Positions 1 through 64,000 of a DNA stretch of 64,000 nucleotides are shown piece by piece. How positions within the stretch are numbered: position 1 is the first letter of the stretch; every line of letters begins with the position of its first letter. The notes beneath the pieces are model-generated. The model was not told the origin of the DNA. It worked only from the letters and a program-made list of their open reading frames with translations, and ran no database searches. The stretch is from NCBI GenBank assembly GCA_024641305.1, contig JAHEDI010000004.1:2126-66125 (forward strand), given 5' to 3'. Both the position numbers and the translations under genes were made by a program. Origin of the DNA: a bacterium. Its GTDB lineage: Bacteria > Actinomycetota > Acidimicrobiia > Spongiisociales > JAENVV01.

Positions 1-360
1 GCCGTCCGCTTGTAAGACATCGCAGTCGACTTGCACCATCGCCTCGCCCATTTTTTTCATGTTGACAACGGCCCGTAACGATCTCCCGATGAGGCGGGAG
101 ATCTCTTTGGAGCGGCCGCCTTCGTAGTTGTTACGTCGGATACGTTCACCCGAGGAACCCGGCAACATTCCGTATTCGGCCGTGACCCAGCCGGCGCCCG
201 AACCTTTCATCCATCTTGGCACCTCTGATTCGACGCCAGCCGTGCACAAGACCCGGGTCTCGCCCATCTCTATGAGCACCGAACCAGGGGTCATATTCGT
301 GAAGCCCCGCGTGATGCGAACTGCGCGTAACTCGTCGGCTGGTCTTTCACGTTGCGCCAT
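1..360 (-). CDS. rph: ribonuclease PH, N-terminal about 120 codons (the gene continues past the window start)
   Basis: Reverse-complement translation from the ATG at 358-360 gives [70 protein letters not shown]...[35 protein letters not shown]. This matches the conserved RNase PH blocks. It is absent from the ORF track because it is cut by the window edge. Confidence 0.85.
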
Positions 361-1114
361 TGCTCTCCTTCAGATCGATGGTCAGTCCTGGGGTCGCCGC
401 AACGACGGAACCAGAAAAAGTTTCGGAGGCCTCTTCGACTGATTGCGCCGGATCGTTGGTTGGCCAGAGATGAGTCAGCACAAGACGGCCCACGGTGGCC
501 GCCGTTGCCAATTCACCGGCTTCCGATGCCGTCAAATGGTGGGGCCACGGTTTGTCAGCGCCCAAACCGAGATAGGAGGCTTCCGCAAGGAGGACCTCGG
601 AGCCGGCCGCCCACTCGGGCAGGTGGTCGGCCACCCCGGTGTCAGCCGTGTAGGCAATCGATCCTGCCTGATCAGTCAGCTTGACCGCCATCGTCGGAAC
701 CGGATGATTGGTTTGTGTGAAAAGAAGGTGAAGATCCTTGACGTTCACCTCCGTACCGAGGTCCACCCGGTTGAACGTGAGCGCTTCGAAGACCGCACTT
801 CCGGTCCGACCAATAAGCGCCTCAAGTCGCTTCGGAACCGAGGCGGGGGCGTACACCGCAATCGGGCCAAGGAGCGGACGCCCATATCGGCGAGAGTAGG
901 CGAAAGGCAGGACGTCGACGCAATGATCGACGTGTTCGTGGGTGATGATGATGGCGTCGAGGTCGGCCGGATCGACATATTCTTGAAGCGCCGCAAAGGT
1001 GCCCGTCCCACAATCGAGCCACACGGTCGCCTGCTCGGTTTGCACGAGATAGCCCGATGAGGGGCGACCGGGAGTCGGATAGGTGCCGTTACACCCGAGT
1101 ACTGTCAGACGCAT
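347..1114 (-). CDS. MBL-fold metallo-hydrolase, Rv1339-like (atypical cyclic-nucleotide phosphodiesterase family)
   Basis: It has the THEHVDH metal-binding motif. It sits immediately upstream of rph, as Rv1339 sits next to rph (Rv1340) in mycobacteria. Confidence 0.8.
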
Positions 1115-1180
1115 CGGAGGGAGCTTAGGCCAGCAGTAAGCCCCCGGCCGGTATCAGCCGGTAGATTCCCGGCGATCTGG

Positions 1181-1600
1181 CTAGTCATCTATCTCGATCT
1201 CCAACTGCCGGGACCGCTTAGCGACGATCTCGAAGGCACCGACCGAGTCGTCGCTGATGACGAGGTAGAGCCAAGCAGGCGAAGGAGCCCTGGCTACATC
1301 GGTAGCCGACGGAACCCGAGTTCCGCGGGGGTGCGAGTGAAACACGCCGCCGATCTCCCAATCGTGCCGTTCAGCGTGGCGAGCGGCACCGTAGAACTCC
1401 GCCGGATCGATGGTGTACGACGAAGGGGACCTGTCGACGTTGCTGAGGCAATACACAAACCGGACCGACCCTGCGGGAGTTACCGCCAGGAGCCCGCACG
1501 CTTCACGTGGTGCTTCGTAGGTGGCGTGCTCCAGCATGGCGGTGAGCATGGGCTTGCGGACCCGGAGGGCCCTCATGGGCTCAGACGTTGACAAACCCAA
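1181..1600 (-). CDS. JAMM/MPN+ (Mov34) family metalloprotease, Mec-like
   Basis: It has the HSHP...S..D JAMM zinc motif (GGVFHSHPRGTRVPSATD) in a 139-aa protein. Confidence 0.75.
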   Translation of the reverse strand: MGLSTSEPMRALRVRKPMLTAMLEHATYEAPREACGLLAVTPAGSVRFVYCLSNVDRSPSSYTIDPAEFYGAARHAERHDWEIGGVFHSHPRGTRVPSATDVARAPSPAWLYLVISDDSVGAFEIVAKRSRQLEIEIDD

Positions 1601-2202
1601 CCTGACTCCGTCAGTCGGTACACGATCCGATCGTGAAGCCGATTGACCTGGCCCTGCCAGAATTCAATCCGACGAGGGATCACTCGATACCCTCCCCAGG
1701 TCTCCGGCCGGGGTACCTGTTGACCTGCCCATCGAGACTCCTCAGTCTGATATCGAACTCTCAACACTTCCCGGCTCGCGATTACCTCCGATTGATCGCT
1801 TGCTCTGGCCGCCAACTGTGATCCACGCGGCCGACTCGCGAAGTATCGATCCGACTCCGCGACGTCCACTCTCTCGACACTTCCCGCCACCCGGACTTGC
1901 CGATGGAGCGATTGCCAGAGGAACACGAGAGTCGCCTCCGGCCGATCAGCCAACTGTTGGCCCTTGCCGCTGGCGTAATTTGTGAAGAACACGAATCCGG
2001 CGGGACCGTGTCCCTTCAATAACACGACTCTCGCATCGGGATTACCCGCCACATCAACGGTGGCGAGCGTCATCATGTTTGCTTCGGGAATACCTGCCTC
2101 GATTGCTTCCTGGAACCAGCCTGCAAACTGGTCAGAAGGGTCAACGGCGACATTGGCTTCCAACAATCCGTCGACGTCGTATTCGATCCGGGGGGGCTCC
2201 AT
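1573..2202 (-). CDS. pdxH: pyridoxamine 5-phosphate oxidase
   Basis: The sequence MEPPRIEYDVDGLLEANVAVDPSDQFAGWFQEA...TLATVD...LLKG...FVFFTNYASGKGQQL...WGGYRVIPRRIEFWQG matches PdxH. The ORF-track start at 2565 is an artefactual extension. The real ATG is at 2200-2202. Confidence 0.85.
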   Translation of the reverse strand: MEPPRIEYDVDGLLEANVAVDPSDQFAGWFQEAIEAGIPEANMMTLATVDVAGNPDARVVLLKGHGPAGFVFFTNYASGKGQQLADRPEATLVFLWQSLHRQVRVAGSVERVDVAESDRYFASRPRGSQLAARASDQSEVIASREVLRVRYQTEESRWAGQQVPRPETWGGYRVIPRRIEFWQGQVNRLHDRIVYRLTESGWVCQRLSP

Positions 2203-2297
2203 CACGGATCCCGTACCGCGGCGGGAGGCCGAGCCGGCCCTACCGCCGGCTTCACGGCGTCGGGTCGGGCGTGAACGGTCTCGGCCAGGTACATCGG

Positions 2298-2990
2298 CTA
2301 GGTCAGGGGAACGATGTACTTCAAAACGACCACGAAGTGAAAGAGGGACCCGGCCACGACCAGGACGTGAAAGACCTCGTGGTAGGAGAAGATTCGGGGA
2401 AAGAGGCGCGGCCGCTTGGTTGCAAAGGCGACCATTCCAATCAAATAGGCAATTCCACCTGCCAGCAAGAACCCCACGCCAATGGGAGCAAGTCGTTCCG
2501 ACATGACCGGGAGCGGCACAACCGCGAAACACCCCATCGTCGTGGCCAGAGCAACCGGTAGCCAAACGCGGGCCCGATGGAACACGATCCGCTCAACCGT
2601 CCCGATGAGAAATGCCGACCAAACGATGACCAGGGTGGCGATCCTCCACCCGCCATCGAGCAGATTCACGGCGAACGGCGTAAACGAGCCGGCCACCAGT
2701 AAGAAGATCATGGAATGATCCACCCGCTGCATTCGGGCCTTCCAGCGTTCACCCCAAGGAATCGAGTGATATAACGCGCTCGTTGTGTACAAGGCAATCA
2801 ATGAAACCCCGAAGACGATCATCGAAACCATCCGGGGGCGGTTATTCACGGTCGACACGATAAGAACGACCAGACCACCCACCGAAGCCACCGCCGCCGA
2901 TCCATGGAGAAGGCCGCGTACGGGGTTCTGCATCAGGCCAAGTGTCATGCGTTGCACAGGGTCAGCATATCGGTTTACAGGTCGTAGCAT
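2298..2990 (-). CDS. hemolysin III / PAQR family membrane protein
   Basis: It has about seven hydrophobic segments and the Hly-III family motifs (HSIPWGERW, HEVFHVLV). The start could be the internal Met at 2948. Confidence 0.8.
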   Translation of the reverse strand: MLRPVNRYADPVQRMTLGLMQNPVRGLLHGSAAVASVGGLVVLIVSTVNNRPRMVSMIVFGVSLIALYTTSALYHSIPWGERWKARMQRVDHSMIFLLVAGSFTPFAVNLLDGGWRIATLVIVWSAFLIGTVERIVFHRARVWLPVALATTMGCFAVVPLPVMSERLAPIGVGFLLAGGIAYLIGMVAFATKRPRLFPRIFSYHEVFHVLVVAGSLFHFVVVLKYIVPLT

Positions 2991-2998
2991 GGCGACCG

Positions 2999-3415
2999 AT
3001 GAAACCGGTACTACGAGGACTCACCAAACGATGCCCCCACTGCGGAGCGTCTGGCCTGTTCATCGGTTGGTGGACCATGCACAAACACTGTCCCGGTTGC
3101 GGTATGAAGTTCGAGCGAGATCAGGGCTACGGAACCGGAGCCATGATCGTGAATACGGCCGTGACAATTGGTACATTCCTGATCGTCTTCGTGGCCATCA
3201 TGGTCGTCACCTGGCCCGACGTTCCCTGGTCAACTGCGTTGATCGTTACGATGGTGATCAACACACTCATACCGATCGTTTTCTATCCATGGTCTAAAAC
3301 GATCTTTCTGGGGTTGGATCTCGCGGTCCGACCACTCGGAGCCGACGAACTGGCCAGGGCAACCGCCTGGCTTGCCCAAAACGATTCCCCGACCAACGGG
3401 ATCGACGCACGTTGA
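2999..3415 (+). CDS. DUF983-type zinc-ribbon membrane protein
   Basis: It has CPHC...CPGC followed by two transmembrane helices. The start is taken at MKPVLRG inside the longer track ORF 2942-3415. Confidence 0.55.
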   Translation: MKPVLRGLTKRCPHCGASGLFIGWWTMHKHCPGCGMKFERDQGYGTGAMIVNTAVTIGTFLIVFVAIMVVTWPDVPWSTALIVTMVINTLIPIVFYPWSKTIFLGLDLAVRPLGADELARATAWLAQNDSPTNGIDAR

Positions 3416-3848
3416 CGGTCAGGACGTTCCTCGATATGAGCCATGGCCACCGGTGAGAGACACCCCTCACTTGAACGACGAACAGTTCGTGAGTCTTGAG
3501 ACGTTTCGTCGCGATGGGACGGCAGTCAAGACGCCGATTTGGTTCGCCCAGGAGGGCGACAAGTTATTCATGTGGACGGCCGCCAATTCTGGCAAAGTCA
3601 AGCGAATCGGCAACAACACCGGGGTGCGAGTCGCCGTGTGCACGCGATTTGGACGGGTCACCGGTGATTGGTTCGAGGCCCAAGCTTCGGTTGACGCCTC
3701 CCCTGCAGCCGTGCAACGGGTCGAAAACCTGTTAAAGGTGAAACTCGGCTTCTGGTTCACGCTGTTCCAGCGTATCGATGGGATCCGGGACAACCGGAAT
3801 GGCTCAAGCCGGGTTTGCCTCACGGTCTCGTTTGCGAAAAGTTCCTAG
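3372..3848 (+). CDS. PPOX-class (pyridoxamine-phosphate-oxidase-like) FMN/F420-binding protein
   Basis: The HLNDEQFVSLETFRRDGTAVKTPIWFAQEGDKLFMWTA fold signature is present. The true start is probably the GTG near 3453. Confidence 0.65.
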   Translation: MPKTIPRPTGSTHVDGQDVPRYEPWPPVRDTPHLNDEQFVSLETFRRDGTAVKTPIWFAQEGDKLFMWTAANSGKVKRIGNNTGVRVAVCTRFGRVTGDWFEAQASVDASPAAVQRVENLLKVKLGFWFTLFQRIDGIRDNRNGSSRVCLTVSFAKSS

Positions 3849-3887
3849 CTACCTGACCCGCAGCATCCAACTATGTCTTCGCCACCT

Positions 3888-5090
3888 CTAGCGACGGCGA
3901 CGCTTGCGCAGGGGGTTGACGACGACCTGCTCGTAGGGCGGCGGTTGAAACGCCTCAAGATCTTTCAGCCGTGGATCGTTTGAGAACATCTTGACGACGG
4001 TCGACAGAACCTCGGCTTCCTTCTGAAGCGTCCGGACCTCTGTCATCTGATTCCATTCGACAAACGTGACAACCAATCCCGAACCTCCGGCGCGTGCGGT
4101 TCGCCCCGAGCGGTGGAGGTAGGTCTTATAGTCCTTGGGCAAGTCGTAGTGAATCACAATGTCCACACCTTCGATATGCAGGCCCCGAGCAGCCACGTTC
4201 GTCGCCACGAGCACCTTGGTCTTGCCCTCGGCAAACGACGCCAGAACCCGCTCTCGCTTCGATTGAGGCAGATCGCCGTGAAGGGCTTTGGCCGATACGC
4301 CCTCGGCGCTTATTTGTTCAGCAGCTTTGTCACAACCACGCTTGGTATGGACGAAAACAAGAATCCGGGTGGCGTTTTCAGCAATGGCGGCAACTGCTTT
4401 GGGTTTGTCGAGATAGTGCACCTCGATGAACCGGTGCTCCATGGTGTCCACGGTCACCGTGTCAGATTCAACCTCGTGATAGACAGGTTCTTTGAGGTGT
4501 CGTTTGACCAAACGGTCCACGGCTCCGTCCAGGGTCGCCGAAAAAAGCAGCGTTTGGTGATCGCCCTCCATCTGGCGGACGATGACGTCTACCTGAGGCA
4601 AGAAGCCCATATCGGCCATCTGATCGGCCTCGTCAAGACACACCATCTGAACGTCGGCCACCGATACATCGCCCCGCTCCAGGAAATCGATCAACCGACC
4701 AGGGGTCGCAACCACAATGTCGGCCGTGGCGAGTTCGGTCCGCTGGTCGCTCATGGAGGCACCGCCGTACACGGCCACCACATGAAGACCGTAAGAGTGG
4801 CCCAGGAACCTCAGCTCTTCGGCCACCTGCAAACACAATTCGCGGGTCGGGACGAGTACCACGCCGCGGGGGCGTCGCTTGATGGCGGACGTGAGTTTCA
4901 TGACCATTGGTAGCCCGAAGGCGAGGGTCTTGCCCGAACCCGTCTTGGCTTTGCCGCAGACATCGACACCCGAGAGCGCGTCCGGGATGGTCATGGTCTG
5001 AACAGGAAAAGGAGTGGTAATACCCCGGCTGGCCAATTCGGCAACGAGCGTGTCGGACACACCGAGGTCCGCGAAAGAAGTTTGAGTCAT
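3888..5090 (-). CDS. DEAD-box ATP-dependent RNA helicase
   Basis: All the helicase motifs are present: the Q motif, AKTGSGKT, PTRELCLQV, DEAD, SAT and HRSGRTARAG. Confidence 0.9.
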   Translation of the reverse strand: MTQTSFADLGVSDTLVAELASRGITTPFPVQTMTIPDALSGVDVCGKAKTGSGKTLAFGLPMVMKLTSAIKRRPRGVVLVPTRELCLQVAEELRFLGHSYGLHVVAVYGGASMSDQRTELATADIVVATPGRLIDFLERGDVSVADVQMVCLDEADQMADMGFLPQVDVIVRQMEGDHQTLLFSATLDGAVDRLVKRHLKEPVYHEVESDTVTVDTMEHRFIEVHYLDKPKAVAAIAENATRILVFVHTKRGCDKAAEQISAEGVSAKALHGDLPQSKRERVLASFAEGKTKVLVATNVAARGLHIEGVDIVIHYDLPKDYKTYLHRSGRTARAGGSGLVVTFVEWNQMTEVRTLQKEAEVLSTVVKMFSNDPRLKDLEAFQPPPYEQVVVNPLRKRRRR

Positions 5091-5145
5091 CGGGAATAAA
5101 CGATAGCGTCATTCCTGTACCCCCCCGCCGTACCATGGTGAATCG

Positions 5146-7038
5146 ATGTCTCTTGACGAAACCCTCGATGCCCTAGCAACCGTCGTCGCCGCCAAGCCTG
5201 GCGGCTTGCACCGCGAAGGCCAGGCCCAAATGGCCGGAGCCGTTGCGGCGGCCATGGCCAATCGGCGGCACTTGCTTGTCGAGGCCGGAACCGGCACCGG
5301 CAAGTCATTCGCATACATCGTTCCGGCAGTCGTCTCTGGCCAAAAAGTCGTGATCTCGACCGCCACGAAGAGCCTCCAGGATCAGCTCGACCGTCGCGAC
5401 GTTCCCTTCATTGCAGAGGCGTTGGCAGCCGGCTTCCCGGTCACCTGGCAGACCGTCAAAGGAAGAGCCTCGTACGTCTGCAAAGCCCGTCTCATCGAAC
5501 ATACCGACATCGTGGCCCAAGACCTGTTCAGCGAGCCGAAGGTCGAAGACCGATACTCCCAGATCGCCGATTGGGCGACCGACCATCCAACCGGCGACCG
5601 CGACGATCTGCCGTTCTCGGTGGATGACGACACCTGGGCAACCGTGTCGGTTTCGGGCACCGAATGCCCCGGACGCGACAACTGTCCAATGGGCACAACC
5701 TGTTTCGCCATGCAAGCCCTCGACCGGGCCGAGGACGCCGACCTCGTCATCGTCAACCATCATCTGTACGGGACCCACCTCATGTCCGATCGGGGGGTCT
5801 TACCGGACCATCAGGTCGTGATCTTCGACGAGGGGCATCGACTCGAAGATACGTTCGCGTCGGCATTCGGCTTTGAAATCGCTCCGTGGCGCTTCCGACA
5901 ATTGGAACGCGCCTCACGATATTTGCGGGGTGTCGCAGGAACCAAGGCCACCGAGACCCTCCTGGAAGACCTGTCTCTGGCCGGGGAGGGGGTCGAAGAC
6001 GCCCTCGGCCATTTTGATGGAACCAGGGTTGCGGTGCCTTCTGACTTGAAGATTCCATTCGAAGCCGCCGCCAGGGTGGTCGCCAAGGTTCGCAAATTGG
6101 CTGAGAAGACCCCCGCCCCAACCCAATCCCAGGAAGGTGCCAAAGCGCGACTGGTCCGGTTGGCCGGTCACATGGAAGCCGACCTTGGCCTTGGCCACCA
6201 ACTACCCGATGGGTATGTCGGCTGGGTCGACCGAAGGTCATACAACGTGGCGCCGATCCACGTCGGCAAACAACTGGCTGACCTCTTGTTACACGACACC
6301 ACGGTGATCGTTACCAGCGCCACCCTCACCACCGGAGGGTCACTGCTTCCGCTGGCCAGCGCACTCGGATTCGAGCCAGACGAGACGACCGGACTACGGG
6401 CTCCGTCGCCATTCGATTTCGAGAAACAGGGCCGCATCTACGTGGCGAGTCACCTGCCAGAACCAAACGCCGAGGGATTCGGCGAGGCGGCCTCAGACGA
6501 AATCGTCCGGCTTGTCACGGCGGCGGGCGGCCGATCATTGATCCTCACCACCTCCTATCGGAACCTGGAACGCTTTTCCGAAGCGCTGCTCGGACTCGAC
6601 GAATTCGCCATTTTCACCCAGGGAGACCTCCCCAAACGACAACTGCTCGAAAAATTCGAAGCGGACGAGACATCGGTACTCGTGGCAACCATGGGATTCT
6701 GGGAGGGTGTCGATGTCGTCGGCCGATCGCTTGAGCTCGTGGTCCTTGATCGACTCCCCTTTCCCCGACCAAACGACCCCCTATGGGAGGCCCGCCGGGA
6801 AGCCGCAGAACTAAGCAGACAGAATCCCTTCATGACGGTCGATCTTCCCCGGGCCGCCATGCTGACCGCTCAAGGAGCCGGCCGACTCATTCGCAGCACA
6901 ACCGATCGTGGCGTCGTCGCACTCCTCGATTCTCGGGTCGCCACCCGACGGTACGGTCGGACAATTCTCAACACGCTGCCGCCGATGCCCGTCCTCACCG
7001 ACCTGCGACTCGTCGAGGAATTCCTCGCCCAGCACTGA
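5146..7038 (+). CDS. dinG: ATP-dependent DNA helicase, DinG / Rad3-XPD family
   Basis: It has the Walker A motif EAGTGTGKS, the DEGH box (VIFDEGHRLED) and a four-cysteine Fe-S module (CKARL...CPGRDNCPMGTTCF). Confidence 0.8.
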   Translation: MSLDETLDALATVVAAKPGGLHREGQAQMAGAVAAAMANRRHLLVEAGTGTGKSFAYIVPAVVSGQKVVISTATKSLQDQLDRRDVPFIAEALAAGFPVTWQTVKGRASYVCKARLIEHTDIVAQDLFSEPKVEDRYSQIADWATDHPTGDRDDLPFSVDDDTWATVSVSGTECPGRDNCPMGTTCFAMQALDRAEDADLVIVNHHLYGTHLMSDRGVLPDHQVVIFDEGHRLEDTFASAFGFEIAPWRFRQLERASRYLRGVAGTKATETLLEDLSLAGEGVEDALGHFDGTRVAVPSDLKIPFEAAARVVAKVRKLAEKTPAPTQSQEGAKARLVRLAGHMEADLGLGHQLPDGYVGWVDRRSYNVAPIHVGKQLADLLLHDTTVIVTSATLTTGGSLLPLASALGFEPDETTGLRAPSPFDFEKQGRIYVASHLPEPNAEGFGEAASDEIVRLVTAAGGRSLILTTSYRNLERFSEALLGLDEFAIFTQGDLPKRQLLEKFEADETSVLVATMGFWEGVDVVGRSLELVVLDRLPFPRPNDPLWEARREAAELSRQNPFMTVDLPRAAMLTAQGAGRLIRSTTDRGVVALLDSRVATRRYGRTILNTLPPMPVLTDLRLVEEFLAQH

Positions 7039-7055
7039 CGCTACGCTGTTCGACC

Positions 7056-8732
7056 ATGGCAAAAGAGTTCATTTACACGATGATGCGGGTCTCCCGCCAC
7101 CATCCCCCCGACCGCACCGTCCTCAAGGATGTCACCCTGGCCTTCTACCCTGGCGCCAAGATCGGGGTCATTGGCCACAACGGGTCCGGGAAGTCGTCGC
7201 TGCTGCGGATCATGGCCGGCCAGGACGACGGGTACACCGGGGAGGCCAAACTGACAGACGGGTTCACGGTGGGCTACCTCCCCCAAGAACCCCAACTCGA
7301 CCCTGACAAGAACGTGCTCGACAACATCATGGACGGCGTGGCCGAAACTCAGTCGCTCATCGATCGCTACAACGAGGTGTTGGCTGGGTGGGCCGACCCT
7401 GACGCCGACTACGAGCTCCTCGGGAAGCAGCAGGCCGATCTCGAAGGCAAAATCGAGGCCGCCAACGCCTGGGATCTTGATCGACATGTCGCCATCGCCA
7501 TGGATGCCCTGCGCGTTCCACCCGCCGACGCCGACGTCACCACCTTGTCAGGTGGCGAACGACGCCGGGTTGCGCTCTGTCAGCTGCTTTTGTCCCACCC
7601 CGACCTGTTGCTCCTCGATGAGCCAACCAACCACCTCGACGCCGAGTCGGTTGCCTGGCTGGAACGGTTCCTGGCGGATTACACGGGAACGGTCATGGCG
7701 GTAACCCACGATCGTTATTTCCTGGACAACGTGGCCGGTTGGATCCTGGAACTCGACAACGGCAACACGTATCCATACGAAGGCAACTACTCCGGATGGC
7801 TTGAACAGAAACAGGCCAGGCTCGCCCAAGAGGAGAAACAGGTCTCGTCTCGCCAGGCCACCCTGGCCAGGGAACTGGCCTGGGTTCGCCTGTCACCGCG
7901 AGCCAGGCAGGCCAAATCCAAAGCCCGCCTGAGTGCTTATGAGGACCTCCTCGCCGAGTCGAAGGCAGATCAGGCTTCCAAAAAGGGGCTCGAACTAACC
8001 ATCCCGATGACCAAGCGCCTCGGCAACACGGTTATCGAAGCGAATGGACTCCGTAAAGGATACGGAGACAAACTACTGATCGAAGATCTGACATTTATGC
8101 TCCCTCCGGCCGGCATCGTTGGCGTTATCGGCGCCAACGGAGCGGGAAAGACAACGCTATTTCGCATGATTACCGGTCAGGAGCAACCCGACGGCGGTGA
8201 GCTCACGGTCGGCGAGACGGTCGATCTCGCGTACGTTGATCAGTCACGAGACACGCTCGACCCGAACCTCACGGTGTACCAGCAAATCACCGATGGCAAG
8301 GACATCATTACCATCGGCGGCCGGGAAATGAACGGACGCGCCTACGTTGCGTCGTTCAACTTCAAAGGGTCCGATCAGCAGCAGAAAGTCAGTGAGTTGT
8401 CTGGCGGCGAACGCAACCGGGTTCACCTGGCGCGGATGCTCAAGACGGGTGGCAACGTGCTCTTGCTCGACGAGCCAACCAACGACCTCGACGTCGACAC
8501 ATTGCGCGCTTTGGAAGATGCGCTTGAATCGTTCCCCGGCTGTGCCGTAGTCATCACCCATGACCGCTGGTTCCTCGACCGAATCGCCACCCACGTCCTC
8601 GCCTTTGAGGGTGATTCCGTGGTCCGCTGGTTCGAGGGCGGCTTCACCGAATATGAAGATCGCCGCCATGAAGAACTCGGAGCGGCCGCCGATCAGCCAC
8701 ATCGCATCAAGTACAAGCCGCTCGCTCGCTAA
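7056..8732 (+). CDS. ettA: energy-dependent translational throttle ABC-F ATPase EttA
   Basis: It begins [28 protein letters not shown] and has two ABC cassettes. The ORF-track start at 6783 overlaps the end of dinG and is spurious. The ATG at 7056 is the real start. Confidence 0.9.
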
Positions 8733-8799
8733 TCAACGCCCCCGTCCTCCAACTCGTGGGCTGACGGTTCGCAATAAGTGGTCCCGGCGCTCAGGCGAC

Positions 8800-9963
8800 T
8801 CAGTCCTCTTCGACGTCCTCGCGACGGATCCCCAGGACGAACAAGATGGCATCGAGGTACGGGACACTTACCGACGTGTCGGCTGCCTCCTGAACGATCG
8901 GTTTTGCGTTGAACGCCACTCCGAGGCCGGCCGTGGCGAGCATGTCAAGATCGTTGGCCCCATCGCCCACCGCCACAGTCTGTTCAAGCGGGACCCCTTC
9001 TCGATTGGCGAGTTCAACGAGTAACTCAGCCTTGCGCTTTCGATCGACGATTGGCCCGATTAGCTGGCCGGTAAGCACGCCATCGAGGATCTCCAATTCG
9101 TTGGCGAAGACGTGGTCGATTCCGAGTTCGGCGCCCACCTTGTCAACGAAGAACTGAAAGCCCCCAGAAACCGCAGCCGTGGTGTACCCGAGGCGGCGAA
9201 GCGTCCTGACGAATGTTCGCGCCCCAGGCGTCAGGCGAACTTTGGCTTGCGCCCGGTCGAGGGCAGCCTGATCCAATCCAGCGAGCAGGGCTACCCGAAG
9301 CCGGAGAGATTCGGTGAAATCGAGTTCACCCGCCATGGCACTAGCCGTGATGGCGACCACCTCGTGCTGAACGCCGGCCTCGTCGGCCAGCAGATCGATA
9401 ATCTCATCCTGGATGAGGGTGGAGTCGACATCGAGAAAGACAAGGCGTTTGGCACGACGACCCAGCCCTTCACGCTGAATGGCCACGTCGACCCCGTGGT
9501 GGGCCGAGGACTGCAATAGACGGGACCGCATGTCTCCGGCGTCGCCGCCCGAGACTATGAGTTCATAGCTGAAGACCGGCGTTCGTGATAGTTGGGCGAT
9601 CCGGTCGATATTGCCCCCACCGCCGGCAATGGCGTCGGCCACGCCGGCCAAGGCCGCCGCGGACAATTCACGCCCGAGAACGGTTACTGCATGACGTATG
9701 GGACTCGGGGGCGTGCTGACCTCCGCTTCGACGACCTCGAACTCAATCGCCATCGACTTCTGCCAGCCGTAGTAGAGCAGGTCTTTGACCGTTGAGGCAC
9801 TCTCGGGGATGTCAACGAGCAAACTCAGGTTGAGCCGATCGTGGACCACGGTCTGTTCCATATCCAGAACGTCGGCACCGGCCGACGCCAGGATCTCCAA
9901 CAACCCGAACGTGATTCCGGGTCGATCGGTACCGGTTACATGAACAAGGATCGACTTCGACAT
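8800..9963 (-). CDS. serB: phosphoserine phosphatase SerB with N-terminal ACT domains
   Basis: It has the HAD motifs FLDVDSTLIQ and GDGANDLDML, and the N-terminal ACT segment VHVTGTDRPGI. Confidence 0.85.
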   Translation of the reverse strand: MSKSILVHVTGTDRPGITFGLLEILASAGADVLDMEQTVVHDRLNLSLLVDIPESASTVKDLLYYGWQKSMAIEFEVVEAEVSTPPSPIRHAVTVLGRELSAAALAGVADAIAGGGGNIDRIAQLSRTPVFSYELIVSGGDAGDMRSRLLQSSAHHGVDVAIQREGLGRRAKRLVFLDVDSTLIQDEIIDLLADEAGVQHEVVAITASAMAGELDFTESLRLRVALLAGLDQAALDRAQAKVRLTPGARTFVRTLRRLGYTTAAVSGGFQFFVDKVGAELGIDHVFANELEILDGVLTGQLIGPIVDRKRKAELLVELANREGVPLEQTVAVGDGANDLDMLATAGLGVAFNAKPIVQEAADTSVSVPYLDAILFVLGIRREDVEED

Positions 9964-10044
9964 TCCGCCAGGCTAGTGCGCAAGTCTGTAGGCTCAGACC
10001 CGCTCTGGCACCCGGGCGAGCGGGCCGATCCGAATTGCGAGTTC

Positions 10045-11976
10045 CTACGCGACGCCGAATCGAGGAGTACGGCACCGGAGGAAGGCCGACTCACCCTTTC
10101 CGACCAGGCAAGGTACCCGGCCGTCTGGCTGCTGGCGGAGCGGATCGATCAGGTTGGTTGTCACAAAGGAGAGTGGAACAAACGTGGCCGAGGCGGCCGA
10201 GGCGGGGGTGCCAGGATCGATACACAACGAGAGTGAACCATCGTTGTTTTTCGCGAGATAGCTACCCGCCGGGATGGCCGAACCATTGTACGTGTCGACG
10301 ATAGTGCCAGGGCCCACGATCCCGGTTACCGGCGTAGGGACCGCCCGACAGTCTTCGGCCGGAACCGCCCCCAACACCACGTTGCCGAATCCGAACGTGT
10401 TGTCCTTGCCCTTGGGGCCAAGGTCCAACGAATAGTCCTCGAGCCCTTTCACGACCCGATCGGGCGTCCAGTTCGGGGCTGCGTGCATGATAAGGGCGGC
10501 GAGACCGGAGATATGCGGAGCCGAGGCCGACGTTCCGATGAACCCATCACAAGCTCCCGCCGTTCCACCGAAGGCACGGGTAATCACTCCGTCAGCCGAC
10601 ACAAAGTCCGGTTTGATCCGACCATCGATCGTCGGGCCCAGCGAAGAGAAGTACTCGATCTGGTTGTTGGCGAAACAGGCGGCCCCCACTGCCACCGTGT
10701 GAGGCGAGAAAGCCGGGTCGGCGATCGATCCGGTGGCTACCTGGTATTCAATGGGACCCCTGTGTCCAAACACCAAGAGATCCAACTCACCTGGGTTGGT
10801 TACCGAATACGCTCGGACCTCAATAAACACTGTCTTATCCGACCCTGTCGTATTCGTCCAGATAACTTGCTCGCCGGGAAAATCACCGGGGGGAGACGCC
10901 TGGTCGCGGAAGCCGTCGCTTCCATAGTTCAGAGGCTCAGTTCCCGTGAGATCCCACAGGTATAGGTCGAGGTCCTCCGTAGTTTTCGGCCAGTTATCCC
11001 ACTTCAAGAAGACGCTCAAGGTACCGCCGCTAGGAACGACCGCTGATAGGTCAAAGTCCGGCGAACCAGACGAGTTGGTGCCGAAGCGTTGCAGCGTGAT
11101 GTTGCTGTTGGGTGGCGTGTACGGTTTCCACGCGCCTTTCCAATGGTCCTGTGTGTAGTTCCCGGCAGCAGCCACCCAAAGAATGCCGGCCTCGTCGGCG
11201 CGCCTCGCCGCGTTTGAGGCGCTGGGGGCCTGGGCCGTCCCGTCCCCCCGATCAGACAAGAACCAGGCACCGGAATGGTTGATGATGTCGATCCCTTGCG
11301 CGATCGCGTAATCCACAAACGCTTCCAGGTCGAACTCATCATCGACACACACCAGATAGATCTGAGCGGCGGGAGCAATGTCATAGATGATCTCTGCCAC
11401 GGCGGTCCCGTGGGCTCCCCCGCTTTCCAGCGGGTTGGAACAATAATTCTTCGTGATGGCATTCCCGGGAAGGTCCCCCGACGTGACTGCTTCGAGACGC
11501 CCTGCGAAACCAAAGTCGACGACGGCAACCTTCGCCCCGATCCCGGTCAGGCCAAGCGCGTGCCAGGTGTTGGCGCCCGTGGTACCGACGCCCTGGGACT
11601 GTACAGCTAGCGGAGCGGGAGGGATCATCTGGCGGACTGACGCAATCCCGGGCGCCCGCTCCAGGCCCCGAAGGGCCGCGAGCGGCATTTCCACCTTGAA
11701 TGACTCGCCTTCACTGGCCAGCACCCGTCCACCGGCGTTGCCTACCGACTGGCGAGCAGCGGTTTCCCGACCGGTGTAGTCGACCCGGACGGTCACATTG
11801 CCCGCATTGGACCTGGCAGCCTCGGCCAGCGATCCACCGACCCCGTCGAAAGAGTCACGGTTGACCTCGATGGGAACGGATCGCTCGGGTTCGCCCTGAG
11901 CAACGGCCGGACTGCTCAGCAACGACCCGACGACCACGATGGCGAGCGACGTTGACCATATCCTGCGTCCGGGCAT
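10045..11976 (-). CDS. secreted S8 family (subtilisin-like) serine peptidase
   Basis: It has a signal peptide and the Asp (VAVVDFG), His (HGTAVAE) and Ser (GTSASAPHISGLAAL) catalytic blocks. Confidence 0.85.
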   Translation of the reverse strand: MPGRRIWSTSLAIVVVGSLLSSPAVAQGEPERSVPIEVNRDSFDGVGGSLAEAARSNAGNVTVRVDYTGRETAARQSVGNAGGRVLASEGESFKVEMPLAALRGLERAPGIASVRQMIPPAPLAVQSQGVGTTGANTWHALGLTGIGAKVAVVDFGFAGRLEAVTSGDLPGNAITKNYCSNPLESGGAHGTAVAEIIYDIAPAAQIYLVCVDDEFDLEAFVDYAIAQGIDIINHSGAWFLSDRGDGTAQAPSASNAARRADEAGILWVAAAGNYTQDHWKGAWKPYTPPNSNITLQRFGTNSSGSPDFDLSAVVPSGGTLSVFLKWDNWPKTTEDLDLYLWDLTGTEPLNYGSDGFRDQASPPGDFPGEQVIWTNTTGSDKTVFIEVRAYSVTNPGELDLLVFGHRGPIEYQVATGSIADPAFSPHTVAVGAACFANNQIEYFSSLGPTIDGRIKPDFVSADGVITRAFGGTAGACDGFIGTSASAPHISGLAALIMHAAPNWTPDRVVKGLEDYSLDLGPKGKDNTFGFGNVVLGAVPAEDCRAVPTPVTGIVGPGTIVDTYNGSAIPAGSYLAKNNDGSLSLCIDPGTPASAASATFVPLSFVTTNLIDPLRQQPDGRVPCLVGKGESAFLRCRTPRFGVA

Positions 11977-12084
11977 CGCCTACTCCCTGGGTGTGCGAAC
12001 CAACATAGTAAATCGCCGTGGCCGCTAACCGGAGTCGCTTCCGAGCATCACCGACCAGGACCGCAGACCGGTCCGATTGTTCCG

Positions 12085-12433
12085 TGGAGGTGGGGGGAGT
12101 CGAACCCCCGTCCGTTGCACCATCTGCGCCGCTTCTCCGAGCGCAGCCAACAGCAAGCATTCGGACCAGTGGGGCTCTGATGGCAAGTTTCCCTCTGACC
12201 TATCCGGAATTGTCTTAGCCCCTCAGTCCCGGAATCCCTCGGGGAGCGTCCTACATTGCGACGTCTGGATCCGGCGAGGTAGGTACCCTCCGGTCAGACG
12301 AGCAGCCTATTTAGGCTGCCAGGGCGAAGTTATCTTCGGCACCTATTGGTGTTCCGGTTCTTTAACGAGGACTCCGGAGACCTCGGCTCGCTTCAAGCGC
12401 TTCAACATGCAACGTCGAAACCGTTTCACCCCC
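12085..12433 (-). ncRNA. ssrA: transfer-messenger RNA (tmRNA)
   Basis: On the minus strand the sequence starts GGGGGTGAAACGGTTTCGACG. It contains the tag reading frame GCC GAA GAT AAC TTC GCC CTG GCA GCC TAA (AEDNFALAA, near 12311-12340). It ends with the tRNA-like T-arm GGGGGTTCGACTCCCCC and then CACCTCCA. smpB lies nearby. Confidence 0.9.
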
Positions 12434-12497
12434 ATATAGGGATACGGCGAGTATAGGCACCACGGCCGATAATCGGCCATCGGATAACCGGACCCGG

Positions 12498-13055
12498 TCA
12501 GGCAACCGCTACAGAATCCGAGCCGGCCATGGCGGGGGCGAGAACTCGCAATGCGGCATCGACCACGTGGGGGTCGAATTGGGTGCCTGTGTGGGCGGTC
12601 AATTCATAGAAGGCCACCGGCATGGGTTGGGCCACCTGATAAACCCGATCGGAGATCATGGCGTCAACCGCGTCTGCAACGGCAATGATGCGGGCCATTC
12701 GGGGAATCCGGTCGCCTGCCAGCCCGAATGGGTAGCCGAGTCCGTCGACCCGCTCATGGTGACACAAGACGGCTCTGGCAATCTCGGGAGCCACCAGACC
12801 ATCCAGAATGAGGAATCCCAGCTCGGGGTGTTTCTGAACCTGGGTCTGTTCCTGCTCGGTCAGCGGCCGAGGAAGATTGAGAATCGAATCGGGGACCTTC
12901 ACCTTGCCAACGTCATGGAGGTGCGCAGCCATCCAGACAGTCCGCTGTTGGATGGTCCCAAAACCCAACTCAGCTGAGATCTCGACCGCCAGTGCGGCGG
13001 TCCGCGCACTGTGGCCGGCAAGATCCTCAGACAGTTGTGGGAAGCTGTAGGTCAT
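12498..13055 (-). CDS. stand-alone HD-GYP domain phosphodiesterase
   Basis: It has the HD motif (AAHLHDVGKV) and the HHERVDGLGYP motif. There is no receiver or sensor domain. Confidence 0.8.
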   Translation of the reverse strand: MTYSFPQLSEDLAGHSARTAALAVEISAELGFGTIQQRTVWMAAHLHDVGKVKVPDSILNLPRPLTEQEQTQVQKHPELGFLILDGLVAPEIARAVLCHHERVDGLGYPFGLAGDRIPRMARIIAVADAVDAMISDRVYQVAQPMPVAFYELTAHTGTQFDPHVVDAALRVLAPAMAGSDSVAVA

Positions 13056-13087
13056 ACGGGATCACAGTCGCGGTGACCCGGCAATCG

Positions 13088-13555
13088 TTACATGTTTTTT
13101 GTCGACCGTCCGGTCGATCGTTGAATCTCCCGTTTTTGGTCTTTTTCTTTCAACGCCTGTCGCTTGTCATACGCCCGGCGGCCCTTGCCGAGGGCGACTT
13201 CGATCTTGGCCCGTCCGTCGAGGAAGTAAATCGACAAAGGAACGGCGGTAACCCCTTGTTCGGCGATCGCCGCGGCGATCTTGTCTATCTCTCGGCGGTT
13301 CAGGAGGAGCTTGCGCCGGCGATCGGGGGCGTGACCGCCTTCGTGGGCGAACGAGTACGGAGCGATATAGGCGTTGAGGAGAAAGGCCTCTCCCCGATCA
13401 ATGATGACGAAGGCGTCCTGGAGGTTGGCGGTCTTGGCCCGCAGGCTCTTCACTTCGGACCCGACCAGCACCATTCCTGCTTCGAACGTGTCGACGATGG
13501 AATAGTCGTGGCGAGCTTTCCGGTTCTGGGTAACGATCACCCGTTCTTGGCTCAT
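13088..13555 (-). CDS. smpB: SsrA-binding protein SmpB
   Basis: Family-wide conservation: the N-terminal region NRKARHDYSI..., ...GSEVKSLR..., and the basic C-terminal tail. Confidence 0.9.
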   Translation of the reverse strand: MSQERVIVTQNRKARHDYSIVDTFEAGMVLVGSEVKSLRAKTANLQDAFVIIDRGEAFLLNAYIAPYSFAHEGGHAPDRRRKLLLNRREIDKIAAAIAEQGVTAVPLSIYFLDGRAKIEVALGKGRRAYDKRQALKEKDQKREIQRSTGRSTKNM

Positions 13556-14742
13556 CCGTTCAGATAGTTCATCGGGTTGACCGGAGTGCCGTACTCACGA
13601 GTCTCAAAATGTAAATGTGGACCCGTCGAATAGCCCGTTGAACCGACATACCCAATGGTCGATCCAGCCGACACACTGCTCCCAGCCGATACGTTGAGCG
13701 AGCTTTGGTGGGCGTAGAGCGTGGTGAGACCGCCCCCATGGTCGATGATGACCGTCTTGCCGTACCCGCCGTACCAGTCTGCCCAGATCACCGTGCCAGA
13801 ACCGGCGGCAGCAATCGGGGTTCCGGAGCCACCGCTGATGTCAAGGCCGGTATGTAGCTTGCGAACGCCACTAATCGGATGAATCCGGTACCCAAACCCG
13901 GAAGAGACCGACCCGTTGATGGGCCAGCTCAGCCGTCCCGGATTCGATCCGCCGGTGCTGGTCAACCGATTGAGGTCGGCCTGGAGCTTGGCTTGTTCGG
14001 CCTCAAAGGCAGCAATCTCGCCCTCGATCTCAGCGATCTCAGCTTCGATCGACGCGAGAATTCGGCCCGCCTCTCTTACCTCTTGATCGACGATGGCGGC
14101 GGCGGCGGCCAGAGCGATCTTGTCATCCTCGAGAGCCGCTCGCTTGATCTCGAGGCCCGCCAGCAGAACTTCGACCGTGCGCTGATTCTCTTCGATGGCA
14201 GTTTGTTGGTTTTGCTCGGTGCGCTCGAGGATTTCGAGGGTGTTCAACAACCGCTCCGAAGAGTCGAATACGTCATCGGAATACCGCATCGCCACCGACA
14301 TCGAAGCCATATCGTCAACATTGACGACTACCGATGATCCGATTGACGAAGCCCTCTGCATGTACAGCTCCGCAGCTCGATCCTGGAACGTGAGCCGGGC
14401 TTCTCGAATTTGGAGACGGGTGTTGGCTACTTCGATCGCGAGCCGATCGAGCCGAAGATTCAGCTCATCAAGCTGAGCTTCGTTGTCGGCGATCTCTGCC
14501 GTGACTGCATCGACCTTGGCCTGAGCTTCGGCAACCGCGGCCCTGGCCACCCGCAGGCGCCCCTGGGCGGCCTCCAACTCGACGAGTTGAGCCGACCGCT
14601 GACTGGCGATCCCCTTCGACTGGTCTTTGAGCACGTCGATCTTTCGATCAATCTCATCGATATCACTCTGAGATTGGGCGCCGGCGGTCACTGCGCCGGC
14701 CATGACCGCCAGCAAAACGATGAGCGCTACGAATGATTTCAT
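13552..14742 (-). CDS. secreted coiled-coil M23 metallopeptidase (EnvC/PcsB-like partner of FtsEX)
   Basis: It has a signal peptide and about 250 aa of heptad-rich coiled coil. The C-terminal M23 domain has HTGLD (HxxxD) and HLHFE (HxH). It overlaps the ftsX stop by 4 nt. Confidence 0.8.
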   Translation of the reverse strand: MKSFVALIVLLAVMAGAVTAGAQSQSDIDEIDRKIDVLKDQSKGIASQRSAQLVELEAAQGRLRVARAAVAEAQAKVDAVTAEIADNEAQLDELNLRLDRLAIEVANTRLQIREARLTFQDRAAELYMQRASSIGSSVVVNVDDMASMSVAMRYSDDVFDSSERLLNTLEILERTEQNQQTAIEENQRTVEVLLAGLEIKRAALEDDKIALAAAAAIVDQEVREAGRILASIEAEIAEIEGEIAAFEAEQAKLQADLNRLTSTGGSNPGRLSWPINGSVSSGFGYRIHPISGVRKLHTGLDISGGSGTPIAAAGSGTVIWADWYGGYGKTVIIDHGGGLTTLYAHQSSLNVSAGSSVSAGSTIGYVGSTGYSTGPHLHFETREYGTPVNPMNYLNG

Positions 14743-14745
14743 GCA

Positions 14746-15627
14746 TTACACCTTGAGGAACTTCCGGAGTCCAAGTGCCGATCCACCGACACCGGCGACG
14801 GCACCAAACGCCAGGAACAGTATTGACCATTTCACAAAAAAGCCAGACGAGATGGTGAAATCGAACAGGCTGATGGCCGCGTCAACATCGCCGACTACCC
14901 GACTGGCAATCCAGACCCCAAAAACGGCCAGTCCGGCGCCTGCCATCCCCTCGATCATCCCCTCGATGAGGAAGGGGATGCGAATGAACCAGTTGGAAGC
15001 CCCGACCAGCCTCATAATCGAGACCTCTTCCCGACGGGCATAGATAGCCATCCGAATCGTATTCGAGATGAGAACAACTGCGGCAATTCCCTGAATAAGC
15101 GCCAGCCCGAAACCCAGCCAGTTGAGAACCCGGGATAGCTGAGCGACGTTTTCGATGGACTCCCCCGGCGCCACCACTTCCAACACCGCCGGTTGATCGA
15201 TCAGGTTGAACACGACTTCGCGATACCGGGTGCTGTCTGTCAGCCGGATCCGAATTGAAGCGGGCAGCACATCAGGATCGATGTTGTCCGCCACGGGCGA
15301 ATTCGGAAACAGTTTCTTGAATTCCTCAAAGGCTCCGAGCTTGTCGACGTACTCGGTCGACTCGACGAGGTCCCAGCCGTCGATCTCCGAACGGAGGGCC
15401 ACCTGCGAGTCAAGCGTGATGCCGTCGCGAGCATCCTTGAGAAAGACGATGACATGCGTACCGTCCTGCCATTGCTGGGTATTGGTTCGGACTAGCTCCT
15501 GGATCGACAACGCTCCGAACGCCAGGAATAGTGACACGAACACCGCCAGGACCGCGCCCGAGACCACCAGGGGATTGCGGCGCATGTTGACGAGAGACTC
15601 TTCGAGCAAAAACCCGATCCGGCTCAT
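14746..15627 (-). CDS. ftsX: cell division permease FtsX
   Basis: It has the four-TM FtsX topology with a large first extracytoplasmic loop. It overlaps the ftsE stop. Confidence 0.85.
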   Translation of the reverse strand: MSRIGFLLEESLVNMRRNPLVVSGAVLAVFVSLFLAFGALSIQELVRTNTQQWQDGTHVIVFLKDARDGITLDSQVALRSEIDGWDLVESTEYVDKLGAFEEFKKLFPNSPVADNIDPDVLPASIRIRLTDSTRYREVVFNLIDQPAVLEVVAPGESIENVAQLSRVLNWLGFGLALIQGIAAVVLISNTIRMAIYARREEVSIMRLVGASNWFIRIPFLIEGMIEGMAGAGLAVFGVWIASRVVGDVDAAISLFDFTISSGFFVKWSILFLAFGAVAGVGGSALGLRKFLKV

Positions 15628-16319
15628 TCGACCGATTCCTCTTGCTCGTATCGCCCACTCGCCTGATCGCGGACCACTTGGCCTGCTTCGAGACCGACCA
15701 CCCGACGTCGCATGGCATCGACGATGGCGTGGTCATGAGTTGCCATGACGATGGTGGTCCCCGTGCGATTGATCCGGTCGAGCAAGCGCATGATGCCGAC
15801 CGAGGTGGCCGGGTCAAGGTTCCCGGTGGGCTCGTCGCACAGCAAGATAGGCGGCCGATTCACGAACGCCCTCGCAATCGACACTCGTTGCTGTTCACCA
15901 CCGGAGAGTTGGCGGGGAAGGCGCTCGGATTTGCCGGTGAGACCAACCAGGTCGATCACCTGCTCGACTTGCCGGTGAATGACGGCTTTCGGTCGACCCA
16001 GGACCTCAAGCGCGAAAGCAATATTCTGGGCGACAGTCTTGTTCGGAAGGAGCTTGTAGTCCTGGAAAACGGTTCCGACCGTCCGGCGGAGATACGGCAC
16101 CTTCCACGAAGGCATCGCCGTTATGTCCTTGCCGGCTACCCAGATGGTCCCCGTCGTAACTTCCTCTTCGCGCAGGAGCATCCGAATCAGGGTCGACTTG
16201 CCCGACCCGGACGCGCCGACGAGGAACAAGAACTCGCCTTTGGCGACATTCAAAGAAACATTGCTACACGCTACGGTGCCACCGTCGTAGACCTTGGTGA
16301 CATCCTCGAGTTTGATCAT
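15624..16319 (-). CDS. ftsE: cell division ATP-binding protein FtsE
   Basis: It has the ABC ATPase motifs GASGSGKST, LSGGEQQRVSIARA and LLCDEPTGNLD. Confidence 0.9.
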   Translation of the reverse strand: MIKLEDVTKVYDGGTVACSNVSLNVAKGEFLFLVGASGSGKSTLIRMLLREEEVTTGTIWVAGKDITAMPSWKVPYLRRTVGTVFQDYKLLPNKTVAQNIAFALEVLGRPKAVIHRQVEQVIDLVGLTGKSERLPRQLSGGEQQRVSIARAFVNRPPILLCDEPTGNLDPATSVGIMRLLDRINRTGTTIVMATHDHAIVDAMRRRVVGLEAGQVVRDQASGRYEQEESVE

Positions 16320-16401
16320 GGGTACCTCTGAACGCGAGCTATCCGCAGGGCTGCGGGGTCATCCAAACGACAGGTTACCAAGGGGTCTGCTCCTACTTGA
16401 A

Positions 16402-17524
16402 TCAATCGGACTCGATCTCATGGTTGGCCCGCCGCCACATAAGGTAGCCCTCAATGAACTCGTCGAGGTCGCCGTCGAGAACGCCGGTGACATTGCCGAC
16501 CTCGGTTCCGGTCCGCATATCCTTCACCATCTGATACGGCTGCATGACGTACGAGCGAATCTGGTGTCCCCAAGCCGCTTCAGTTTGTTCGCCTCGTATC
16601 CCGTCAATGTGGTCCAGCCGATCTTGCCTGGCCTTGTCTGCGAGGCGCACCTGGAGCAGTTTCATGGCGCGAGCCCGGTTCTGAATCTGAGACCGCTCCG
16701 CCTGGGAACCCACCACGATCCCGGTCGGGAGATGGGTGATCCGAACCGCCGAATCCGACGTGTTGACATGCTGACCTCCGGCTCCCGATGACCGGAACGT
16801 GTCGACGCGTAAGTCGTCGGAGTTGATTTCGATCTCCTCAGCTTCGGCGACCTCCGGAATGACATCGACAGCCGCAAACGAAGTGTGGCGTCGAGCAGCC
16901 GAATCAAACGGTGAAATCCGCACGAGTCTGTGAACCCCTTTCTCGCCAACCATCCAGCCGTAACTGTGATCACCCGTGACCGTAAACGAGGCGGACTTGA
17001 TTCCAGCCTCTTCGCCGCGTTGAACTTCTTCGAGGGTTACCTGGAATCCGGCCTTCTCAAGATGCCGCAAGTACATGCGCAGAAGGATCTCCGCCCAGTC
17101 CTGGGCATCGACTCCCCCGGCACCCGCATGAACACTGACGATGGCTTCATAGTCGTCATACTCGTCATAGAACAGCGATTCCATCTCGAGCTTGCGCAGT
17201 TCGATATCGACCGACTTCAGATCGCGCTCGACGTCGGCAAGCACCGCCAGATCAGATTCTTCGGCCGCCATGTCAAGGATCATTCCGGCTTCCTCAAGAG
17301 CGGCCACCAGTTTGTCTTGCTGCGTGAAAATCTGCTCATACCTGGCGAGACGTTTGGTCACCTCCCGGGCTGCGTTGGGATCATCCCAAAACCCGGGCGT
17401 ACCAATCTGCTCGTTGAGATCGGCTACTTCATCTTTCTTATTGTCGAGGTCAAAGGAACCTCCTGGCGTCGGCGAGCCGCGATCTCAATTCGTCGATCAG
17501 GGCGCGCAATTCTGTTTCAGTCAC
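16402..17524 (-). CDS. prfB: peptide chain release factor 2, with programmed +1 frameshift
   Basis: The track ORF 16402-17361 holds the RF2 body (GGQHVN, SPF). Upstream on the same strand a short frame reads GTG ACT GAA ... GCC AGG AGG TTC CTT TGA C. A +1 slip at CTT T GAC joins it to the body frame (...FDLDNKKDEV...FWDDPNAAREVTKRLA...). Confidence 0.85.
17449..17464 (-). promoter_or_regulatory. prfB: prfB autoregulatory frameshift site: internal Shine-Dalgarno AGGAGG, 3-nt spacer, CTT TGA C slippery/stop codon
   Basis: The minus strand reads AGGAGG TTC CTT TGA C. This matches the canonical RF2 recoding cassette. Confidence 0.8.
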
Positions 17525-17536
17525 CGTGAGACACTC

Positions 17537-20161
17537 CTATTCGGCCGCGCCATGGCATCGCTTGTACTTCTTGCCCGAACCGCAAAAGCAAGGTTCGTTG
17601 CGACCCATCCGATCCTCGGCCGTGGCCTGCTTGGGCTTTGACGGCCCAGCGTTGGTCGATATCGCTTGAACCCGCTGCACCGGCTGAGCAGGCTGATCGA
17701 CAACCTCGACGTGAAAAAGGTACCGAACCGCGTCGCGCTTCACCGAGTCAACCAGCCCCGAAAACAGGTTAAACGCTTCGTTCTGATACTCGACGAGCGG
17801 ATCGCGCTGGCCCATCGCACGCAGCCCGATGCCAGCTCGCAGGTAATCCATCTCGCTGAGATGTTCGCGCCACTTGTTGTCAATGATCGACAAGGTCACC
17901 CGCTTCTCGATCGCCCGGAGCACCGGTTCGCCTAACTCCGATTCGCGGGCGTCATAGACGCCATGGGCGTCCTCCATCACCAGGTCAACGATTTTCTCGA
18001 CAGACTTGATGCCTTCAAAAGCCTCAGCTCCCAGGCGCATCGGATACAACACGGTGAGCTCCCGTTGAAGTTCCTCGAGATCCCACTGACCGGCCGGGAC
18101 CATTTCAAGTCCGACCCGAACCGTGTCTTCAACCACGGTGTCGATCCATTCTCTGGCCAGGTCGGCCGAATCTTCCCCAAGCAGGAGGTTCTGGCGCCAG
18201 GAGTAAATAACCTCCCGCTGCCGGTTCATAACTTCGTCGTATTTGAGCACATTCTTACGGGCTTCGAAGTTTTGTGCCTCGACCTGACCCTGCGCCCGCT
18301 CGACCGACTTCGAAACCATCTTCGCCTCGATCGGAACGTCTTCTGGCAATTTGAGACGGTCCATGATGCTCGTCACACGGTCCCCGGCAAAGCGCCGCAT
18401 GAGATCGTCTCCAAGCGACAAGTAGAACCGCGACTCCCCCGGATCTCCCTGGCGACCCGACCGGCCTCGCAACTGGTTGTCGATTCGACGAGAGTCGTGG
18501 CGCTCAGTACCTATGACATAGAGTCCACCGGCCGCCAGGACTTCGGCCTTGGCGGCCGAAGTCTCCGCTTTGTACTTCTTGAGTGCTTTCTCGTACGCGT
18601 CGTCAAAGCCGTCGTCGGTTGGGTTCAACCCTGTTTTGCGGACGGCGGACAAGGCGAGTCCTTCCGGGTTGCCTCCGAGCATGATGTCAACACCACGACC
18701 TGCCATGTTCGTAGCTACGGTGACCGCACCCGGTCGCCCCGCCTGAGCGATGATCTCCGCTTCACGGTGATGCTGCTTGGCGTTGAGGACCTCATGATCG
18801 ATCCCACGACGACTGAGAAAGTTCGAAAGTCGTTCAGACTTCTCAATACTCACGGTGCCGACCAGAACCGGTTGATTTTTGCTGTTCCGCTCGACAATGT
18901 CATCGATCAGCGCATGGAACTTGGCGTCCTCGGTCTTGTAGACCAAATCCTCTTTATCAATACGGGCCACCGGCACATTGGTGGGGATCACCACGACATC
19001 GACGTCATAGATCTCTTTGAGTTCGGCTTCTTCCGTTTTGGCCGTACCCGTCATACCAGACAGCTTGTCGTACATGCGGAAGTAGTTCTGGAGGGTGATC
19101 GTGGCGAGCGTCTGGTTCTCCTGTTTGATCTCTACGCCCTCTTGCGCCTCGATCGCCTGATGCAGGCCCTCCGAATAGCGCCGACCATCGAGGACCCGGC
19201 CGGTGAATTCGTCAACGATCTTCACCTCACCATCGACGACCAGATACTCGACGTCGCGGTGATAAAGCGTCTTTGCCTTGAGGCCGACGTCGAGGTGGTG
19301 CACAAAGTCGACTGCAGCATGGTCGTACATATTTTCGATTCCGAGCATTGACTCGACCCTCGATACGCCGGCCTCGGTGGTTATGACCTGGCGCTTGCCC
19401 TCGTCGACCTCGTAGTGCTCGTCTTCGCGTAGTTGACTGACAATCTTGGCAAAGTCCCGATACCACTTGGCACTATCGCCGACCACGCCGGAGATGATGA
19501 GCGGGGTTCGGGCTTCATCGACGAGGATCGAGTCAACCTCGTCGACAATCGCATAGAAGTACCCTCGGTGAACCATGCCCTCGGACCGCATCGCCATGTT
19601 GTCGCGCAGATAATCGAACCCGAATTCGTTGTTCGTCCCGTGTGTGATGTTGGCGCTGTAGGCGACCCGACGTTCTGCCGGGGTCATGTCCGACTGGATA
19701 AGTCCGACGTCAAGACCCATGAACCGGTGGACCTGACCCATCCACTCTGCGTCGCGGGCGGCCAGGTATTCGTTCACGGTGATTACGTGAACATTGCCAC
19801 CGGTGAGCGCGTTCAGATACGCAGGCATGGTGCTTACAAGCGTCTTACCTTCACCAGTGCGCATCTCGATGATCATGCCTTGGTGGAGCGCGGCTGCCCC
19901 GACCACTTGCACGTCGAACGGCCGCATTCCGAGAACTCGCTTGGCTGCCTCGCGCACCGACGCGAAAGCCTCCGCGGCAAGGTCATCAAGCGACGCTCCC
20001 CTATCGAGACGTTCCTTGAACTCGTTGGTCTTCGCTTGAAGGTCCACGTCCGACAGGAGTTCCATGGACGGTTCGAGTTGGCCCACTTCTTGAGCGAAGA
20101 CTTCCAGCTCTTTGAGGGCGCGTCCTTCTCCGGCGCGCAGAAGCTTTGAAAGAATGGTCAT
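17537..20161 (-). CDS. secA: preprotein translocase ATPase SecA
   Basis: The 874-aa protein has the DEAD-like motor motifs and the C-terminal zinc finger [14 protein letters not shown]. Confidence 0.95.
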
Positions 20162-20206
20162 GCAACCATATTAGGAGGGAACCGGTGTTCAACTGTCGTT
20201 CTTATG

Positions 20207-21541
20207 TCAACCGTCGAGATCAAGCTGTTCGATGAGGGCAGCTGGATCAACTCCGGCTCGATCGGACGTGAGTTGATCGACGATAACGCGGTCCTTCAGG
20301 GTGGTCGGTTCTGGTTCACTGAGGAGCAGTCCGTCAGGCGCCCGAACGAGGACCACATCGGCCAGCTCACTCGGATCCTGGTGGTTGCCGGTGACCATCA
20401 CGATGCCGCCCGTGTCGAGTTCGAGCAGCGATCCCACCGGATACACGCCAACCATCTTGATGAAGGTCTGCACAAGGTCAGGGTCGTACAAAGACCCGGC
20501 CCCCTGAAGCAGTACCCGCAGGGCACGGTTGGGCGTTTCGGCTCGCCGGTAACTGCGCCGGGTGGTCAGTGCGTCATATGTGTCGGCGGTGGACACCAGA
20601 CGACTGAAGAAGTGGGCGGGGCGCGAGTAGGTCAGATTTGGATATCCCTGCCGGTCATACCGGGCGTGATGTTCGAACGCGACGACCGCAGCAATCTCCT
20701 GACCAGGGGCAGCCGCAGCCAAAATGGCAGCAGCACCCTCCTGTGGGTGGAGCTTGATCTCGGCCCACTGCTCGGTATCGAGGCGTCCGGGCCATTGCAG
20801 GGTTTGGAGGGGAACCCGAACTTTGCCAATGTCGTGAAGTAATGCGCCGACGGCCAGAAGCTTGATCTCCTCTTCGGCTAGACCAACCATCCTCGCCAGA
20901 GCGATGGCGAGGATACAAACGTTTACGGAGTGGTAGAACGTGTATTCGTCGTGGCTCTTCATGGTCGAGAGCAACACGGAGGCGGCCGGCTGGGAGAGCG
21001 TTTGCTCGACAAGTTGTTCAACGACCCACGTGGCTCCCGTCAAGTCGAACGACTCATCCGAATCGAGTGCCAGGGACACGCCGCGCAGAACATCAAGCGA
21101 CCGGGCATATGAGCGACGAAGGCCCGTAAATCCGGTGTCGGTTTCGAGCTCCGATCGGGAGTACGGTCGCTCGTTCAGACGGATGGTGCCTTCAGCGGGC
21201 ACATCACCAGATGTCGCCGCCAGGAAGGCGGCCAGGTCATGGACATCGCCCCGAGAAACTCTTGAGGTCAACGTGACAGAATCCACCCCGCGAGCTTGCA
21301 TGTCGCGCAGCAAACGGTTGAACTCCAGCGAGGCGTGCGGCAAGATCGTACGTTCCAGGTACAAAGAATCGCCGATGATCGTGATGGATGTCTCGGCGGA
21401 GTCGTCCAATAGGACGTTGGCCGCGTCGGTCGCCTTGTTCACTACCTCCACCAGGGCGGGATGTTCTTCGGGGTAGAGCGCCATCTGGCGGCTTGCCGAC
21501 CGGAGATGGTTAAAGAAGTCGCGCGTTCGCTGATCGCTCAT
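20207..21541 (-). CDS. HD-GYP domain phosphodiesterase with an about 200-aa N-terminal domain of unknown function
   Basis: It has LLHDIGKV and HHARYDRQGYP. Its start overlaps the stop of the upstream HEAT-repeat gene at 21541. Confidence 0.8.
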   Translation of the reverse strand: MSDQRTRDFFNHLRSASRQMALYPEEHPALVEVVNKATDAANVLLDDSAETSITIIGDSLYLERTILPHASLEFNRLLRDMQARGVDSVTLTSRVSRGDVHDLAAFLAATSGDVPAEGTIRLNERPYSRSELETDTGFTGLRRSYARSLDVLRGVSLALDSDESFDLTGATWVVEQLVEQTLSQPAASVLLSTMKSHDEYTFYHSVNVCILAIALARMVGLAEEEIKLLAVGALLHDIGKVRVPLQTLQWPGRLDTEQWAEIKLHPQEGAAAILAAAAPGQEIAAVVAFEHHARYDRQGYPNLTYSRPAHFFSRLVSTADTYDALTTRRSYRRAETPNRALRVLLQGAGSLYDPDLVQTFIKMVGVYPVGSLLELDTGGIVMVTGNHQDPSELADVVLVRAPDGLLLSEPEPTTLKDRVIVDQLTSDRAGVDPAALIEQLDLDG

Positions 21542-23457
21542 CAGGTGTCCCTTCGTCGGAGTGCGGTCCGGGCCGCTTCGCGCAAACCGCGAGCCTGGGC
21601 ACCCACTACCAACCGCTTTTTGGCTATGACTGTGAGGATTTCCGTGCCGGGTCCGCTATGGCCCGCCCCCAAGGCCAGAATCACCCGAACCTTGTCACTA
21701 TGGCGAGTACGACGATCATTCAGCACCGCCACGAGTACCCCTTCTGATTCAGACGTCCCGGCTGTACCAAGCATTCCAATGCTCGCATGGCGGACCTTCT
21801 CATCCTCATCGCCTATCGCCTTGGCAAGTCGCTGGACCGATCCAGAGCCACTCGTTCCAAGTGCCCGGAGCGCTTCAAGCCGAACCCGGGAATCAGGATG
21901 CTCCCCTGCGGCCACCACGGCCTCGTGGGCGGTCGTGGTTGCGGTCTCACGCAAAACGGTTAGCAAATTCCGCACGACGTACCAGCGTTCGTCACTTAGC
22001 CGGTTTACGATCGGCGCCGGATCTTCAGCCGCTATCTGGCTGAGAAGACCCACGAGCAGCCGACGCCGATTCCGCCCCTCTTCCTCGGCCAATAGATCGA
22101 TCATCGCGTTCACGGCCTTGGGCCCGAGGGCCTGCAACAACCGCAGGGCTGATTCCTGGGCGGAACCCTTCTCGGGCTCCCCTTCCCCCTTTTCGGCTGC
22201 CACAGCCACGATGTGGTTCAGGATTTCAGGACTGGCGATTTGGGAAAGGGAATAGTCGACATCGCTCTCCCGGTGGGGCGCATAGGTCGGTTTGGCGGTG
22301 ACCGACCTGAGCCAGAGTTCTGCCCGACGAAAATCGGATGCCCTGACCGAAGCCGAGACTTTTCCCACCCAGACCCGCATGAGTCTTCGGAAACGATCGT
22401 CGCGATCCTCCACGGCCAATAACCCGCGGAACACCTCAAGGGAATCGTAGAAGTAGCGACGCGGGTCGGGGAATTTGTCCTGGACGATCGCCAGGAACTG
22501 CGCACTGGCTTCAGCGGCTTTGGCCAACTCGCCGAGGCGCTCCTGAACCTTGGCTGCGGCTACCTCACGAACCGATTGCAGGGCTTCAGGGTTCTTGAGG
22601 ATCCCGAGCACTTCCTCCGGCCGATTATCGGCCTGATCTGTGGCAACCCGGGCGTAATCGAGGAGGAGCGCCAGCCCTTGTGAATCGAGTCGCGGGGCCA
22701 GCTTGGCAAGTTCGTGGCCGGCAAATTGATCAAGAAAAGCCCGATCGAACTGTTCGTCCGAGTCCAGAAAACGGCGAAACACCCCCAGTTGGGAGGGTTC
22801 GTCCAGGTAGAAGAACGCCTCGACAAAGGCTTGCACGACACCTTCTCGACCGAAGATGTCTGTGTCGGTGAGGTGCTCGAGCGTCTCGTGATACCGATCG
22901 TAGAAGACCACAATGACCGCTTCAGATTCACCTCCGGCTTCGGCGATGAGAGCTTCGGCGAAGGCCGCCGCATCGACGCCTTCGTCGAGGACCTCCTGGA
23001 CCCTGCCATCACGGTCGGGGGCGTCCTCGGACCCAACCACCCGGAGCATCGAGCGTTGGGCGACCGAGAAACTAACCACCCCATCGCGCCGGAGCTCCGC
23101 TTCGATACCGCCCGAAGCCCCCGAGCTTGATTCGTCTTTGGCGAGACTCCTGAACAATCGGTCGACGTCTCGCGGGCTCGGGGCGGCCACGACCGACAGC
23201 CCTTCCACCCGATGCAGGTAGCACCGCTTGGCAAATCGGTCCGCTCCCTCACGATCGGTTTCTACGGGCTCGCCGGCGTAGGAGAATCCGGAGCTATCGA
23301 GGTCAAGGTGGATTCCATCGCTCGATGCCTCCTGAAGCAGCTCGACCGCCCGACGGAACGCTGGTTGCGATTCAGGTTCAGGGTACAGGCTGAAAACGGT
23401 CCACGCCGTCCCCAATGCCTCAACAATCGTCCCTGGTCGTGGTTCAGCCGCCATCAT
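21541..23457 (-). CDS. large hypothetical protein with C-terminal HEAT/PBS-lyase-type repeats
   Basis: The last about 200 aa contain repeated alpha-helical units (ERWYVVRNLLTVL, DSRVRLEALRALG, DEKVRHASIGMLG, SDKVRVILALG). The N-terminal 400 aa have no family I recognise. It overlaps its neighbours on both sides by 1-4 nt. Confidence 0.6.
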   Translation of the reverse strand: MMAAEPRPGTIVEALGTAWTVFSLYPEPESQPAFRRAVELLQEASSDGIHLDLDSSGFSYAGEPVETDREGADRFAKRCYLHRVEGLSVVAAPSPRDVDRLFRSLAKDESSSGASGGIEAELRRDGVVSFSVAQRSMLRVVGSEDAPDRDGRVQEVLDEGVDAAAFAEALIAEAGGESEAVIVVFYDRYHETLEHLTDTDIFGREGVVQAFVEAFFYLDEPSQLGVFRRFLDSDEQFDRAFLDQFAGHELAKLAPRLDSQGLALLLDYARVATDQADNRPEEVLGILKNPEALQSVREVAAAKVQERLGELAKAAEASAQFLAIVQDKFPDPRRYFYDSLEVFRGLLAVEDRDDRFRRLMRVWVGKVSASVRASDFRRAELWLRSVTAKPTYAPHRESDVDYSLSQIASPEILNHIVAVAAEKGEGEPEKGSAQESALRLLQALGPKAVNAMIDLLAEEEGRNRRRLLVGLLSQIAAEDPAPIVNRLSDERWYVVRNLLTVLRETATTTAHEAVVAAGEHPDSRVRLEALRALGTSGSGSVQRLAKAIGDEDEKVRHASIGMLGTAGTSESEGVLVAVLNDRRTRHSDKVRVILALGAGHSGPGTEILTVIAKKRLVVGAQARGLREAARTALRRRDT

Positions 23458-24104
23458 TCCATCGATATGAGTTCTTCACGCAACGCATACATCACAGCCT
23501 CACCGCGGGAATGCAACCCGAGCTTGTCCAGGATGTTCCGCACATGGTTCTTGACCGTATTTTCCGAGATGTACAAACGTTCGCCGATCTCGCGACTCGT
23601 GAGGCCCCTGGCAATGAACTGGAGCACCTCCACCTCGCGACCGGTCAACGCCGGCTTTCGAGCGCTAACCACATCCTTGTGGCGCAGCAATTGAGCGACG
23701 GTCCCAAACAGCTTTCCGAGCATCGCCGGCGAGACAACCGCACCGCCGTGGACCACCGCCTCGATCCCGGCGACCAGTTCTGGAAGCGGCGTGGTCTTGA
23801 CGATGTAGCCCATGGCACCCGAGCGGATCGCCGCCAGAAGATCTTCGCCGGACTCCGACGAAGTCAGCAAAACCACCTTCGTTTTCGGAGCAGCCAGAAT
23901 GATCTTGTCCACGACGTCAAGACCGGAGATTCCCGGCATCAGAACGTCGAGAACGACAATGTCAGGCTGTAGCTGTGACGCCTTGGCAACCGCCGCCATG
24001 GCATCTTGGGCTTCCCCAACCACGTCGAGGCCCGCCCCACCGAGAGCGGACGTCAGCCCGGCTTGAAAAAGCACGGCATCGTCGACGACCAGAACACTTG
24101 TCAT
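23454..24104 (-). CDS. two-component response regulator, NarL/LuxR family (REC plus HTH)
   Basis: It has the receiver Asp pocket (VLVVDD, VLDVLMPG) and a C-terminal LuxR-type HTH (LTGREVEVLQFIARGLTSREIGERLYISENTVKNHV). Confidence 0.85.
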   Translation of the reverse strand: MTSVLVVDDAVLFQAGLTSALGGAGLDVVGEAQDAMAAVAKASQLQPDIVVLDVLMPGISGLDVVDKIILAAPKTKVVLLTSSESGEDLLAAIRSGAMGYIVKTTPLPELVAGIEAVVHGGAVVSPAMLGKLFGTVAQLLRHKDVVSARKPALTGREVEVLQFIARGLTSREIGERLYISENTVKNHVRNILDKLGLHSRGEAVMYALREELISME

Positions 24105-24637
24105 CGAGGTTCGATCAAGCCATATGCTCCGTCGCGACGACGATAGAGGACACTGTCCAGATCCGTGTCGGCGTTGCGAAAGTAAAAGAATTCGTGTCCG
24201 AGCATGTCGAGTTGAAGGATCGCTTCCTCAGGTGTCATCGGCTTGAGTTGAAATTGCTTGACCCGAACGATCTCAGGCTCGATTTGATCGCCAGTGGCCG
24301 GAGTGTCGGATTTGTCCTGACGAGGCTGACGGGATCGCTGGACCATACGATCGCGCAGTCGACGAAGCTGCTTCTCAAATCGGTCAACCGCCAGATCGAG
24401 GGCCGCCATCGGGGTGGACGATGCCGACTCGACCCGTACCAGATGACCGCCTGCCCGACACGTGATCTCAACGCGGTATTTCTCAGGAGCCAGCCGGGGG
24501 TTCTGTTCTTCCGACAATTCGACATCGGCGTCCCCGGTGCCCTCGAAAAAGCGAGCAGCATGGGCGATCTTGGATTCGGCGGCTTCGCGAAACTCTTGAT
24601 CGATGTCAACGTGGCGGCTGTGGAGCTGAACTATCAA
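24101..24637 (-). CDS. hpf: ribosome hibernation promoting factor (long form)
   Basis: It has an N-terminal S30AE/RaiA domain and a C-terminal dimerisation domain. It overlaps the start of the response-regulator gene by 4 nt. Confidence 0.85.
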   Translation of the reverse strand: MIVQLHSRHVDIDQEFREAAESKIAHAARFFEGTGDADVELSEEQNPRLAPEKYRVEITCRAGGHLVRVESASSTPMAALDLAVDRFEKQLRRLRDRMVQRSRQPRQDKSDTPATGDQIEPEIVRVKQFQLKPMTPEEAILQLDMLGHEFFYFRNADTDLDSVLYRRRDGAYGLIEPR

Positions 24638-24649
24638 GATGACCCCATT

Positions 24650-25246
24650 TCATCGTCGTGATCGCAGACTAGTCACTTCGGATGCCGATGTGGCGACCAC
24701 TGATTGCACAATTATCGGGAAATTTGCCTGCAACGTTCCGACCGCATGAGCCAACGTCGAACCGGTCGTCAGAACATCATCGACGACAACCAACCTGACA
24801 AGACCACGGCCCAATTCCTTCGCTTGCACGGTGAAAATCGGAGCTTGTCGATCGGCGGCACGGGCCCCGGCATTGGCAGGTGACCACCAGGCGGGATGCA
24901 AGGCAGCGACCACAGGCAATCCCAATTCGGCGGCTACCACCCTGGCCAATTCAAGGCTCTGATCGATGCCGTACCGCCACCGGCGCAGGTGTACCCGTGG
25001 TACGTACGTAACGGCGTCAACGGGGACCCTGACCTGACCGGCCATTGCACCGCCAAGAACCCGACCGGCGGACCGGATCCCTTCATACTTGAGTCGGTGG
25101 ACGAGCACTCTGGCCGGCCCACTGTGCTCGAATGCGGCCCGCACGACCCGGCCGACGACCAGCCGATCGGCGGCCGGCCGCAACCGGCGGCTGCACCCTT
25201 CACACACATAGCGAGCTGACCACGCACGACATGCCAAACAGACCAT
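24650..25246 (-). CDS. ComF family phosphoribosyltransferase-domain protein
   Basis: It has an N-terminal zinc ribbon (CLACRAW...CEGC) and a PRTase motif (VVVDDVLTTGST). It sits next to hpf and secA as in mycobacteria. Confidence 0.75.
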   Translation of the reverse strand: MVCLACRAWSARYVCEGCSRRLRPAADRLVVGRVVRAAFEHSGPARVLVHRLKYEGIRSAGRVLGGAMAGQVRVPVDAVTYVPRVHLRRWRYGIDQSLELARVVAAELGLPVVAALHPAWWSPANAGARAADRQAPIFTVQAKELGRGLVRLVVVDDVLTTGSTLAHAVGTLQANFPIIVQSVVATSASEVTSLRSRR

Positions 25247-25313
25247 GGACCGATCGTATGCTGCGGTAGGGACATTTCTCTGTCCACCGCCGGCAACGCC
25301 CGGATGTGCGCAC

Positions 25314-25484
25314 CTACGATCTGGTCGCGTCCGCCAGGATCATGTTGGCGATACCATCAACCACCGCGTACCTGAGGCCACACTTCGTGCACACAAGTGT
25401 GGACGCCTCAAGGTCTTCGGTGAGATCGCCGTGGCAGTCGGTACAGACAAGGATCGCCGCCAGTCGCTGGTCGATCAGACCCAT
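25314..25484 (-). CDS. Trm112-like small zinc-finger protein
   Basis: It has CTDC...CTKC. A GGAGG sits 5 nt upstream of the ATG at 25482-25484. Only 1 nt separates it from the manB stop. Confidence 0.65.
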   Translation of the reverse strand: MGLIDQRLAAILVCTDCHGDLTEDLEASTLVCTKCGLRYAVVDGIANMILADATRS

Positions 25485-25485
25485 T

Positions 25486-26859
25486 TCAACCTCCGATAAT
25501 CGATTGAATTTGATGAAGAAGCGCTTCGACCCGCTCGTCCGTACTCGCTTCGACGTTGATCCGAAGAACGGGTTCGGTATTTGACGCCCGAACATTGAAC
25601 CACTCATCGGCCCAACCGACGGTCAGCCCATCAAGACCATCCTGAGTGCCATCGCCAAAAGCAGCTGCCAGCCGCTCGATCGCCCCAGCCTTATCGACGA
25701 CCGACAGGTTGATTTCACCAGATTGGCAATACGGCTCCACTGTCGAGCGCAATTCGGAGAGGGGCCTGCCGGCTTCCGACATGACCTGGAGGAGAACCAA
25801 CATCGCCAGCATGCCGCTATCGGCTCGGAAGTTCTCCTTGAAGTAGTAATGGCCGCTGTGTTCGCCGCCGAAAACCGCCCCCGTCTCGGCCATGATCTGT
25901 TTGATATAACTGTGCCCGACCTTGGTCCGGATCGGGACACCGCCAGCTTTGAGAATGGTTTCGGCCACCGCCCTGGACGTAATGAGGTTATGGACGATCG
26001 AAGCTCCTGGTTTCCTTTCAAGAAACCACCGGGCGATGAGGGCGGTCGTAGTGGACCCCGATAGCGGCACGCCGAGTTCGTCGACGAAAAACGCTCGGTC
26101 GGCATCCCCATCAAAGGCGACGCCGAGGTCGGGATGATCCCTCACCACGAGTTCGACGAGGTCGACGAGGTTCTCTGGCTCAAGCGGGTTGGCAGGATGA
26201 TTTGGGAACGTCCCATCAGGCTCAAGATAAAGACCGACCAGCGAAGCCGCCGTTCGGGCAAAGACGTCCTCGACCACCACTCCCGCCATCCCATTGCCAC
26301 CATCGACCGCCACTTTCAGATCCGAGATGGCTGCTGCGTCGACAATCGAAAAGAGATGGTCAATGTATCCGCCTGCGATCGAGACCGTACGACGTCCACC
26401 TTGCGGAGCGACGTCTGGCAACGACTCCCCCGCCATCTGGCGAATATCGATGAGGCCGGATTCAACCCCGATCGGGCTGGCACCAGGGCCACACAACTTG
26501 ATCCCGTTGTATTCCGATGGATTGTGCGAGGCCGTGATCATGACTCCAGGCACCTCTTGAGCGCCTGAGGCGTAGTAGATCATGTCGGTAGCCACTTCAC
26601 CGGCATCGGCGACACTCAAGCCCCCGACCTGGATTCCAGTCATAAGAGCATCAGCCAACCACGGCGAGGAGTCGCGACAATCACGCCCGACGACGACCTC
26701 GAGGACGTTGGGATATTGGGCGGAAATGAAGCCGGCAAAGGCCCGGCCGATAGCCCGAGCCGCCTCGCCGTCCAGCTCACCAGTGTCGGTTCGCCCACGA
26801 ATGTCATAGGCCTTGAAGATGGCGTCGAGCTGAATTTGAGACTCCGTTGGCAGGGCCAA
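25486..26859 (-). CDS. manB: phosphomannomutase / phosphoglucomutase
   Basis: It has KAYDIRG, the active-site TASHNP, and GDGDADR. The ORF-track start at 27060 is an extension. The real start is near the TTG at 26857-26859. Confidence 0.85.
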   Translation of the reverse strand: MALPTESQIQLDAIFKAYDIRGRTDTGELDGEAARAIGRAFAGFISAQYPNVLEVVVGRDCRDSSPWLADALMTGIQVGGLSVADAGEVATDMIYYASGAQEVPGVMITASHNPSEYNGIKLCGPGASPIGVESGLIDIRQMAGESLPDVAPQGGRRTVSIAGGYIDHLFSIVDAAAISDLKVAVDGGNGMAGVVVEDVFARTAASLVGLYLEPDGTFPNHPANPLEPENLVDLVELVVRDHPDLGVAFDGDADRAFFVDELGVPLSGSTTTALIARWFLERKPGASIVHNLITSRAVAETILKAGGVPIRTKVGHSYIKQIMAETGAVFGGEHSGHYYFKENFRADSGMLAMLVLLQVMSEAGRPLSELRSTVEPYCQSGEINLSVVDKAGAIERLAAAFGDGTQDGLDGLTVGWADEWFNVRASNTEPVLRINVEASTDERVEALLHQIQSIIGG

Positions 26860-26868
26860 CCATGATAG

Positions 26869-26900
26869 GCCGGATCTAGATCGTCCGGCTGGCTCTAGAC
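26869..26900. promoter_or_regulatory. GCCGGA-TCTAGATCG-TCCGGC palindrome plus a second TCTAGA 20 nt away, in the divergent manB / GT2 promoter region
   Basis: It was read from the sequence. It carries two CTAG-containing palindromes about two helical turns apart, in a high-GC background. Confidence 0.35.
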
Positions 26901-26907
26901 TCTGATC

Positions 26908-27633
26908 ATGCCTTTGCTTTCCATTGTTGTGCCGGTTCACAACGAGGCCGCCTACATCGCAGACTTCCTTCCGGCCATGACCAACGAAATCGTCGACGCC
27001 ACCGGCAGTCCGCAAGAGTTGATCGTCGTGGAGAACGGCTCGACCGACGGCACCGCCCAACTGGCCAATGATCTCTGCGAAAATCTCCGCACCCTCGGGT
27101 GGAAAGCCGAGGTCATCTCGCTGCCGTTCCCCGACTACGGAGCCGCCATGCGAGCCGGCTTCGAACAGTCACACGGCGACTGGGTCGTGAACTTCGACAT
27201 TGACTATTTCTCGGGCCCGTTTGTTGCCGGTCTGATCGCTACAAGCGCCGACATCGTCATCGCCTCAAAACGGGCCCCTGAAAGCGAAGACCACCGCAGT
27301 CTGCTGCGCCGGACTGGCACATTCGGATTCAACGTGCTTCTTAAATTCCTCGTTGGATCAACGGTCACGGATACCCATGGAATCAAGGCATTCCGAAGGA
27401 CGGTCATCGATTCCATGCTGGATACGGTGCAGTCCAACAAGGATCTCTTCGATACCGAACTGGTCATCCGATCCGAACGAGCCGGCTTCTCCATTGCCGA
27501 GGTACCGATCATCGTGGAAGAACGTCGGGCGGCCAGAACCCCCTTTGTGAAGCGAATCCCACGAACACTCAAAGGACTGGTTCAGCTCCGGGCATCGTTC
27601 GAAAGAGAACGTCGGAACACCAGGTCTCGATAA
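26908..27633 (+). CDS. GT2 glycosyltransferase, polyprenyl-phosphate sugar synthase type (Ppm1-D2/DPM1/GtrB-like)
   Basis: It begins LSIVVPVHNEA and has ENGSTDGT and a DxD. It is 241 aa, soluble, and carries the basic C-terminal helix typical of dolichyl/polyprenyl-phosphate hexose synthases. Confidence 0.8.
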   Translation: MPLLSIVVPVHNEAAYIADFLPAMTNEIVDATGSPQELIVVENGSTDGTAQLANDLCENLRTLGWKAEVISLPFPDYGAAMRAGFEQSHGDWVVNFDIDYFSGPFVAGLIATSADIVIASKRAPESEDHRSLLRRTGTFGFNVLLKFLVGSTVTDTHGIKAFRRTVIDSMLDTVQSNKDLFDTELVIRSERAGFSIAEVPIIVEERRAARTPFVKRIPRTLKGLVQLRASFERERRNTRSR

Positions 27634-28028
27634 CCGGCAAACTTCGGAAAAAGAACCAGTACGGTAGCGGCGACCTTGGCGCCGTTGAAGGCCGCCAGGT
27701 TGTCTCCGAACCACAGTTCAGCCAGTGCCACAAACCCGGACGTTACGGCCAGAGCGAATCCATTGACCAGGAAGAACGCCGCCGTCTCGCGCATCGACTT
27801 CTTCCCGTCGGTGATCAAGAACGTGAAACGACGGTTCATCAAATATGAGGCGCCGGTGGCGGTGGTAAACGCCAGCACAACCGAGACTTGGGAAGAAAAG
27901 CCCAAACCAGCTTTGAAGACATTGGCCAGCACAAAATCAAGAACCGTATTCAAGCCGCCAATGACGGCCAGCCTCATGAACTGATTGGCGCTGGTCCGGT
28001 TGAAGAAGCTCAGCAAATAGGCTTTCAT
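27582..28028 (-). CDS. GtrA family small membrane protein (flippase of polyprenyl-P-sugar systems)
   Basis: It is 148 aa with four predicted TM helices and resembles the GtrA family (LNTVLDFVL..., RRFTF). It overlaps the upstream large membrane protein gene by 4 nt. Confidence 0.75.
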   Translation of the reverse strand: MKAYLLSFFNRTSANQFMRLAVIGGLNTVLDFVLANVFKAGLGFSSQVSVVLAFTTATGASYLMNRRFTFLITDGKKSMRETAAFFLVNGFALAVTSGFVALAELWFGDNLAAFNGAKVAATVLVLFPKFAGYRDLVFRRSLSNDARS

Positions 28029-30460
28029 GCCTCTTTCCTTCTCGCGACGACAAAGCCGGCTACCAGCAGGGCAATTCCGGATGCCGTCATCGCAATACCA
28101 ACCTTCTCAAAGATGGTTCTGGTGAAATCCATCTCGACGTGACCCTCGGTGGGGACGACGATCATCAACGACGGACTGGCCCTCCACGGCCCGTCTGCTC
28201 CGGTAGCCTGCCAGTTCGGAAAGTACGACACCTTCACAAGGTGAGGTACCCCGATGGCGGTGGTATCGAATTCGAAGTGACCGTTATCACTCACAATATT
28301 CGACACGACCCCGGAATCCTTGAGTGGTGTCGATACGCTCTCAAGCAGAGAAAGGTCGTCGATTCGTGGCCAATCTGCCGGGCCGTCCGCCACCAGCCAA
28401 TTATCGAGGAGTTCGAGATCGTCGTACCATTCGAGCGCCACATCGTTGAAGTTCGACGCTTCCTCACTTCCCAGCCTAAGTCCACCTTCGGTTTCGAAGA
28501 CGACCGGCTGATTGACGGCAACGTCGACCAGCTGAGTCGGGGGCAACGCGAAGACCCGGTGTGGGTCAATGCGGGCGATCTCACGGAGTTCGGGATGGGC
28601 GAGCGCCTCCTCGGCGGCCTCAGGGGTAAACGTCACGTAATAATTGACTCCGTAGACGGCCAGGTGGGCGATACCGCGATCGAAGTCAAAGTTGTGATAG
28701 GTCAAACCAGGAATCGGATTCGACGGCCGGAAACTCATCTCACCGGCGTTGATGAAGTGAAACGGCGTGGTGATGGATGATTCAAAGAAGAGTCCCTCCA
28801 TCGAGGCTTGCCGAGTCCAGTAGGGAAACAGCATGAGCGCCATCGGCGTCCCGTACTCGCGGTCCATGTCGTTGTTGGCTTCCCACTGAATTCGCCCAGC
28901 CGGTAGAACGTCGACCGCTTCCATGAGCCGTTGGTACTGGTCAAATCCCGGTTTCTGTTCATAGCCGCTGAAGTTCCATGCGGCCCAGCCGGAAACGAAA
29001 CTTAATCCGGCCAGCGACTGGACGAGAATGAACCCGCTGGCCAGGAGCACCATCGACGGGCCAGTTTTGACTTTCGCCCCGGCGATCTCCACTCCCCCCC
29101 AAACGAGAATCGCCAACGCCGCAACGCCGCCTGCCCACCATTGGACCTCAACGGACCCTTTCCAAAATCCCGCCGCCAACGCAACCAGGGCCCCGATCAG
29201 GAGCGGCGCCTTGAGCCAACCAACTGAAATCCTGGTCGGTAGACGCCTGGCAACCGCCTTCGATGCAACCCCGACGGTGACACCAGTGAGCATCGATATG
29301 CCGAAGAACCAAAATGGCAGCAACCGACCATTCCAGAGCTTCCAGGTTCCTGAAAACCAACCCATCTGACTGGCGATCGTGGGGACCCAGAAGTACAAGA
29401 CCGGAAGGAACGTCAGGACGACCATCGGGGCCCAGTTCTTGGTTCGCCTGATCAGCCATCCCGCCCCGAACATCGCCGGAGGCAGCAAGAGCCAAATCTC
29501 GGACGGGAGGATCTCCCCCCAGGTCTTCAGCGGCACCCAGCTCATGTCAGAGGTTTGGTTGAGCCTGGCAATGAGCGGGACAGCCCAGAAGCCGGCCACT
29601 GCAAAGCCCCATAGCCAGACCACCCCGGTCTTGAGGAACCCCCGCTTCCAGAACAGGATTGGGATGCTCGCCAGCACGAACATCCCGGTCGTAATCACAT
29701 GCGATAGAGCCGTGCAAGCCAGCAACAGGACCGCCAGCGGAACATACCGTGGCGAAACCCGGACGGCCTTGATGAGGGTCGCCAGATAGAACAAACCCAA
29801 CGCAAAGGACCATGAATATGAAAATTCGCCAGCCATCGTCGACGGAGCATTCCCTCCGAAGATCGTGAACGACTCAATAAAGACGAAGGTTCCACCCGCT
29901 ACACCGGCCGCCGTGCCAACCCACCGGTCCAACCCCAAGGCCCGCCCGAACACATATGAGGCGGCCGGAGTAGCCAGCAAACCCGCCACCGTCACAATCT
30001 TGAAAGCCACGCCGTACGGAAGCAGCAGATCGAGAAAGACGATGACCAGTGAGGGCAAAGGGAAGTAGAAGTAGAAGGCGGGGAACCCGGCGAACCAGGC
30101 GTCACTCCAGCCAAGGATCTGGAAATTGGGCAGCAGATCATCCCGCAGGATGGCCGGTCCAAGGACATGGGCGCCCATATCCCCCCCGGTCGGGGTATTG
30201 ATTGTCAGAATGAGCCACGGTTGCACAGCGAAGAAAATCGCCGCCGTTACGGCGGCGATTGCAAGTCGCGGCACCCATGGGGACACCGCCTGGTCGGCGG
30301 TGCCCGAGGCCCTCCCGCTAGGCGCGGGCCTTCCTGGCGAGTTCCAGTACGTCCGCAAGCGCGATCTCTCGTCCTTGATGGTCCCACCATCGTTCGTCAC
30401 ACTTATGGCATGAGAAAAAATCGATCTCAGTACCGTCCGGTAACTTCTGGTGAATTTCAA
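28025..30460 (-). CDS. large polytopic membrane protein, putative GT-C fold glycosyltransferase (YfhO/PMT-like) with C-terminal extracytoplasmic domain
   Basis: About 13-15 hydrophobic helices occupy the first about 520 aa, followed by an about 290-aa soluble domain. Its operon context with GtrA and a GT2 polyprenyl-P-sugar synthase supports the call. The start may be the GTG near 30286 rather than 30460. Confidence 0.55.
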   Translation of the reverse strand: MKFTRSYRTVLRSIFSHAISVTNDGGTIKDERSRLRTYWNSPGRPAPSGRASGTADQAVSPWVPRLAIAAVTAAIFFAVQPWLILTINTPTGGDMGAHVLGPAILRDDLLPNFQILGWSDAWFAGFPAFYFYFPLPSLVIVFLDLLLPYGVAFKIVTVAGLLATPAASYVFGRALGLDRWVGTAAGVAGGTFVFIESFTIFGGNAPSTMAGEFSYSWSFALGLFYLATLIKAVRVSPRYVPLAVLLLACTALSHVITTGMFVLASIPILFWKRGFLKTGVVWLWGFAVAGFWAVPLIARLNQTSDMSWVPLKTWGEILPSEIWLLLPPAMFGAGWLIRRTKNWAPMVVLTFLPVLYFWVPTIASQMGWFSGTWKLWNGRLLPFWFFGISMLTGVTVGVASKAVARRLPTRISVGWLKAPLLIGALVALAAGFWKGSVEVQWWAGGVAALAILVWGGVEIAGAKVKTGPSMVLLASGFILVQSLAGLSFVSGWAAWNFSGYEQKPGFDQYQRLMEAVDVLPAGRIQWEANNDMDREYGTPMALMLFPYWTRQASMEGLFFESSITTPFHFINAGEMSFRPSNPIPGLTYHNFDFDRGIAHLAVYGVNYYVTFTPEAAEEALAHPELREIARIDPHRVFALPPTQLVDVAVNQPVVFETEGGLRLGSEEASNFNDVALEWYDDLELLDNWLVADGPADWPRIDDLSLLESVSTPLKDSGVVSNIVSDNGHFEFDTTAIGVPHLVKVSYFPNWQATGADGPWRASPSLMIVVPTEGHVEMDFTRTIFEKVGIAMTASGIALLVAGFVVARRKEA

Positions 30461-30494
30461 TCACGTCTTCGACGCGGCATGTAGGGCACATCAT
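30318..30494 (-). CDS. small zinc-ribbon protein
   Basis: MMCPTCRVEDV...FFSCHKCDERWW, that is CPxC...CxxC. The start is taken at the MM pair inside the track ORF 30318-30542. Confidence 0.45.
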   Translation of the reverse strand: MMCPTCRVEDVIEIHQKLPDGTEIDFFSCHKCDERWWDHQGREIALADVLELARKARA

Positions 30495-30569
30495 GTGCGA
30501 AAACCTCCAGATAGCAGGACCGCCCGACCGCAGTGTATGCATCCCGGGACCATTACGCCAAGGACCTGA

Positions 30570-30842
30570 CTAGTCCTCCTCGAGGAGTTTGCCGACGTAT
30601 TTACTGCGGCGCTTTCCGTTCTCGCGCCAATACGCGTACCAATAGGGACCATGAGGGCAGGTTGTGCAGGTCGGGCGGCCGCACCGAACCGACTGCTGGC
30701 GAAGGCTCACCTTCGGACTCGCCCCGACCTGGGCGATGGCCCCGGTTCGCTCGAGATGGGCTTGGGTGAGAATGAGCAACCGGCGCAGTTCGTGCTCATC
30801 GAGATCTTTGATGTCGTCAAGGAGATCCCGATCGAGACCCAC
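30570..30842 (-). CDS. hypothetical small protein with a helical N-terminus and a Cys4 ribbon (RCGRPTCTTCPHGPYWYAYWRENGKRRSKYVG)
   Basis: It is a 90-aa ORF with a conserved-looking CxxxxC..C...CPHGPYWY motif. I cannot assign a named family. Confidence 0.5.
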   Translation of the reverse strand: MGLDRDLLDDIKDLDEHELRRLLILTQAHLERTGAIAQVGASPKVSLRQQSVRCGRPTCTTCPHGPYWYAYWRENGKRRSKYVGKLLEED

Positions 30843-30847
30843 TGCGC

Positions 30848-31102
30848 TCAGGCCACCTCGGAGGGAGCGAACAATCGCACAATATTGCGGCGGTCGGTGA
30901 GCGTCCAGCCCATTGGAGGGGTGAGCCGATCGGCATGGGTCGCACAGACCGGATACCCGGCCCCGGGGACAACTGACCTCGTCAGGTCATCAAGCCACAC
31001 AGCACTCTCGGCATAGTTATAGGACATGATCGACCCGGCTGGGGCCCCGCAGCGTGCGCAATGTTCAAGCATGAGGGTGGAGCATATGCGCCATCGCCTC
31101 AT
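30848..31102 (-). CDS. DUF3499-like small Cys-containing protein
   Basis: CARCGAP...SYNYAESAVWLD...YPVCATHADRLTPPMGWTL resembles the actinobacterial DUF3499 family, which is commonly found near manB and whiB2. Confidence 0.55.
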   Translation of the reverse strand: MRRWRICSTLMLEHCARCGAPAGSIMSYNYAESAVWLDDLTRSVVPGAGYPVCATHADRLTPPMGWTLTDRRNIVRLFAPSEVA

Positions 31103-31129
31103 TCACCAAGTATTTCAGGGGCAATTCTT

Positions 31130-31154
31130 CTTACGCGCCAGATTGGCGCGTAAG
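31130..31154. promoter_or_regulatory. perfect 10-bp inverted repeat CTTACGCGCC-N5-GGCGCGTAAG upstream of the DUF3499-like gene
   Basis: It lies in the 60-nt gap between two co-directional minus-strand genes. No U-tract follows it on either strand. Confidence 0.4.
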
Positions 31155-31163
31155 TCGATTTTG

Positions 31164-31547
31164 TCATTCTCGGGAAAGTTGTAATTTCGCCCGGGCGATT
31201 TGCCGGGGAGTGGGAACACCACCGATATCGAACAACACCTGCCCGGTCCGGCCCGCCACAATCAACCGGGGCACTTCGGAGATCTCAAGGGCGTCAAATA
31301 CGTCACCGTTTGACGCCCATTCGAATTTCCGCACTTCCAGTTCAGCGGCGGCAATGGCCGCGGCCGCTGGAATGCACGAGGCGCAGAGGGCGTCCCCGAA
31401 GTACAAAGCCGCCGGGAATGGACCAAGATCGGCGGGTAGCCGGCGAACAGGCGAACGTCTATCAAGCCGTCGTACCAACCAGACGCTGAACCCCACCACG
31501 GCTGCTACGGCAAGGAGAATGACGAGACGACCGACCGGTTCACTCAT
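31164..31547 (-). CDS. membrane-anchored thioredoxin-fold protein with CxxC (CASC)
   Basis: It has an N-terminal TM helix, then ALCASC, then a beta-strand plus cis-Pro pattern (RLIVAG...GGVPTP). The start is taken at MSEPVGR. Confidence 0.45.
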   Translation of the reverse strand: MSEPVGRLVILLAVAAVVGFSVWLVRRLDRRSPVRRLPADLGPFPAALYFGDALCASCIPAAAAIAAAELEVRKFEWASNGDVFDALEISEVPRLIVAGRTGQVLFDIGGVPTPRQIARAKLQLSRE

Positions 31548-32820
31548 TGACAAAGGGCCGTCCAATCGCGTACGCCACTCCGTTTTCGCTCACCGCATAC
31601 CATCCAACCACCACCGGACCGGTGGCCGAGACCTGCATTCCTCCTTCGGAGACCGGCACCGAAACGGACGTGAACCCCCCTGCGGCGACCACCACCTTGT
31701 CCTGGCCGAGTCCGCTCACCACTGTGGCAGTAATGTCATCGAGGGTCGGATTGAGAATCACCACGGTGGTTTCCGGGAGGGCGCCGACCCCCGGCAAGAG
31801 CCAATCTTTGGCAGACACAGTCGATCCCGCCACGGACGCTCGACCACCCTCACCCCGGCTCACCAAGAAGGCCGCCATGGGACCGTCAGCCTGAACAATG
31901 TACCCTTCGCCCGCCGCCAGTTCGATCGTCGCTACTTGTCGAGGATCAACGCTCCCCCGATCAAGCTCTTCACCAGCCCCACTCGAAGTCGCCCGGCCAA
32001 CCTGATAACCGATCGGTGTCGCCGAAGGGTTCACGAGAACGAGTGTGTTCGCCAGCTCAGGAACCCCCCCGAACGGGAAATACCACTCGCTGGCAGGCGC
32101 CACACCTGAGAGGACGGCGGCGCCACCGGCGCTTGCTTGCTCTACGAACGTAGGGATCACCCTGCCATCGGTTTGCTCGATTTCAACCGAGAGCCACTCG
32201 CGGAACCCGAGAATGTCCGTCAATGCGATCGTCCGGCTTGATTGGGCCGGAACCGAGACCGCCTCCAGGCTTTGATCCGGTTCACTCCCGTTCTCGGACA
32301 ATGCCCGGATTGTCAGCTTGGCATCTTCCGGGAAAGGGTTGAACAAGCGAAGATCCAGAGTGAGGCCCTCTGCGGTCGAACCGCCCCCGAGCACCCAGAC
32401 ATCCGGCACCGTGGACGGACAACTGGCCGCCACAAGACCGAGGACTCCGTCGCCAACAGCCGTGGCTGCGGCTGGTCCTGCGGCGAACTCGACGATCGCC
32501 CCTTCAACACCCACCGGGAGCACCGAAGCGACCCTCACCGAACCAAAGGGAGCGACCGCCCGCGGCTCGCTGGAAACGACCTCCCCGTTCTGCAAAACGG
32601 TAACGGTGGCCTGGGTGTCGCGAGATGATGCCAATTGGACCGACATGTCAATCGCAGAATCCGACCGAACCCATCCGCAGTAGGCAACGCTCGTAGCCGA
32701 AACTGGTACCGCTATCACACTACTTGGCACGGTCGGAATCGTCGGCACCGGTCTGACGGGAAGCAACGCGACAAACAATCCGGCCGCCACGAGACTCAGA
32801 AGCAACGTCGTCCGCTTCAT
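31540..32820 (-). CDS. secreted/anchored hypothetical protein, DUF5719-like
   Basis: It has a signal-anchor and a Gly/Ala/Val-rich beta-rich body. It overlaps the upstream GT2-membrane fusion gene by 4 nt. Confidence 0.55.
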   Translation of the reverse strand: MKRTTLLLSLVAAGLFVALLPVRPVPTIPTVPSSVIAVPVSATSVAYCGWVRSDSAIDMSVQLASSRDTQATVTVLQNGEVVSSEPRAVAPFGSVRVASVLPVGVEGAIVEFAAGPAAATAVGDGVLGLVAASCPSTVPDVWVLGGGSTAEGLTLDLRLFNPFPEDAKLTIRALSENGSEPDQSLEAVSVPAQSSRTIALTDILGFREWLSVEIEQTDGRVIPTFVEQASAGGAAVLSGVAPASEWYFPFGGVPELANTLVLVNPSATPIGYQVGRATSSGAGEELDRGSVDPRQVATIELAAGEGYIVQADGPMAAFLVSRGEGGRASVAGSTVSAKDWLLPGVGALPETTVVILNPTLDDITATVVSGLGQDKVVVAAGGFTSVSVPVSEGGMQVSATGPVVVGWYAVSENGVAYAIGRPFVNE

Positions 32821-35570
32821 GCTCGGTTCCGGACCCCGACCACGGCCGCCAGCCCGGCGAGGAGTATGGCGCCGGCCGCTGCCCAGGCAAAGACCCGAAC
32901 CAGTTGATCGGTTGAGGCTTCGATCACTCCGGTCGATCCATCCATCACAACCGGCAGGGCTGATTGACCGAATGGAGTCGGATTGACAGCGATAAGAACC
33001 TGCGGGGCCGGATCGCCAACGAAGGTCGCCCCGTCAGCCCGCCATGGCCGACCAGATTCGGTTCGGGCCACAAAGGCCGGATACACGTTTTCATAAACGG
33101 TGAATACCCCGTCGCCCACCGCCAGTTGCTTGAGATCGAGCTTGCTTTCAAATGCCGGGTTCAGCGTGGTGGGAGCCGTCACAACTATCCATCGAATCCC
33201 CAACTTGCCGAGGTCCTGACCGGGCCGCAGCACATCCCGGTCGACCGCCCTCGAGAGGACCGTTTCCAGTTCACGATCCGCTTCGCGGTAGACAGGCAAC
33301 CACGCTTCGCCGAGGGTCAGTTCGCCATTCATAACCTTATAGGGAACACCGTTGAGCTGACGAGATTGCCCTGGCAGGCCAGGTCCGACAAACAGAATCC
33401 TTCCGAGTGGGGCATCGGCTGATCGAGCCGCCACGAGTTCGACGACTTCCGAATAACGATCTGCCGGTAGTCCCCATCGTCCGGTTCCGATCGTGAGGCC
33501 GACCATGACCAGCGCCGCCACGACCGCGACCTGGCTGAAGATCAGCACAACCCGGGCAATGCCGGTATGGCCAGGCAGCCCGCCGGCCACTCCACCGACC
33601 ACCAACGCAGTACCGAGGGCGACCAGTACCATGCCGGCAGCAGACGGCTCCAAGCCATCCGAGACCAACAAGAGGACCGAACCGGCTATCAGAACCAGGG
33701 CTCCCACCCCGGCGATATTCAGATACGGTTCGGATCCGGACAAGACAGCCAGAAACACCCCAGCCCCAAGACCGACCACCCACCACAGCGGTGGAGCGAA
33801 CGGCAGTGCGGATCCTCCGTTGATAAGGTCCCCGAGAGCCGAAAACCATAGCCACGGACCCAACACAGCCAACCCACCAAGTCCACCGACCAACGCCCTA
33901 ATGAGGACGGAAAACGTCGAACCGGTCCCAAATACCGCCCACAGCAGAGCCACCAGTAGTGCGCCGAACAAGGCCAACGGAACGAAGGCAGCAACCACGA
34001 AGCTCGCCAACAGCAAGCCCCCAAGGCGCCCGATCCGTTGGCGAAGTCCCTTCGGCCAGGCGACCAACACACTGGTAATCATCCACGGGGTGGCGGCGAT
34101 CGCCGGAAACGCCGGCCAGTAACCGGCGTCTCCATAGACCGCTGCGGCGAGCGTTCCCATCGCGGCCAACCCACCCAGCACCGCCGGTACCCCATCGATC
34201 CCGAACGTGCGAAGTAGTCGCCGCATCCCGAAAAGTCCCAGCAACACCGATCCGGTCACCATCAAAAGCAGCGCAGAATCAGCGAAGACCAGCTGCACCA
34301 TGGCCAGGGCCGCCACGGCCGGATGGCCGGGACCGGCCGTCCCGAACCCGATCGGATTCCATCCACCGGCATACGAAGCGATCGCAGAACCGGGAACCTG
34401 CGGAAGCGCCAGGACATAGCCGGCCACCGGCATACCCGATAGGAGCAGCGAACGCGTCCCGATGACAACTGCGAACAACGCCGCGATCAGGTAGCCGAAA
34501 CCCGGTCGCTGCCAGAACATACGCTCCTCATCCAAACGAGAGGCGAGCCCCAATCGATTTGACCGCGCCCTGGCCCAGAGGGTCAGGTCCGACCCCAACT
34601 TGGCGAGAGACAATGACCCTGACCGCTGGTACCTGAAGAGTTCTCCGTCATCGACCTGGACGATCTTGCGCGCCTGACGTCGGGCCAGCCAGGTGTTTGG
34701 CAGGTGTTTGACACTCCACCCGACCCCCATAAGCAAGTCCAGAATTGGCCGTACCTCGAACATAAGCAGGCGACCGGCCGCATCGACCAGCCCGACCAAG
34801 ACCGCCATTGGCAGAACCCAGGCGGTTGTCCAACCAGAATACATTTTGGCGCTCGCTCGCCATCGGGCCGCCGGCTCGCGCCAGGCCGGTAGTAGGGCGT
34901 GGCAGGTTCCGGCATGGACAACTTCCGAGGACGGGACTACTGCCACCCGCCCGCCCGCCGAACGGGCTCGACCGGCGAAGTCGATCGCCTGGGTTAGGGG
35001 CGGTAACAATCGATCGGGCCCGCCGAGGCCTTTGAGCAGGTCACGCCGGATCAATACGGATTCACCCGGAACGAAGGCGACATCTCGAACGACGTCATAC
35101 TGCTCCTGATCGAGCTCGCCGGCCGCCAACCCGGTATCTGCCACCAAAAATACATCGGTGGATCCACCGACCGATTCGAGTATCGCCGAATTGGCGGCGG
35201 TCAAAACCTTGGAACCGACCAGCGAAGCGTCGATCTGTTCGGCAGCCTGGACGAGGGCCCGCAGGGCATCGGGCCTCGGTACGGCATCGTCATGAATCAT
35301 CCACACGTGGGTGATATCCGGCGTCAGCTGCTCGATGAGTTCAGTCGTCGTCTTCACCCAGTGCGCGACAGCCTCAGTAGCTGCTTGCTGGCTGGGGACT
35401 CCGCCACCGATAACGAACCGTTCGGCGACCTCGCCGATCGCCGTGGTTTTCAGAATGCTACGAACCCTCGACGCATCAGAGGCGTAGACGGCGACAGCCA
35501 CGGTCGCGAGTGAGGTGAGATTTGCGGTTGCCATCTGATCCATTGTGTCGTTGTCTGCGCGCCTAGGCAA
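32817..35570 (-). CDS. GT2 glycosyltransferase domain fused to a large polytopic membrane domain
   Basis: The N-terminal about 250 aa form a GT2 fold (VAVYASDA..., IHDDA DxD). It is followed by about 600 aa holding many Gly/Ala/Leu-rich TM helices. Confidence 0.7.
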   Translation of the reverse strand: MPRRADNDTMDQMATANLTSLATVAVAVYASDASRVRSILKTTAIGEVAERFVIGGGVPSQQAATEAVAHWVKTTTELIEQLTPDITHVWMIHDDAVPRPDALRALVQAAEQIDASLVGSKVLTAANSAILESVGGSTDVFLVADTGLAAGELDQEQYDVVRDVAFVPGESVLIRRDLLKGLGGPDRLLPPLTQAIDFAGRARSAGGRVAVVPSSEVVHAGTCHALLPAWREPAARWRASAKMYSGWTTAWVLPMAVLVGLVDAAGRLLMFEVRPILDLLMGVGWSVKHLPNTWLARRQARKIVQVDDGELFRYQRSGSLSLAKLGSDLTLWARARSNRLGLASRLDEERMFWQRPGFGYLIAALFAVVIGTRSLLLSGMPVAGYVLALPQVPGSAIASYAGGWNPIGFGTAGPGHPAVAALAMVQLVFADSALLLMVTGSVLLGLFGMRRLLRTFGIDGVPAVLGGLAAMGTLAAAVYGDAGYWPAFPAIAATPWMITSVLVAWPKGLRQRIGRLGGLLLASFVVAAFVPLALFGALLVALLWAVFGTGSTFSVLIRALVGGLGGLAVLGPWLWFSALGDLINGGSALPFAPPLWWVVGLGAGVFLAVLSGSEPYLNIAGVGALVLIAGSVLLLVSDGLEPSAAGMVLVALGTALVVGGVAGGLPGHTGIARVVLIFSQVAVVAALVMVGLTIGTGRWGLPADRYSEVVELVAARSADAPLGRILFVGPGLPGQSRQLNGVPYKVMNGELTLGEAWLPVYREADRELETVLSRAVDRDVLRPGQDLGKLGIRWIVVTAPTTLNPAFESKLDLKQLAVGDGVFTVYENVYPAFVARTESGRPWRADGATFVGDPAPQVLIAVNPTPFGQSALPVVMDGSTGVIEASTDQLVRVFAWAAAGAILLAGLAAVVGVRNRA

Positions 35571-35598
35571 TCTGGCCGGGTGGGGAGACTAGATTGCC
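35566..35598. promoter_or_regulatory. 8-bp inverted repeat GGCAATCT-N17-AGATTGCC in the divergent fbiA / GT2-membrane-fusion promoter region
   Basis: It was read directly from the sequence. It includes a CCTAGG palindrome immediately upstream. Confidence 0.35.
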
Positions 35599-35622
35599 GA
35601 CCAATCAACCAAAGGCCACGCC

Positions 35623-36540
35623 ATGAATATCGTCATGTTATCGGGTGGAGTCGGAGGGGCGCGACTTGCGCGCGGATTGGCTCGCGCCCCCGGGGTCGAC
35701 CTCACGGTAATCGTAAACGTAGGTGACGACGACACTGATTACGGACTGGCAGTATCTCCAGATCTCGACACCGTTATGTACACCATCATCGGCTCCGAAT
35801 CGGAGGCCGGCTTCGGACTTGCCTACGACTCATTTGCAGTCATGAACCGACTTGAGGACTTCGGAATCGACACGGCCATGCGGATCGGCGACCGCGATAT
35901 CGCCGCCAAGCTGTTCCGCACTATCGAGCTCCATCGCGGGATCCCCCTTTCGGAAATCATCGGGCGAATGGCTGAGGTGCTCAGCATCGAAGCGACCATC
36001 CTGCCGGCCACCGACGACTCGCTCCGCACCGAGATCCTCACCGCCGAGGGTGACTGGCTGTCATTTCGGGAATACTTCGTCACGCGCGGGCACCAAGACG
36101 AAGTAGTCGATCTGAGATTCGCTGGCGCCAACCTCGCCACACCTGCCCCAGGCGTGATCTCGGCCATCACCAATGCCGATGCCATCGTCATCGGCCCGAG
36201 CAACCCTCCGCTTTCGATCTGGCCGATCCTCGCCATCGCGGGTATATCCGACGCCATCATGGACCGACCGCGAGTGATTGCGGTGAGTCCTCTGATCGGG
36301 GGGAAGACCCTCAAGGGTCCGGCCGACCGAGTGCTGGTTTCGCTCGGATTGCCGCCGGGAAACGAGGGGGTACTCGGTGCCTACGGTGGGCTCATCAACG
36401 AACTCGTCATCGACCAACAAGATGCAACTGACCGTGGCCATCTGACCGCCCTCGGGGCGAGGGTACACGTCCGCAACACCCGCCTGGCAACCATGGAAGC
36501 ATCTGTCAACTTCGCCGAGTGGCTGATCGAGGTGCTGTGA
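35623..36540 (+). CDS. fbiA: 2-phospho-L-lactate transferase (F420 biosynthesis)
   Basis: CofD/FbiA signature: MLSGGVGGARLARGL, and NVGDDDTDYGL (in VIVNVGDDDTDYGLAVSPDLDT). Confidence 0.9.
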   Translation: MNIVMLSGGVGGARLARGLARAPGVDLTVIVNVGDDDTDYGLAVSPDLDTVMYTIIGSESEAGFGLAYDSFAVMNRLEDFGIDTAMRIGDRDIAAKLFRTIELHRGIPLSEIIGRMAEVLSIEATILPATDDSLRTEILTAEGDWLSFREYFVTRGHQDEVVDLRFAGANLATPAPGVISAITNADAIVIGPSNPPLSIWPILAIAGISDAIMDRPRVIAVSPLIGGKTLKGPADRVLVSLGLPPGNEGVLGAYGGLINELVIDQQDATDRGHLTALGARVHVRNTRLATMEASVNFAEWLIEVL

Positions 36541-37223
36541 ACCTCGAGATTTTTGGGGTGCCCGGGATCGGCGAGGTCAAGGCCGGCGACGACGTCGCCG
36601 ATCTGATCCTGGCAGCACTTCCCCGTCCCCTCCAGGACGCCGATATTGTGGTTGTCACTCACAAAATCGTGTCCAAGGCAGAGGGATCTGTTCTTGCAGC
36701 ATCCACCGACGAAGCTCGCAAGGCCATCGTTGAAGCCGAATCGGCAGGGATCATCCGTCGGCGAGGACAGTTGATCATTTCTATAACCAGGCACGGCTTC
36801 ATCTGTGCCAATGCAGGCGTTGACCGTTCGAACGTCGAGCCTGGAAACGTGGTTCTCCTCCCGAGGGACCCAGATGCCAGCGCCCACCGCATCCGGCACC
36901 GCCTTGAACGGGCGACCGGCACTTTGCTCGGAGTGATCATCACGGACACGTTCGGGCGACCCTGGAGACGCGGGCTGACCGACGTGGCCATCGGCATCTC
37001 GGGACTCCCAGCCCTGATCGATTACCGGGGAACGTCCGACACCTTTGGTTCGGTTCTCGAGGTGACCGAGGTAGCCGCCGTCGATGAGATTGCGGCGGCC
37101 GCAGATCTGGTCATGGGCAAGGCGACCGGCACGCCCGTGGCCGTGGTGCGCGGCCTCAACCTCCGTGGTGAGGGACGGGCCATCGACCTCGTTCGACCGC
37201 CGGACGAAGACCTATTCCGCTAG
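36519..37223 (+). CDS. cofE: coenzyme F420-0:L-glutamate ligase, stand-alone CofE domain
   Basis: It has the CofE fold motifs (VVVTHKIVSKAEG, ANAGVDRSN). It overlaps the fbiA stop. There is no C-terminal nitroreductase domain. Confidence 0.85.
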   Translation: MADRGAVNLEIFGVPGIGEVKAGDDVADLILAALPRPLQDADIVVVTHKIVSKAEGSVLAASTDEARKAIVEAESAGIIRRRGQLIISITRHGFICANAGVDRSNVEPGNVVLLPRDPDASAHRIRHRLERATGTLLGVIITDTFGRPWRRGLTDVAIGISGLPALIDYRGTSDTFGSVLEVTEVAAVDEIAAAADLVMGKATGTPVAVVRGLNLRGEGRAIDLVRPPDEDLFR

Positions 37224-38149
37224 CGGTACGAGCGAACCGTCTCGGCTACTCCTTCGACAACCGCCGTCCACGGTGCCCAATCAAGGCCTCGCACGGCTGC
37301 CGATGCGTCAAGGGCGGACCTCTCGATATCTCCCGGTTTGGGAGCTTCGAAAATCGGTGTGGCCGGTCCTCCGGTTGCTTTGGCAATGAGCCCATACAAA
37401 TCCGAGATACTCGTCTCCGTGCCAGTACCGACGTGATAGGTCCGCCCGACATTCGTGGTTCGACTCGCCCTGAAGAAGGCGTCTGCCACATCTGCCACAA
37501 AGACAAAATCGCGGGTCTGGCCGCCCCCGCCGAAAATGGTTCCTGGTCTTCCCGCCAGCAACGTCTCAACAAAGATGGCCACCACCCCACCCTCAGCATG
37601 GGCTCTCTGCCGCGGCCCGTAGACGTTGGCTGGAGCGATCACCACATGGTCGAGGCCATACGTTCGCTGATACATGGCCAAATATTCGCTCGCCGCCAAC
37701 TTGGCGACGCCATACGGCGAAATCGGACGAGGCTTCTGCGTCTCCTTCGTTGGGATCGCCGAACCGGGCCCGGCAAGCGCACCGCCCGATGAGGCAAACA
37801 CAATCCTCCCTGCCCCGGATCGGCGGCAGGCCTCCAACACCGAAATCGTCCCCAGAACATTGACCTGAGCGTCGTACATCGGGTCTGCCATGGAAACCGA
37901 CACCGAGGCCTGGGCGGCAAGATGGAACACCGTGTCGGGTCGGAACCGCCCCAGAACCACACCAAGGTCACGATCAAGAATGTCGATGGTGTGGACCTTC
38001 ACACTGCCGAATTCACGAGCGGACTTCAGATTGTCGAGATGGCCGGAAGACAAGTCATCGATGACCAGGACCTCGTCGCCCTCATTGACGAGCCTGTCAA
38101 CAAGATGCGACCCGATAAACCCGGCTCCGCCTGTCACAACAGCTCTCAT
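37220..38149 (-). CDS. NAD-dependent epimerase/dehydratase (GalE-like SDR)
   Basis: It has VTGGAGFIGSHL and YxxxK (YGVAKLA). The start is taken at MRAVVTGGAG. Confidence 0.8.
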   Translation of the reverse strand: MRAVVTGGAGFIGSHLVDRLVNEGDEVLVIDDLSSGHLDNLKSAREFGSVKVHTIDILDRDLGVVLGRFRPDTVFHLAAQASVSVSMADPMYDAQVNVLGTISVLEACRRSGAGRIVFASSGGALAGPGSAIPTKETQKPRPISPYGVAKLAASEYLAMYQRTYGLDHVVIAPANVYGPRQRAHAEGGVVAIFVETLLAGRPGTIFGGGGQTRDFVFVADVADAFFRASRTTNVGRTYHVGTGTETSISDLYGLIAKATGGPATPIFEAPKPGDIERSALDASAAVRGLDWAPWTAVVEGVAETVRSYR

Positions 38150-38862
38150 TCTGACCGGCTCCAATGACGTCTCGGCACGAACCGCCACTTCACGAGGGCG
38201 ACCAGCGCCGGGAGGCCGTCTTTCCAGCTGATCTTCTTGCCTTCGTCAACTTCGCGACCAGCGTAGGTAATCGGAACTTCCCAGATACGATGGCCAGACC
38301 GGAGAAGCTTGGCCGTAATCTCTGGTTCGATCTCAAAGCGGTTCGAGGTCAAAACCAGACTCTGAGCGACGTTCGTATCAATCATTTTTGAACATGTCTC
38401 CATGTCTGAGATCGTGGTGTTGTAGAGGACATTGGTCACCAGGCTCAAGAAGCGATTTCCAACCCAGTGCCAGAACATCATATTGCGACGCTCACCGGTG
38501 AATCTGGACCCGTAAACCACTTTGGCCAATCCCTCATTAAGCGGCCGAAGCATGGCCACCCAATCACGTGGATCGTATTCAAGATCGGCGTCATAAATGA
38601 CCAACACATCGCCCGTGGCCGCTTCGATCCCTCTCCGAACCGCCGCCCCTTTTCCCTGATTGGACGGCTGCTCGATGAAACGAACGGTCGAGTCCACCAA
38701 TTGGCGCACGACCTCCTGGGTGCCATCGGTCGAACCGTCATCGACGACGATCAGTTCCCGATCGACCGGCAGGAGTTCATCGCGAGCGCGTCGGATCGCT
38801 TCGGCGATCGTCCGCCGCTCGTTGAAAACCGGGATTATTACCGTCAGCTTGGAATAGGTCAT
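38146..38862 (-). CDS. GT2 glycosyltransferase (dolichyl-phosphate-hexose-synthase-like)
   Basis: It begins LTVIIPVFNE and has VDDGSTDGT and a DxD (YDAD). The start is taken at MTYSKL, which overlaps the uxs stop by 4 nt. Confidence 0.8.
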   Translation of the reverse strand: MTYSKLTVIIPVFNERRTIAEAIRRARDELLPVDRELIVVDDGSTDGTQEVVRQLVDSTVRFIEQPSNQGKGAAVRRGIEAATGDVLVIYDADLEYDPRDWVAMLRPLNEGLAKVVYGSRFTGERRNMMFWHWVGNRFLSLVTNVLYNTTISDMETCSKMIDTNVAQSLVLTSNRFEIEPEITAKLLRSGHRIWEVPITYAGREVDEGKKISWKDGLPALVALVKWRFVPRRHWSRSE

Positions 38863-39794
38863 GTCTGGGCTCTCAGGTACTCGACGGTTCTTTCCAAACC
38901 GGAGGCAAGATCCGTCGTGGCTCGCCATCCCGTCGCATCATGCATTGCCCGCAAGTCAGGTCTCCGGACTTTAGGGTCACCATCGGGAAGCGGCACAAAG
39001 GTGCGTCCTGACCGGCCGAGCAATTCTTGCACAGCGTCGGCCAATTCAAGCATGCTGATCTCGACATCATTTCCAAGGTTTAGGGGTCCGGGTAATTGTC
39101 GGTCGACAACCATCATCAGACCATCGACAATGTCGTCGACGTAACAAAAGGACCGAGTCTGGGATCCGTCACCGAAGAGCGGCAACGGCTTGCCCGCCAA
39201 GGCCGCAGAGATGAACGCGGTCACGACACGGCCGTCTTGTGGATTCATACCCGGTCCATAGGTATTAAAGAGCCGAACCACGGACGATCTCGTATGACGT
39301 TCCGATCTCCGGTAGGCGTACACGAGAGCCTCGGCATATCGTTTCCCCTCGTCATAACAAGCGCGCGGTCCCCGAACGTCGACAGACCCCGGGTAGCTCT
39401 CAACCTGCGGATGAACTTCCGGATCACCGTAGACCTCAGAAGTCGACGTAAACAGCAAGTGAGCACCCGATTCGGCGGCCAGATCAAGCATTTGTCGAGT
39501 CCCTTCGGCTGCCGTGCGAAGCGTCCCGACCGGATCCAACAGATACCGGGGCGGCGAGGCCGGCGAGGCCAAATGGCAGATCAATTGGAACGGTTGCCCC
39601 AGCAATGGCGGCGACACGACCGACCCCTCCACAATGGTGGCGGGAAGGTCGGCCGCAGCAGGCGATGGAGACGAGAAATCATCGAGCACCGTGACATCCC
39701 AGCCATCGGCATTGAGGCGCCTTACCAAATGGCAGCCCAGGAAACCCGCCCCACCGGTAACCAGCGCCCGTCCAGGTTCCAAACCAACCCTCAC
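38859..39794 (-). CDS. uxs: UDP-glucuronate decarboxylase (UDP-xylose synthase)
   Basis: It has GGAGFLG, a YxxxK, and GDGSQTRSFCYVDD. It sits directly downstream of ugd. Confidence 0.8.
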   Translation of the reverse strand: MRVGLEPGRALVTGGAGFLGCHLVRRLNADGWDVTVLDDFSSPSPAAADLPATIVEGSVVSPPLLGQPFQLICHLASPASPPRYLLDPVGTLRTAAEGTRQMLDLAAESGAHLLFTSTSEVYGDPEVHPQVESYPGSVDVRGPRACYDEGKRYAEALVYAYRRSERHTRSSVVRLFNTYGPGMNPQDGRVVTAFISAALAGKPLPLFGDGSQTRSFCYVDDIVDGLMMVVDRQLPGPLNLGNDVEISMLELADAVQELLGRSGRTFVPLPDGDPKVRRPDLRAMHDATGWRATTDLASGLERTVEYLRAQT

Positions 39795-41047
39795 CGACCC
39801 ACCCCGATATACGAGAGTCCAACTGCCCTCACGGCAATCGGATCCAGGAGGTTACGGGCGTCCACAATGGCGGATCCACGCATTTGGGTGGCGACGGCTC
39901 GCAAGTCATATCGTTGGAATTCAGGCCATTCGGTCGCGATGAGTAAAACGTCAGCTCCCTTGATGGTCGACATGGCGTCACCCCCTTCGGGGATGCCCGG
40001 CACGGAAGCCTGGGGGTCAAACGCGACTACGTCAGCGCCGGCTTCCATCAACTGGTCGATTACTCGAACGGCGGGACTCTCTCGAACGTCATCGGTGCCG
40101 GCCTTAAACGCCAATCCCCAGACTGCCACTCTCGCTCCGGCGAGCTTACCGCCGGCCGCATCCCGGACTTTCGCAACCGTTCTGGCAAATTGCTCTTCAT
40201 TGGTTGCAATCACTCCAGACATGAGCGAAAAGTCGTAGCCGGCATCCGCTGCCAAACGAACGAGCGCCCGGGTGTCCTTGGGAAAGCACGAACCACCAAA
40301 CCCGGGACCGGGACGCATGAACGAGAACCCGATGCGGTGGTCGTAGCCAATCCCGAGCAAGACGTCGCGCACATCGGCCCCCACCGCCTCGCACACATTG
40401 GCCATTGCATTCGCGTAGGTGACCCTGGCGGCCAAATAGCCATTGGCTGCATACTTGATAACCTCGGCCGAGGTGAGGTCGGTCACCAGGATTGGAGCGT
40501 CGATCGATCGATACAGTTCGATCAACTGGTCGACGTTGCGTCGATCCTCGGTACCAATGACGATACGGTCGGGCTTCATAAAATCTGTAACAGCACTCCC
40601 CTCGCGCAGAAACTCGGGGTTCGACGCCACGGGCCGCCTGGTTCTGATCCCGACTTCCAGGTTGGTCCCGACGGGCACCGTCGACTTGGTGACGACCAAA
40701 CAGTCCTGCGGTAAAACGGCGGCGAGTTCGTCGGCAACGGAATAGATCGCCGACACGTCGGCCTCCCCATCATCGCCTTGGGGAGTCGGCAGCGCCAGAA
40801 ACACAATCTGAGCATCCTTGACGGCCGCATGATTCGAATCGGTAACGACCAGCGACCCGTCGGCGAGGGTGGCGCTCAAGAGTTCGGGGAGCCCCGGCTC
40901 GAAGATCGGAGATCGTCCCGCCCGAATCTCGGCAACGCGTGCCGGATCCCGTTCTGCAAGGGTTACCTTGTTACCGAGGTGAGCGAGCCCGACGGCCTGT
41001 ACCAGACCCACGTATCCTGCTCCGATCACGGCTACTCGCATCAGCAC
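39791..41047 (-). CDS. ugd: UDP-glucose 6-dehydrogenase
   Basis: It has VIGAGYVG and GFGGSCFPKD with the catalytic Cys. Confidence 0.85.
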   Translation of the reverse strand: MLMRVAVIGAGYVGLVQAVGLAHLGNKVTLAERDPARVAEIRAGRSPIFEPGLPELLSATLADGSLVVTDSNHAAVKDAQIVFLALPTPQGDDGEADVSAIYSVADELAAVLPQDCLVVTKSTVPVGTNLEVGIRTRRPVASNPEFLREGSAVTDFMKPDRIVIGTEDRRNVDQLIELYRSIDAPILVTDLTSAEVIKYAANGYLAARVTYANAMANVCEAVGADVRDVLLGIGYDHRIGFSFMRPGPGFGGSCFPKDTRALVRLAADAGYDFSLMSGVIATNEEQFARTVAKVRDAAGGKLAGARVAVWGLAFKAGTDDVRESPAVRVIDQLMEAGADVVAFDPQASVPGIPEGGDAMSTIKGADVLLIATEWPEFQRYDLRAVATQMRGSAIVDARNLLDPIAVRAVGLSYIGVGR

Positions 41048-41068
41048 CCCCTGAGTGTCCGAACCAAG

Positions 41069-42364
41069 TTAGCCGGGTTGATTGAGCGAGTCAGCTCCGA
41101 GAATAATGAGAACATCGGAGGTGCCAGGGGTCCCTTCGACAACTTCTCCGAACCCGAGCCGTTGGAGGACGAGTTCTCCGTATCCCGATCCAATCGGGCT
41201 CACAATCTGAGTGACGGGGACCGCAAACGTGTCATAGTCAACGACCGACACAACCTCGAAACCCATATCGTCGAGGGCACTCGCCCAGCGAGTAGCGGCT
41301 CCAAGGGCGCCGTTGCCGTTGGCCACTTCGATGGTGAGAATCTGGGGCGCGGTCGTAGTCGGACCCGCTTCGGCCGCCGCGGGGGTCACTTGCTCGAAGG
41401 CCGATAAGGCGTCGGTTGCGGCCGGCTCATCGCGGATCTCGTAATAGAGCCCGTCGATGATCTCGGTGTGGGTTGGCAACGTGGCCGCCGAAATGTTGTC
41501 GGTCCCAAAGGTCCGAAACGCAAGAGCGAGTGAGACGAGATCCAACTCGCTGAAGTTCGGATCGACCACCATGAACTGAGCAAGCTCGGCGACGAGCGAC
41601 TGAACGCCTACGACATTTGACGGCTTCTTGAGTTGACCGAGAATCGCTCCAAGCAACTGCTGTTGCCGTTTGGTCCTGCCGATATCATTGGCATCTGCGC
41701 TGGCCCACTGTCCATCGCGTAATTCTTGATAGGACCGGGACCGAGCGTACGCCAGGGCCATCCGCCCGTCGAGAATCTGTGTTCCTGCCTCAACCGAGAG
41801 TTTGCTCTTCAAGTCGCGGGCCGGATACGGGAAGGTGACGGTCAGGCCGCCAAGCTTATCGACAAGACCGGCAAACCCGACAAAGTCGATCTCGACATAG
41901 TGATGGATCGGGATTCCCAGCTCTGCCTGAACCGTCGACAGCATGAGCGACGCGCCACCGAATGCATAGGCGGCGTTCACTTTCTGAACCCCGTACCCGT
42001 CGACATCTACGCGTAGGTCACGAGGGAGGCTGAGCAGCTGGACCGAACCGGAATCAGGGAACGCCCTGACGAGCATGATGACGTCGGCGCGTTGGCCCTT
42101 GAAATCTCCGAAGTCACCCCCCCAATCGTCAGGCAAATTCTCGCGGGAGTCCGACCCGAGCATCAGAAAGGTGATCGGATCACCCGGGTCGGATGGAGAC
42201 TCGGTCAATATTTCATCGAGCTGCGGGACGACGGTGAAGTTCGCCAGCTGGTCCGACACCTGATTGACCTGCCAGAGCGCGTACCCAACCATGAGGTTTG
42301 CGAGGACCAGCGTCGTGATGACACTTCGCTTGACCCAGATCCATTTGTCGGACTTCCTAGCCAT
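41069..42364 (-). CDS. LCP (LytR-CpsA-Psr) family cell-wall glycopolymer ligase with C-terminal LytR_C domain
   Basis: It has an N-terminal TM anchor and the LCP core (GSDSR...RADVIML...LPRD). Confidence 0.85.
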   Translation of the reverse strand: MARKSDKWIWVKRSVITTLVLANLMVGYALWQVNQVSDQLANFTVVPQLDEILTESPSDPGDPITFLMLGSDSRENLPDDWGGDFGDFKGQRADVIMLVRAFPDSGSVQLLSLPRDLRVDVDGYGVQKVNAAYAFGGASLMLSTVQAELGIPIHHYVEIDFVGFAGLVDKLGGLTVTFPYPARDLKSKLSVEAGTQILDGRMALAYARSRSYQELRDGQWASADANDIGRTKRQQQLLGAILGQLKKPSNVVGVQSLVAELAQFMVVDPNFSELDLVSLALAFRTFGTDNISAATLPTHTEIIDGLYYEIRDEPAATDALSAFEQVTPAAAEAGPTTTAPQILTIEVANGNGALGAATRWASALDDMGFEVVSVVDYDTFAVPVTQIVSPIGSGYGELVLQRLGFGEVVEGTPGTSDVLIILGADSLNQPG

Positions 42365-42409
42365 GACAGATCAGGCTATCGACCGAAGCCACGTGTGGTC
42401 CGACGCCCA

Positions 42410-43219
42410 TCAGTAGTCACTAGGTTCGGGCTGTGGGAGGCTGGCCGACAGGAACTTCGGTATACGTGAAGAGGCGTCAGAAGCCGCGCCTGACTGAAAG
42501 GAATCGGAGTCGGGATCCATGAAGCCGTGTCCGGCCGACTCATAGACAATCCATCGCCCTGACGGGTTGAGGTCGGCGGCGACGTCGACACCTTCGGAGG
42601 GAATGTGTTCGTCATTGGCGCCGTACAGACCGAGCACCGGGATCAGAATCCGCTCGAGGGCATCCCTGACTGTAAGCATTCTCTGCTCATCGCCGGCCAA
42701 CGGGGCGTGAATGACAACCAGGCCGGCGAGACGACGCCGATCAGCGGCATACAGGAGTCCAAAACGCCCACCCGTGTCTACCCCGACCATGCCGACTGGT
42801 CCGCTGACCGTAAAATCAGAGGCGCCTCCAACCGCGAAGTCGATGGCCCGATCGATGTCCGTGAGGGCTCTGCGATCGTCCAGGGCACTGTAAGCCGACA
42901 CCGCTTCGTCAAGCGTTGATTCTGATGGCAATGGCGATGCGTACGGGTCAAACGAGATTGCCACAAAACCATGCCGGGCCAGTTGACGAACCAAATCCTT
43001 CTCGAAAGATCGCAGACCGAAAATGCCGGGAAGGACGATTACGGCCGGGTATTTTCCGACCTGGTCGGGGCGCGCCAGGTACCCGTTTCTGAACCCGCTC
43101 CCGACCGGGATGGCATAGGAATGAAACAGAATGTTGTAGGTGCCCTCATGAGGAAGAACCGCCACGACGTCTCCTTGGTGTGCATCGGGAAGAGTAGTCG
43201 GTCGAATCGGGGATACCAT
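42410..43219 (-). CDS. dienelactone hydrolase family alpha/beta hydrolase
   Basis: It is a 269-aa ORF whose overall alpha/beta-hydrolase composition and C-terminal HGF motif place it in the DLH family. Confidence 0.65.
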   Translation of the reverse strand: MVSPIRPTTLPDAHQGDVVAVLPHEGTYNILFHSYAIPVGSGFRNGYLARPDQVGKYPAVIVLPGIFGLRSFEKDLVRQLARHGFVAISFDPYASPLPSESTLDEAVSAYSALDDRRALTDIDRAIDFAVGGASDFTVSGPVGMVGVDTGGRFGLLYAADRRRLAGLVVIHAPLAGDEQRMLTVRDALERILIPVLGLYGANDEHIPSEGVDVAADLNPSGRWIVYESAGHGFMDPDSDSFQSGAASDASSRIPKFLSASLPQPEPSDY

Positions 43220-43224
43220 CCAAC

Positions 43225-43896
43225 CTAAGACGGGCCGGCGCGGACCTCCCAGACCTCACCCGTCACGAGCGATCGAACACCATCACTGGTCTCGACTATG
43301 AGTTCGCCACCCTGACCGACATCGACCGCTCGACCGGCACCACTCGGTTTCCAGGTGATGAGGTTGTTGATCGTCACGCAGCGCTCTACGTATGCCGCCC
43401 GATCCCAGCGCTCGCTCCCCGCATCGGCCCTCATCAAAAGCTGCGACGCAAATGCGGCGGCCAGGCTCTCACATCGACCGGGATCCTGCCTGTACACGGC
43501 TCCATAGCCAACAGGAGGTTCTGGCCAATAGAGGTTCAGTCCGAACCCGATCGTGACAACCGGTCCAACGGCTTCAGCCAAAATGCCTCCGACTTTGTAC
43601 CCGGCCGCATTCACCAGGTCATTAGGCCACTTCAGCCTGGCCTCGACCACATCGGTCGCTGCCAACCCCGCGACCAGCGGCAGCCGTCCGAATGTCGATG
43701 GCTCCCACCGTGGCGCCCAACAGACGGAAACCGCAAGGGCGCGCGGGGCGTTCTCCCACGTCCGATTAGTCCGCCCCCGGCCGCGAGTTTGGCGGGCAGC
43801 AGCAATCACCACGGGCGATCCTTCGAAGAGATGACGCGCCTCGTCTTGAGTCGAGGTAGTTTCCTCAATCCATTCGAAAACGTAGGGTGTATCCAA
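43225..43896 (-). CDS. birA: biotin-[acetyl-CoA-carboxylase] ligase (no DNA-binding domain)
   Basis: It has QTRGRGRTNRTW, KWPNDL and KVGGILAE. Confidence 0.85.
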   Translation of the reverse strand: MDTPYVFEWIEETTSTQDEARHLFEGSPVVIAAARQTRGRGRTNRTWENAPRALAVSVCWAPRWEPSTFGRLPLVAGLAATDVVEARLKWPNDLVNAAGYKVGGILAEAVGPVVTIGFGLNLYWPEPPVGYGAVYRQDPGRCESLAAAFASQLLMRADAGSERWDRAAYVERCVTINNLITWKPSGAGRAVDVGQGGELIVETSDGVRSLVTGEVWEVRAGPS

Positions 43897-43953
43897 CCAG
43901 AGACCTCGCGAGTCGAAGTGAGTGGACAGAACCCTAAACCGTGGGAGTTAGCG

Positions 43954-45504
43954 TTGGGCACCGAACAACACATCGAGCGACTCCGAATGTTGCGCGAACA
44001 AGCCCAGCACTCGGGCAGCCAGCGCGCCGTCGACCGCCAGCATGACCAGGGCAAACTAACCGCCCGTGAGCGCCTCGGACTCTTGCTTGACAAAGGCTCA
44101 TTCGAAGAGATCGACATGTTCGTGCGCCATCAGGCATCCGGGTTCGGGCTCGAAGACCAGCGTCCGCCCGGCGACGCGGTCATCACCGGATGGGGAACAA
44201 TCGACGGACGTACGGTTTTCGTGTTTGCCGAGGACTTCACCGTTTTCGGCGGTTCGCTGGGTCAGGCAGTCTCCGAGAAGATCTGCAAGGTTCTCGACAT
44301 GGCCATGGAAGTCGGTGCCCCGGTCATCGGCCTCAAAGATTCGGGCGGAGCCAGGATCCAGGAAGGCGTCGACGCACTCGACGGCTATGGCCGGATATTT
44401 TTCAGAAACGTCCGCGCCTCAGGGGTCATTCCGCAGATATCCGTCATCATGGGCCCATGCGCGGGTGGAGCCGTCTATTCGCCGGCCATCACCGACTTCA
44501 TTTTCCAGGTCGAAGGAACTTCTCATCTGTTCATCACCGGACCTGAAGTCATCAAGACGGTCACGGGCGAGGATGTCTCCATGGAAGAACTCGGAGGCGC
44601 CCATGCCCACGCCTCTATTTCAGGTGTCACGCACTTCGTCTGCTCTTCCGAGGAGGAAGCACTCGACGAGGTTCGATACCTCGTCAGTTTCCTGCCGCAA
44701 AACAACATGGAGGTTCCGCCCTTCTTCGCTCCCAGCGACGCTCCGGATCGGACGATCGATCTCCTCGACGCGATCATTCCTGATTCTCCCAATCAGCCGT
44801 ACAACATGGTCGACCTCATCGAAGCAGTAGTCGACGACGGCGAGTTCTATCAGGTCCATGAATCGTTCGCCAGGAACATCGTCACCGGCCTCGCCAGACT
44901 CGACGGCTACACCATCGGCGTGGTTGGCAACCAACCAAACACCATGGCGGGAACGCTCGACATCAGCGCGTCTGAGAAAAGTGCCCGATTTGTTCGGTTC
45001 TGCGACGCATTCAACATTCCGCTCGTGACGTTCGTGGACGTCCCAGGATTCATGCCAGGCGTCGAACAAGAACACGGCGGCATCATTCGCCATGGAGCAA
45101 AGCTTCTGTATGCGTATTGTGAGGCAACCGTTCCCCGGATCACGATCATTACTCGCAAGTCATACGGCGGGGCGTACCTCGTCATGAATGCCCGCGGCAT
45201 CGGTGCCGACATGGTCTATGCGTGGCCGTCAGCTCAGATCGCGGTCATGGGCGCCCCGGGAGCCGTTAACATCATTCATAGGAAGACCCTGAGCGAGGCA
45301 GAAGATCTTGAGGTGCGACGTAAGGAACTCATCGACGAGTACGAGCACACCTTCAACAATCCGTATCGAGCCGCAGAGCTCGGATTGGTCGACGATGTGA
45401 TCGAACCGCGCGACACACGAGTTCGACTGATCAGAGCGCTCGATATGCTCAGAAACAAGCGCCAGACGCTGCCCCCGAAAAAGCATGGGAACATTCCACT
45501 GTGA
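43954..45504 (+). CDS. accD: acyl-CoA carboxylase carboxyltransferase beta subunit (AccD5/PccB-like)
   Basis: It has GKLTARERL..LLD.GSF and two crotonase-like CT halves. The ORF-track start at 43789 is an extension. The likely start is the TTG at 43954, or the ATG at 43987. Confidence 0.85.
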   Translation: MGTEQHIERLRMLREQAQHSGSQRAVDRQHDQGKLTARERLGLLLDKGSFEEIDMFVRHQASGFGLEDQRPPGDAVITGWGTIDGRTVFVFAEDFTVFGGSLGQAVSEKICKVLDMAMEVGAPVIGLKDSGGARIQEGVDALDGYGRIFFRNVRASGVIPQISVIMGPCAGGAVYSPAITDFIFQVEGTSHLFITGPEVIKTVTGEDVSMEELGGAHAHASISGVTHFVCSSEEEALDEVRYLVSFLPQNNMEVPPFFAPSDAPDRTIDLLDAIIPDSPNQPYNMVDLIEAVVDDGEFYQVHESFARNIVTGLARLDGYTIGVVGNQPNTMAGTLDISASEKSARFVRFCDAFNIPLVTFVDVPGFMPGVEQEHGGIIRHGAKLLYAYCEATVPRITIITRKSYGGAYLVMNARGIGADMVYAWPSAQIAVMGAPGAVNIIHRKTLSEAEDLEVRRKELIDEYEHTFNNPYRAAELGLVDDVIEPRDTRVRLIRALDMLRNKRQTLPPKKHGNIPL

Positions 45505-47252
45505 TCGAATCCGTCCTGGTCGCCAATCGCGGCGAAATCGCCGTCCGAGTAATCCGCAGCGCCAGGGATCTCGGCGTGCGCACCATTGCCGTCTATTCGG
45601 ACCTGGATCGAGACGCCCCACACGTCAAGCTCGCCGATGAAGCCTGGGCAATCGGGCCGGCCCCAGCCGCTGAATCGTATCTGAACGGCCCACAAATCCT
45701 GCGGGTTGCCAAAGAATCAAATGCGGCTGCCATTCATCCGGGATACGGCTTCCTCTCCGAGAACGGCGACTTTGCTCAAGCGGTTCTTGATGCCGGGCTC
45801 ATCTGGGTTGGACCGCCACCTTCCGCAATCAAGACGATGGGTGACAAGATCGCTTCACGCATGGCCGTGGCGGCGGCCGGCGTCAAGTCGGTTCCTGGCA
45901 CCCTCGAGCCACTCAGGTCGGTCGATGACGCCGCTGCGGCAGCCGCCGAGTTTGGGTATCCGGTGGCTATCAAAGCAGCCCACGGCGGAGGCGGAAAAGG
46001 TCTCCGTGTGGTGCAATCGGCCGAACAACTCGAAGAGGCGTTCGAGGGAGCCAGACGAGAAGCCGACGCCTACTTTGGAGATCCCGCCGTATATGTCGAA
46101 AAATACCTGGCGCGACCCCGGCACATCGAAGCGCAGATCCTGACCGACGCGGCAGGCATCACTCATTTTCTCGGCGAACGGGATTGCTCCGTGCAGCGTC
46201 GTCATCAGAAACTCATCGAGGAAACGCCTGCGTTTGGTATGACCGATGACCAGCGAACCGAATTGGCCACCGCCGCTCGACTGGTCGCCGACGCCTGCGA
46301 CTACCAAAACGCCGGAACCGTGGAATTCCTCATGGATGAGGACGGTTCGATCTACTTTCTGGAAATGAACACCCGGTTGCAGGTCGAACACACGGTTACC
46401 GAAGCCGTTACCGGCATCGACATGGTTCACGCTCAACTTCGAATTGCGTCAGGTGAAAGCCTCGACATCGGAGAAATCACCCCCCGCGGCCACGCCATAG
46501 AATTTCGGATCAATGCAGAGGACCCGGCCGCCGGGTTCTTGCCGAGCCCGGGTCAGATCGTCGAATATCGGGAACCGGCCGGTTTTGGTGTCAGGGTCGA
46601 TGGATGGGTCACGGCCGGCACCCGGGTCACTCAGTATTACGACAACCTGATCGCCAAACTTATCGTCTGGGGAGCGACCCGCGACGAGGCTCTCGCCAGG
46701 GCGCGGGGGGTCCTCTCCGAATACACCATCAGTGGCGTAGCTACGACGATTCCGGCCCATCGCCAGATACTGGACCATCCCACGTTCATTGCCGGAAAAC
46801 ACACCACCAAATTCGTCGAACAAGAACTCGACTTCTCTGGCAGGCTACAAACGGTCTCCGGAACGTTGCCCTCAGAAGAGGCGACAAGCCAGCGCACGAT
46901 GACGGTGGAGGTAGGCGGTCGCCGATTCGACGTTACCTTCTGGGCCCCCGAGGCCCGGATCGCCAGTTCCGATCGGAGGCCCTCGGCGCGCCGACGGTCG
47001 CCCAAACTGACCCGAACCGAAGGCAACACGTCGATTGACGCCGGAGTCATTGCGGCTCCCATGCAAGGCACCATCGTAAAAGTCAGTGTGGCGGCCGGCG
47101 ACCGGGTCCACGAGGGCGCCACCATCTGTGTGTTGGAAGCCATGAAAATGGAGAACGAGGTCAAGTCGCCGATCTCGGGAGAAGTTGTTGAGCTACGATC
47201 TCAAGCCGGAGACACCGTCACGCCCGGCCAGGTTATCGCTATCGTCCGCTAG
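45501..47252 (+). CDS. accA: acyl-CoA carboxylase alpha subunit (biotin carboxylase plus BCCP)
   Basis: It has the biotin carboxylase ATP-grasp motifs and a C-terminal EAMKMENE biotinyl-lysine motif. Its GTG start overlaps the accD stop. Confidence 0.9.
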   Translation: MIESVLVANRGEIAVRVIRSARDLGVRTIAVYSDLDRDAPHVKLADEAWAIGPAPAAESYLNGPQILRVAKESNAAAIHPGYGFLSENGDFAQAVLDAGLIWVGPPPSAIKTMGDKIASRMAVAAAGVKSVPGTLEPLRSVDDAAAAAAEFGYPVAIKAAHGGGGKGLRVVQSAEQLEEAFEGARREADAYFGDPAVYVEKYLARPRHIEAQILTDAAGITHFLGERDCSVQRRHQKLIEETPAFGMTDDQRTELATAARLVADACDYQNAGTVEFLMDEDGSIYFLEMNTRLQVEHTVTEAVTGIDMVHAQLRIASGESLDIGEITPRGHAIEFRINAEDPAAGFLPSPGQIVEYREPAGFGVRVDGWVTAGTRVTQYYDNLIAKLIVWGATRDEALARARGVLSEYTISGVATTIPAHRQILDHPTFIAGKHTTKFVEQELDFSGRLQTVSGTLPSEEATSQRTMTVEVGGRRFDVTFWAPEARIASSDRRPSARRRSPKLTRTEGNTSIDAGVIAAPMQGTIVKVSVAAGDRVHEGATICVLEAMKMENEVKSPISGEVVELRSQAGDTVTPGQVIAIVR

Positions 47253-47278
47253 GGCATCCGGGTTCGTTTGGCGGTGGT

Positions 47279-48640
47279 TTAGTCCGCCGCCTCCGTGAGG
47301 CTTTCCGATAGCGACGGATGCACCATCAACGTCTCGACGAGGGTCTCGACATGCAGCCGACCTTGCACCGCCAGTGCCAGGATTCCAATCAGCTCCGATG
47401 CCCGGTGACCAACGATGGTCCCACCGAGAACTTCATGCGTAGCCGGGTCGGAATAGAGCTTTACGAACCCGCGTTCCTGCCCCTGAATGACGGATCGGCT
47501 ATTCGACGCGAACGGCACCTTCGTGCTCCGAATCCGCCGGCCGGCCGCCGCGACGTCCGCCTCCTCAAGGCCGACCGAGGCAATTTCCGGCTCGGCAAAG
47601 ATTGCCTGAGCCACCTTCGAGTAGTCGATCGGCTTGACCTGAAACCCGAGGGCGTGTTTGGCGAGTTTTCGCCCCTGCATCGACGCAACCGACGACAGAG
47701 GCAACCTCCCGGTGACATCCCCAGCCGCGTAGATGTGAGGAACGTTGGTTCTCTGGAACTCATCGACAGGGACATAGCCATGATCGGTTTCAACTCCGGC
47801 CGCCGCAAGGTCAAGCCCGCTGGTCAGCGGGACGCTACCAATCGCCAGAAGTGCGTGTGAACCAGCCACCCTCCGGCCGTCATCGGCGACAATCACCACG
47901 CCCGAATCGCTGACTTCGGCTGCGATGGCTCTGGCACCTTTGAGGAGCCGAACTCCGCGCTCGAGGAAGTCTTCTTCGAGGGCGGCGGCCACTTCGGCGT
48001 CGCGGTGGGGCAGCACTTGCTGGCGGCTCACCAAGAGGCTCACCTTGGCACCCATGGATGCAAAAATGCTCACGAACTCCACCCCGGTTACCCCGGATCC
48101 GACGACGATCATATGCTCAGGGATATCGCCGAGGTGATAGGCATCGCGGGTCGTCAGTATTCGTTTTCCATCGACGGTTGCCCAGTCCGGTACCCGGGGG
48201 GCCGAGCCGGTGGAAATAAGAGCGATGTCGAACGCCAGTTCAATTTCGCCGTCGTCGGTGCTGGCGATGGCCGAGTTTGGACCGGTGAACCGTCCCCGGC
48301 CGTGGATAAGTCTCACTCCTTGATCTTCGAGAACTTCAGATGTGTTCTTGGACAGGTCCGTGGCGATACGATCCATCCGGGCTGACAGCCGCCGGAGATC
48401 GACCGGACTTTGGTCGGCCGCAAAGCCCAACTTCTCGGCATTACGTATCGAGTTCATCCGGATCGACGAAGCGACCATGGTCTTCGAAGGGATACAGTCC
48501 CAGAGGTGAGCTGCCCCACCGATGATCGACGACTCAACCAGAGTGACTTCGGCGTCGAGGGAAGCGGCCACGGTGGCAGCCATTGTGCCGGCCGGTCCGC
48601 CACCGATGATCAAAAAACGTATGGGATTGTCGCCTGCCAC
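47279..48640 (-). CDS. FAD-dependent pyridine nucleotide-disulfide oxidoreductase, LpdA-like
   Basis: It has GGGPAG, CIPSK, a second Rossmann motif GSGVTG, and a C-terminal dimerisation domain. Confidence 0.8.
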   Translation of the reverse strand: MAGDNPIRFLIIGGGPAGTMAATVAASLDAEVTLVESSIIGGAAHLWDCIPSKTMVASSIRMNSIRNAEKLGFAADQSPVDLRRLSARMDRIATDLSKNTSEVLEDQGVRLIHGRGRFTGPNSAIASTDDGEIELAFDIALISTGSAPRVPDWATVDGKRILTTRDAYHLGDIPEHMIVVGSGVTGVEFVSIFASMGAKVSLLVSRQQVLPHRDAEVAAALEEDFLERGVRLLKGARAIAAEVSDSGVVIVADDGRRVAGSHALLAIGSVPLTSGLDLAAAGVETDHGYVPVDEFQRTNVPHIYAAGDVTGRLPLSSVASMQGRKLAKHALGFQVKPIDYSKVAQAIFAEPEIASVGLEEADVAAAGRRIRSTKVPFASNSRSVIQGQERGFVKLYSDPATHEVLGGTIVGHRASELIGILALAVQGRLHVETLVETLMVHPSLSESLTEAAD

Positions 48641-48726
48641 GGATCCTCTTCACTAGGTAAGGTTCAGGCTAGAGCCGAATCGGCCAGGCAACCAATAGCC
48701 GACCAGCCCCCCGCCGCGGTTGCGTT

Positions 48727-50295
48727 CTAGTCCCCGAAGACCCCGAAGACCGAGCGCAAGGCGTCGGAAATCTCGCCGAGCGTGGCGCCCGCTCCGAATG
48801 CGTCTCGTATGGCAGGCACGACGTTGGTCGGGCCGGCGGCGACCACCACCAGATCGGCCAGCCGTGCCCGGACACCTTCGTCGTCCCGGCGTAGCCGATG
48901 CTCTCGAAGCGCGGTTTTCTGATGACTTTCCAGTTGGGGATCCACCAGCTGGCTATCGAACTCTGCAGTCTCGTCAGCTTGAAATGCGTTGACCCCAACC
49001 ACAAGATCGCGTCCCGCCTCCAGTCTTCTCGCCGCCTCGTATGCTGCCTGCTCGATGAAGGCGGTCTGTACCCCCTGTTCGACGGCCGGCACCGCGCCTC
49101 CCGCCCCATCGATCACACTGATGAGTTCCCAGGCGGCAGCCTCCAGCTCATCGGTCAGCGTCTCGATAAAATAGGATCCGGCCAGTGGATCGACGGTACC
49201 GGTGATCCCCGACTCGTTGGCCAGAATTTGCTGTGTGCGTAGGGCAACCGTTGCCGAAGCCTCGGTGGGGAGTCCAAGCGCTTCGTCAAAGGCGTTCGTG
49301 TGAAGAGACTGCGTGCCACCCAGGATGGCTGCCATGGCCTGCACCGTGGTTCGAACAACATTGTTCAGCGGTTGTTGGGCGGTCAACGTACTTCCGGCTG
49401 TTTGGGTGTGGAAACGCATTCGCCAGGCGTCGGGAGATCGCGCTCCGATCCGATGGCGCATGAGCGCCGCCCAGATCCGGCGGGCCGCCCGGAACTTGGC
49501 CACTTCTTCAAAAAAGTCATTGTGGCTATTCCAGAAAAAGGACAACCTGGGAGCGAAGTCGTCGACATCGAGACCGGCCTCAATGGCAGCTTCGACGTAC
49601 GCGAGACCATTCGTGAGCGTGAACGCCAACTCCTGGGCTGCCGTTGACCCGGCTTCTCGAATGTGATAGCCGGAAATCGAGATGGTATTCCAGGCTGGAA
49701 TCTCATCGGCACAGTACGCAAACAGGTCGGTGATGACGCGCATCGACGGTCGGGGCGGAAAGATGTACGTACCCCTGGCGATGTACTCTTTGAGAATATC
49801 GTTTTGAATCGTCCCCCGCAGCAATGATGCGTCGATACCGCGCTCGGCAGCGACCAACTGATAGCCGACGAGCAAGATGGCAGCCGTCGAGTTGATGGTC
49901 ATCGAGGTGCTCACTCGATCGAGCGGAAGGTCATGAAAGAGCACTCGAAGGTCGTCAAGTGTGTCAATCGCAACGCCAACCTTCCCGACCTCGCCGGCCG
50001 CCATTGGATGGTCCGAGTCGTAGCCCATCTGTGTTGGTAAGTCGAAGGCCACCGACAGTCCGGTCTGACCGGCCGCCAGCAAAGCTTTGAAACGATCGTT
50101 GGTTGCCGCCGCAGACCCGAACCCCGCATACTGACGCATCGTCCAGTGCCGGCCACGGTACATCGAGGGATACGGTCCCCTCGTGAACGGGTATTCCCCG
50201 GGTGCCCCGATGCGTTCAGGATCGACCGGGCGATCCGGACCATAGAGGACATCGATCTCAATCCCGCTACTGGTGCGCCTGGATTCGTTTGACAT
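48727..50295 (-). CDS. acyl-CoA mutase large-subunit catalytic (TIM-barrel) domain protein without a B12-binding domain
   Basis: It matches the methylmalonyl-CoA mutase N-terminal domain ([24 protein letters not shown], ...[16 protein letters not shown], ...[14 protein letters not shown]). It stops at 522 aa. Confidence 0.8.
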
Positions 50296-50313
50296 GCTCT
50301 AAGATCTCCAACC

Positions 50314-50327
50314 CTGTAAAGTTACAG
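50314..50327. promoter_or_regulatory. palindrome CTGTAAAGTTACAG in the divergent acyl-CoA-mutase / ponA promoter region
   Basis: It was read from the sequence. It is AT-rich relative to its surroundings. Confidence 0.35.
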
Positions 50328-50358
50328 ATTACCGGCAACTTTTCCCGACCCCCTTTCG

Positions 50359-52818
50359 TTGGATATCCGTATGACCACCAACATCCATCAGCTAGAGCGG
50401 CGCGAGCGGCGCGGCAAGTGGTTCGTCGCAACGGCGATCCTGCTTTCCATCAGCGTATTGACCGCTTCATGGGTCGGTCTTTTCTCATTCATGGCAGCCA
50501 CGACCGCCCACAGTGTGATGGTCGACGTGGAATCGGCCGTCATCCCCGAAGTCGACGGAGACGCCTTGAACTTCCCGAACCTCTCTCGAGTGTCGCTCGT
50601 ATATGCGTCGAACGGCACACTGCTCGCCGAGCTGCACGATGGCATCGTGTCAGAGCCGGTTCGCTTCGAGGACATCCCCCCCGTCATGATCGATGCGATT
50701 CTCGCAGCCGAAGACGCAGACTTCTTTCAACACTCGGGAGTCGACTGGAGCGCCATCGCATCGGCCTTTATCGACAATTTGAGTTCGGATACCCAGCGCG
50801 GCGGATCCACGATCACCCAGCAGGTCGTAAAGAAGACCTTTGTTGGTGATGAGGTCTCCTATGAGCGCAAGCTGCGTGAGGCAGTGACGGCCATCGAGTT
50901 GGAGCGTCGCTACTCCAAGGAGCAGATCCTGGAGTACTACTTGAACTCCGTCTACTTCGGCTCCAGCGCCTACGGCGTCCGGGCCGCCGGCCGCGAGTTC
51001 TTCGATAAGGAGCTCGACGAGCTGACCATTGCAGAAGCGGCCACGCTGGCCGTACTTCCTCGCAACCCTTCCGTCTACAGTCCCCGCTCCAACCCTGAGA
51101 CAACCCTCAACCGGCGCAACAGCGTCATCGACGAAATGCTCGACGCCGATTTCATCACGCAGGACCAGCGCAATACCGCCATTGCCGAAAATATGTCGAT
51201 CGCTCCTCCCAAGACGTTTATCAGCCCGGCTGACCATGTCGTCGCCGAAGTCAAACGGCGACTGCTCGACGATCCGGAATTCGAGTTCCTGGGGGCTACC
51301 CGCGACGAGCGTAAGCAGGCCATCTTCGGCTGCCCGGCCGATGACGTCGAGTGTGAGGGCGGGGGTGGCCTGAGTATTCGTTTAACCATCGATCTTGACC
51401 TCCAAAATGCCGCCAACGACATCCTCCACAACTGGCTGCCCACCCCGGCGGACCCCGCGGAAAAGGCTCCCACCGGGGCCATCGCCACCGTGGATTCCAA
51501 GACTGGCGCCATCCTGGTCATGGCGTCCGGGTTGCCATTTGGAGAAGAACAATTTGACCTGGCCACCCAGGGCAAGCGCAACCCCGGATCGGCCTTCAAA
51601 CCGTTCACGCTGGTGGCTGCACTGGAGTCGGGGACCTCGTTGAATTCTTTTTGGGACTCCACGAGTCCCAAAGAGTTCGATATCGGCGGAGGTCAGGTTT
51701 GGAACGTAAGTAATGCGGGCGGTGGCGGATCAGGGCTCATGCGACTGTTTGATGCGACCTACAACTCGGTCAACGTCGTATACGCCGGTGTCGCCATCGA
51801 AACCGGTCCCGACAAGATCGTCGACGTCGCCCACCGGATGGGAGTCAAGTCAGATCTACCGGCCGTTCCAGCCATCACACTGGGGGTGGGCGCGGTTTCA
51901 CCCCTTGAGATGGCGTCTGCTTTCACCAACTTCTCGACAAATGGTTTGTGGGCTGAGAGCTACCTCGTCGAGTCGATCACGGACTCGGCAGGCAGCATCA
52001 TTTACCAGCACGAGATCAACCGCGTTCAAACGGTTGACGCGGCCGTAATCGCTGCCGCCCGCCAACCACTTGAGGTCGTTCCCGTGAGCGGTACGGCCCC
52101 GCGAGCCAACATTGGACGACCACAGGGCGGCAAGACCGGTACCCATCAAAATTACCGGGAAGCCTGGTTTGTGGGATTCGTCCCCCAGGCAGCCACGGCC
52201 GTCTGGGTGGGATTTCCAGACAGTCAGATACCACTGACAAACGTCCGAATCCACGGTGAGACCTACTCAAGGGTCTTCGGTGGAAGTGTGCCGGCGCCAA
52301 TCTGGAAAGAGTTCATGCAGATCTATCTCGCCGACAAGCCGGCCGAGGACTTCCCGCCCGACCCGGAAGGAATCTCCGCCTACTTGCGAACCCCCTCAAC
52401 CGACGTACCGGACGTGGTTGGCATGCTTGAAGAAGAAGCAACCGACGCGATTGGTACCGCGCACCTCAACACGGTCGTAGAGGAAGTGCCATCAAATGAG
52501 CCGGCAGGCACCGTCATCGCTCAGCTGCCTGAAGCCGGTGCCGTTCTGCCTCAGGGTTCGTCGGTCACCATCTCGATCTCCGTCGAGGGCCGACCTCTTC
52601 CGCTGTTTGAAGGACTCGACCAGGGCCAATTCGAGCAGGCATTCAACAACTTCCAGGCCGAGACCGGGATCACGTTGGTAGTCGATTTTCAGACTGTCGA
52701 AACCGGCGACTCCAAGAAGGTCGGCAAGATCATCCGGCAACGGCCCGCCCCTGGCAGTCTGGTCGGAGACGGCGACACGATCGTCATCATCTTCGGGGTA
52801 CGCAAAAGCGAAGGCTGA
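50359..52818 (+). CDS. ponA: class A penicillin-binding protein (transglycosylase plus transpeptidase plus C-terminal PASTA)
   Basis: It has a TM anchor, the GT51 motifs (EDADFFQHSGVD, GGSTITQQ), the transpeptidase SxxK/SxN/KTG, and a C-terminal PASTA domain. Confidence 0.9.
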   Translation: MDIRMTTNIHQLERRERRGKWFVATAILLSISVLTASWVGLFSFMAATTAHSVMVDVESAVIPEVDGDALNFPNLSRVSLVYASNGTLLAELHDGIVSEPVRFEDIPPVMIDAILAAEDADFFQHSGVDWSAIASAFIDNLSSDTQRGGSTITQQVVKKTFVGDEVSYERKLREAVTAIELERRYSKEQILEYYLNSVYFGSSAYGVRAAGREFFDKELDELTIAEAATLAVLPRNPSVYSPRSNPETTLNRRNSVIDEMLDADFITQDQRNTAIAENMSIAPPKTFISPADHVVAEVKRRLLDDPEFEFLGATRDERKQAIFGCPADDVECEGGGGLSIRLTIDLDLQNAANDILHNWLPTPADPAEKAPTGAIATVDSKTGAILVMASGLPFGEEQFDLATQGKRNPGSAFKPFTLVAALESGTSLNSFWDSTSPKEFDIGGGQVWNVSNAGGGGSGLMRLFDATYNSVNVVYAGVAIETGPDKIVDVAHRMGVKSDLPAVPAITLGVGAVSPLEMASAFTNFSTNGLWAESYLVESITDSAGSIIYQHEINRVQTVDAAVIAAARQPLEVVPVSGTAPRANIGRPQGGKTGTHQNYREAWFVGFVPQAATAVWVGFPDSQIPLTNVRIHGETYSRVFGGSVPAPIWKEFMQIYLADKPAEDFPPDPEGISAYLRTPSTDVPDVVGMLEEEATDAIGTAHLNTVVEEVPSNEPAGTVIAQLPEAGAVLPQGSSVTISISVEGRPLPLFEGLDQGQFEQAFNNFQAETGITLVVDFQTVETGDSKKVGKIIRQRPAPGSLVGDGDTIVIIFGVRKSEG

Positions 52819-52840
52819 GTTCGTCAAGCAAACGTAGTGG

Positions 52841-52869
52841 TTGACATTGGTTAACGTTATGTGATATTT
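52841..52869 (+). promoter_or_regulatory. sigma-70-like promoter TTGACA-N17-ATATTT, apparently driving a leaderless transcript of the GTG at 52877
   Basis: It lies in an AT-rich 60-nt island in a GC-rich genome. The -10 hexamer ends 7 nt before the annotated start codon. Confidence 0.4.
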
Positions 52870-52876
52870 CGTAACG

Positions 52877-53254
52877 GTGAGACCTGTCGTACCCGGGACC
52901 GAGGAAAACCTCGCTGCATCAGCCGCCGCACCAATCTCGGGTGCGCCAGGTCCTCGTCGGTCCGCTCAACCACGGCCGTGGGTTCGCCCCCACCTCTACG
53001 AGCGTCCGGCCCCGATCCTCTTCACTGATCCTTACGTCCGCTCCCGTTGGACAGCCGCACTCGGACCTCAGGCAGTCGCCGACTTGATGCGGCTGATCCG
53101 GGCAGCCGAACAGGGTCGGCGCATTCGCTGTCCCATTCGTCTGCCATCACTGGTGGTTGCCGGCCTGGTTGTCTGGGCAAGAGGAGAACTGTTTGTCTCC
53201 CGCCAAATTCCGGAGGTCCCCGCTCATCTCCTCCCCCGTCGCCTCCGCCGATGA
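52877..53254 (+). CDS. hypothetical protein
   Basis: It is a 125-aa ORF with moderate codon bias and no family I recognise. Confidence 0.35.
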   Translation: MRPVVPGTEENLAASAAAPISGAPGPRRSAQPRPWVRPHLYERPAPILFTDPYVRSRWTAALGPQAVADLMRLIRAAEQGRRIRCPIRLPSLVVAGLVVWARGELFVSRQIPEVPAHLLPRRLRR

Positions 53255-53301
53255 CCGACTGACCCCGCGCCAGAATCGTGCCGCCGTCTAGTCTCCTGAT
53301 C

Positions 53302-53526
53302 ATGAGCGCCATTACGAAAACCGTTACCCTTTCAGGCGGATCACCGACCAGTTACGAAGACGCCATCCGCACCATCCTCGGCCGGGCCGCAGAGTCCGTG
53401 AGTGAGATCACCCGGTTCGAGGTCGTCTCGATGTCGGGCAAGGTCGACGCATCGGGGCTACCCGCCAGCTTTGATATCACACTCCTTCTCACGTTTGTCG
53501 TTAAAGAATCACTGGCCCACAATTGA
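53302..53526 (+). CDS. dodecin family flavin-binding protein
   Basis: It is about 74 aa and reads MSAITKTVTLSGGSPTSYEDAIRTILGRAAESVSEI..FEVVSMSG.V, matching the dodecin pattern. Confidence 0.7.
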   Translation: MSAITKTVTLSGGSPTSYEDAIRTILGRAAESVSEITRFEVVSMSGKVDASGLPASFDITLLLTFVVKESLAHN

Positions 53527-54491
53527 CCGTCACCGATCTGGGGGACGGGATCTGGCGCATTACCGCGCCGCTACCTTTCGTCGCACCCAAATCGGTTAAC
53601 TGTTACGTATTCGAAGGCCAGGAAGGCCTTACGATGCTCGACTGCGGGGTCGAAAGCGAAGCGGGCCTGGCATCGATACGGACCGGTTTAGCCACAATTG
53701 GCGGCAACCTCACGACCTTGATCGGCTCACATCTCCACGTCGACCACGTGGCGGCGGCCGGTGCCCTGATCGAAGAGACCGGAGCCCGGTGGGTCATGCA
53801 CGAGACCACTTCCGACGAGATCCCCCGCTACAACGATTGGACGCTTCGAGCCACGGGCCTGGCGCTTGCGGCGGGAGCCCATGGGGCACCGACCGAGTTC
53901 ACAGAAGCGCTTCTCACAGATTGGGAACGCCCACCCTGGTACGGAATCGCCGTGAACCCGTCCGATGCCGTGGCCGACGACGATCGGATCAGTCTTGGCG
54001 GAGATCGATACTTGAAGGTGCTCTACACGCCCGGCCACCAGATAAATCACATCTGCCTGGTCGACTCCCGGACTGACCTGTTGTTCTCCGGAGACCATGT
54101 CCTTCCCCGTATCTCGCCATTCGTCCCTTACACGGGGCCCGAATCCGACCACCTGGGCGACTACCTGGCCTCGATCGATCGGATCGTCCGACTTGAAACC
54201 TCACGTACCCACCCTGCCCACGGTACCGAGATCGAGCGTGGATCGGAACGGGCCCATCAGATCTCCCTTCATCACGATCGTCGCCTTGAAGACATGATCG
54301 ATCACCTCACCGCCGGGCCCGACACTGCCTGGCACGTCATGGAGAAGACCTTCCGACCTAACCTCAGTTTTCTCCAGCAACGCCTGGCCATTCAGGAAAC
54401 ATTGGCTCACCTCGAGCACCTACGTCGAAAAGGCAGGCTGCGTCTCATCGGAGATCCGTCGAATTGGCAGTATGAAAGAACCGGTCGATGA
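53523..54491 (+). CDS. MBL-fold metallo-hydrolase
   Basis: It has SHLHVDH and the downstream His/Asp ligands. It overlaps the dodecin stop by 4 nt. Confidence 0.8.
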   Translation: MTVTDLGDGIWRITAPLPFVAPKSVNCYVFEGQEGLTMLDCGVESEAGLASIRTGLATIGGNLTTLIGSHLHVDHVAAAGALIEETGARWVMHETTSDEIPRYNDWTLRATGLALAAGAHGAPTEFTEALLTDWERPPWYGIAVNPSDAVADDDRISLGGDRYLKVLYTPGHQINHICLVDSRTDLLFSGDHVLPRISPFVPYTGPESDHLGDYLASIDRIVRLETSRTHPAHGTEIERGSERAHQISLHHDRRLEDMIDHLTAGPDTAWHVMEKTFRPNLSFLQQRLAIQETLAHLEHLRRKGRLRLIGDPSNWQYERTGR

Positions 54492-55135
54492 CCTCAGCCA
54501 ATCACACCCTCCTCACGAGCGACGGCGAGAGACTTGAGTCGCTGTGGGATAGACCGGCCGGCCAAGCGATCGGAACGGTCGTCCTGTGTCATCCTCACCC
54601 GCTGCAGGGTGGGACGATGCGAGCCCCACTCATGAATCACGTTGCCGAGGGACTCGCCAGTCGAGGGTTTACTGTCCTCCGCTTCAACTTTCGAGGCGTC
54701 GGTGAATCCTCTGGGACCCATGGTTACGGGCAGGCGGAAATCGCTGATGTCAGCGCGGCGTGGGAGGCAGTCAACGAGGGGGCAACAGGACCATATGTTC
54801 TGGGCGGTTGGTCCTTTGGAGCGGCCACCTCATTGGTCTGGATGGCGCACACCAACACGGCGGTTCCGTGGGCTGGCATTGCTCCACCTGTCACAGGAAC
54901 GCGCAGCCCGACTCTCCCCCTGCTCCTGCCTGCGGCTCCTCGCACATTCATCCTCGGCGACAGAGATCAATTCACCACCGTGGCGGAAACAGAAGCTTAT
55001 ATCGATCAGGTTTCGGGCCAACTTCACGTGATCAAGGGTTCAGACCACTTCTTCTACTTTCGAGAAACGGTCGTGACCGATCTCATGGCCGGAGCCTTCG
55101 GGTGGCACCCTGGCGGTCAATCGCCTGGCGCATAG
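54488..55135 (+). CDS. alpha/beta hydrolase
   Basis: It has the GWSFG nucleophile elbow and conserved Asp/His later. It overlaps the MBL gene stop. Confidence 0.65.
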   Translation: MTSANHTLLTSDGERLESLWDRPAGQAIGTVVLCHPHPLQGGTMRAPLMNHVAEGLASRGFTVLRFNFRGVGESSGTHGYGQAEIADVSAAWEAVNEGATGPYVLGGWSFGAATSLVWMAHTNTAVPWAGIAPPVTGTRSPTLPLLLPAAPRTFILGDRDQFTTVAETEAYIDQVSGQLHVIKGSDHFFYFRETVVTDLMAGAFGWHPGGQSPGA

Positions 55136-55165
55136 CCATTGGGAGCTACCGATCGTTACGAAATC

Positions 55166-55399
55166 TCACCGCGGTCGGAATCCACGGTTGGATGCTTCCG
55201 GAAGGGCATCAGGGCCAAATGTCGAGATGAGATTTCGCATGGTCAGATTCTCGACGCCGTTGCGTTGGGAAAGTTCGGCAAACTGTGCCGGATCGTCACA
55301 GTCGTACACGATCATGGTATCCCTGACTCCTAGGAACCGATTGTGTTCAAATCGCCTCAGCCGCGCTGCAGCCATACGTCCGCCTTCCAGTTCGCTCAA
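55166..55399 (-). CDS. doubtful small ORF
   Basis: It has a TTG start and a GC3 clearly below that of its neighbours. It is kept only as a possibility. Confidence 0.2.
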   Translation of the reverse strand: MSELEGGRMAAARLRRFEHNRFLGVRDTMIVYDCDDPAQFAELSQRNGVENLTMRNLISTFGPDALPEASNRGFRPR

Positions 55400-55402
55400 A
55401 GG

Positions 55403-55705
55403 CTAGTCGTCTGTCGGCCCGGCGCCTACCGGAACATCGGCCTGGCAATTGGGGCAAGTGGCCGTGTCGACGGCCCCGACGATGAAAGAAAACGAGCAAT
55501 CCGGACAGACAATTCGAGGGGAAGGTTCCGCAGGGGGAACCGGCATCGTAGGGACGGAGGAGATGGTGGGCTTCGCCGGTGGCGGGGCCGACGCCCCGCC
55601 CAGTCCCCCACTCACCTGGTTCACGGCCCCACACGCCGGACATTTGAATCGCCCCTCACCGGCAACGTCCACTTCGGTCGCACAGGCGCCGCATCGAACT
55701 CTCAT
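55403..55705 (-). CDS. double zinc-ribbon protein
   Basis: It has CGAC...CPAC, a Pro-rich linker, then CPDC...CPNC. It overlaps the upstream membrane protein gene by 4 nt. Confidence 0.5.
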   Translation of the reverse strand: MRVRCGACATEVDVAGEGRFKCPACGAVNQVSGGLGGASAPPPAKPTISSVPTMPVPPAEPSPRIVCPDCSFSFIVGAVDTATCPNCQADVPVGAGPTDD

Positions 55706-56127
55706 GTTTCGTTCCCCTCAACAATGCCGGCGACAGCCCCGATCGATTCGAGATACCCGAACTGGCCCGCTAGGACCGCCCGGACGTCCTCCGGTTCAAA
55801 CGAGTTCACTTTTGTAAGAATGTAGCCAACCGATTCGTCCGTTGCACCCATCACGACAGACGCAGATCCGAGAGGTTTGCCTTTGACACTCTGTTGGAGC
55901 CCGAAAACCTGCCATTCGATAATTGACCGAACGCCATCTGGCGTAAGCCTGCTCTTCTGGCCACCATCGAACTGACTCCAAACCCACTCGACCGCGTCGT
56001 CAATGATGAACTCAGCCGGGTCACTCGACGACCTGGTTCGAATCTCTTGGAACAGCATCACACCGATGAGTACGAGAAACACCACTGCCAGCACGGCACC
56101 GAGCGCGATGGCAGTTGCCGAACTCAC
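55702..56127 (-). CDS. membrane-anchored hypothetical protein
   Basis: It has an N-terminal TM helix and then a soluble domain. It starts 4 nt after the ACAD stop. Confidence 0.5.
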   Translation of the reverse strand: MSSATAIALGAVLAVVFLVLIGVMLFQEIRTRSSSDPAEFIIDDAVEWVWSQFDGGQKSRLTPDGVRSIIEWQVFGLQQSVKGKPLGSASVVMGATDESVGYILTKVNSFEPEDVRAVLAGQFGYLESIGAVAGIVEGNET

Positions 56128-56130
56128 GCC

Positions 56131-57252
56131 TCATATTCCAATCTGGTCAGCCAGCAAGACCCGATGATATGACGGATCACCAAACAGCAACTCGGAACTC
56201 TTGGACCTCTTCAGATAGAGGTGGGCATCGTGTTCCCAGGTGAAGCCAATTCCTCCATGGATCTGAATGTTCTCGGCCGCTGCGGAGAAGTATTTCTCGG
56301 TACAATATGACTTCGCCAGAGGAGCAACGATGGGAAGCTCATCGTTATCCTCCGAAACAGCCCACGCCGCGTAATACGCCGCACTCTTGGCCGACTCCAC
56401 GCCTACGAGCATGTCCGCGCACTTGTGTTTGATCGCCTGAAACGAGCCGATCGGGCGCCCGAACTGAATTCTCACCTTGGCGTATTCCACCGCCATGTCG
56501 AGGACCTTCTGGGCTCCGCCGACCGATTCGACGGCCAGCGCTACCGCAGCAATCCGATACACCTCTTCCAGCGTTTCCCAACCGCCACCAACGGATCCCA
56601 AAACCGCTGCAGCTGGCGCCGTCACATCGGTGAAATTGATTTCGGCGAGTTTTCGAGTCTGATCCATCGAATCGACAACTTTGCGATCGATTCCGTCCAG
56701 GCCGGCATCGACCAAAAACAGAGTCACCCCTTGATCGGTTCTGGCAGCCACAACGAGCATGTCTGCCGTGTGACCGTCAATCACGAAACTCTTCATGCCC
56801 GACAGGCGAAATCCGTCCCCATCGGGGACGGCGAGCATCTCAATTCCCGCCTCGTCCCACCGTCCGGCAGGCTCGGTGACCGCCAGGCCCAGCCGTAGAG
56901 TCCCTTCGGAAACCGACGGAAGCACCGCCCGTTTCTGCTCCTCGGAACCGGCCAGCAGAACCGCGTTCGCTCCGAGTATCACCGTAGAGAGGAATGGAGC
57001 CGGGAGGAGCGTTCGACCCATTTCTTCAAGCAAGACCGTGGTTTCCAGGAAACTGAAGCCAGCTCCTCCATACGACTCAGGAATGGCCAACCCAAGCCAG
57101 CCCATGTCCGCCATGTCTGCCCAGATGCCGCCATCGAAGCCGGTCTCAGACGCCATTAGCTCGCGGACCGTGGCGGTCGGACATTTGTCGTCCAGGAACC
57201 GGCGAGCTGTCTCGCGGAGAAACTCTTGTTCTTCACTAAAGGCAAAGTTCAT
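56131..57252 (-). CDS. acyl-CoA dehydrogenase family protein
   Basis: The ACAD N-terminal, middle and C-terminal domain motifs are present, including a C-terminal QIHGGIGFTWEHD-type motif. Confidence 0.85.
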   Translation of the reverse strand: MNFAFSEEQEFLRETARRFLDDKCPTATVRELMASETGFDGGIWADMADMGWLGLAIPESYGGAGFSFLETTVLLEEMGRTLLPAPFLSTVILGANAVLLAGSEEQKRAVLPSVSEGTLRLGLAVTEPAGRWDEAGIEMLAVPDGDGFRLSGMKSFVIDGHTADMLVVAARTDQGVTLFLVDAGLDGIDRKVVDSMDQTRKLAEINFTDVTAPAAAVLGSVGGGWETLEEVYRIAAVALAVESVGGAQKVLDMAVEYAKVRIQFGRPIGSFQAIKHKCADMLVGVESAKSAAYYAAWAVSEDNDELPIVAPLAKSYCTEKYFSAAAENIQIHGGIGFTWEHDAHLYLKRSKSSELLFGDPSYHRVLLADQIGI

Positions 57253-57324
57253 GCAAACTCCTCGTCATCGGCACCCATGTTAACCATCGTTCACGGTGCG
57301 CACCGCCAGGTAGTCTCCCATTTC

Positions 57325-57924
57325 ATGTTGACGATTGATCTAGCTGCTGCCCAAATTCGTTCACTAAGTGTCGGCCCACTCGACAACAATGTCTACATAG
57401 TCAGCTGCAAAGCGACCGGTAAGGCAGCAATCGTCGACGCGGCCAACGAGCCAGACCGCATTCTGGCTGCCGCCGACAATGTCGATCCCCAGGTCATCCT
57501 GACCACTCATGGCCATGCTGACCACCTCGGGGCTGTCGCCGAAGTGACAGCTGCGCTGGGCATCCCCTTCCGACTGCACGAAGCCGACCGTGTCATCGCC
57601 GGCCGTTCGATTGACGAACCGTTACTCCCCGGCCTGATCACCGTAGGCGAGATCGGCATCGGCGCCATTCACACACCCGGTCACACACCCGGTTCGATGT
57701 GTTTTGTTCTAGATGGGGTCGTGCTGACCGGCGACACGCTGTTCCCTGGCGGTCCAGGAGCCACCAGATTCCCCTATTCGGACTTCGACCAGATCATGAA
57801 CAGCCTCAACACCCAGCTTTTTTCGAGACCCGACGAAACCCGGATCCTGCCGGGGCACGGTGCGCCAACCATGATCGGAACAGAGCGACCCCAACTCGCA
57901 GAATGGACGGCCCGACGTTGGTAA
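57325..57924 (+). CDS. MBL-fold metallo-hydrolase (glyoxalase II-like)
   Basis: It has THGHADH, TPGHTPG and a C-terminal His. The start is taken at the ATG at 57325 (MLTIDL). Confidence 0.8.
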   Translation: MLTIDLAAAQIRSLSVGPLDNNVYIVSCKATGKAAIVDAANEPDRILAAADNVDPQVILTTHGHADHLGAVAEVTAALGIPFRLHEADRVIAGRSIDEPLLPGLITVGEIGIGAIHTPGHTPGSMCFVLDGVVLTGDTLFPGGPGATRFPYSDFDQIMNSLNTQLFSRPDETRILPGHGAPTMIGTERPQLAEWTARRW

Positions 57925-57982
57925 AGACTCAAGAACGAGGCCAAATGCGACGATGAGGAAAGGTGATCAGGAGGCCTGACTG

Positions 57983-58654
57983 TTGTCAGCGGATGACAAC
58001 ATCGAAATAGAATTCCCGTCCCTCTCAAGGACGGTTCAGTCGAGGACTCCGCGCCCCGGGTCTGCCGCTGCCGATGCCTCTGACGGCCTGCCACCCGATG
58101 ATTCCACAGCCGATGACTTCGCCTGGTTGACGGCCATATTCGCCGACGACGACGAAACCACCGTCGAGGAACTGACCACCGTCGAGGACCGAGACGACGA
58201 CACCGACGACACCGCCTCGATCGGCGCCGGAGACCCATTGGTCGACGATGTCGAGGCGTTAGCCATCTCCCATAGGGGTCTTTTGGAGGACCCACTGGCT
58301 TCTGATGACACGCTCTTTCCATCCGACCGGATCGGGGACTCACCCGAGTACCTCGATCAGGTGGAACAGCCCGAGATCACCGCCTCCATGCTCCAAACAG
58401 ACGCCACCTTGGAAGTCGAGGACGACCCCGAAATCGACCGCTACCTCGAAGCCGACGAACCATCGTCGACCGACGACTCTTCTGGCCAGATATCCCACGG
58501 CACATCCACCACTATCACAACGCCGGGCGATCTCGTTCCCACCGGTTTGGCGGAACTCAAGAAAGCCAACGGATTCAGGGAGGAGATCCTCTCGACCTTT
58601 TCGCAGATGTATCGCAAATCAGCCCGTCCCGACGGAGACCGGACAGCTGGCTAA
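57983..58654 (+). CDS. highly acidic, low-complexity (Asp/Glu/Thr-rich) hypothetical protein
   Basis: It has strong GC3 codon bias despite the low complexity. There are runs of D/E/T (DDDETTVEELTTVEDRDDDTDDT). Confidence 0.55.
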   Translation: MSADDNIEIEFPSLSRTVQSRTPRPGSAAADASDGLPPDDSTADDFAWLTAIFADDDETTVEELTTVEDRDDDTDDTASIGAGDPLVDDVEALAISHRGLLEDPLASDDTLFPSDRIGDSPEYLDQVEQPEITASMLQTDATLEVEDDPEIDRYLEADEPSSTDDSSGQISHGTSTTITTPGDLVPTGLAELKKANGFREEILSTFSQMYRKSARPDGDRTAG

Positions 58655-58735
58655 CTAGTCATGCCACACTCAGACGGAATGGCCTCAGGCCGACCCGATT
58701 TCTGCCGATAACACCACATACAAGAGAAGACGTGC

Positions 58736-61303
58736 ATGGACCTAGCCACCAAAAAACTCACGGGCGTTCGATTCTCCGGTCAGCAGCAGGTGTGGATCCT
58801 GACGGCATTTATCGGTGTGGCCGCCGCTGCCATGGCATCTCAGGTCACGAGCTTCTCCACGTTGTTTCCGAACTCAAGGCAGATACCCTGGTACATCCTT
58901 ATCCCACTCGTGTATGCCGCGGAACTGACTGTCGTGCATCTCCGATTCCACCGGCACGCCCACTCATTCTCAATGAGCGAAGTGACGTTGGTGCTGGGAC
59001 TTTTCGCCAGCGCCCCCTGGGAAGTCATCGTGGCTCAGGTCGGGTTTGCCATGGCGCTGATGATCAACCGACGCCAGCCGCCGATGAAGTTGGCGTTCAA
59101 TCTTGCGCAGAACACGTTCGTCGTGATTCTGGCAGTTGTCGTCTTTCGATCAATAGCCGCCCTCGGCGATCCACTCGGTCTGGCCGGCTGGTTCGCCGCG
59201 ATCATCGCAACCCAAGCCACCGTTATCCTGGCCAACCTGCTGATCAATGGTGCCATCCACCTATCGGGTGGATCGATTGATCGCCGGGAACAGTTCGAGG
59301 TGTTGTACCTGACTGCTCTGGCAGCCTTAATGAACACTGCCCTCGCCCTGGTAGGAATTACCATATATTGGAGCGGCGGTTCCAACTCTGCCTGGCTAGC
59401 GATGGTGCCTCCGGTCGTTCTGTTCTTCGCCTATCGAGCCTATATCAGCCAGCGCCTTGAGCGATCCCGCCTGGAGTCGTTGTATCAGGCAACCAGGGTG
59501 CTCCACGAATCCCCCCAAATCGAGTCCGCCCTCGAATCAGCGGCGCTCTACGCACAAGACATGTTCGAAGCCGAAGTCGTTGAGATCATTCTGCTCCCCG
59601 AGGAAGGAAAGTCCGCCTACCTCACGGCCGTAGGACCCGACGACCGCCGGGTCGTTATGGAACCATTCGATCTGGGCTCGGGAGAGGCGCTGTTCCACAG
59701 TATCGCCGACAGCCCTGGCGCCATGCTGATCACCGATCCCACCGTCTTCGGCCGCGACGGTTGGCATCTGGACGACGGGGTGGCCGCGCCACTTTCAGGC
59801 GATCACGGAACGTTTGGCGTCATCATCGTCGCCAACCGAATCAACGATGTTTCTCAATTCGAAGAAAGCGACGTTCGGCTCCTTGAGACGTTCGCCAGCC
59901 AGGTTTCGGTTTCCCTCGAAAACGGTCGACTGGAAGATTCTCTGGCGCAACTGACCGACCTCAAAGAGGAGTTGAGGCACCAGGCACTCCACGACTCTCT
60001 CACCAAACTCGCCAATCGCACCCTGTTTTCCGAGGGCGTCGAAGCGGCCATAGCTCGCTGTGTCGATACCGACCAATTCATCGCCGTTATGTTCCTGGAC
60101 CTTGACGACTTCAAAACGGTAAATGACTCGCTCGGCCACGCGGCTGGCGACGACCTGTTGATCCAGGTGGCGAATCGTCTTAGGTCTTTCACAAGACCTG
60201 AAGACGTAGTCGCTCGTCTTGGCGGAGACGAGTTCGCAATCCTCCTCGAAGATCTCTCAGGCCCGATGGGTGCGACCGATGTTGCCGAGCGGATCATTCG
60301 AGGAATGACCATCCCATTCAACCTGGAAGGCAAAGAACTCAAGGTTCACACATCGATCGGCATAGCCTTCGGTGCTTCCATCGACCGGCCCGATCAAATC
60401 ATGCGCAACGCCGACGCGGCCATGTACGCAGCCAAACAGACCCGCAAGGGCACCTACCGCGTGTTTGAAGACGCAATGCACGCCGAGATGATCAGACGAC
60501 TGGAACTAAAAGCAGACCTGACAGAGGCGGTCGCCCGGGACGAGTTGGTGTTGCGATACCAACCGATCGTCGATCTGGCAACGGGACAGGTCACTGGCGT
60601 GGAGGCCCTGGTTCGCTGGCAGCATCCGACCAGAGGAATCGTCCCGCCCGCCCAGTTCATTCCTTTTGCCGAAGAGAGTGGTCTCATCGTCGCCATTGGG
60701 GCCTTCGTGCTTGAGCAAGCCGTTATCAAGGCTGTCGAGTGGCAGAACGCCCGACCGGACGAATTCCTGACCATGGCTGTGAATCTGTCACCCCGACAGC
60801 TGGCCGAAGTCGACATGGCGGCCATGATCCGCGAAACCATCACCCGACACGGGTTGGAGCCCCGCCGCCTCATCATTGAGATTACCGAAAACGTCGTCAT
60901 GCAAACAACGGTCAGCCTGCTCGACGACATCCGCGATCTGGGCGTCCGACTGGCTATCGATGACTTTGGGACCGGATACTCGTCGCTCGCCTATCTGGAT
61001 CGCCTCCCGATCGACATCATCAAGATCGACAAGAGTTTCACCGATAGGCTCAACCCCGACGAAGAGTCCCCGCTGGTTCGCACGGTATTACAGCTCGGAG
61101 ATGCCCTTGGTATCGACACCGTCGTCGAGGGTATCGAGACCGCCCATCAACTTCGTCGCCTGCAACAACTGGGTTGTGCCAAAGGTCAGGGTTACCTTCT
61201 CTCTCCACCTCTGGCCGCAGCCGAAGTCGAAGCTCTTCTCGGTGACAACTTGACCGGCACGTCGTTGACACATGGACCGACGAAACTGCGGATTGTTGGG
61301 TAG
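58736..61303 (+). CDS. membrane sensor, GAF, GGDEF, EAL protein (diguanylate cyclase/phosphodiesterase)
   Basis: It has about 8 N-terminal TM helices and a GAF-like region. The GGDEF domain has the RLGGDEF form (RLGGDEFAIL). The EAL domain has EALVRW, DDFGTGYSS and EGIET. Confidence 0.9.
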   Translation: MDLATKKLTGVRFSGQQQVWILTAFIGVAAAAMASQVTSFSTLFPNSRQIPWYILIPLVYAAELTVVHLRFHRHAHSFSMSEVTLVLGLFASAPWEVIVAQVGFAMALMINRRQPPMKLAFNLAQNTFVVILAVVVFRSIAALGDPLGLAGWFAAIIATQATVILANLLINGAIHLSGGSIDRREQFEVLYLTALAALMNTALALVGITIYWSGGSNSAWLAMVPPVVLFFAYRAYISQRLERSRLESLYQATRVLHESPQIESALESAALYAQDMFEAEVVEIILLPEEGKSAYLTAVGPDDRRVVMEPFDLGSGEALFHSIADSPGAMLITDPTVFGRDGWHLDDGVAAPLSGDHGTFGVIIVANRINDVSQFEESDVRLLETFASQVSVSLENGRLEDSLAQLTDLKEELRHQALHDSLTKLANRTLFSEGVEAAIARCVDTDQFIAVMFLDLDDFKTVNDSLGHAAGDDLLIQVANRLRSFTRPEDVVARLGGDEFAILLEDLSGPMGATDVAERIIRGMTIPFNLEGKELKVHTSIGIAFGASIDRPDQIMRNADAAMYAAKQTRKGTYRVFEDAMHAEMIRRLELKADLTEAVARDELVLRYQPIVDLATGQVTGVEALVRWQHPTRGIVPPAQFIPFAEESGLIVAIGAFVLEQAVIKAVEWQNARPDEFLTMAVNLSPRQLAEVDMAAMIRETITRHGLEPRRLIIEITENVVMQTTVSLLDDIRDLGVRLAIDDFGTGYSSLAYLDRLPIDIIKIDKSFTDRLNPDEESPLVRTVLQLGDALGIDTVVEGIETAHQLRRLQQLGCAKGQGYLLSPPLAAAEVEALLGDNLTGTSLTHGPTKLRIVG

Positions 61304-61374
61304 CCTCTGTTGACAAGCGGTGGGCTGGCGCGGGATCATGGGCACCGGCAGTACTATCGGAGGGGGATGTCAGG

Positions 61375-62643
61375 GTGCTGTTCCATGGCGAATTAGAGCT
61401 ATCCAACGACCCAGGGTCCCGATTGGTCGTCACGCTCACGATGGAGGCTGACGCCTTGTCGTTGGCGACCGGCGAAGAGAACCTCGGCACCTGGAACCGC
61501 CCGGACACGAAGGCTGTCGAGATCGCCCGCGGCAAATATGATCTGACGCTCGGTGACGAGACGCTCCTATTCACGCCCGAGAATGTACCCCTTTTCGCAT
61601 CCCGGGGCCTTCCCTTCTTTGACGAAGTCGACGAGCAAACCCCACCAGCGGGACTCCTTGCCAAAATCAAAAAGTGGGGTCTCAAACCGGCGGATTTTGC
61701 CACCCAACTCGGTCTGACCGAACCCCTTGTCTCCGTGGCCAATGCCGAGGCGACCACCGTCGGACCGCTCGCCGAGGCGACCGCCCGGAATGAAACTGGA
61801 ACGACCAGGGATAACGGCATCGACCAACTCGGACGATCTAGCCGAACCGCATCTGAATCGCCGGTCGAGAGCATCCCGACCGCCCCACATCGACCCGAAC
61901 CCGTGAAGCGATTGCCCGGGCCACCGGTTGCGACGTCCCTCGAGCCAACCATGCCATCTGAGGAACCCGACGACGTTCTCATGGGGAGTCGTCCCCGCCC
62001 GTCCGTCACCCGGCAGCCGACCCGCCTGCCGGTCATCCCAGTCACCGTGGATCCACTAGCTGATCGCGCCCCGTCGGCCATCACCGAACCGACGACAGTC
62101 GGCCGGCCAGCCCAGAGTTTTGGCCTCGAAAACCACGAGCCTGAAGCCCTCGCCGGGCCACTCACATCCAACGTCGCCGCACAAGACATTCGATCCACTG
62201 AACCAGGGACGGATCCGATATCCGAGCCACCCACAGGCGCCGCCCCAACTGTCAGACCGGTCATCCCCATCGAATTTGATTCGACCCGGATCGGAACCGT
62301 CGAGGCCGAACGTGTTCAAGTCGCCGCACCGTGGAGCGATCGGGCAATCGACCAGGACACCACCCTAAGCGAATCATTGGCACCGTCAACCCCGAGTCCC
62401 GCTTACGCCCTTCCCGGCCTGCCCGATCTGGCAAGTCTGCTCGCCCGCCTCGAAACAGCTGTGGATGATCTCCAGGCCGGCCGGATGGAACCCGCCAGAG
62501 GCCGGGCTATCGCCGATGTGGTGCGAGCCATGTGTCGAGCGGTCGAGGTCTCGGGCCATGGAGCTAAGGATTTAAATTCGATAGCCGATAAGCTTGACAA
62601 CGGTCAAGGGTTGGGCAACGACGTTAATGAGGATCACGAATGA
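61375..62643 (+). CDS. hypothetical protein with a Pro/Thr/Ser-rich central region
   Basis: It is a 422-aa ORF with codon bias. It overlaps the next gene by 4 nt. Confidence 0.5.
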   Translation: MLFHGELELSNDPGSRLVVTLTMEADALSLATGEENLGTWNRPDTKAVEIARGKYDLTLGDETLLFTPENVPLFASRGLPFFDEVDEQTPPAGLLAKIKKWGLKPADFATQLGLTEPLVSVANAEATTVGPLAEATARNETGTTRDNGIDQLGRSSRTASESPVESIPTAPHRPEPVKRLPGPPVATSLEPTMPSEEPDDVLMGSRPRPSVTRQPTRLPVIPVTVDPLADRAPSAITEPTTVGRPAQSFGLENHEPEALAGPLTSNVAAQDIRSTEPGTDPISEPPTGAAPTVRPVIPIEFDSTRIGTVEAERVQVAAPWSDRAIDQDTTLSESLAPSTPSPAYALPGLPDLASLLARLETAVDDLQAGRMEPARGRAIADVVRAMCRAVEVSGHGAKDLNSIADKLDNGQGLGNDVNEDHE

Positions 62644-63566
62644 GACATCCGGGCACTGTATTCGCAGCGGACGACACCAGAGGTATTAAGGGTGTCTTTG
62701 TGCTCGACGACGACTCAATCACGCTCGAAGTCAATCACGAACAGTGGGCCACCTGGCACGTATCGCTCATCTCCCTGTCTGAGATCGCCGGCAACGAGTA
62801 TCAGTTCGCACTCAACGGTGACCTGATTCGATTCATACCGGATCGGCGCCTCGACTTTGCCTACGGCGCAGTCCCCGCCCTGAGCAAAGCTCAGGAAGAT
62901 GCCACGAAGAGCTTTCGGGCCCGCCGGAAGACCAAGAAAGCCGTCCGCAACGTCCCTCCCCCTGGACGTCACGAACTGACCGCACCACACCCGCTCCAGG
63001 TCGCGTCGCCGCCTACGGAGCTCGCCGCGGCCCCCAACCCGACTCCTTCGGCACCAAAGCGCGCGCCACAGCCCACCGTCCCGGCGCCGGCAAAACCGGG
63101 CGCCGCGCCTTCCTCCATCACGGATCTCGTTGCATCGCGATCCACCTCGAAGCTTGCCGGTGAAAAATCGACACCTACCGACAAGCCGGTCGATCCGATC
63201 GACCCGTTCGACCCTCCCCCAGAAATTGCTATCCCTCCATCACCGTTTGAACCCCCGTCAACGGAGAACGGGGAACTGGTGATCGACCTACGAACTGCGG
63301 CTCATTTGCCAGAGGCCGTCGCCCCAATACCGGCCGGCGACAACAACCAGGCGGCTTCACCCCACGCCGGAGCCATCCAGGCCAACGGTAACAACCGGAG
63401 CCAGGTGGAGTCCAAACCCGAACACCGAAGCGGACTGCGGTTGCTGGACAGGGTCCGCCAACCCAAGGCCGAACATGTCCATGACTATGTGGTTAGTTCG
63501 AGTGGCGTCATGGTTCGACGAGTGTGCTCGACATGTAACCACGTCTCTATCGGCACTGCCGATTGA
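62640..63566 (+). CDS. hypothetical Pro-rich protein with a C-terminal CSTC motif
   Basis: It is a 308-aa ORF, translationally coupled to both neighbours. Confidence 0.5.
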
Positions 63567-63904
63567 TCATTACCACCACCCCCACGGTCGAGACACACCA
63601 GATCGAGGAGTACCTGGGACTCGTAACAGGGGCGGCGATTCTCGGCGCCAACGTGTTCAAAGACTTCTTTGCGGGGATCACCGACGTGATCGGCGGGCGC
63701 TCGGCCAACTATGAGCGCGAGCTACTCAAGGCCAAAAACCTGGCGATCGAAGAGATGACCAGCGAAGCCTCACTTCTCGGCGCCGATGCGGTGGTTGGCG
63801 TAGATCTTGACTACGAGACGATCGGCGCGAATGGGTCGATGCTGATGGTGACGGCGTCGGGGACTGCCGTTCGCCTTGGCCCGCTATCCAGCGTCTCTCG
63901 CTAG
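63563..63904 (+). CDS. YbjQ / UPF0145 (DUF74) family protein
   Basis: It reads [10 protein letters not shown]...[12 protein letters not shown]...GGRS..YE.ELL, with a TTG start overlapping the previous stop. Confidence 0.8.
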
Positions 63905-64000
63905 CACCAAAGTCAGTACCCGGTTTCCCTTCACAGATCGCCTCCTGACTAACCTACGGGCAACAGGAGACGAAGTTTGAACTTTGACTACCCAGCTCAT

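Follow-up and report, generated by a model that had tools for sequence, protein, structure and literature searches.

A putatively co-translated unit of hpf, a response regulator and a HEAT-repeat/HD-GYP protein pair between comF and secA in Acidimicrobiia

Gene order at the hpf locus

Whether a functional tie or merely a shared location joins a response regulator, a HEAT-repeat protein and a predicted HD-GYP phosphodiesterase to the ribosome-hibernation gene hpf is the question raised by the locus described here. The canonical actinobacterial and firmicute locus has the order comFC-(raiA motif RNA)-raiA/hpf-secA-prfB (PMC10861870). In the window (the whole stretch of 64,000 nucleotides that was analysed), comF, a long hpf, secA and prfB are present in the same order and orientation, with ftsE/ftsX and tmRNA further on, whereas three extra genes, apparently coupled to hpf, are located between hpf and secA; moreover, mtrAB-lpqB is absent upstream of comF, unlike in the canonical locus. 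The original prediction had described the unit as an insertion between hpf and secA, and comparison with the canonical order supports this description. The features of the locus are as follows, with prfB, like secA, lying downstream of the unit.

24650-25246: comF-like gene, upstream of the unit
24101-24637, minus strand: hpf, 178 aa, TTG start, long form; first gene of the putatively coupled unit
23454-24104, minus strand: NarL/FixJ-type response regulator (RR), receiver domain (REC) plus GerE HTH, 216 aa
21541-23457, minus strand: HEAT-repeat partner protein, 638 aa
23050-23457, minus strand: shared N-terminal domain, HEAT-partner copy, residues ~1-136, motif L24-Y25-P26...P28
21544-22161, minus strand: HEAT/PBS-lyase-type repeats, C-terminal in the partner, residues ~433-638, with a 'D-x-R-W-Y-V-V-R-N' motif
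20207-21541, minus strand: predicted HD-GYP phosphodiesterase, 444 aa; the N-domain is followed by a helical linker, the catalytic HD-GYP domain and ~80 aa of C-terminal extension
21170-21541, minus strand: shared N-terminal domain, HD-GYP copy, residues ~1-124, motif L22-Y23-P24-x-x-H27-P28
20168-20173, minus strand: TAATAT, a hexamer resembling a -10 element, 6 nt before the secA start codon (ATG)
17537-20161: secA, downstream of the unit

An ORF check bore out the four minus-strand reading frames and their overlaps at the predicted positions. The hpf stop and the RR start share 4 nt (24101-24104, ATGA), the RR stop and the HEAT start share another 4 nt (23454-23457), and the HEAT and HD-GYP genes overlap by 1 nt (21541). 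These overlaps, along with the retention of the junctions in related genomes, support the earlier proposal of translational coupling, and judging from its junctions the four-gene unit is translationally coupled. The spacer between comF and hpf is only 12 nt in the window, and the start context of hpf is similar to that of the related locus L001. The presence of a raiA motif RNA between comF and hpf was rejected, as the Rfam covariance model gave no match at the gathering score in the window and six related loci.

Conservation and boundaries of the unit

Recurrence in relatives had been suggested as a check on the unit, and the quartet proved to be conserved across Acidimicrobiia. The colinear block comF-hpf-RR-HEAT-HDGYP-secA-prfB occurs in ~38 loci, all from metagenome-assembled genomes (MAGs) and with inferred start codons; the quartet is always placed between comF and secA, and identity of the HEAT protein across these loci goes down to 29-30%. 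The hpf-RR junction is -4 nt in 33 of the 38 related loci, the RR-HEAT junction falls between -4 and +2 nt in 36, and the HEAT and HD-GYP genes overlap in 37. By this comparison, the arrangement is far beyond chance. Furthermore, the HD-GYP copies linked to quartets form a nearly monophyletic group, in keeping with a single ancient insertion.

The HD-GYP gene overlaps secA in none of the 38 loci (median gap +53 nt, minimum 39 nt), and a TANNNT hexamer precedes the secA ATG by 12-20 nt in 36 of them, mostly at -15. The TAATAT of the window would represent a separate secA promoter yielding a leaderless or near-leaderless mRNA, and the conservation of this -10 element places the end of the unit at the HD-GYP gene. 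A generic scan for sigma-70 promoters and terminators returned no excess of sites over shuffled sequence. Upstream of hpf, a k-mer search for an operator of the RR gave only the -10-like elements TAGAGT, TAGTCT and TATAGT near the 3' end of comF; their conservation may merely reflect relatedness, and its significance is not established.

The comparison identifies what appears to be the first conserved genetic coupling found between a ribosome-hibernation factor and second-messenger turnover. A literature search on HD-GYP proteins with HEAT, hpf, Acidimicrobiia or Nitrospira found nothing relevant and no paper describing the quartet, in agreement with the initial statement that no described system of this composition was known. 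The coupling is found in Acidimicrobiia, which are abundant in the environment and barely studied experimentally.

Constituent proteins and the shared N-terminal domain

The first gene encodes a long-form HPF (HPF-long, 100S-forming), with an N-terminal S30AE/YfiA domain (Pfam Ribosomal_S30AE, residues 3-98, 67.7 bits) and a C-terminal dimerisation domain (Ribosom_S30AE_C, residues 120-174, 93.8 bits), both above cut-off, as well as NCBIfam TIGR00741 (61.4 bits, cut-off 40.9). Other bacteria produce HPF at stationary-phase entry or under stress. The second gene product is a NarL/FixJ-type regulator matching Pfam Response_reg (83 bits) and GerE (71 bits); it carries a REC with the phospho-acceptor Asp, the DD/T/K residues and a GerE HTH, and residues D8/D9, D53, T81 and K103 together with the entire HTH are at least 95% conserved (40 orthologues). 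As had been noted from the sequence, it has no cognate kinase nearby: no HisKA, HATPase_c or other histidine kinase was detected in the conserved block or in the window ORFs scanned (most of them, including every ORF within ~10 kb of the unit). The RR is an 'orphan' by location only.

By its domain the HD-GYP protein belongs to the HD-GYP phosphodiesterase family (Pfam HD_5 / COG2206), with matches over residues 195-356 to HD_5 (61.3 bits, cut-off 27.2) and to HD (51.6 bits, cut-off 22). Its catalytic domain is homologous to those of PmGH (4mcw; phmmer E 4.7e-28), PA4781 (4r8z) and V-cGAP3 (5z7c), with E-values of 4.7e-28 to 9e-21 for the three, and keeps the H, HD, H, HH, D and GYP signatures: H204, H236-D237, H265, H291-H292, D320 and the motif G299-Y300-P301 align with PmGH, and metal ligands and GYP are nearly invariant among 58 homologues. 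The third-metal Glu of PmGH aligns with Tyr200, the adjoining Glu199 being conserved instead. HD-GYP enzymes vary in substrate (c-di-GMP, pGpG, 3'3'-cGAMP), and the sequence does not settle which of these is used; the enzyme would hydrolyse a cyclic dinucleotide, with c-di-GMP as the most probable substrate. The unit associates receiver and HD-GYP domains, as do RpfG-type proteins (REC fused to HD-GYP), but here the REC is part of a DNA-binding regulator of the NarL type that has its own gene, without an adjacent RpfC-like kinase and with the HEAT gene in between; the HD-GYP polypeptide itself has no fused REC, its residues 1-190 giving no match to REC or any other Pfam model and its N-terminus being formed by a novel domain.

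The HEAT protein has Pfam HEAT_2 as its sole match (residues ~480-545), its first ~430 aa being unmatched, and its tandem helical-hairpin repeats agree with HEAT profiles and fold. A more specific fold for the full protein was discarded, since the fold search gave generic HEAT-repeat matches only. The HEAT/PBS-lyase-type proteins CpcE/CpcF, E. coli YibA and NblB have no counterpart of its first ~430 aa (N-domain and helical middle), and the HEAT partner has no link to bilin or phycobilisome genes. An anti-phage defence system was ruled out, as PADLOC returned only weak, generic HD (Cas3) and HTH matches, and none for the HEAT protein or hpf.

The HEAT and HD-GYP proteins share a paralogous N-terminal alpha/beta domain of ~120 aa with an 'LYPxxHP' motif. 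Their N-termini align in hhalign with a probability of 96-97% (E 1e-9 to 1e-10), and as direct BLASTP between them is not significant, the homology is seen only by profile-profile comparison. The order of secondary-structure elements is the same in both copies (independent AF2 models), and L, Y, P and P are invariant in the joint alignment. Neither Pfam nor NCBIfam contains a model of the domain, and PDB contains no structural neighbour, making it new to all three resources. The initial description of an uncharacterised 400-aa region in one protein and an extra N-domain in the other is supported in that both regions match no known family, but they are not independent, the first ~120 aa being mutually homologous. 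An exhaustive profile search placed the domain in 2,631 protein clusters (50% identity), and the sampled clusters had HEAT or HD architecture only, bar one with HATPase_c. In known HD-GYP enzymes, which act alone, the N-terminal domain is REC, GAF-like or of another type, whereas the present family has this uncharacterised domain and is always encoded, and apparently coupled, with a HEAT protein bearing its paralogue. In one quartet clade (L054, L055 and L057), the partner is 344-352 aa long and without the N-domain, which the HD-GYP protein retains; pairing of N-domains therefore cannot be the sole interface.

The pair also occurs independently of hpf. Stop/start overlaps between the HEAT and HD-GYP genes are found in nearly all of ~70 loci, Nitrospirota included, and pairs lacking hpf and RR occur in Acidimicrobiia, as a second copy, as well as in Nitrospirota and other phyla; some Acidimicrobiia MAGs hold both a stand-alone paralogous pair and the quartet (L021 with L026, L023 with L056). 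Elsewhere its neighbours are tatA/tatC, thiG/E/C, proB, UPF0182 or divergent nuo genes, contexts vary, and no third conserved partner was detected outside Acidimicrobiia. At least 565 matching stretches are present among GTDB species genomes, some of which match HEAT repeats only. A natural fusion (P0324) joins the N-half of the partner to an HD protein that has HH...GAP instead of GYP; a HEAT partner upstream of this fusion was rejected, the upstream gene being valS. From this distribution, the HEAT and HD-GYP genes are best described as an older, self-standing, translationally coupled module that is the conserved core of the quartet. As the pair is found without hpf and RR, the link with ribosome hibernation is a lineage-specific co-expression context and not intrinsic to the module. 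Of the original idea of a self-contained second-messenger module wired to hibernation, the co-expression with hpf is retained, while the intrinsic link is not; nor is the module self-contained, as the unit has no cyclase and no known receptor, and a single GGDEF protein (GAF-GGDEF-EAL), encoded ~35 kb away, was found in the window. To our knowledge, no class of c-di-GMP phosphodiesterases is less well understood than the HD-GYP proteins, and little is known of their partners; the present finding points to a large subfamily of wide phylogenetic range whose members may function only as a unit of two proteins.

Proposed role and competing explanations

The best overall explanation, with a probability of roughly 0.55, is that the unit encodes a two-subunit cyclic-dinucleotide phosphodiesterase co-expressed with HPF and a phosphorylatable regulator; herein, we infer complex formation, substrate, timing of expression, RR targets and any link to the ribosome. 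An Acidimicrobiia ancestor would have gained three genes between hpf and secA, namely a NarL-type RR and a pre-existing HEAT/HD-GYP module. The four genes would form one transcript, translated by ribosome re-initiation at the overlapping stop and start codons, so that production of HPF would always be accompanied by that of the other three proteins, at a nearly fixed stoichiometry. A single complex of HEAT protein and HD-GYP enzyme is most likely, in which the HD-GYP subunit, with its complete set of metal-binding and GYP motifs, would hydrolyse a cyclic dinucleotide (most probably c-di-GMP) and the HEAT subunit would serve as regulatory or scaffolding partner. The fusion P0324 and the GAF-GGDEF-EAL protein of the window are in line with this explanation. 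Its copy of the N-domain could pair with that of the enzyme or bind the same ligand, and its long alpha-solenoid could dock a third party. The RR is probably signalled by an unlinked kinase and probably governs how strongly a conserved target is transcribed, for which this operon is one candidate.

Neutral co-location is a tentative alternative, itself rather unlikely, whereby the RR and the pair came to lie in a housekeeping locus that is strongly expressed and seldom rearranged, were inherited there, and would represent an ordinary c-di-GMP phosphodiesterase and an ordinary regulator, functionally unconnected with HPF or translation. The position of the pair beside varied housekeeping genes in other lineages (tat, thi, proB, UPF0182, valS, nuo), the stand-alone paralogues in the same MAGs as quartet copies and the ancient, stable order comF-hpf-secA-prfB (PMC10861870) are all consistent with it. 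However, the exact 4-nt overlap of hpf and RR has been kept in 33/38 loci despite divergence of the HEAT protein to 30% identity, in no quartet locus is a single member missing or relocated with the others still in place, and secA, at a distance of only ~50 nt, has retained a separate promoter element, so that the unit is delimited and not merged with its neighbourhood; these observations argue against neutral co-location.

Two further readings are both improbable. In one, the HEAT partner targets the HD-GYP protein to the ribosome or the protein-export machinery, where local turnover of a cyclic dinucleotide, or of another nucleotide, would report or control the status of translation and secretion; the unit would then be a genuine signalling device linked to hibernation. 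The other, just as doubtful, holds that the 'LYPxxHP' domain defines an undescribed, multi-phylum two-subunit phosphodiesterase holoenzyme whose HEAT solenoid docks the enzyme on the translation or export machinery; in Acidimicrobiia it would be made stoichiometrically with HPF, thereby tying cyclic-dinucleotide turnover to hibernation, with the NarL-type RR as the transcriptional arm.

It is very unlikely that the HD-GYP protein is no cyclic-dinucleotide phosphodiesterase and acts instead as a catalytically altered sensor, or as an enzyme for some other nucleotide, such as a linear dinucleotide or one related to (p)ppGpp, the HEAT protein then serving as effector: Tyr200 at the third-metal Glu position, the varied substrates of characterised HD-GYPs (V-cGAP3, 5z7c), the match to the inactive HD-GYP-like Bd1817 (3tm8, E 1.5e-9) and the GAP of the fusion would allow it, but the HD domains of (p)ppGpp hydrolases form a separate family that had no Pfam match here, the top PDB matches are active c-di-GMP and cGAMP phosphodiesterases, and the protein has the full set of seven canonical H/D ligands, the HDIGK lysine and GYP, which hardly vary across the family.

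A translationally coupled unit between comF and secA

The quartet (hpf and the genes for a NarL-type response regulator (RR), a HEAT-repeat protein and an HD-GYP protein) is best read, with a probability of about 0.55, as encoding a predicted two-subunit cyclic-dinucleotide phosphodiesterase co-translated with a long HPF and the RR. The HD-GYP protein would be the catalytic subunit and the HEAT protein a regulatory or scaffold subunit, so that the cell would gain second-messenger degradation capacity and a transcriptional switch at the same time as the hibernation factor.

Quartet, flanks and promoter-like elements in the window
17537-20161: secA, downstream flank, with prfB, ftsE, ftsX, M23 peptidase and tmRNA
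20168-20173, minus strand: TAATAT hexamer upstream of secA, 6 nt before the ATG
20207-21541, minus strand: HD-GYP protein gene, ORF of 444 aa; residues 195-356 are HD_5/HD (Pfam)
21541-23457, minus strand: HEAT protein gene, ORF of 638 aa; sole Pfam match HEAT_2, around residues 480-545
23454-24104, minus strand: RR gene, ORF of 216 aa; REC and GerE (Pfam)
24101-24637, minus strand: hpf, ORF of 178 aa, TTG start; long form, S30AE and S30AE_C (Pfam)
24650-25246: comF-like gene, upstream flank, with PGM/PMM
24666-24671, minus strand: -10-like element in the comF 3' end

The ORF check reproduced exactly the four minus-strand ORFs and positions of the original prediction, and the overlaps it had described amount to 4 nt (ATGA) for hpf/RR, 4 nt for RR/HEAT and 1 nt for HEAT/HD-GYP. 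Its domain assignments are confirmed by Pfam, and the N-terminal ~430 aa of the HEAT protein and ~190 aa of the HD-GYP protein have no match in Pfam or NCBIfam. Downstream of prfB, ftsE, ftsX and the M23 peptidase gene is the tmRNA (window 12082-12433, minus strand; Rfam RF00023, 159 bits), and two related loci (L021 and L053) carry a tmRNA in the same neighbourhood.

Nearly all full-length HEAT-protein homologues (30-97% identity) are from MAGs labelled Acidimicrobiia or Actinomycetota, and a profile scan against one genome per GTDB species found its relatives encoded in at least 565 stretches. When the window proteins were searched by tblastn against 77 related loci (all MAGs, with inferred gene starts), the colinear order (PGM...)comF-hpf-RR-HEAT-HDGYP-secA-prfB was recovered in ~38, with HEAT identity down to 29-30%. 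This conservation, with junction lengths kept, marks the quartet on comparative grounds as a class-wide feature; its absence from related genomes would have told against the original proposal.

Junctions in the 38 colinear loci
comF to hpf: median ~95 nt
hpf to RR: -4 nt in 33/38, maximum +5
RR to HEAT: -4 to +2 nt in 36/38
HEAT to HD-GYP: overlap in 37/38
HD-GYP to secA: overlap in 0/38, median +53 nt

The usual order in Actinomycetota and Bacillota is comFC-raiA RNA-raiA(hpf), with secA, prfB and mtrA/mtrB/lpqB as common neighbours (PMC10861870). Since this order lacks the RR, HEAT and HD-GYP genes, the three are an insertion relative to comFC-hpf-secA, as had been proposed in describing them as wedged between hpf and secA; no raiA RNA was detectable at the quartet locus. 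The foremost alternative to the favoured reading, considered unlikely, is that these genes are neutral hitch-hikers in a housekeeping locus that is stable.

In 36 of 38 loci, a TANNNT -10-like hexamer precedes the secA ATG by 12-20 nt, mostly at -15 (chance occurrence in so short an interval is well under 10% of loci by our own base-composition estimate). Such placement is the classic actinobacterial promoter layout for leaderless or near-leaderless mRNA, and it suggests a dedicated secA promoter of this kind across Acidimicrobiia. As secA would then have its own start, the coupled unit probably ends at the HD-GYP gene, although some read-through into secA may occur. Upstream, a GGAGG-type Shine-Dalgarno sequence precedes hpf in most loci, and recurrent -10-like elements (GTGACTAGTCT, GGCAGGTAGAGT, GGCGTATAGTG) occur at or near the comF 3' end, 30-130 nt upstream of hpf in related loci. 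These are possibly the hpf operon promoter, and their conservation could reflect phylogenetic relatedness.

The HEAT and HD-GYP genes as a pair

The HEAT and HD-GYP genes, with their stop/start overlap, are also present as a pair without hpf, RR or secA. Acidimicrobiia harbour a second copy, divergent to nuoG/F/D and a geranylgeranyl-reductase-like gene and sometimes sharing a MAG with the quartet copy, and stand-alone pairs occur in other Actinomycetota as well as in a MAG labelled Eubacteriales (125-nt gap, no overlap). In Nitrospirota, the HEAT partner (544-552 aa) and the enzyme are both full-length homologues (hhalign 99.9%, E 1e-33 for the partner; E 1e-66 for the enzyme); here htrA-tatA/B-tatC and a conserved 92-aa ORF precede the pair. 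This ORF (L060 6204-6482 and the corresponding place in nine other Nitrospirota loci) matches no Pfam family; it separates tatC from the partner gene, overlaps the tatC end with its start, and might be a third component in Nitrospirota. Other neighbours include thiG/thiE/thiC, proB or UPF0182; a UPF0182 family membrane protein gene lies directly 3' of the HD-GYP gene in two distant loci whose labels are Eubacteriales and Actinomycetes (L065 12208-14973 and L071 12239-14455). No third partner conserved with the pair across its contexts was found. True physical targeting to the ribosome or translocon is an improbable reading, with the location next to hpf, secA and tat as its sole hint, and would be the most interesting one if it held.

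In a simple NJ tree, the quartet-linked HD-GYP copies group together and are nearly monophyletic; their sister group is the main clade of stand-alone copies from Acidimicrobiia. The topology is consistent with one ancient event in which the hpf-secA locus captured both the pair and the RR. The pair is taken to be the older, autonomous module.

A common N-terminal domain and a natural fusion

Although BLASTP between the N-termini of the two proteins was not significant, profile-profile comparison matched HD-GYP family residues 1-120 to HEAT family residues 3-118 (96-97% probability, E 1e-9 to 1e-10). In the joint alignment the motif L-Y-P...P is invariant (the enzyme copy reads LYPxxHP), and independent AF2 models place the secondary-structure elements in the same order.

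AF2 models of the N-terminal domain copies
HEAT protein (pLDDT 86.8): H8-24, H32-44, E49-54, E57-60, H70-81, E84-89, H95-106 ... E130-134
HD-GYP residues 1-190 (pLDDT above 90 over 1-110): H2-22, H28-45, E50-56, E59-62, H68-83, E88-92, H97-107, E120-122

An exhaustive hmmsearch of 1.84 billion representatives with the joint profile gave 2,631 matches at E <= 1e-3, of which 295 reach E <= 1e-10; the best are either about 620-720 aa or about 440-480 aa long. Among 56 top matches, Pfam detected HEAT-type repeats in 33, HD/HD_5 in 15/12, HATPase_c in 1 and nothing else, which argues that the domain is essentially private to the two protein types. Three ~300-aa proteins carry two tandem copies. In one quartet clade (L054 ~9842-10876, L055 1305-2357, L057 9971-11029), the partner is short (344-352 aa), lacking the domain and the initial half of the middle region, while its gene still overlaps the HD-GYP gene and the enzyme keeps its domain; pairing of the two domains therefore cannot be the sole interface.

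One natural fusion, P0324 (719 aa; gene at L078 1351-3510, flanks at 1-1347 and 3610-4764), joins the partner N-half to an HD protein: residues 1-262 align with partner 1-264 (95.6%) and residues 364-688 with HD-GYP protein 16-347 (99.1%), with HH...GAP replacing GYP. Its neighbours are valS on one side and, on the other, a T2SSE ATPase with an MshEN domain, a c-di-GMP-binding domain. Fusion, a common private domain and translational coupling constitute the standard comparative-genomic signature of one complex; since the fusion and private domain are here joined by universal translational coupling, we infer that the HEAT and HD-GYP proteins act as one complex.

Catalytic, regulatory and genomic context

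The catalytic domain matches PmGH (4mcw, E 4.7e-28), PA4781 (4r8z) and V-cGAP3 (5z7c), and H204, H236-D237, H265, H291-H292, D320 and G299-Y-P are present and nearly invariant in the family. By all available sequence tests, the enzyme is a bona fide HD-GYP; the sole deviation is that the third-metal Glu of PmGH aligns with Tyr200, the adjacent Glu199 being conserved. A non-canonical substrate or sensor role is highly improbable, and the substrate is predicted to be one of the cyclic dinucleotides. The only other candidate found in the window for making or degrading c-di-GMP is a GAF-GGDEF-EAL protein (58736-61303, plus strand; 855 aa), whose predicted domains show that the organism uses c-di-GMP. 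For three ORFs around its gene (57983-58654, 61375-62643 and 62640-63566, plus strand), Pfam gives nothing at E <= 1e-4.

Across 40 RR orthologues, D8/D9, D53, T81, K103 and nearly the whole recognition helix are >=95% conserved; with phospho-acceptor residues and helix thus retained, the RR is predicted to be an ordinary NarL-type regulator that can be phosphorylated and whose DNA target is conserved. The original prediction gave it no cognate kinase, and no histidine kinase was found within the conserved block or in those window ORFs that were scanned.

The quartet falls outside the known system types. A known defence system is rejected, PADLOC having given just weak, generic matches, and so is an RpfG-type protein, since REC is fused to HD-GYP there whereas here it resides on a separate RR. 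The original prediction knew of no described system of this composition, and none was found in the searchable literature. The HD-GYP enzyme class, HPF and the response regulator are already familiar, while the obligate-looking partner, the undescribed common domain and the conserved coupling to hpf are new.

Elsewhere in the window, an 811-aa ORF without a Pfam match (28025-30460, minus strand) lies where AT skew is unusually high, reaching 0.32 at 29000-29999; as it adjoins GtrA-like, DUF5719 and GT2 genes, it may encode a cell-envelope protein.

Follow-up and report, generated by a model that had tools for sequence, protein, structure and literature searches.

A 64,000-nt stretch of Acidimicrobiia DNA, referred to as the window, encodes what we regard, with a probability of roughly three in four, as a multi-component extracytoplasmic glycosylation system within the core cell-envelope gene block of the class. 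Acidimicrobiia are widespread, mostly uncultured actinobacteria whose envelope chemistry has been little studied. From the fold, family relations, topology logic and genetic linkage of the proteins, which the results below establish, we infer the enzymatic activities, the identity of the sugar, its flipping and the acceptor. In the proposed pathway, ManB would make a hexose-1-phosphate that leads to a nucleotide sugar, and on the inner side of the membrane peripheral GT2a would charge polyprenyl monophosphate with that sugar. The lipid-linked sugar would then pass to the outer face, aided by the four-helix GtrA protein, which is probably in physical contact with GT2a. There the 753-aa GT-C enzyme would act through its Asp-containing first outer loop and move the sugar to an acceptor, probably held by an outer domain of ~290 aa.

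Table 1. Positions of the module genes and associated features in the window.
Feature	Position	Strand	Description
manB	25486..26859	-	phosphomannomutase/phosphoglucomutase, predicted hexose-1-phosphate supply
GT2a	26908..27633	+	241-aa glycosyltransferase without TM helix; predicted polyprenyl-phosphate hexose synthase
GtrA-family four-TM protein	27582..28028	-	may act as flippase, as membrane partner of GT2a or as both
GT-C-fold glycosyltransferase	28025..30286	-	753 aa; divergent PF10131 relative; ORF open to 30460
Zn-ribbon gene	30318..30494	-	58 aa, CPxC...CxxC; read from sequence; directly upstream of GT-C gene
GT2b	38146..38928		second DPMS-like GT2 in the window

The GT2a, GtrA and large reading frames are real genes, each found at the position where the initial annotation had placed it. 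GT2a is divergent from manB and convergent with GtrA, the 3' ends of the latter two overlapping by 52 nt; because of this convergent orientation, GT2a, GtrA and the GT-C gene do not form one co-transcribed operon. The GT-C gene lies upstream of GtrA on the same strand, and the two are joined by an ATGA overlap. The large protein had been annotated as 811 aa. Its 58 N-terminal codons overlap the Zn-ribbon gene in a different frame, and MSPWVPRL is where an orthologue begins. The start is therefore probably GTG 30286, which gives 753 aa. By tblastn, the Zn-ribbon gene was matched in 79 of the 80 related loci, every time directly upstream of the GT-C gene. Small unnamed ORFs were seen at its position in two loci (L081 and L082). 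The long manB ORF overlaps GT2a, and the homology boundary places the probable manB start at TTG 26859. Other neighbours of the module in the window are a GT2-membrane fusion, DUF5719, an LCP ligase and nucleotide-sugar genes.

The AlphaFold (AF2) model of the GT-C protein had a pLDDT of 92.7 and a pTM of 0.92. When it was compared with the PDB by Foldseek, ranks 1-20 were all GT-C enzymes. Matches included AftD (3.8e-8), ArnT (1e-7), STT3 (1.9e-6) and PglB (2.1e-5), and further matches were AftA, AglB, DPY19 and Pmt4. As modelled, the large protein has a GT-C fold (GT-C-A structural class), in agreement with its first description as a GT-C-like transferase.

That description had given the protein no family name, and one can now be assigned. 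The window protein itself matched neither the PF10131 nor the YfhO (PF09586) model, even at E<=10. Among 47 homologues, 20 match PF10131 at E<=0.1, and its gathering threshold of 26.4 bits was passed by four homologues that were scanned singly: P0221 (83.6 bits), P0130 (43.2), P0160 (39.3) and P0174 (29.3). P0221 matches the window protein over its full length at 3.3e-88. Since these homologues pass the threshold, transitive homology makes the window protein a divergent sister branch of PF10131. The YfhO model gave weak matches in 2 of the 47 homologues (E 0.0026, below cut-off). Of 8000 candidates scored in a word-indexed search, 1610 were homologues, and an exhaustive search at E<=1e-3 gave representatives of 2992 clusters at 50% identity. 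These clusters are misleadingly annotated as 'pterin synthase-related' or 'hypothetical', and NCBI annotates PF10131 proteins as 6-pyruvoyl-tetrahydropterin synthase-related protein. PF10131 ('PTPS_related') belongs to GT-C clan CL0111 and its function is listed as unknown (PMC7801869); no experimentally studied member of the GT-C family was found in the literature.

Across the 47 sequences, loop 1 carries the conserved motif TTPTGGDxGAHV directly after TM1. 
In this motif D36 never varies and H40 is kept in at least 90% of the sequences; elsewhere in the protein, E154 is near-invariant and H196 invariant. An Asp-containing first loop had been proposed as a test of the GT-C assignment, and D36, with its putative catalytic role, supplies it.

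The protein has about 13 TM helices, followed by a soluble domain of ~290 aa, a C-terminal TM anchor and a short basic tail. The soluble domain is acidic (44 D/E vs 17 K/R), and in natural fusions a single TM helix lies between it and a cytoplasmic GT2 or PMM (phosphomannomutase). Because one helix parts it from these cytoplasmic partners, the domain is placed outside the membrane. The N-terminal GT2 of fusion P0225 likewise indicates that TM1 runs in-to-out, with loop 1 outside. The large soluble domain of the initial annotation is therefore extracytoplasmic, but it is not C-terminal, as the TM helix and basic tail follow it. Compared with the PDB, it gave no significant structural match (best E 0.07) that would point to an acceptor.

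GT2a matches PF00535 at 70 bits. A profile built from 17 orthologues scored best with ArnC (1.8e-24), PfDPMS (5mlz; 3e-19, positions 3-200) and GtrB (sll0501; 3.9e-19), and generic GT2 enzymes aligned to its N-terminal half only. GT2a contains the motifs NFDIDY (DxD, with D97 and D99 invariant) and DTHGxKAFR and a conserved basic amphipathic tail. No convincing TM segment was found in GT2a or its 78 orthologues. By profile, the nearest relatives of GT2a are thus polyprenyl-phosphate sugar synthases, namely ArnC, P. furiosus DPMS and GtrB, and the relation extends over the entire GT-A catalytic domain with its acceptor half, as had been proposed when it was called a soluble GT2 of this class.

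The GT-C gene lies next to GT2a in 78 of the 80 Acidimicrobiia genomes compared. GT2a orthologues with 40-44% identity adjoin, or are fused to, distant GT-C homologues, and in two loci (L088 and L089; 41-44% identity) they adjoin them in unrelated contexts. L089 carries an operon with GtrA, and L085 has the same layout as the window. Orthologous GT-C/GT2 pairs, some of them in GtrA-GT2-GT-C operons, occur in relatives named Thermoleophilia or Aquicultor. Fusions were found in several arrangements: GT-C::GT2 in four 50%-identity clusters (with members on 4.4-4.7 Mb contigs, one RefSeq-annotated), GT2::GT-C in one cluster, and GT-C::PMM in two, those of P0219 and P0257. In L084 a GtrA::GT2 fusion follows the GT-C gene. 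Natural fusions therefore tie the GT-C, GT2, PMM and GtrA parts together, and with the synteny they support the original view of the three genes as one functional module. Adjacency and fusion to a GT2 of the DPMS/ArnC/GtrB class also point, indirectly, to a putative polyprenyl-phosphate-linked donor for the GT-C protein. No phage or plasmid homologues of the module were found; its layout is not that of a co-directional three-gene cassette on a mobile element, and its gene order is conserved across the class.

The large protein and GT2a might instead be neighbours by inherited gene order only, with the GT-C donor made elsewhere or the GT-C protein non-catalytic. Their genes lie on opposite strands, the surrounding gene block is conserved in other actinobacteria too, and no GT2 was found within 6 kb in the PMM-fusion lineage. 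We consider this reading very improbable. Mere inherited adjacency is already disfavoured by the recurrence of the pair in unrelated genomic contexts, by the GT-C::GT2 and GT2::GT-C fusions in several independent clusters, and by the invariant or near-invariant Asp, His and Glu residues of the GT-C protein.

The GtrA protein matched PF04138 over model positions 3-117 of 117 (58.6 bits, cut-off 26.1; 8.8e-16), and its hydropathy profile has four hydrophobic helices, which upholds its annotation as a GtrA-family four-TM protein. A GtrA gene is present in 6 of the 80 related Acidimicrobiia loci and absent within 6 kb in the other 74, so that the conserved core is the GT-C/GT2a two-gene pair. Where it is missing from the locus, GtrA is either dispensable or encoded elsewhere. 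For the GtrA family, founding members included, translocation of polyprenyl-phosphate sugars is a proposed role (PMC11127046, PMC12992685).

It is possible, with the odds somewhat against it, that GtrA is not an independent flippase and instead forms the membrane part of the synthase, where it would anchor or activate soluble GT2a; flipping would then fall to that complex, to another protein or to the GT-C enzyme. This would suit the lack of a TM helix in GT2a, the lack of a neighbouring GtrA in most related loci and the single GtrA::GT2 polypeptide of L084, an architecture that recurs as the C-terminal part of P0191. There are also precedents: in the GacI/GacJ pair a soluble GT-A depends on a small membrane protein (PMC8035078), and the TM domain of archaeal DPMS, also PF04138, is covalently joined to the catalytic domain (PMC12992685). 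Mutants in the TM domain of PfDPMS, however, showed that it is not directly involved in catalysis, and it bound a flipped product (PMC12992685), which favours a transport role. Teichoic acid glycosylation, moreover, has a genetic requirement for GtcA (PMC7389260). One protein could combine both roles.

ManB contains four PGM_PMM Pfam domains and the phosphoserine motif TASHNP, and scored 536.6 bits with NCBIfam PRK09542, below the curated cut-off of 618. The initial annotation took the adjacency of manB to mean polyprenyl-phosphomannose as donor. The link to manB is supported by synteny and fusions. Mannose is likely rather than shown, because the adjacency probably also reflects shared gene order (presumably manB belongs here to a manB/DUF3499/fbiA block shared with other actinobacteria) and because the enzyme family is bifunctional, handling mannose and glucose phosphates. 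The nucleotide sugar is most likely GDP-mannose, at slightly better than even odds, and otherwise UDP-glucose or another sugar.

With the same architecture, a lipid-linked sugar other than mannose, such as polyprenyl-P-glucose (with Glc-1-P and UDP-Glc as precursors), an amino sugar or some other sugar, is a serious contender that falls a little short of even odds. The best score of the ManB-type enzyme was on a bifunctional PMM/PGM model, below its cut-off, and no manC or mannose isomerase gene lies within the window. GT2a scores better with ArnC than with DPMS, and as well with the glucose enzyme GtrB as with DPMS. Mannose-specific PfDPMS is matched more closely by GT2b, which could supply a different donor, than by GT2a. 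Against this stand the GT-C::PMM fusions and the gene order of relatives, in which manB is followed by a PGI/PMI-type isomerase, with a ManC-type gene nearby in L085. In other actinobacteria, manB at this position belongs to the GDP-mannose route.

As acceptor, our best guess would be a wall-linked glycopolymer or a lipoglycan, given the synthase, LCP-ligase and nucleotide-sugar genes next to the module. O-glycosylation of secreted proteins or lipoproteins, as by Pmt, seems unlikely by comparison. STT3, PglB, AglB, DPY19 and Pmt4 are among the fold matches of the GT-C protein, its outer domain weakly resembles the C-terminal globular domain of AglB (E 0.39, not significant), and the gene, a core one conserved by vertical descent, fits a housekeeping modification. 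The best fold matches, however, AftD and ArnT, modify polysaccharide and lipid, the neighbouring genes listed above speak against a protein acceptor, and Pfam searches found no PMT or MIR domains.

These results offer a concrete, testable candidate pathway for a protein family whose members number in the thousands, and name GT2a-type enzymes as the predicted dedicated donor synthases of the GT-C family. The natural fusions reveal the topology and partnership of the module proteins, and they bear on how polyprenyl-phosphate sugars cross the membrane, because GtrA is variously separate, fused to the synthase or absent from the locus. A bolder proposal, which we regard as doubtful, is that the GT-C protein founds a new glycosyltransferase family. 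Its task would be a core envelope glycosylation, passed on vertically, both in Acidimicrobiia and in the relatives named Thermoleophilia, Aquicultor and Rubrobacteridae. The donor synthase, fused to the transferase in several lineages and in most lacking a GtrA close by, would be physically coupled to it, and the sugar would be passed, and perhaps flipped, in one synthase-transferase complex with no free flippase. If the activity were confirmed biochemically, a new CAZy GT family would be the probable outcome, with GT136 as precedent (PMC11127046).

Three-component glycosylation systems have been described (PMC5836110, PMC7389260, PMC8035078, PMC11127046). The CsbB/GtcA/YfhO (GtlA/GtcA/GtlB) system of teichoic-acid glycosylation in Firmicutes follows the same logic of GT2, GtrA-family and GT-C proteins, the last being large and polytopic (PMC5836110, PMC7389260, PMC8035078). 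In contrast to that system, the window GT-C protein has no PF09586 match, GT2a is soluble whereas CsbB-type GT2 enzymes are membrane-anchored, the host belongs to a different phylum, and the gene pair is core-syntenic and sometimes fused. Teichoic acids are not known from the host organism either. Like the window protein, YfhO has a big outer domain ahead of its last TM helix. The same three roles are filled by GtrA/GtrB/GtrC in O-antigen glucosylation by Shigella and Salmonella phages (PMC11127046). Family membership was confirmed for the window GtrA, and GT2a is related to GtrB by profile, whereas the GtrC families are unrelated in sequence, and the window module is chromosomal and not an operon. 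GtrB, ArnC, CsbB and PfDPMS have C-terminal TM helices of their own, which are absent from GT2a.

The relation to PF10131 is one of true homology. The family occurs in relatives named Thermoleophilia, Aquicultor and Rubrobacteridae, and several loci have the same GT2/GtrA neighbours, whereas the Acidimicrobiia branch has diverged below the detection limit of the model. ArnC/ArnE-F/ArnT and the mycobacterial AftD, AftA, EmbB, PimE and Pmt gave the best structural matches (GT-C) and sequence matches (GT2a), and some of these GT-C enzymes also have large outer domains. Identity is only 10-14%, however, the window outer domain has no significant structural counterpart, and the module has no donor genes for arabinose or aminoarabinose next to it. 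In the type-III DPMS of P. furiosus (PDB 5mlz; PMC12992685), a GT2 catalytic domain works with a GtrA-like four-helix domain, as is proposed here; that domain, attached to the synthase, binds flipped Dol-P-Man (PMC12992685). Type III DPMS was restricted to archaea by its authors (PMC12992685). In the window the corresponding parts are encoded by two genes, and in the bacterial fusions they occur in reverse order, with GtrA N-terminal.

The large polytopic protein, hereafter the GT-C protein, matched no Pfam or NCBIfam family even with E-values up to 10 allowed, and PDB searches by sequence and by profile gave nothing beyond spurious hits to HLA chains and a GPCR. No paralogue of it was found within the window. 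A word-indexed search gave 1610 matches among 8000 candidates scored, and an exhaustive search gave 2992 representatives of 50%-identity clusters at E ≤ 1e-3, 819 of them at 1e-30. Among 47 aligned full-length homologues, 20 matched PF10131 ('PTPS_related') at E ≤ 0.1 and two matched YfhO weakly. The best PF10131 score among homologues was 83.6 bits versus a cut-off of 26.4, and four homologues scanned singly passed this cut-off. PF10131 is a member of the GT-C clan with its function listed as unknown (PMC7801869), and no characterised member was found in the searchable literature. The initial annotation could assign no family name, which holds for the protein's own Pfam and NCBIfam searches, but the matches of its homologues identify it, at the sequence level, as a divergent PF10131 relative.

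The AlphaFold2 model built from the 47-homologue alignment reached a pLDDT of 92.7 and a pTM of 0.92. When the whole model was compared with the PDB by Foldseek, the best 20 matches were all GT-C glycosyltransferases, headed by AftD (3.8e-8) and ArnT (1e-7), with further GT-C matches to STT3, PglB, AftA, AglB, DPY19, EmbB and PimE. Judged by its modelled fold, the protein is a GT-C enzyme, in agreement with the initial annotation. The Asp anticipated in the first extracytoplasmic loop (loop 1) was located in the alignment as invariant D36. It shares the motif TTPTGGDxGAHV, which immediately follows TM1, with near-invariant H40; E154 was near-invariant and H196 invariant.

The topology predicted from secondary structure and hydropathy comprised about 13 TM helices, an acidic domain of ~290 aa (44 D/E versus 17 K/R), one final TM helix and, after it, a basic tail. 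The large soluble domain proposed earlier is thus present but is not C-terminal, since one TM helix and the basic tail come after it. Natural fusions were surveyed in the best 150 of the 50%-identity representatives, yielding four GT-C::GT2 fusions (P0128, P0233, P0158, P0186), one GT2::GT-C fusion (P0225) and two fusions of GT-C to phosphomannomutase (GT-C::PMM; P0219, P0257). Several were backed by many independent contigs, some of 4.4-4.7 Mb, and one fusion member is a RefSeq protein from Candidatus Poriferisodalis. In all of the C-terminal fusions, the outer ~290-aa domain was joined to the cytoplasmic enzyme through one TM helix plus a hydrophilic linker, and in P0225 the cytoplasmic GT2 was placed before TM1. 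Independently of topology predictors, these layouts assign loop 1 and the ~290-aa domain alike to the outer side of the membrane, so that fusions to cytoplasmic enzymes bear out the extracytoplasmic side predicted for the soluble domain.

In some Acidimicrobiales (the P0219 and P0257 clusters; 6001-10077 of the related locus L081), the C-terminal TM helix of the GT-C protein was followed by an acidic linker of ~90 aa and a complete phosphomannomutase, an arrangement in which a membrane glycosyltransferase would carry a sugar-phosphate mutase. This lineage had no GT2 within 6 kb. A further candidate, P0191 (1196 aa), was considered as a GT-C::GtrA::GT2 triple fusion and rejected: it occurred on one 46.8-kb contig only, the TM anchor was missing, the junction was rich in Pro, Arg, Gly and Ala, as is typical of an out-of-frame read, and the topology would be inconsistent. 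Because of the missing anchor and the junction composition, P0191 is most likely an assembly frameshift uniting a GT-C gene and a downstream GtrA::GT2 gene; its C-terminal part still has the GtrA::GT2 architecture.

The outer domain modelled alone reached a pLDDT of 88.4, and a fold search of the PDB with it gave nothing significant. AftD came first (E = 0.07); the other top matches were to glycosidases, in small beta-sandwich pieces, and to the C-terminal domain of AglB (E = 0.39). The domain thus gave no pointer to the acceptor.

Genes of the putative glycosylation module and its surroundings (window coordinates)
Feature	Position	Strand	Remarks
manB (phosphomannomutase)	25486-26859	-	ORF open to 27060; homology begins near TTG at 26859
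GT2a (glycosyltransferase)	26908-27633	+	241 aa
GtrA	27582-28028	-	148 aa
Large ORF (GT-C)	28025-30460	-	probable true start 30286
Zn-ribbon gene	30318-30494	-	58 aa; MMCPTCR...CHKCDERWW; directly upstream of GT-C gene
GT2b (second GT2)	38146-38928	-	260 aa

The window, which derives from an uncultured member of the Acidimicrobiia, has a GC content of about 60%, and its nearest loci are in Acidimicrobiia MAGs, with protein identity up to 96%. The manB and GT2a genes are divergent with a spacing of about 48 nt, and an ATGA overlap joins the large gene to GtrA. GT2a and GtrA are convergent and their 3' ends share 52 nt (27582-27633), leaving no space for terminators; transcribing one strand may therefore interfere with transcribing the other. 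The convergent GT2a/GtrA pair of L085, a distant marine relative, overlaps by about 40 nt (L085 7650-7689). The coordinates initially given for the three ORFs stood, while the 811-aa length of the largest probably does not. The Zn-ribbon gene overlaps the large ORF, in a different frame, within its initial 58 codons and was kept in 79 of 80 related loci, and one GT-C orthologue starts with MSPWVPRL. Based on this conserved overlap and the orthologue start, the GT-C protein is most likely 753 aa long, starting at the GTG at 30286, with the N-terminal extension of the 811-aa ORF being spurious.

A profile built from 17 GT2a orthologues put three synthases of polyprenyl-phosphate sugars at the top, namely ArnC (1.8e-24), P. 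furiosus DPMS (3e-19, spanning profile positions 3-200) and Synechocystis GtrB (3.9e-19), and generic GT2 enzymes aligned only to its nucleotide-binding half. GT2a retained a DxD motif, reading NFDIDY, and has a tail that is basic and amphipathic. With these three enzymes ranking first and no TM helix found in GT2a, its earlier placement among soluble polyprenyl-phosphate sugar synthases was upheld, as was that of GtrA in its family, by a PF04138 match over the full model length.

Related loci were found with a single-protein query, giving 80 Acidimicrobiia loci from distinct genomes. The GT-C gene was followed by convergent GT2a in 78 of these, and the contigs of the remaining two end early. 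Also conserved were the upstream Zn-ribbon, DUF6788-like, DUF3499, DUF5719 and GT2-membrane-fusion genes and fbiA. GtrA was present in only six loci, the six closest, and its patchy occurrence corresponded to at least 4 changes on the tree (unrooted, with long branches). Beyond this set, L085 (GT-C identity about 35%) had the layout of the window (GT-C, GtrA, convergent GT2, manB), and in L084 GT-C was followed by one GtrA::GT2 polypeptide and then manB. Locus L089 held GtrA, GT2 and PF10131 genes as a co-directional operon in an unrelated context, L088 (Aquicultor) had GT2 then PF10131, L083 had a divergent GT2/PF10131 pair, and L087 (Thermoleophilia) had GtrA close upstream. In L085, L088 and L089, the neighbouring GT2 genes were orthologues of GT2a (41-44% identity), and the fused GT2 domain of P0128 was 40% identical to GT2a; the identity of all four to GT2b was only 22-26%.

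Nine loci (L012, L022, L029, L032, L036, L037, L042, L047, L052) carried Boseongicola (Paracoccaceae) or Acidobacteriota labels. Each had the full Acidimicrobiia-type locus and fell within Acidimicrobiia on the protein tree, which makes mis-binning or mislabelling of these MAG contigs probable. In relatives, a gene for a DUF2079 membrane protein also lay close to the locus (L081 11656-13149, minus strand), and the Zn-ribbon and GT-C genes were immediately preceded by one for an Rce1-like CAAX protease (L081, L082, L086); the window has neither.

In the proposed pathway, a nucleotide hexose would be fed by ManB, GT2a would charge polyprenyl phosphate, GtrA may help with membrane association and/or flipping, and the GT-C enzyme would transfer the sugar outside the membrane. 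In a DPMS with an attached GtrA-like domain, a recent structural study showed that domain binding flipped Dol-P-Man (PMC12992685), which fits the GtrA::GT2 fusions and makes 'anchor' and 'flippase' hard to separate. Mannose is the probable sugar, a choice favoured by the GT-C::PMM fusions and, in relatives, by a PGI/PMI-type isomerase as well as a ManC-type gene. Against a firm call, ManB belongs to a bifunctional enzyme family, and GT2a does not single out any one of ArnC, DPMS and GtrB. A tblastn search of the window found no manC, PMI, Trm112 or Rce1. A wall glycopolymer or lipoglycan is the acceptor favoured by the neighbouring genes, which include a GT2-membrane fusion, DUF5719, an LCP ligase, ugd, members of the epimerase/dehydratase family and a class A PBP.

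GT2b, also soluble and DPMS-like, resembles both P. furiosus DPMS (1.5e-17, across the entire catalytic domain) and ArnC more closely than GT2a does. Its neighbours are ugd and two epimerase/dehydratase-family genes, an LCP ligase gene lies just upstream, and this layout recalls the Arn pathway. The layout suggests that GT2b supplies a further lipid-linked sugar donor, which may be a pentose or a uronic-acid derivative and would need a GT-C partner of its own.

The module would work in the same way as CsbB/GtcA/YfhO and GtrA/B/C (PMC5836110, PMC7389260, PMC8035078, PMC11127046). Unlike in those systems, the large protein matches neither YfhO nor GtrC, the GT2 is soluble, the genes do not form one operon, and the module does not appear mobile, as no GT-C homologues were found in phages or plasmids. 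Modules of this logic are already known, and their GT-C components are expected to be diverse. The GT-C family of this module, its dedicated synthase, its core conservation and its fusions are previously undescribed.

What the first reader, a model, noticed from the sequence alone, without database searches (positions are those of the whole stretch)
37220..42364. UDP-xylose supply operon (ugd, uxs, GT2, SDR epimerase) adjacent to an LCP ligase
ugd (UDP-Glc to UDP-GlcA) is followed, with a 4-nt overlap, by a UXS-type UDP-glucuronate decarboxylase (GDGSQTRSFCYVDD), a GT2 transferase and a GalE-like epimerase. All are translationally coupled. An LCP family ligase lies immediately upstream on the same strand.
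- UDP-xylose is an uncommon bacterial sugar donor.
- The arrangement predicts a xylose-containing (or GlcA/arabinose-containing, via 4-epimerisation) glycopolymer that the LCP enzyme attaches to peptidoglycan.
Basis: partly seen in the sequence, partly recalled or inferred. Interest (0 to 1): 0.6.

Follow-up and report, generated by a model that had tools for sequence, protein, structure and literature searches.

The report
UDP-xylose operon beside wall ligase
An uncultured Acidimicrobiia bacterium has a tightly coupled five-gene operon (wall-polymer ligase, UDP-glucose dehydrogenase, a genuine UDP-xylose synthase, a lipid-carrier-type sugar transferase and a sugar epimerase); the enzymes are ordinary, but the transferase hints that xylose may be carried on a lipid phosphate, which has not been described.

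Summary
On the minus strand, LCP (42364-41069), ugd (41041-39791), uxs (39794-38859), a 238-aa GT2 (38862-38146) and a GalE-type epimerase (38149-37220) form one operon. The last four are joined by GTGA/ATGA overlaps.

- **UXS:** it is a true UDP-xylose synthase. It matches human UXS1 at E 1.3e-79 with 46% identity, and all six signature residues are present (T118, S119, E120, Y147, K151, R277).
- **Interpretation, partly supported:** across 41 related Acidimicrobiia genomes, the stretch between LCP and cofE is a modular cassette.
  - LCP-ugd is the common core.
  - The epimerase also occurs there without uxs or ugd. Its best match is a chain deposited as a UDP-glucose 4-epimerase. Its presence is therefore no evidence for UDP-arabinose.
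- **GT2:** it is found only in genomes that also have uxs (17 of 17), usually directly downstream. By sequence and predicted fold it is an ArnC/DPMS/GtrB-type polyprenyl-phosphate glycosyltransferase that lacks TM helices.
- **Best reading:** the operon supplies UDP-GlcA and UDP-Xyl for a wall glycopolymer. The GT2 probably loads a pentose onto polyprenyl phosphate for decoration outside the membrane. That last step is inferred; no partner GT-C was identified.

The families are known and the arrangement is new. Interest is moderate.

The parts
41069..42364 (-). LCP (LytR-CpsA-Psr) glycopolymer-peptidoglycan ligase, 431 aa, with an N-terminal membrane anchor and a LytR_C domain; first gene of the unit
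   Evidence: PF03816 scores 130.8 bits, PF13399 38.7 bits and TIGR00350 124 bits against a cut-off of 62.3. The hydropathy maximum is 1.63 at residue 15. It is a positionally conserved backbone gene in relatives across the order.
39791..41041 (-). ugd, UDP-glucose 6-dehydrogenase, 416 aa (ATG at 41041, 27 nt after the LCP stop)
   Evidence: It has the three UDPG_MGDP_dh domains and scores 415 bits on TIGR03026 (cut-off 189.8). It directly follows LCP in most relatives.
38859..39794 (-). uxs, UDP-glucuronate decarboxylase / UDP-xylose synthase, 311 aa; GTG start overlaps the ugd stop (GTGA)
   Evidence: E 1.3e-79 and 46% identity to human UXS1 2b69. GGAGFLG, T118, S119, E120, Y147, K151 and R277 are all present.
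38146..38862 (-). GT2 of the polyprenyl-phosphate glycosyltransferase type (ArnC/DPMS/GtrB/AglJ-like), 238 aa, without TM helices; ATG overlaps the uxs stop (ATGA)
   Evidence: PF00535 scores 111 bits. The best NCBIfam hit is AglJ at 115 bits, below its cut-off. The best PDB sequence hit is DPMS 5mlz at 1.5e-17, followed by ArnC. The AF2 model has pLDDT 80.5 and its top 23 PDB fold hits are all ArnC/DPMS/GtrB. The DADLEY motif, R120 and R203 correspond to DPMS D89-H94, R117 and R202. The maximum 19-residue hydropathy is 0.79.
37220..38149 (-). GalE-type NAD-dependent 4-epimerase, 309 aa; ATG overlaps the GT2 stop (ATGA); its stop overlaps the convergent cofE stop (CTAG)
   Evidence: E 1.2e-84 to PDB 7ys8 (UDP-glucose 4-epimerase) and 2e-74 to 4zrm. 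It has the S121/Y146/K150 triad and lacks the UXS-type E120 and R277. It occurs at this position in relatives without uxs.
27582..30460 (-). Candidate downstream machinery, not shown to be linked: a GtrA-family protein (27582-28028) and an 811-aa protein with no family match (28025-30460)
   Evidence: GtrA_DPMS_TM scores 58.6 bits. The 811-aa protein matches nothing in Pfam, NCBIfam or PDB. It is also present in relatives without uxs or the GT2, so it is not specific to the uxs operon.

Best explanation
This is a five-gene operon of an uncultured Acidimicrobiia bacterium, placed in the conserved actinobacterial cell-wall neighbourhood birA-hydrolase-LCP-[cassette]-cofE/cofD.

- **Ugd** oxidises UDP-glucose to UDP-glucuronate.
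- **UXS** decarboxylates part of that pool to UDP-xylose.
- **The GalE-type enzyme** interconverts UDP-hexoses. Like many GalE enzymes, it may also make some UDP-L-arabinose from UDP-xylose.
- **The 238-aa GT2** is a TM-less relative of ArnC/DPMS/GtrB. It most likely transfers the pentose from its UDP donor to polyprenyl phosphate.
- **Later steps:** the lipid-linked sugar would be flipped and used by an unidentified GT-C enzyme to decorate a glycopolymer. The LCP enzyme attaches that polymer, or one related to it, to peptidoglycan.

Shown: the gene identities, the operon structure, the UXS active-site signature, the fold class of the GT2, and its co-occurrence with uxs. Inferred: the donor and acceptor of the GT2, the wall polymer itself, and the involvement of LCP.
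For: - **Operon:** 4-nt overlaps at three junctions and a 27-nt gap after LCP.
- **UXS:** E 1.3e-79 to human UXS1, 46% identity, and T118/S119/E120/Y147/K151/R277 all present. The same six positions are kept in 16 of the 17 orthologues aligned; the weakest has S at 118.
- **GT2 by sequence:** the best matches are AglJ, PpgS, ArnC and DPMS.
- **GT2 by fold:** the top 23 hits are all polyprenyl-phosphate GTs, with ArnC first (E 1.1e-15, TM 0.73).
- **GT2 residues:** DADLEY, R120 and R203 align with the DXD motif, the acceptor-phosphate Arg and the donor-phosphate Arg of DPMS/ArnC.
- **Co-occurrence:** the GT2 orthologue is in 17 of 41 related genomes, and all 17 also have UXS. No genome without UXS has it.
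- **Adjacency:** it lies next to uxs in all 8 genomes of the genus, in 4 genomes of three other families, and in 7 named Acidimicrobiaceae-type MAGs.
- **Wider family:** members in other phyla often sit beside PMT_2, YfhO or DUF2079 membrane proteins, which are of the type that uses lipid-phosphate sugars.
- **Ligase context:** LCP-ugd adjacency is conserved across many families of the order.
Against: - No biochemical data exist for any of these proteins.
- The GT2 has no TM helices.
- No flippase or GT-C gene lies in the operon.
- Two acceptor-binding residues of DPMS (R131, S135) align with an invariant His and Asn here.
- The predicted juxtamembrane region has low model confidence (pLDDT 43-66).
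- In one family (G027, G038) the GT2 sits between ugd and galE while uxs lies elsewhere in the genome. That layout fits a uronic-acid donor equally well.
- GT2 relatives at about 50% identity in other phyla are not next to uxs.
- The related genomes are not independent samples.
Confidence: 0.5

Rival explanations
1. The GT2 is a cytoplasmic xylosyltransferase. It adds xylose directly to a lipid-pyrophosphate-linked linkage unit or growing polymer, and not to polyprenyl monophosphate.
For: - It has no TM helix.
- No flippase or GT-C gene lies in the operon.
- DPMS residues R131 and S135 are not conserved.
- Soluble GT-A enzymes (WrtF, GpgS) also appear among the fold hits from rank 24 on.
- The gene lies in the neighbourhood where mycobacteria keep the linker-unit transferase wbbL1 (own knowledge).
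Against: - The top 23 fold hits and the best sequence hits are all polyprenyl-phosphate GTs.
- In named Acidimicrobiaceae MAGs a separate second GT2 follows it; one of the two examined has a weak rhamnosyltransferase match. So it is not simply the WbbL analogue.
- Family members elsewhere pair with GT-C proteins.
Confidence: 0.2
2. The GT2 uses a uronic acid donor (UDP-GlcA, or UDP-GalA made by the epimerase). It makes polyprenyl-phosphate-uronate, as Rhizobium RgtE does. UXS serves a separate product.
For: - LCP-ugd is the conserved core of the cassette.
- G027 and G038 have ugd-GT2-galE with uxs elsewhere.
- RgtE-type chemistry is known (own knowledge).
Against: - All 17 genomes with the GT2 have UXS, and none without UXS has the GT2.
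- The GT2 start overlaps the uxs stop here, and the two genes are adjacent in 12 related genomes and 7 named MAGs.
- The epimerase's top match is a UDP-hexose epimerase. UDP-GlcA 4-epimerase structures (6zl6, 6kv9) score far lower.
Confidence: 0.15
3. The genes are co-located nucleotide-sugar housekeeping genes. Their products feed an exopolysaccharide, glycolipid or protein glycan that has nothing to do with the LCP ligase.
For: - The LCP link rests on adjacency only.
- The cassette content varies widely, and in some relatives it is empty.
- In seven named MAGs ugd-uxs-GT2 occurs with no LCP gene within about 7 kb.
Against: - There is a 27-nt gap and no terminator-like site between LCP and ugd.
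- LCP-ugd adjacency recurs in many families.
- The neighbourhood (rmlB/rmlD, manC, galE, LCP) is the actinobacterial wall-polysaccharide region (own knowledge of the Rv3264c-Rv3267 region).
Confidence: 0.1

Closest known systems
UDP-xylose synthase (UXS; human UXS1, PDB 2b69/4gll; bacterial Uxs1 of Sinorhizobium meliloti)
   Same: It is an extended SDR with 46% identity to hUXS1 and E 1.3e-79. The catalytic T118/Y147/K151 and the UXS-specific S119/E120/R277 are present at the same positions.
   Different: It is soluble, with no Golgi anchor. It sits in an operon with an LCP ligase and an ArnC-like GT2. Activity has not been measured.
Arn pathway of Gram-negative bacteria (Ugd, ArnA decarboxylase, ArnC, ArnT)
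   Same: The logic matches: Ugd makes UDP-GlcA, an SDR decarboxylates it to a UDP-pentose, and a GT2 of the ArnC fold would load that pentose on undecaprenyl phosphate. ArnC is the top structural match.
   Different: - There is no aminotransferase, formyltransferase, deformylase, ArnE/F or ArnT in the operon.
- The decarboxylase is a complete UXS that keeps E120 and R277, not ArnA (41.9 bits against a cut-off of 777).
- The GT2 lacks the two TM helices of ArnC.
- The host is an actinobacterium without lipid A.
Mycobacterial TM-less polyprenyl-phosphate sugar synthases: Ppm1/D2, PpgS (Rv3631, beside galE1 Rv3634c) and MtxS (Rv0539)
   Same: These are small GT2 catalytic proteins without membrane helices of their own. 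They make lipid-phosphate sugar donors for GT-C enzymes that decorate wall glycans (PMC3485146, PMC12088412). PpgS likewise lies close to a GalE1-type epimerase.
   Different: The match to the PpgS model is only 70 bits against a cut-off of 370. No small membrane partner gene is adjacent. The donor implied by gene linkage is a UDP-pentose, not GDP-Man, UDP-GalNAc or an MTX donor.
Mycobacterium tuberculosis Rv3264c-Rv3267 region (manC, wbbL1, rmlD, LCP ligase Lcp1/CpsA1) next to fbiA/fbiB
   Same: The chromosomal setting is the same: an LCP ligase followed by nucleotide-sugar and GT2 genes, beside the F420 genes cofD/cofE. In some relatives manC, rmlB and rmlD are also present. The Mtb gene order is from my own knowledge.
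   Different: The rhamnose genes are replaced or supplemented by ugd-uxs-GT2. The GT2 is of the Dpm1/ArnC type, not the WbbL type.

Membership tests
UDP-xylose synthase (UXS group of extended SDRs) | N-terminal GxxGxxG NAD-binding motif and the SDR triad Thr118/Tyr147/Lys151 (hUXS1 numbering) | tested here: met
   GGAGFLG starts at residue 14, and T118, Y147 and K151 are present. The residue roles are taken from PMC3438964.
UDP-xylose synthase (UXS group of extended SDRs) | UXS-specific Ser119, Glu120 and Arg277, which are replaced in the 4-epimerases | tested here: met
   The TSE motif is at 118-120 and R277 lies in VRRPD. S119, E120 and R277 are kept in all 17 related orthologues aligned. 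The neighbouring epimerase has G, G and S at these positions.
UDP-xylose synthase (UXS group of extended SDRs) | Closer in sequence to characterised UXS than to other SDR sugar enzymes | tested here: met
   E 1.3e-79 to hUXS1. The next non-UXS structure scores 2.7e-33 and ArnA-type chains score 1e-12 to 1e-18.
UDP-xylose synthase (UXS group of extended SDRs) | Converts UDP-GlcA to UDP-Xyl with release of CO2 | not testable with these tools
   This needs an enzyme assay.
Polyprenyl-phosphate glycosyltransferases (ArnC/GtrB/DPMS, GT2) | GT-A fold closest to ArnC/GtrB/DPMS | tested here: met
   The AF2 model has pLDDT 80.5 and pTM 0.81. PDB fold hits 1-23 are all ArnC, DPMS or GtrB, with E 1e-15 to 5e-11 and TM 0.65-0.73.
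Polyprenyl-phosphate glycosyltransferases (ArnC/GtrB/DPMS, GT2) | DXD motif of the form DADLQ(H/D/N) | tested here: met
   D91-A-D93-L-E-Y96 aligns with DPMS D89-H94 and is invariant in the family alignment. Glu replaces the metal-binding Gln.
Polyprenyl-phosphate glycosyltransferases (ArnC/GtrB/DPMS, GT2) | Acceptor-phosphate residues (DPMS R117, R131, S135) and donor-phosphate Arg (R202) | tested here: inconclusive
   R120 aligns with R117 and R203 with R202; both are invariant. R131 aligns with an invariant H132 and S135 with an invariant N136, which is followed by an invariant R137. The alignment is uncertain in this loop.
Polyprenyl-phosphate glycosyltransferases (ArnC/GtrB/DPMS, GT2) | Two amphipathic juxtamembrane helices plus TM helices that anchor the enzyme | tested here: not met
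   There is no TM segment (maximum 19-residue hydropathy 0.79). Helices are predicted at 130-147 (pLDDT 43-66) and 213-227. Absence of TM helices is known for the Ppm1/D2 and PpgS type (PMC3485146).
Polyprenyl-phosphate glycosyltransferases (ArnC/GtrB/DPMS, GT2) | Genomic pairing with a flippase and a GT-C transferase | tested here: inconclusive
   Neither is in this operon. A GtrA gene and an unclassified 811-aa protein lie about 8-10 kb away, but they also occur in relatives that lack the GT2. Family members in other phyla do sit beside PMT_2, YfhO or DUF2079 proteins.
UDP-glucose 6-dehydrogenase | Three-domain UDPG_MGDP_dh architecture and a score above the NCBIfam subfamily cut-off | tested here: met
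   PF03721, PF00984 and PF03720 all match. TIGR03026 scores 415 bits against 189.8. The TuaD and AglM equivalog cut-offs are not reached (386 against 700, and 340 against 670).
GalE UDP-hexose 4-epimerase | Ser/Tyr/Lys triad and a score above the galE equivalog cut-off | tested here: inconclusive
   S121, Y146 and K150 are present. E 1.2e-84 to 7ys8. TIGR01179 scores 151 bits, below its cut-off of 262. Substrate range is unknown.
LCP (LytR-CpsA-Psr) ligases | Membrane anchor plus an extracytoplasmic LCP domain scoring above the cut-off | tested here: met
   PF03816 scores 130.8 bits against 24.6 and TIGR00350 124 bits against 62.3. An N-terminal hydrophobic segment is present.
Arn (L-Ara4N) lipid A modification system | ArnA, ArnB, ArnD, ArnE/F and ArnT together with ArnC | tested here: not met
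   The ArnA model scores 41.9 bits against 777 and the ArnC model 51.9 against 529. No aminotransferase, formyltransferase, deformylase or ArnT gene is in the operon.

The most novel reading that the evidence does not exclude
The uxs-linked 238-aa GT2 is a polyprenyl-phosphate xylose (or L-arabinose) synthase. It would be a TM-less, amine-free counterpart of ArnC, and would define a lipid-linked pentose donor for extracytoplasmic decoration of the Acidimicrobiia cell wall. I found no description of such a donor in the searchable literature.
Probability: 0.35. Interest if true: 0.6.

Novelty: new member of a known kind. Interest (0 to 1): 0.38.

Why it matters
Acidimicrobiia are abundant and mostly uncultured, and their wall polymers are unknown.

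- **What the locus predicts:** in this lineage the main LCP ligase is co-expressed with a UDP-GlcA/UDP-Xyl supply. That predicts an acidic, pentose-bearing wall polymer in place of, or alongside, the rhamnose-based linker of mycobacteria.
- **A testable candidate:** the strict nesting of the ArnC-like GT2 within uxs-positive genomes makes it a concrete candidate for a lipid-phosphate pentose donor, which would be a new carrier-sugar species.

If the GT2 turns out to be a plain xylosyltransferase, the locus is ordinary.

Tried and rejected
- **Rejected alternatives for uxs:** a dTDP-glucose dehydratase, an ArnA-type decarboxylase or a UDP-GlcA epimerase are all ruled out by score gaps and signature residues.
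- **Epimerase as a dedicated UDP-Xyl 4-epimerase:** rejected as an inference from context, because the gene stays at the locus in relatives without uxs.
- **GT2 as the WbbL analogue:** considered because of its position. It is unlikely, because a second GT2 follows it in named MAGs, one with a weak rhamnosyltransferase match.
- **Partner GT-C search:** the 811-aa neighbour has no Pfam, NCBIfam or PDB match and is not specific to GT2-positive genomes.
- **Profiling not done:** I planned genome-wide profiling of GT-C families against GT2 presence, and a check for rml/wbbL genes in the window's own genome.
- **Promoter and terminator scan:** uninformative.
- **Literature searches:** searches for a polyprenyl-phosphate xylose or arabinose donor, for xylose in Acidimicrobiia walls and for PDB 7ys8 found nothing relevant. 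One cultivated Acidimicrobiia strain is reported with rhamnose, ribose, mannose and galactose.

Full report
**Observation**

The minus strand between 42364 and 37220 carries five genes.
- I refined the starts from the sequence: LCP 42364-41069, ugd 41041-39791 (ATG, 27 nt after the LCP stop, preceded by a G-rich stretch), uxs 39794-38859, GT2 38862-38146 and epimerase 38149-37220.
- The junctions ugd/uxs (GTGA), uxs/GT2 (ATGA) and GT2/epimerase (ATGA) are 4-nt start-stop overlaps.
- The GT2 is therefore 238 aa, not the 260-aa longest ORF.
- Pfam and NCBIfam give LytR_cpsA_psr plus LytR_C, the three UDP-glucose dehydrogenase domains (TIGR03026, 415 bits against a cut-off of 189.8), Epimerase, Glycos_transf_2 and Epimerase.

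**Organism and setting**

- Close homologues are named Acidimicrobiia MAGs. The genome is 3.42 Mb in 93 contigs.
- The flanks are birA, a dienelactone-hydrolase-fold protein, acyl-CoA carboxylase genes, cofD/cofE, a 917-aa GT2-membrane fusion, a DUF5719 protein and a phosphomannomutase.
- From my own knowledge of the Rv3261-Rv3267 region, this resembles the mycobacterial and corynebacterial wall neighbourhood, where an LCP ligase sits beside rmlD-wbbL1-manC and fbiA/fbiB.

**UXS**

- The protein matches human UDP-xylose synthase at E 1.3e-79 with 46% identity over 299 aligned positions. The next non-UXS structure scores 2.7e-33.
- The structural paper on hUXS1 defines the SDR triad T118/Y147/K151 and the UXS-specific S119/E120/R277. 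Glu and Arg close the site and prevent release of the 4-keto-pentose, and they are replaced in the 4-epimerases (PMC3438964).
- All six residues are present at the same numbers here. They are kept in 16 of 17 related orthologues; the weakest has S at 118.

**Comparative genomics**

- In 41 related genomes, UXS orthologues with 44% identity or more occur in 20. UXS is thus common in this order, not rare.
- I fetched about 20 kb around the locus from 32 relatives. They share a conserved backbone: carboxylase genes, birA, hydrolase, LCP, [cassette], cofE, cofD, GT2-fusion, DUF5719.
- The cassette varies between lineages:
  - nothing (G015, G019, G021);
  - galE only (G011);
  - ugd only (G024, G035);
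  - ugd-galE (G014, G026, G031);
  - ugd, a nucleotidyltransferase, then galE (G028, G039);
  - ugd-GT2-galE with uxs elsewhere (G027, G038);
  - ugd-uxs-galE (G008, G010);
  - ugd-uxs-GT2-galE (the window's genus);
  - ugd-uxs-GT2-nucleotidyltransferase-galE (G032, G034, G025).
- Two conclusions follow:
  - LCP-ugd is the common core, so a uronic-acid-containing polymer is the first prediction for the order.
  - The epimerase belongs to the backbone and is not dedicated to the xylose branch.
- The epimerase's best match is PDB 7ys8, deposited as a UDP-glucose 4-epimerase (E 1.2e-84).
  - It carries S121/Y146/K150 and lacks the UXS Glu and Arg.
  - The M. tuberculosis GalE1-type enzyme Rv3634c acts on UDP-Gal/Glc and UDP-GalNAc (abstract of PMC5389812).
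  - Some UDP-L-arabinose could still form through GalE promiscuity. That is inference from general knowledge, not from this locus.

**The GT2**

- *Sequence matches.* The best NCBIfam hits are AglJ (115 bits), PpgS, PgfS, a dolichyl-phosphate hexose transferase and ArnC, all below their cut-offs. The best PDB sequence hits are DPMS (1.5e-17) and ArnC (2.5e-13).
- *Fold.* An AlphaFold model built on a 15-sequence alignment has pLDDT 80.5 and pTM 0.81. Its first 23 PDB fold matches are all polyprenyl-phosphate glycosyltransferases, with ArnC first, then DPMS and GtrB.
- *Family features.* The ArnC structural preprint lists the features of the family.
  - Met: the DXD motif DADLQx (here invariant DADLEY), the acceptor Arg (DPMS R117, here R120) and the donor-phosphate Arg (R202, here R203).
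  - Uncertain: DPMS R131 and S135 align with an invariant His132 and Asn136-Arg137.
  - Not met: TM helices are absent (maximum hydropathy 0.79). The same is described for the mycobacterial Ppm1/D2 and PpgS catalytic proteins (PMC3485146).
- *Distribution.*
  - The orthologue (E below 1e-40) is in 17 of the 41 genomes. All 17 have UXS. Three genomes have a UXS orthologue without the GT2 (G008, G010, G029), and G039 has a weaker UXS-like gene without it. No genome without UXS has the GT2.
  - The GT2 is directly next to uxs in all eight genomes of the genus, in four genomes of three other families, and in seven named Acidimicrobiaceae-type MAGs. In two of those MAGs examined further, the triad ugd-uxs-GT2 lies between rmlB-rmlD and a second GT2, manC and galE.
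  - These genomes are related, so the count overstates independence. Counted by rough lineage it is about six with both genes, three with UXS only, eleven with neither and none with the GT2 only.
- *Wider family.* Members with about 50% identity occur in Chloroflexota, Acidobacteriota, candidate phyla and others.
  - They are not next to uxs.
  - In 33 of the 80 family loci fetched (which include the seven Acidimicrobiia MAGs), a large polytopic protein lies within 3 kb (crude hydropathy count).
  - Of 12 such proteins sampled, 5 are PMT_2, 3 YfhO, 1 DUF2079, 1 MFS and 2 unclassified.
  - This fits a family of lipid-phosphate sugar synthases with varied donors.

**Mechanism proposed**

1. Ugd makes UDP-GlcA.
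2. UXS makes UDP-Xyl.
3. The GT2 loads the pentose on polyprenyl phosphate. The pentose would be xylose, or L-arabinose if the epimerase acts on UDP-Xyl.
4. A flippase and a GT-C enzyme add it to a wall glycopolymer outside the membrane.
5. LCP ligates the polymer to peptidoglycan.

Steps 1 and 2 rest on strong homology. Step 3 rests on fold class and gene linkage. Steps 4 and 5 rest on analogy and adjacency only.

No GT-C or flippase lies in the operon. A GtrA gene and an unclassified 811-aa protein lie about 8-10 kb away, next to a second Dpm1-like GT2 that is 28% identical to this one. They also occur in relatives without uxs, so they cannot be assigned to this pathway.

**Rivals**

- A direct cytoplasmic xylosyltransferase (0.2).
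- A polyprenyl-phosphate-uronate synthase of the RgtE kind (0.15), favoured by the ugd-GT2-galE cassettes of G027 and G038.
- Unrelated housekeeping sugar genes (0.1).

**Comparison with known systems**

- The logic mirrors the first half of the Arn pathway (Ugd, decarboxylase, ArnC). The system is not a member: ArnA, ArnB, ArnD, ArnE/F and ArnT are absent and the model scores lie far below the cut-offs.
- The nearest actinobacterial parallels are PpgS with GalE1 and MtxS (Rv0539), which make lipid-linked GalNAc and methylthioxylose donors.
- I found no open-access text naming a polyprenyl-phosphate xylose or arabinose donor. That is weak evidence of absence.

**Verdict**

The refinements are these:
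- The epimerase is not evidence for arabinose.
- UXS is not rare in this order.
- The GT2 is ArnC-like and strictly nested within uxs-positive genomes.

Novelty: a new member of a known kind, with a moderately interesting untested possibility, a lipid-phosphate pentose donor.

**Limits**

No biochemistry is available.

Noticed in passing
window 37220-37223: The epimerase gene (minus strand) and cofE (plus strand) converge and share a CTAG, so their stop codons overlap by 4 nt with no intergenic space or terminator.
   Followed up: no
window 26908-30460: There is a second Dpm1-like GT2 (26908-27633, plus strand, 28% identical to the uxs-linked GT2), a GtrA-family protein (27582-28028) and an 811-aa protein with no Pfam, NCBIfam or PDB match (28025-30460). 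This could be a Gtr-type glycosylation module. It is present in relatives regardless of uxs.
   Followed up: partly
L012-L043 (relatives), cassette between LCP and cofE: The stretch between LCP and cofE is a modular cassette with at least nine different gene contents across one order, inside an otherwise fixed gene order.
   Followed up: yes
L045:2654-9648 and L046:2103-11687: In named Acidimicrobiaceae MAGs, the ugd-uxs-GT2 triad is embedded between rmlB-rmlD and a second GT2, with manC and galE further on in L046. One of the two second GT2s has a weak rhamnosyltransferase hit. This is a mycobacterium-like rhamnose linker neighbourhood with the xylose genes inserted and no LCP within about 7 kb.
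   Followed up: partly
L021:18532-19932: In one family the GT2 homologue (48% identity) is the N-terminal half of a 466-aa protein. Its C-terminal half, about 230 aa, has no Pfam match. Two methyltransferase genes and another GT2 lie nearby.
   Followed up: no
L074:1871-3439: In Thermoanaerobaculia MAGs, a GT2 of the same family appears fused to a C-terminal methyltransferase-like region in one 522-aa ORF. I judged this from the sequence; it was not scanned.
   Followed up: no
L023:9175-10110: In genome G025, uxs is inverted relative to ugd and the GT2, although it lies between them.
   Followed up: no
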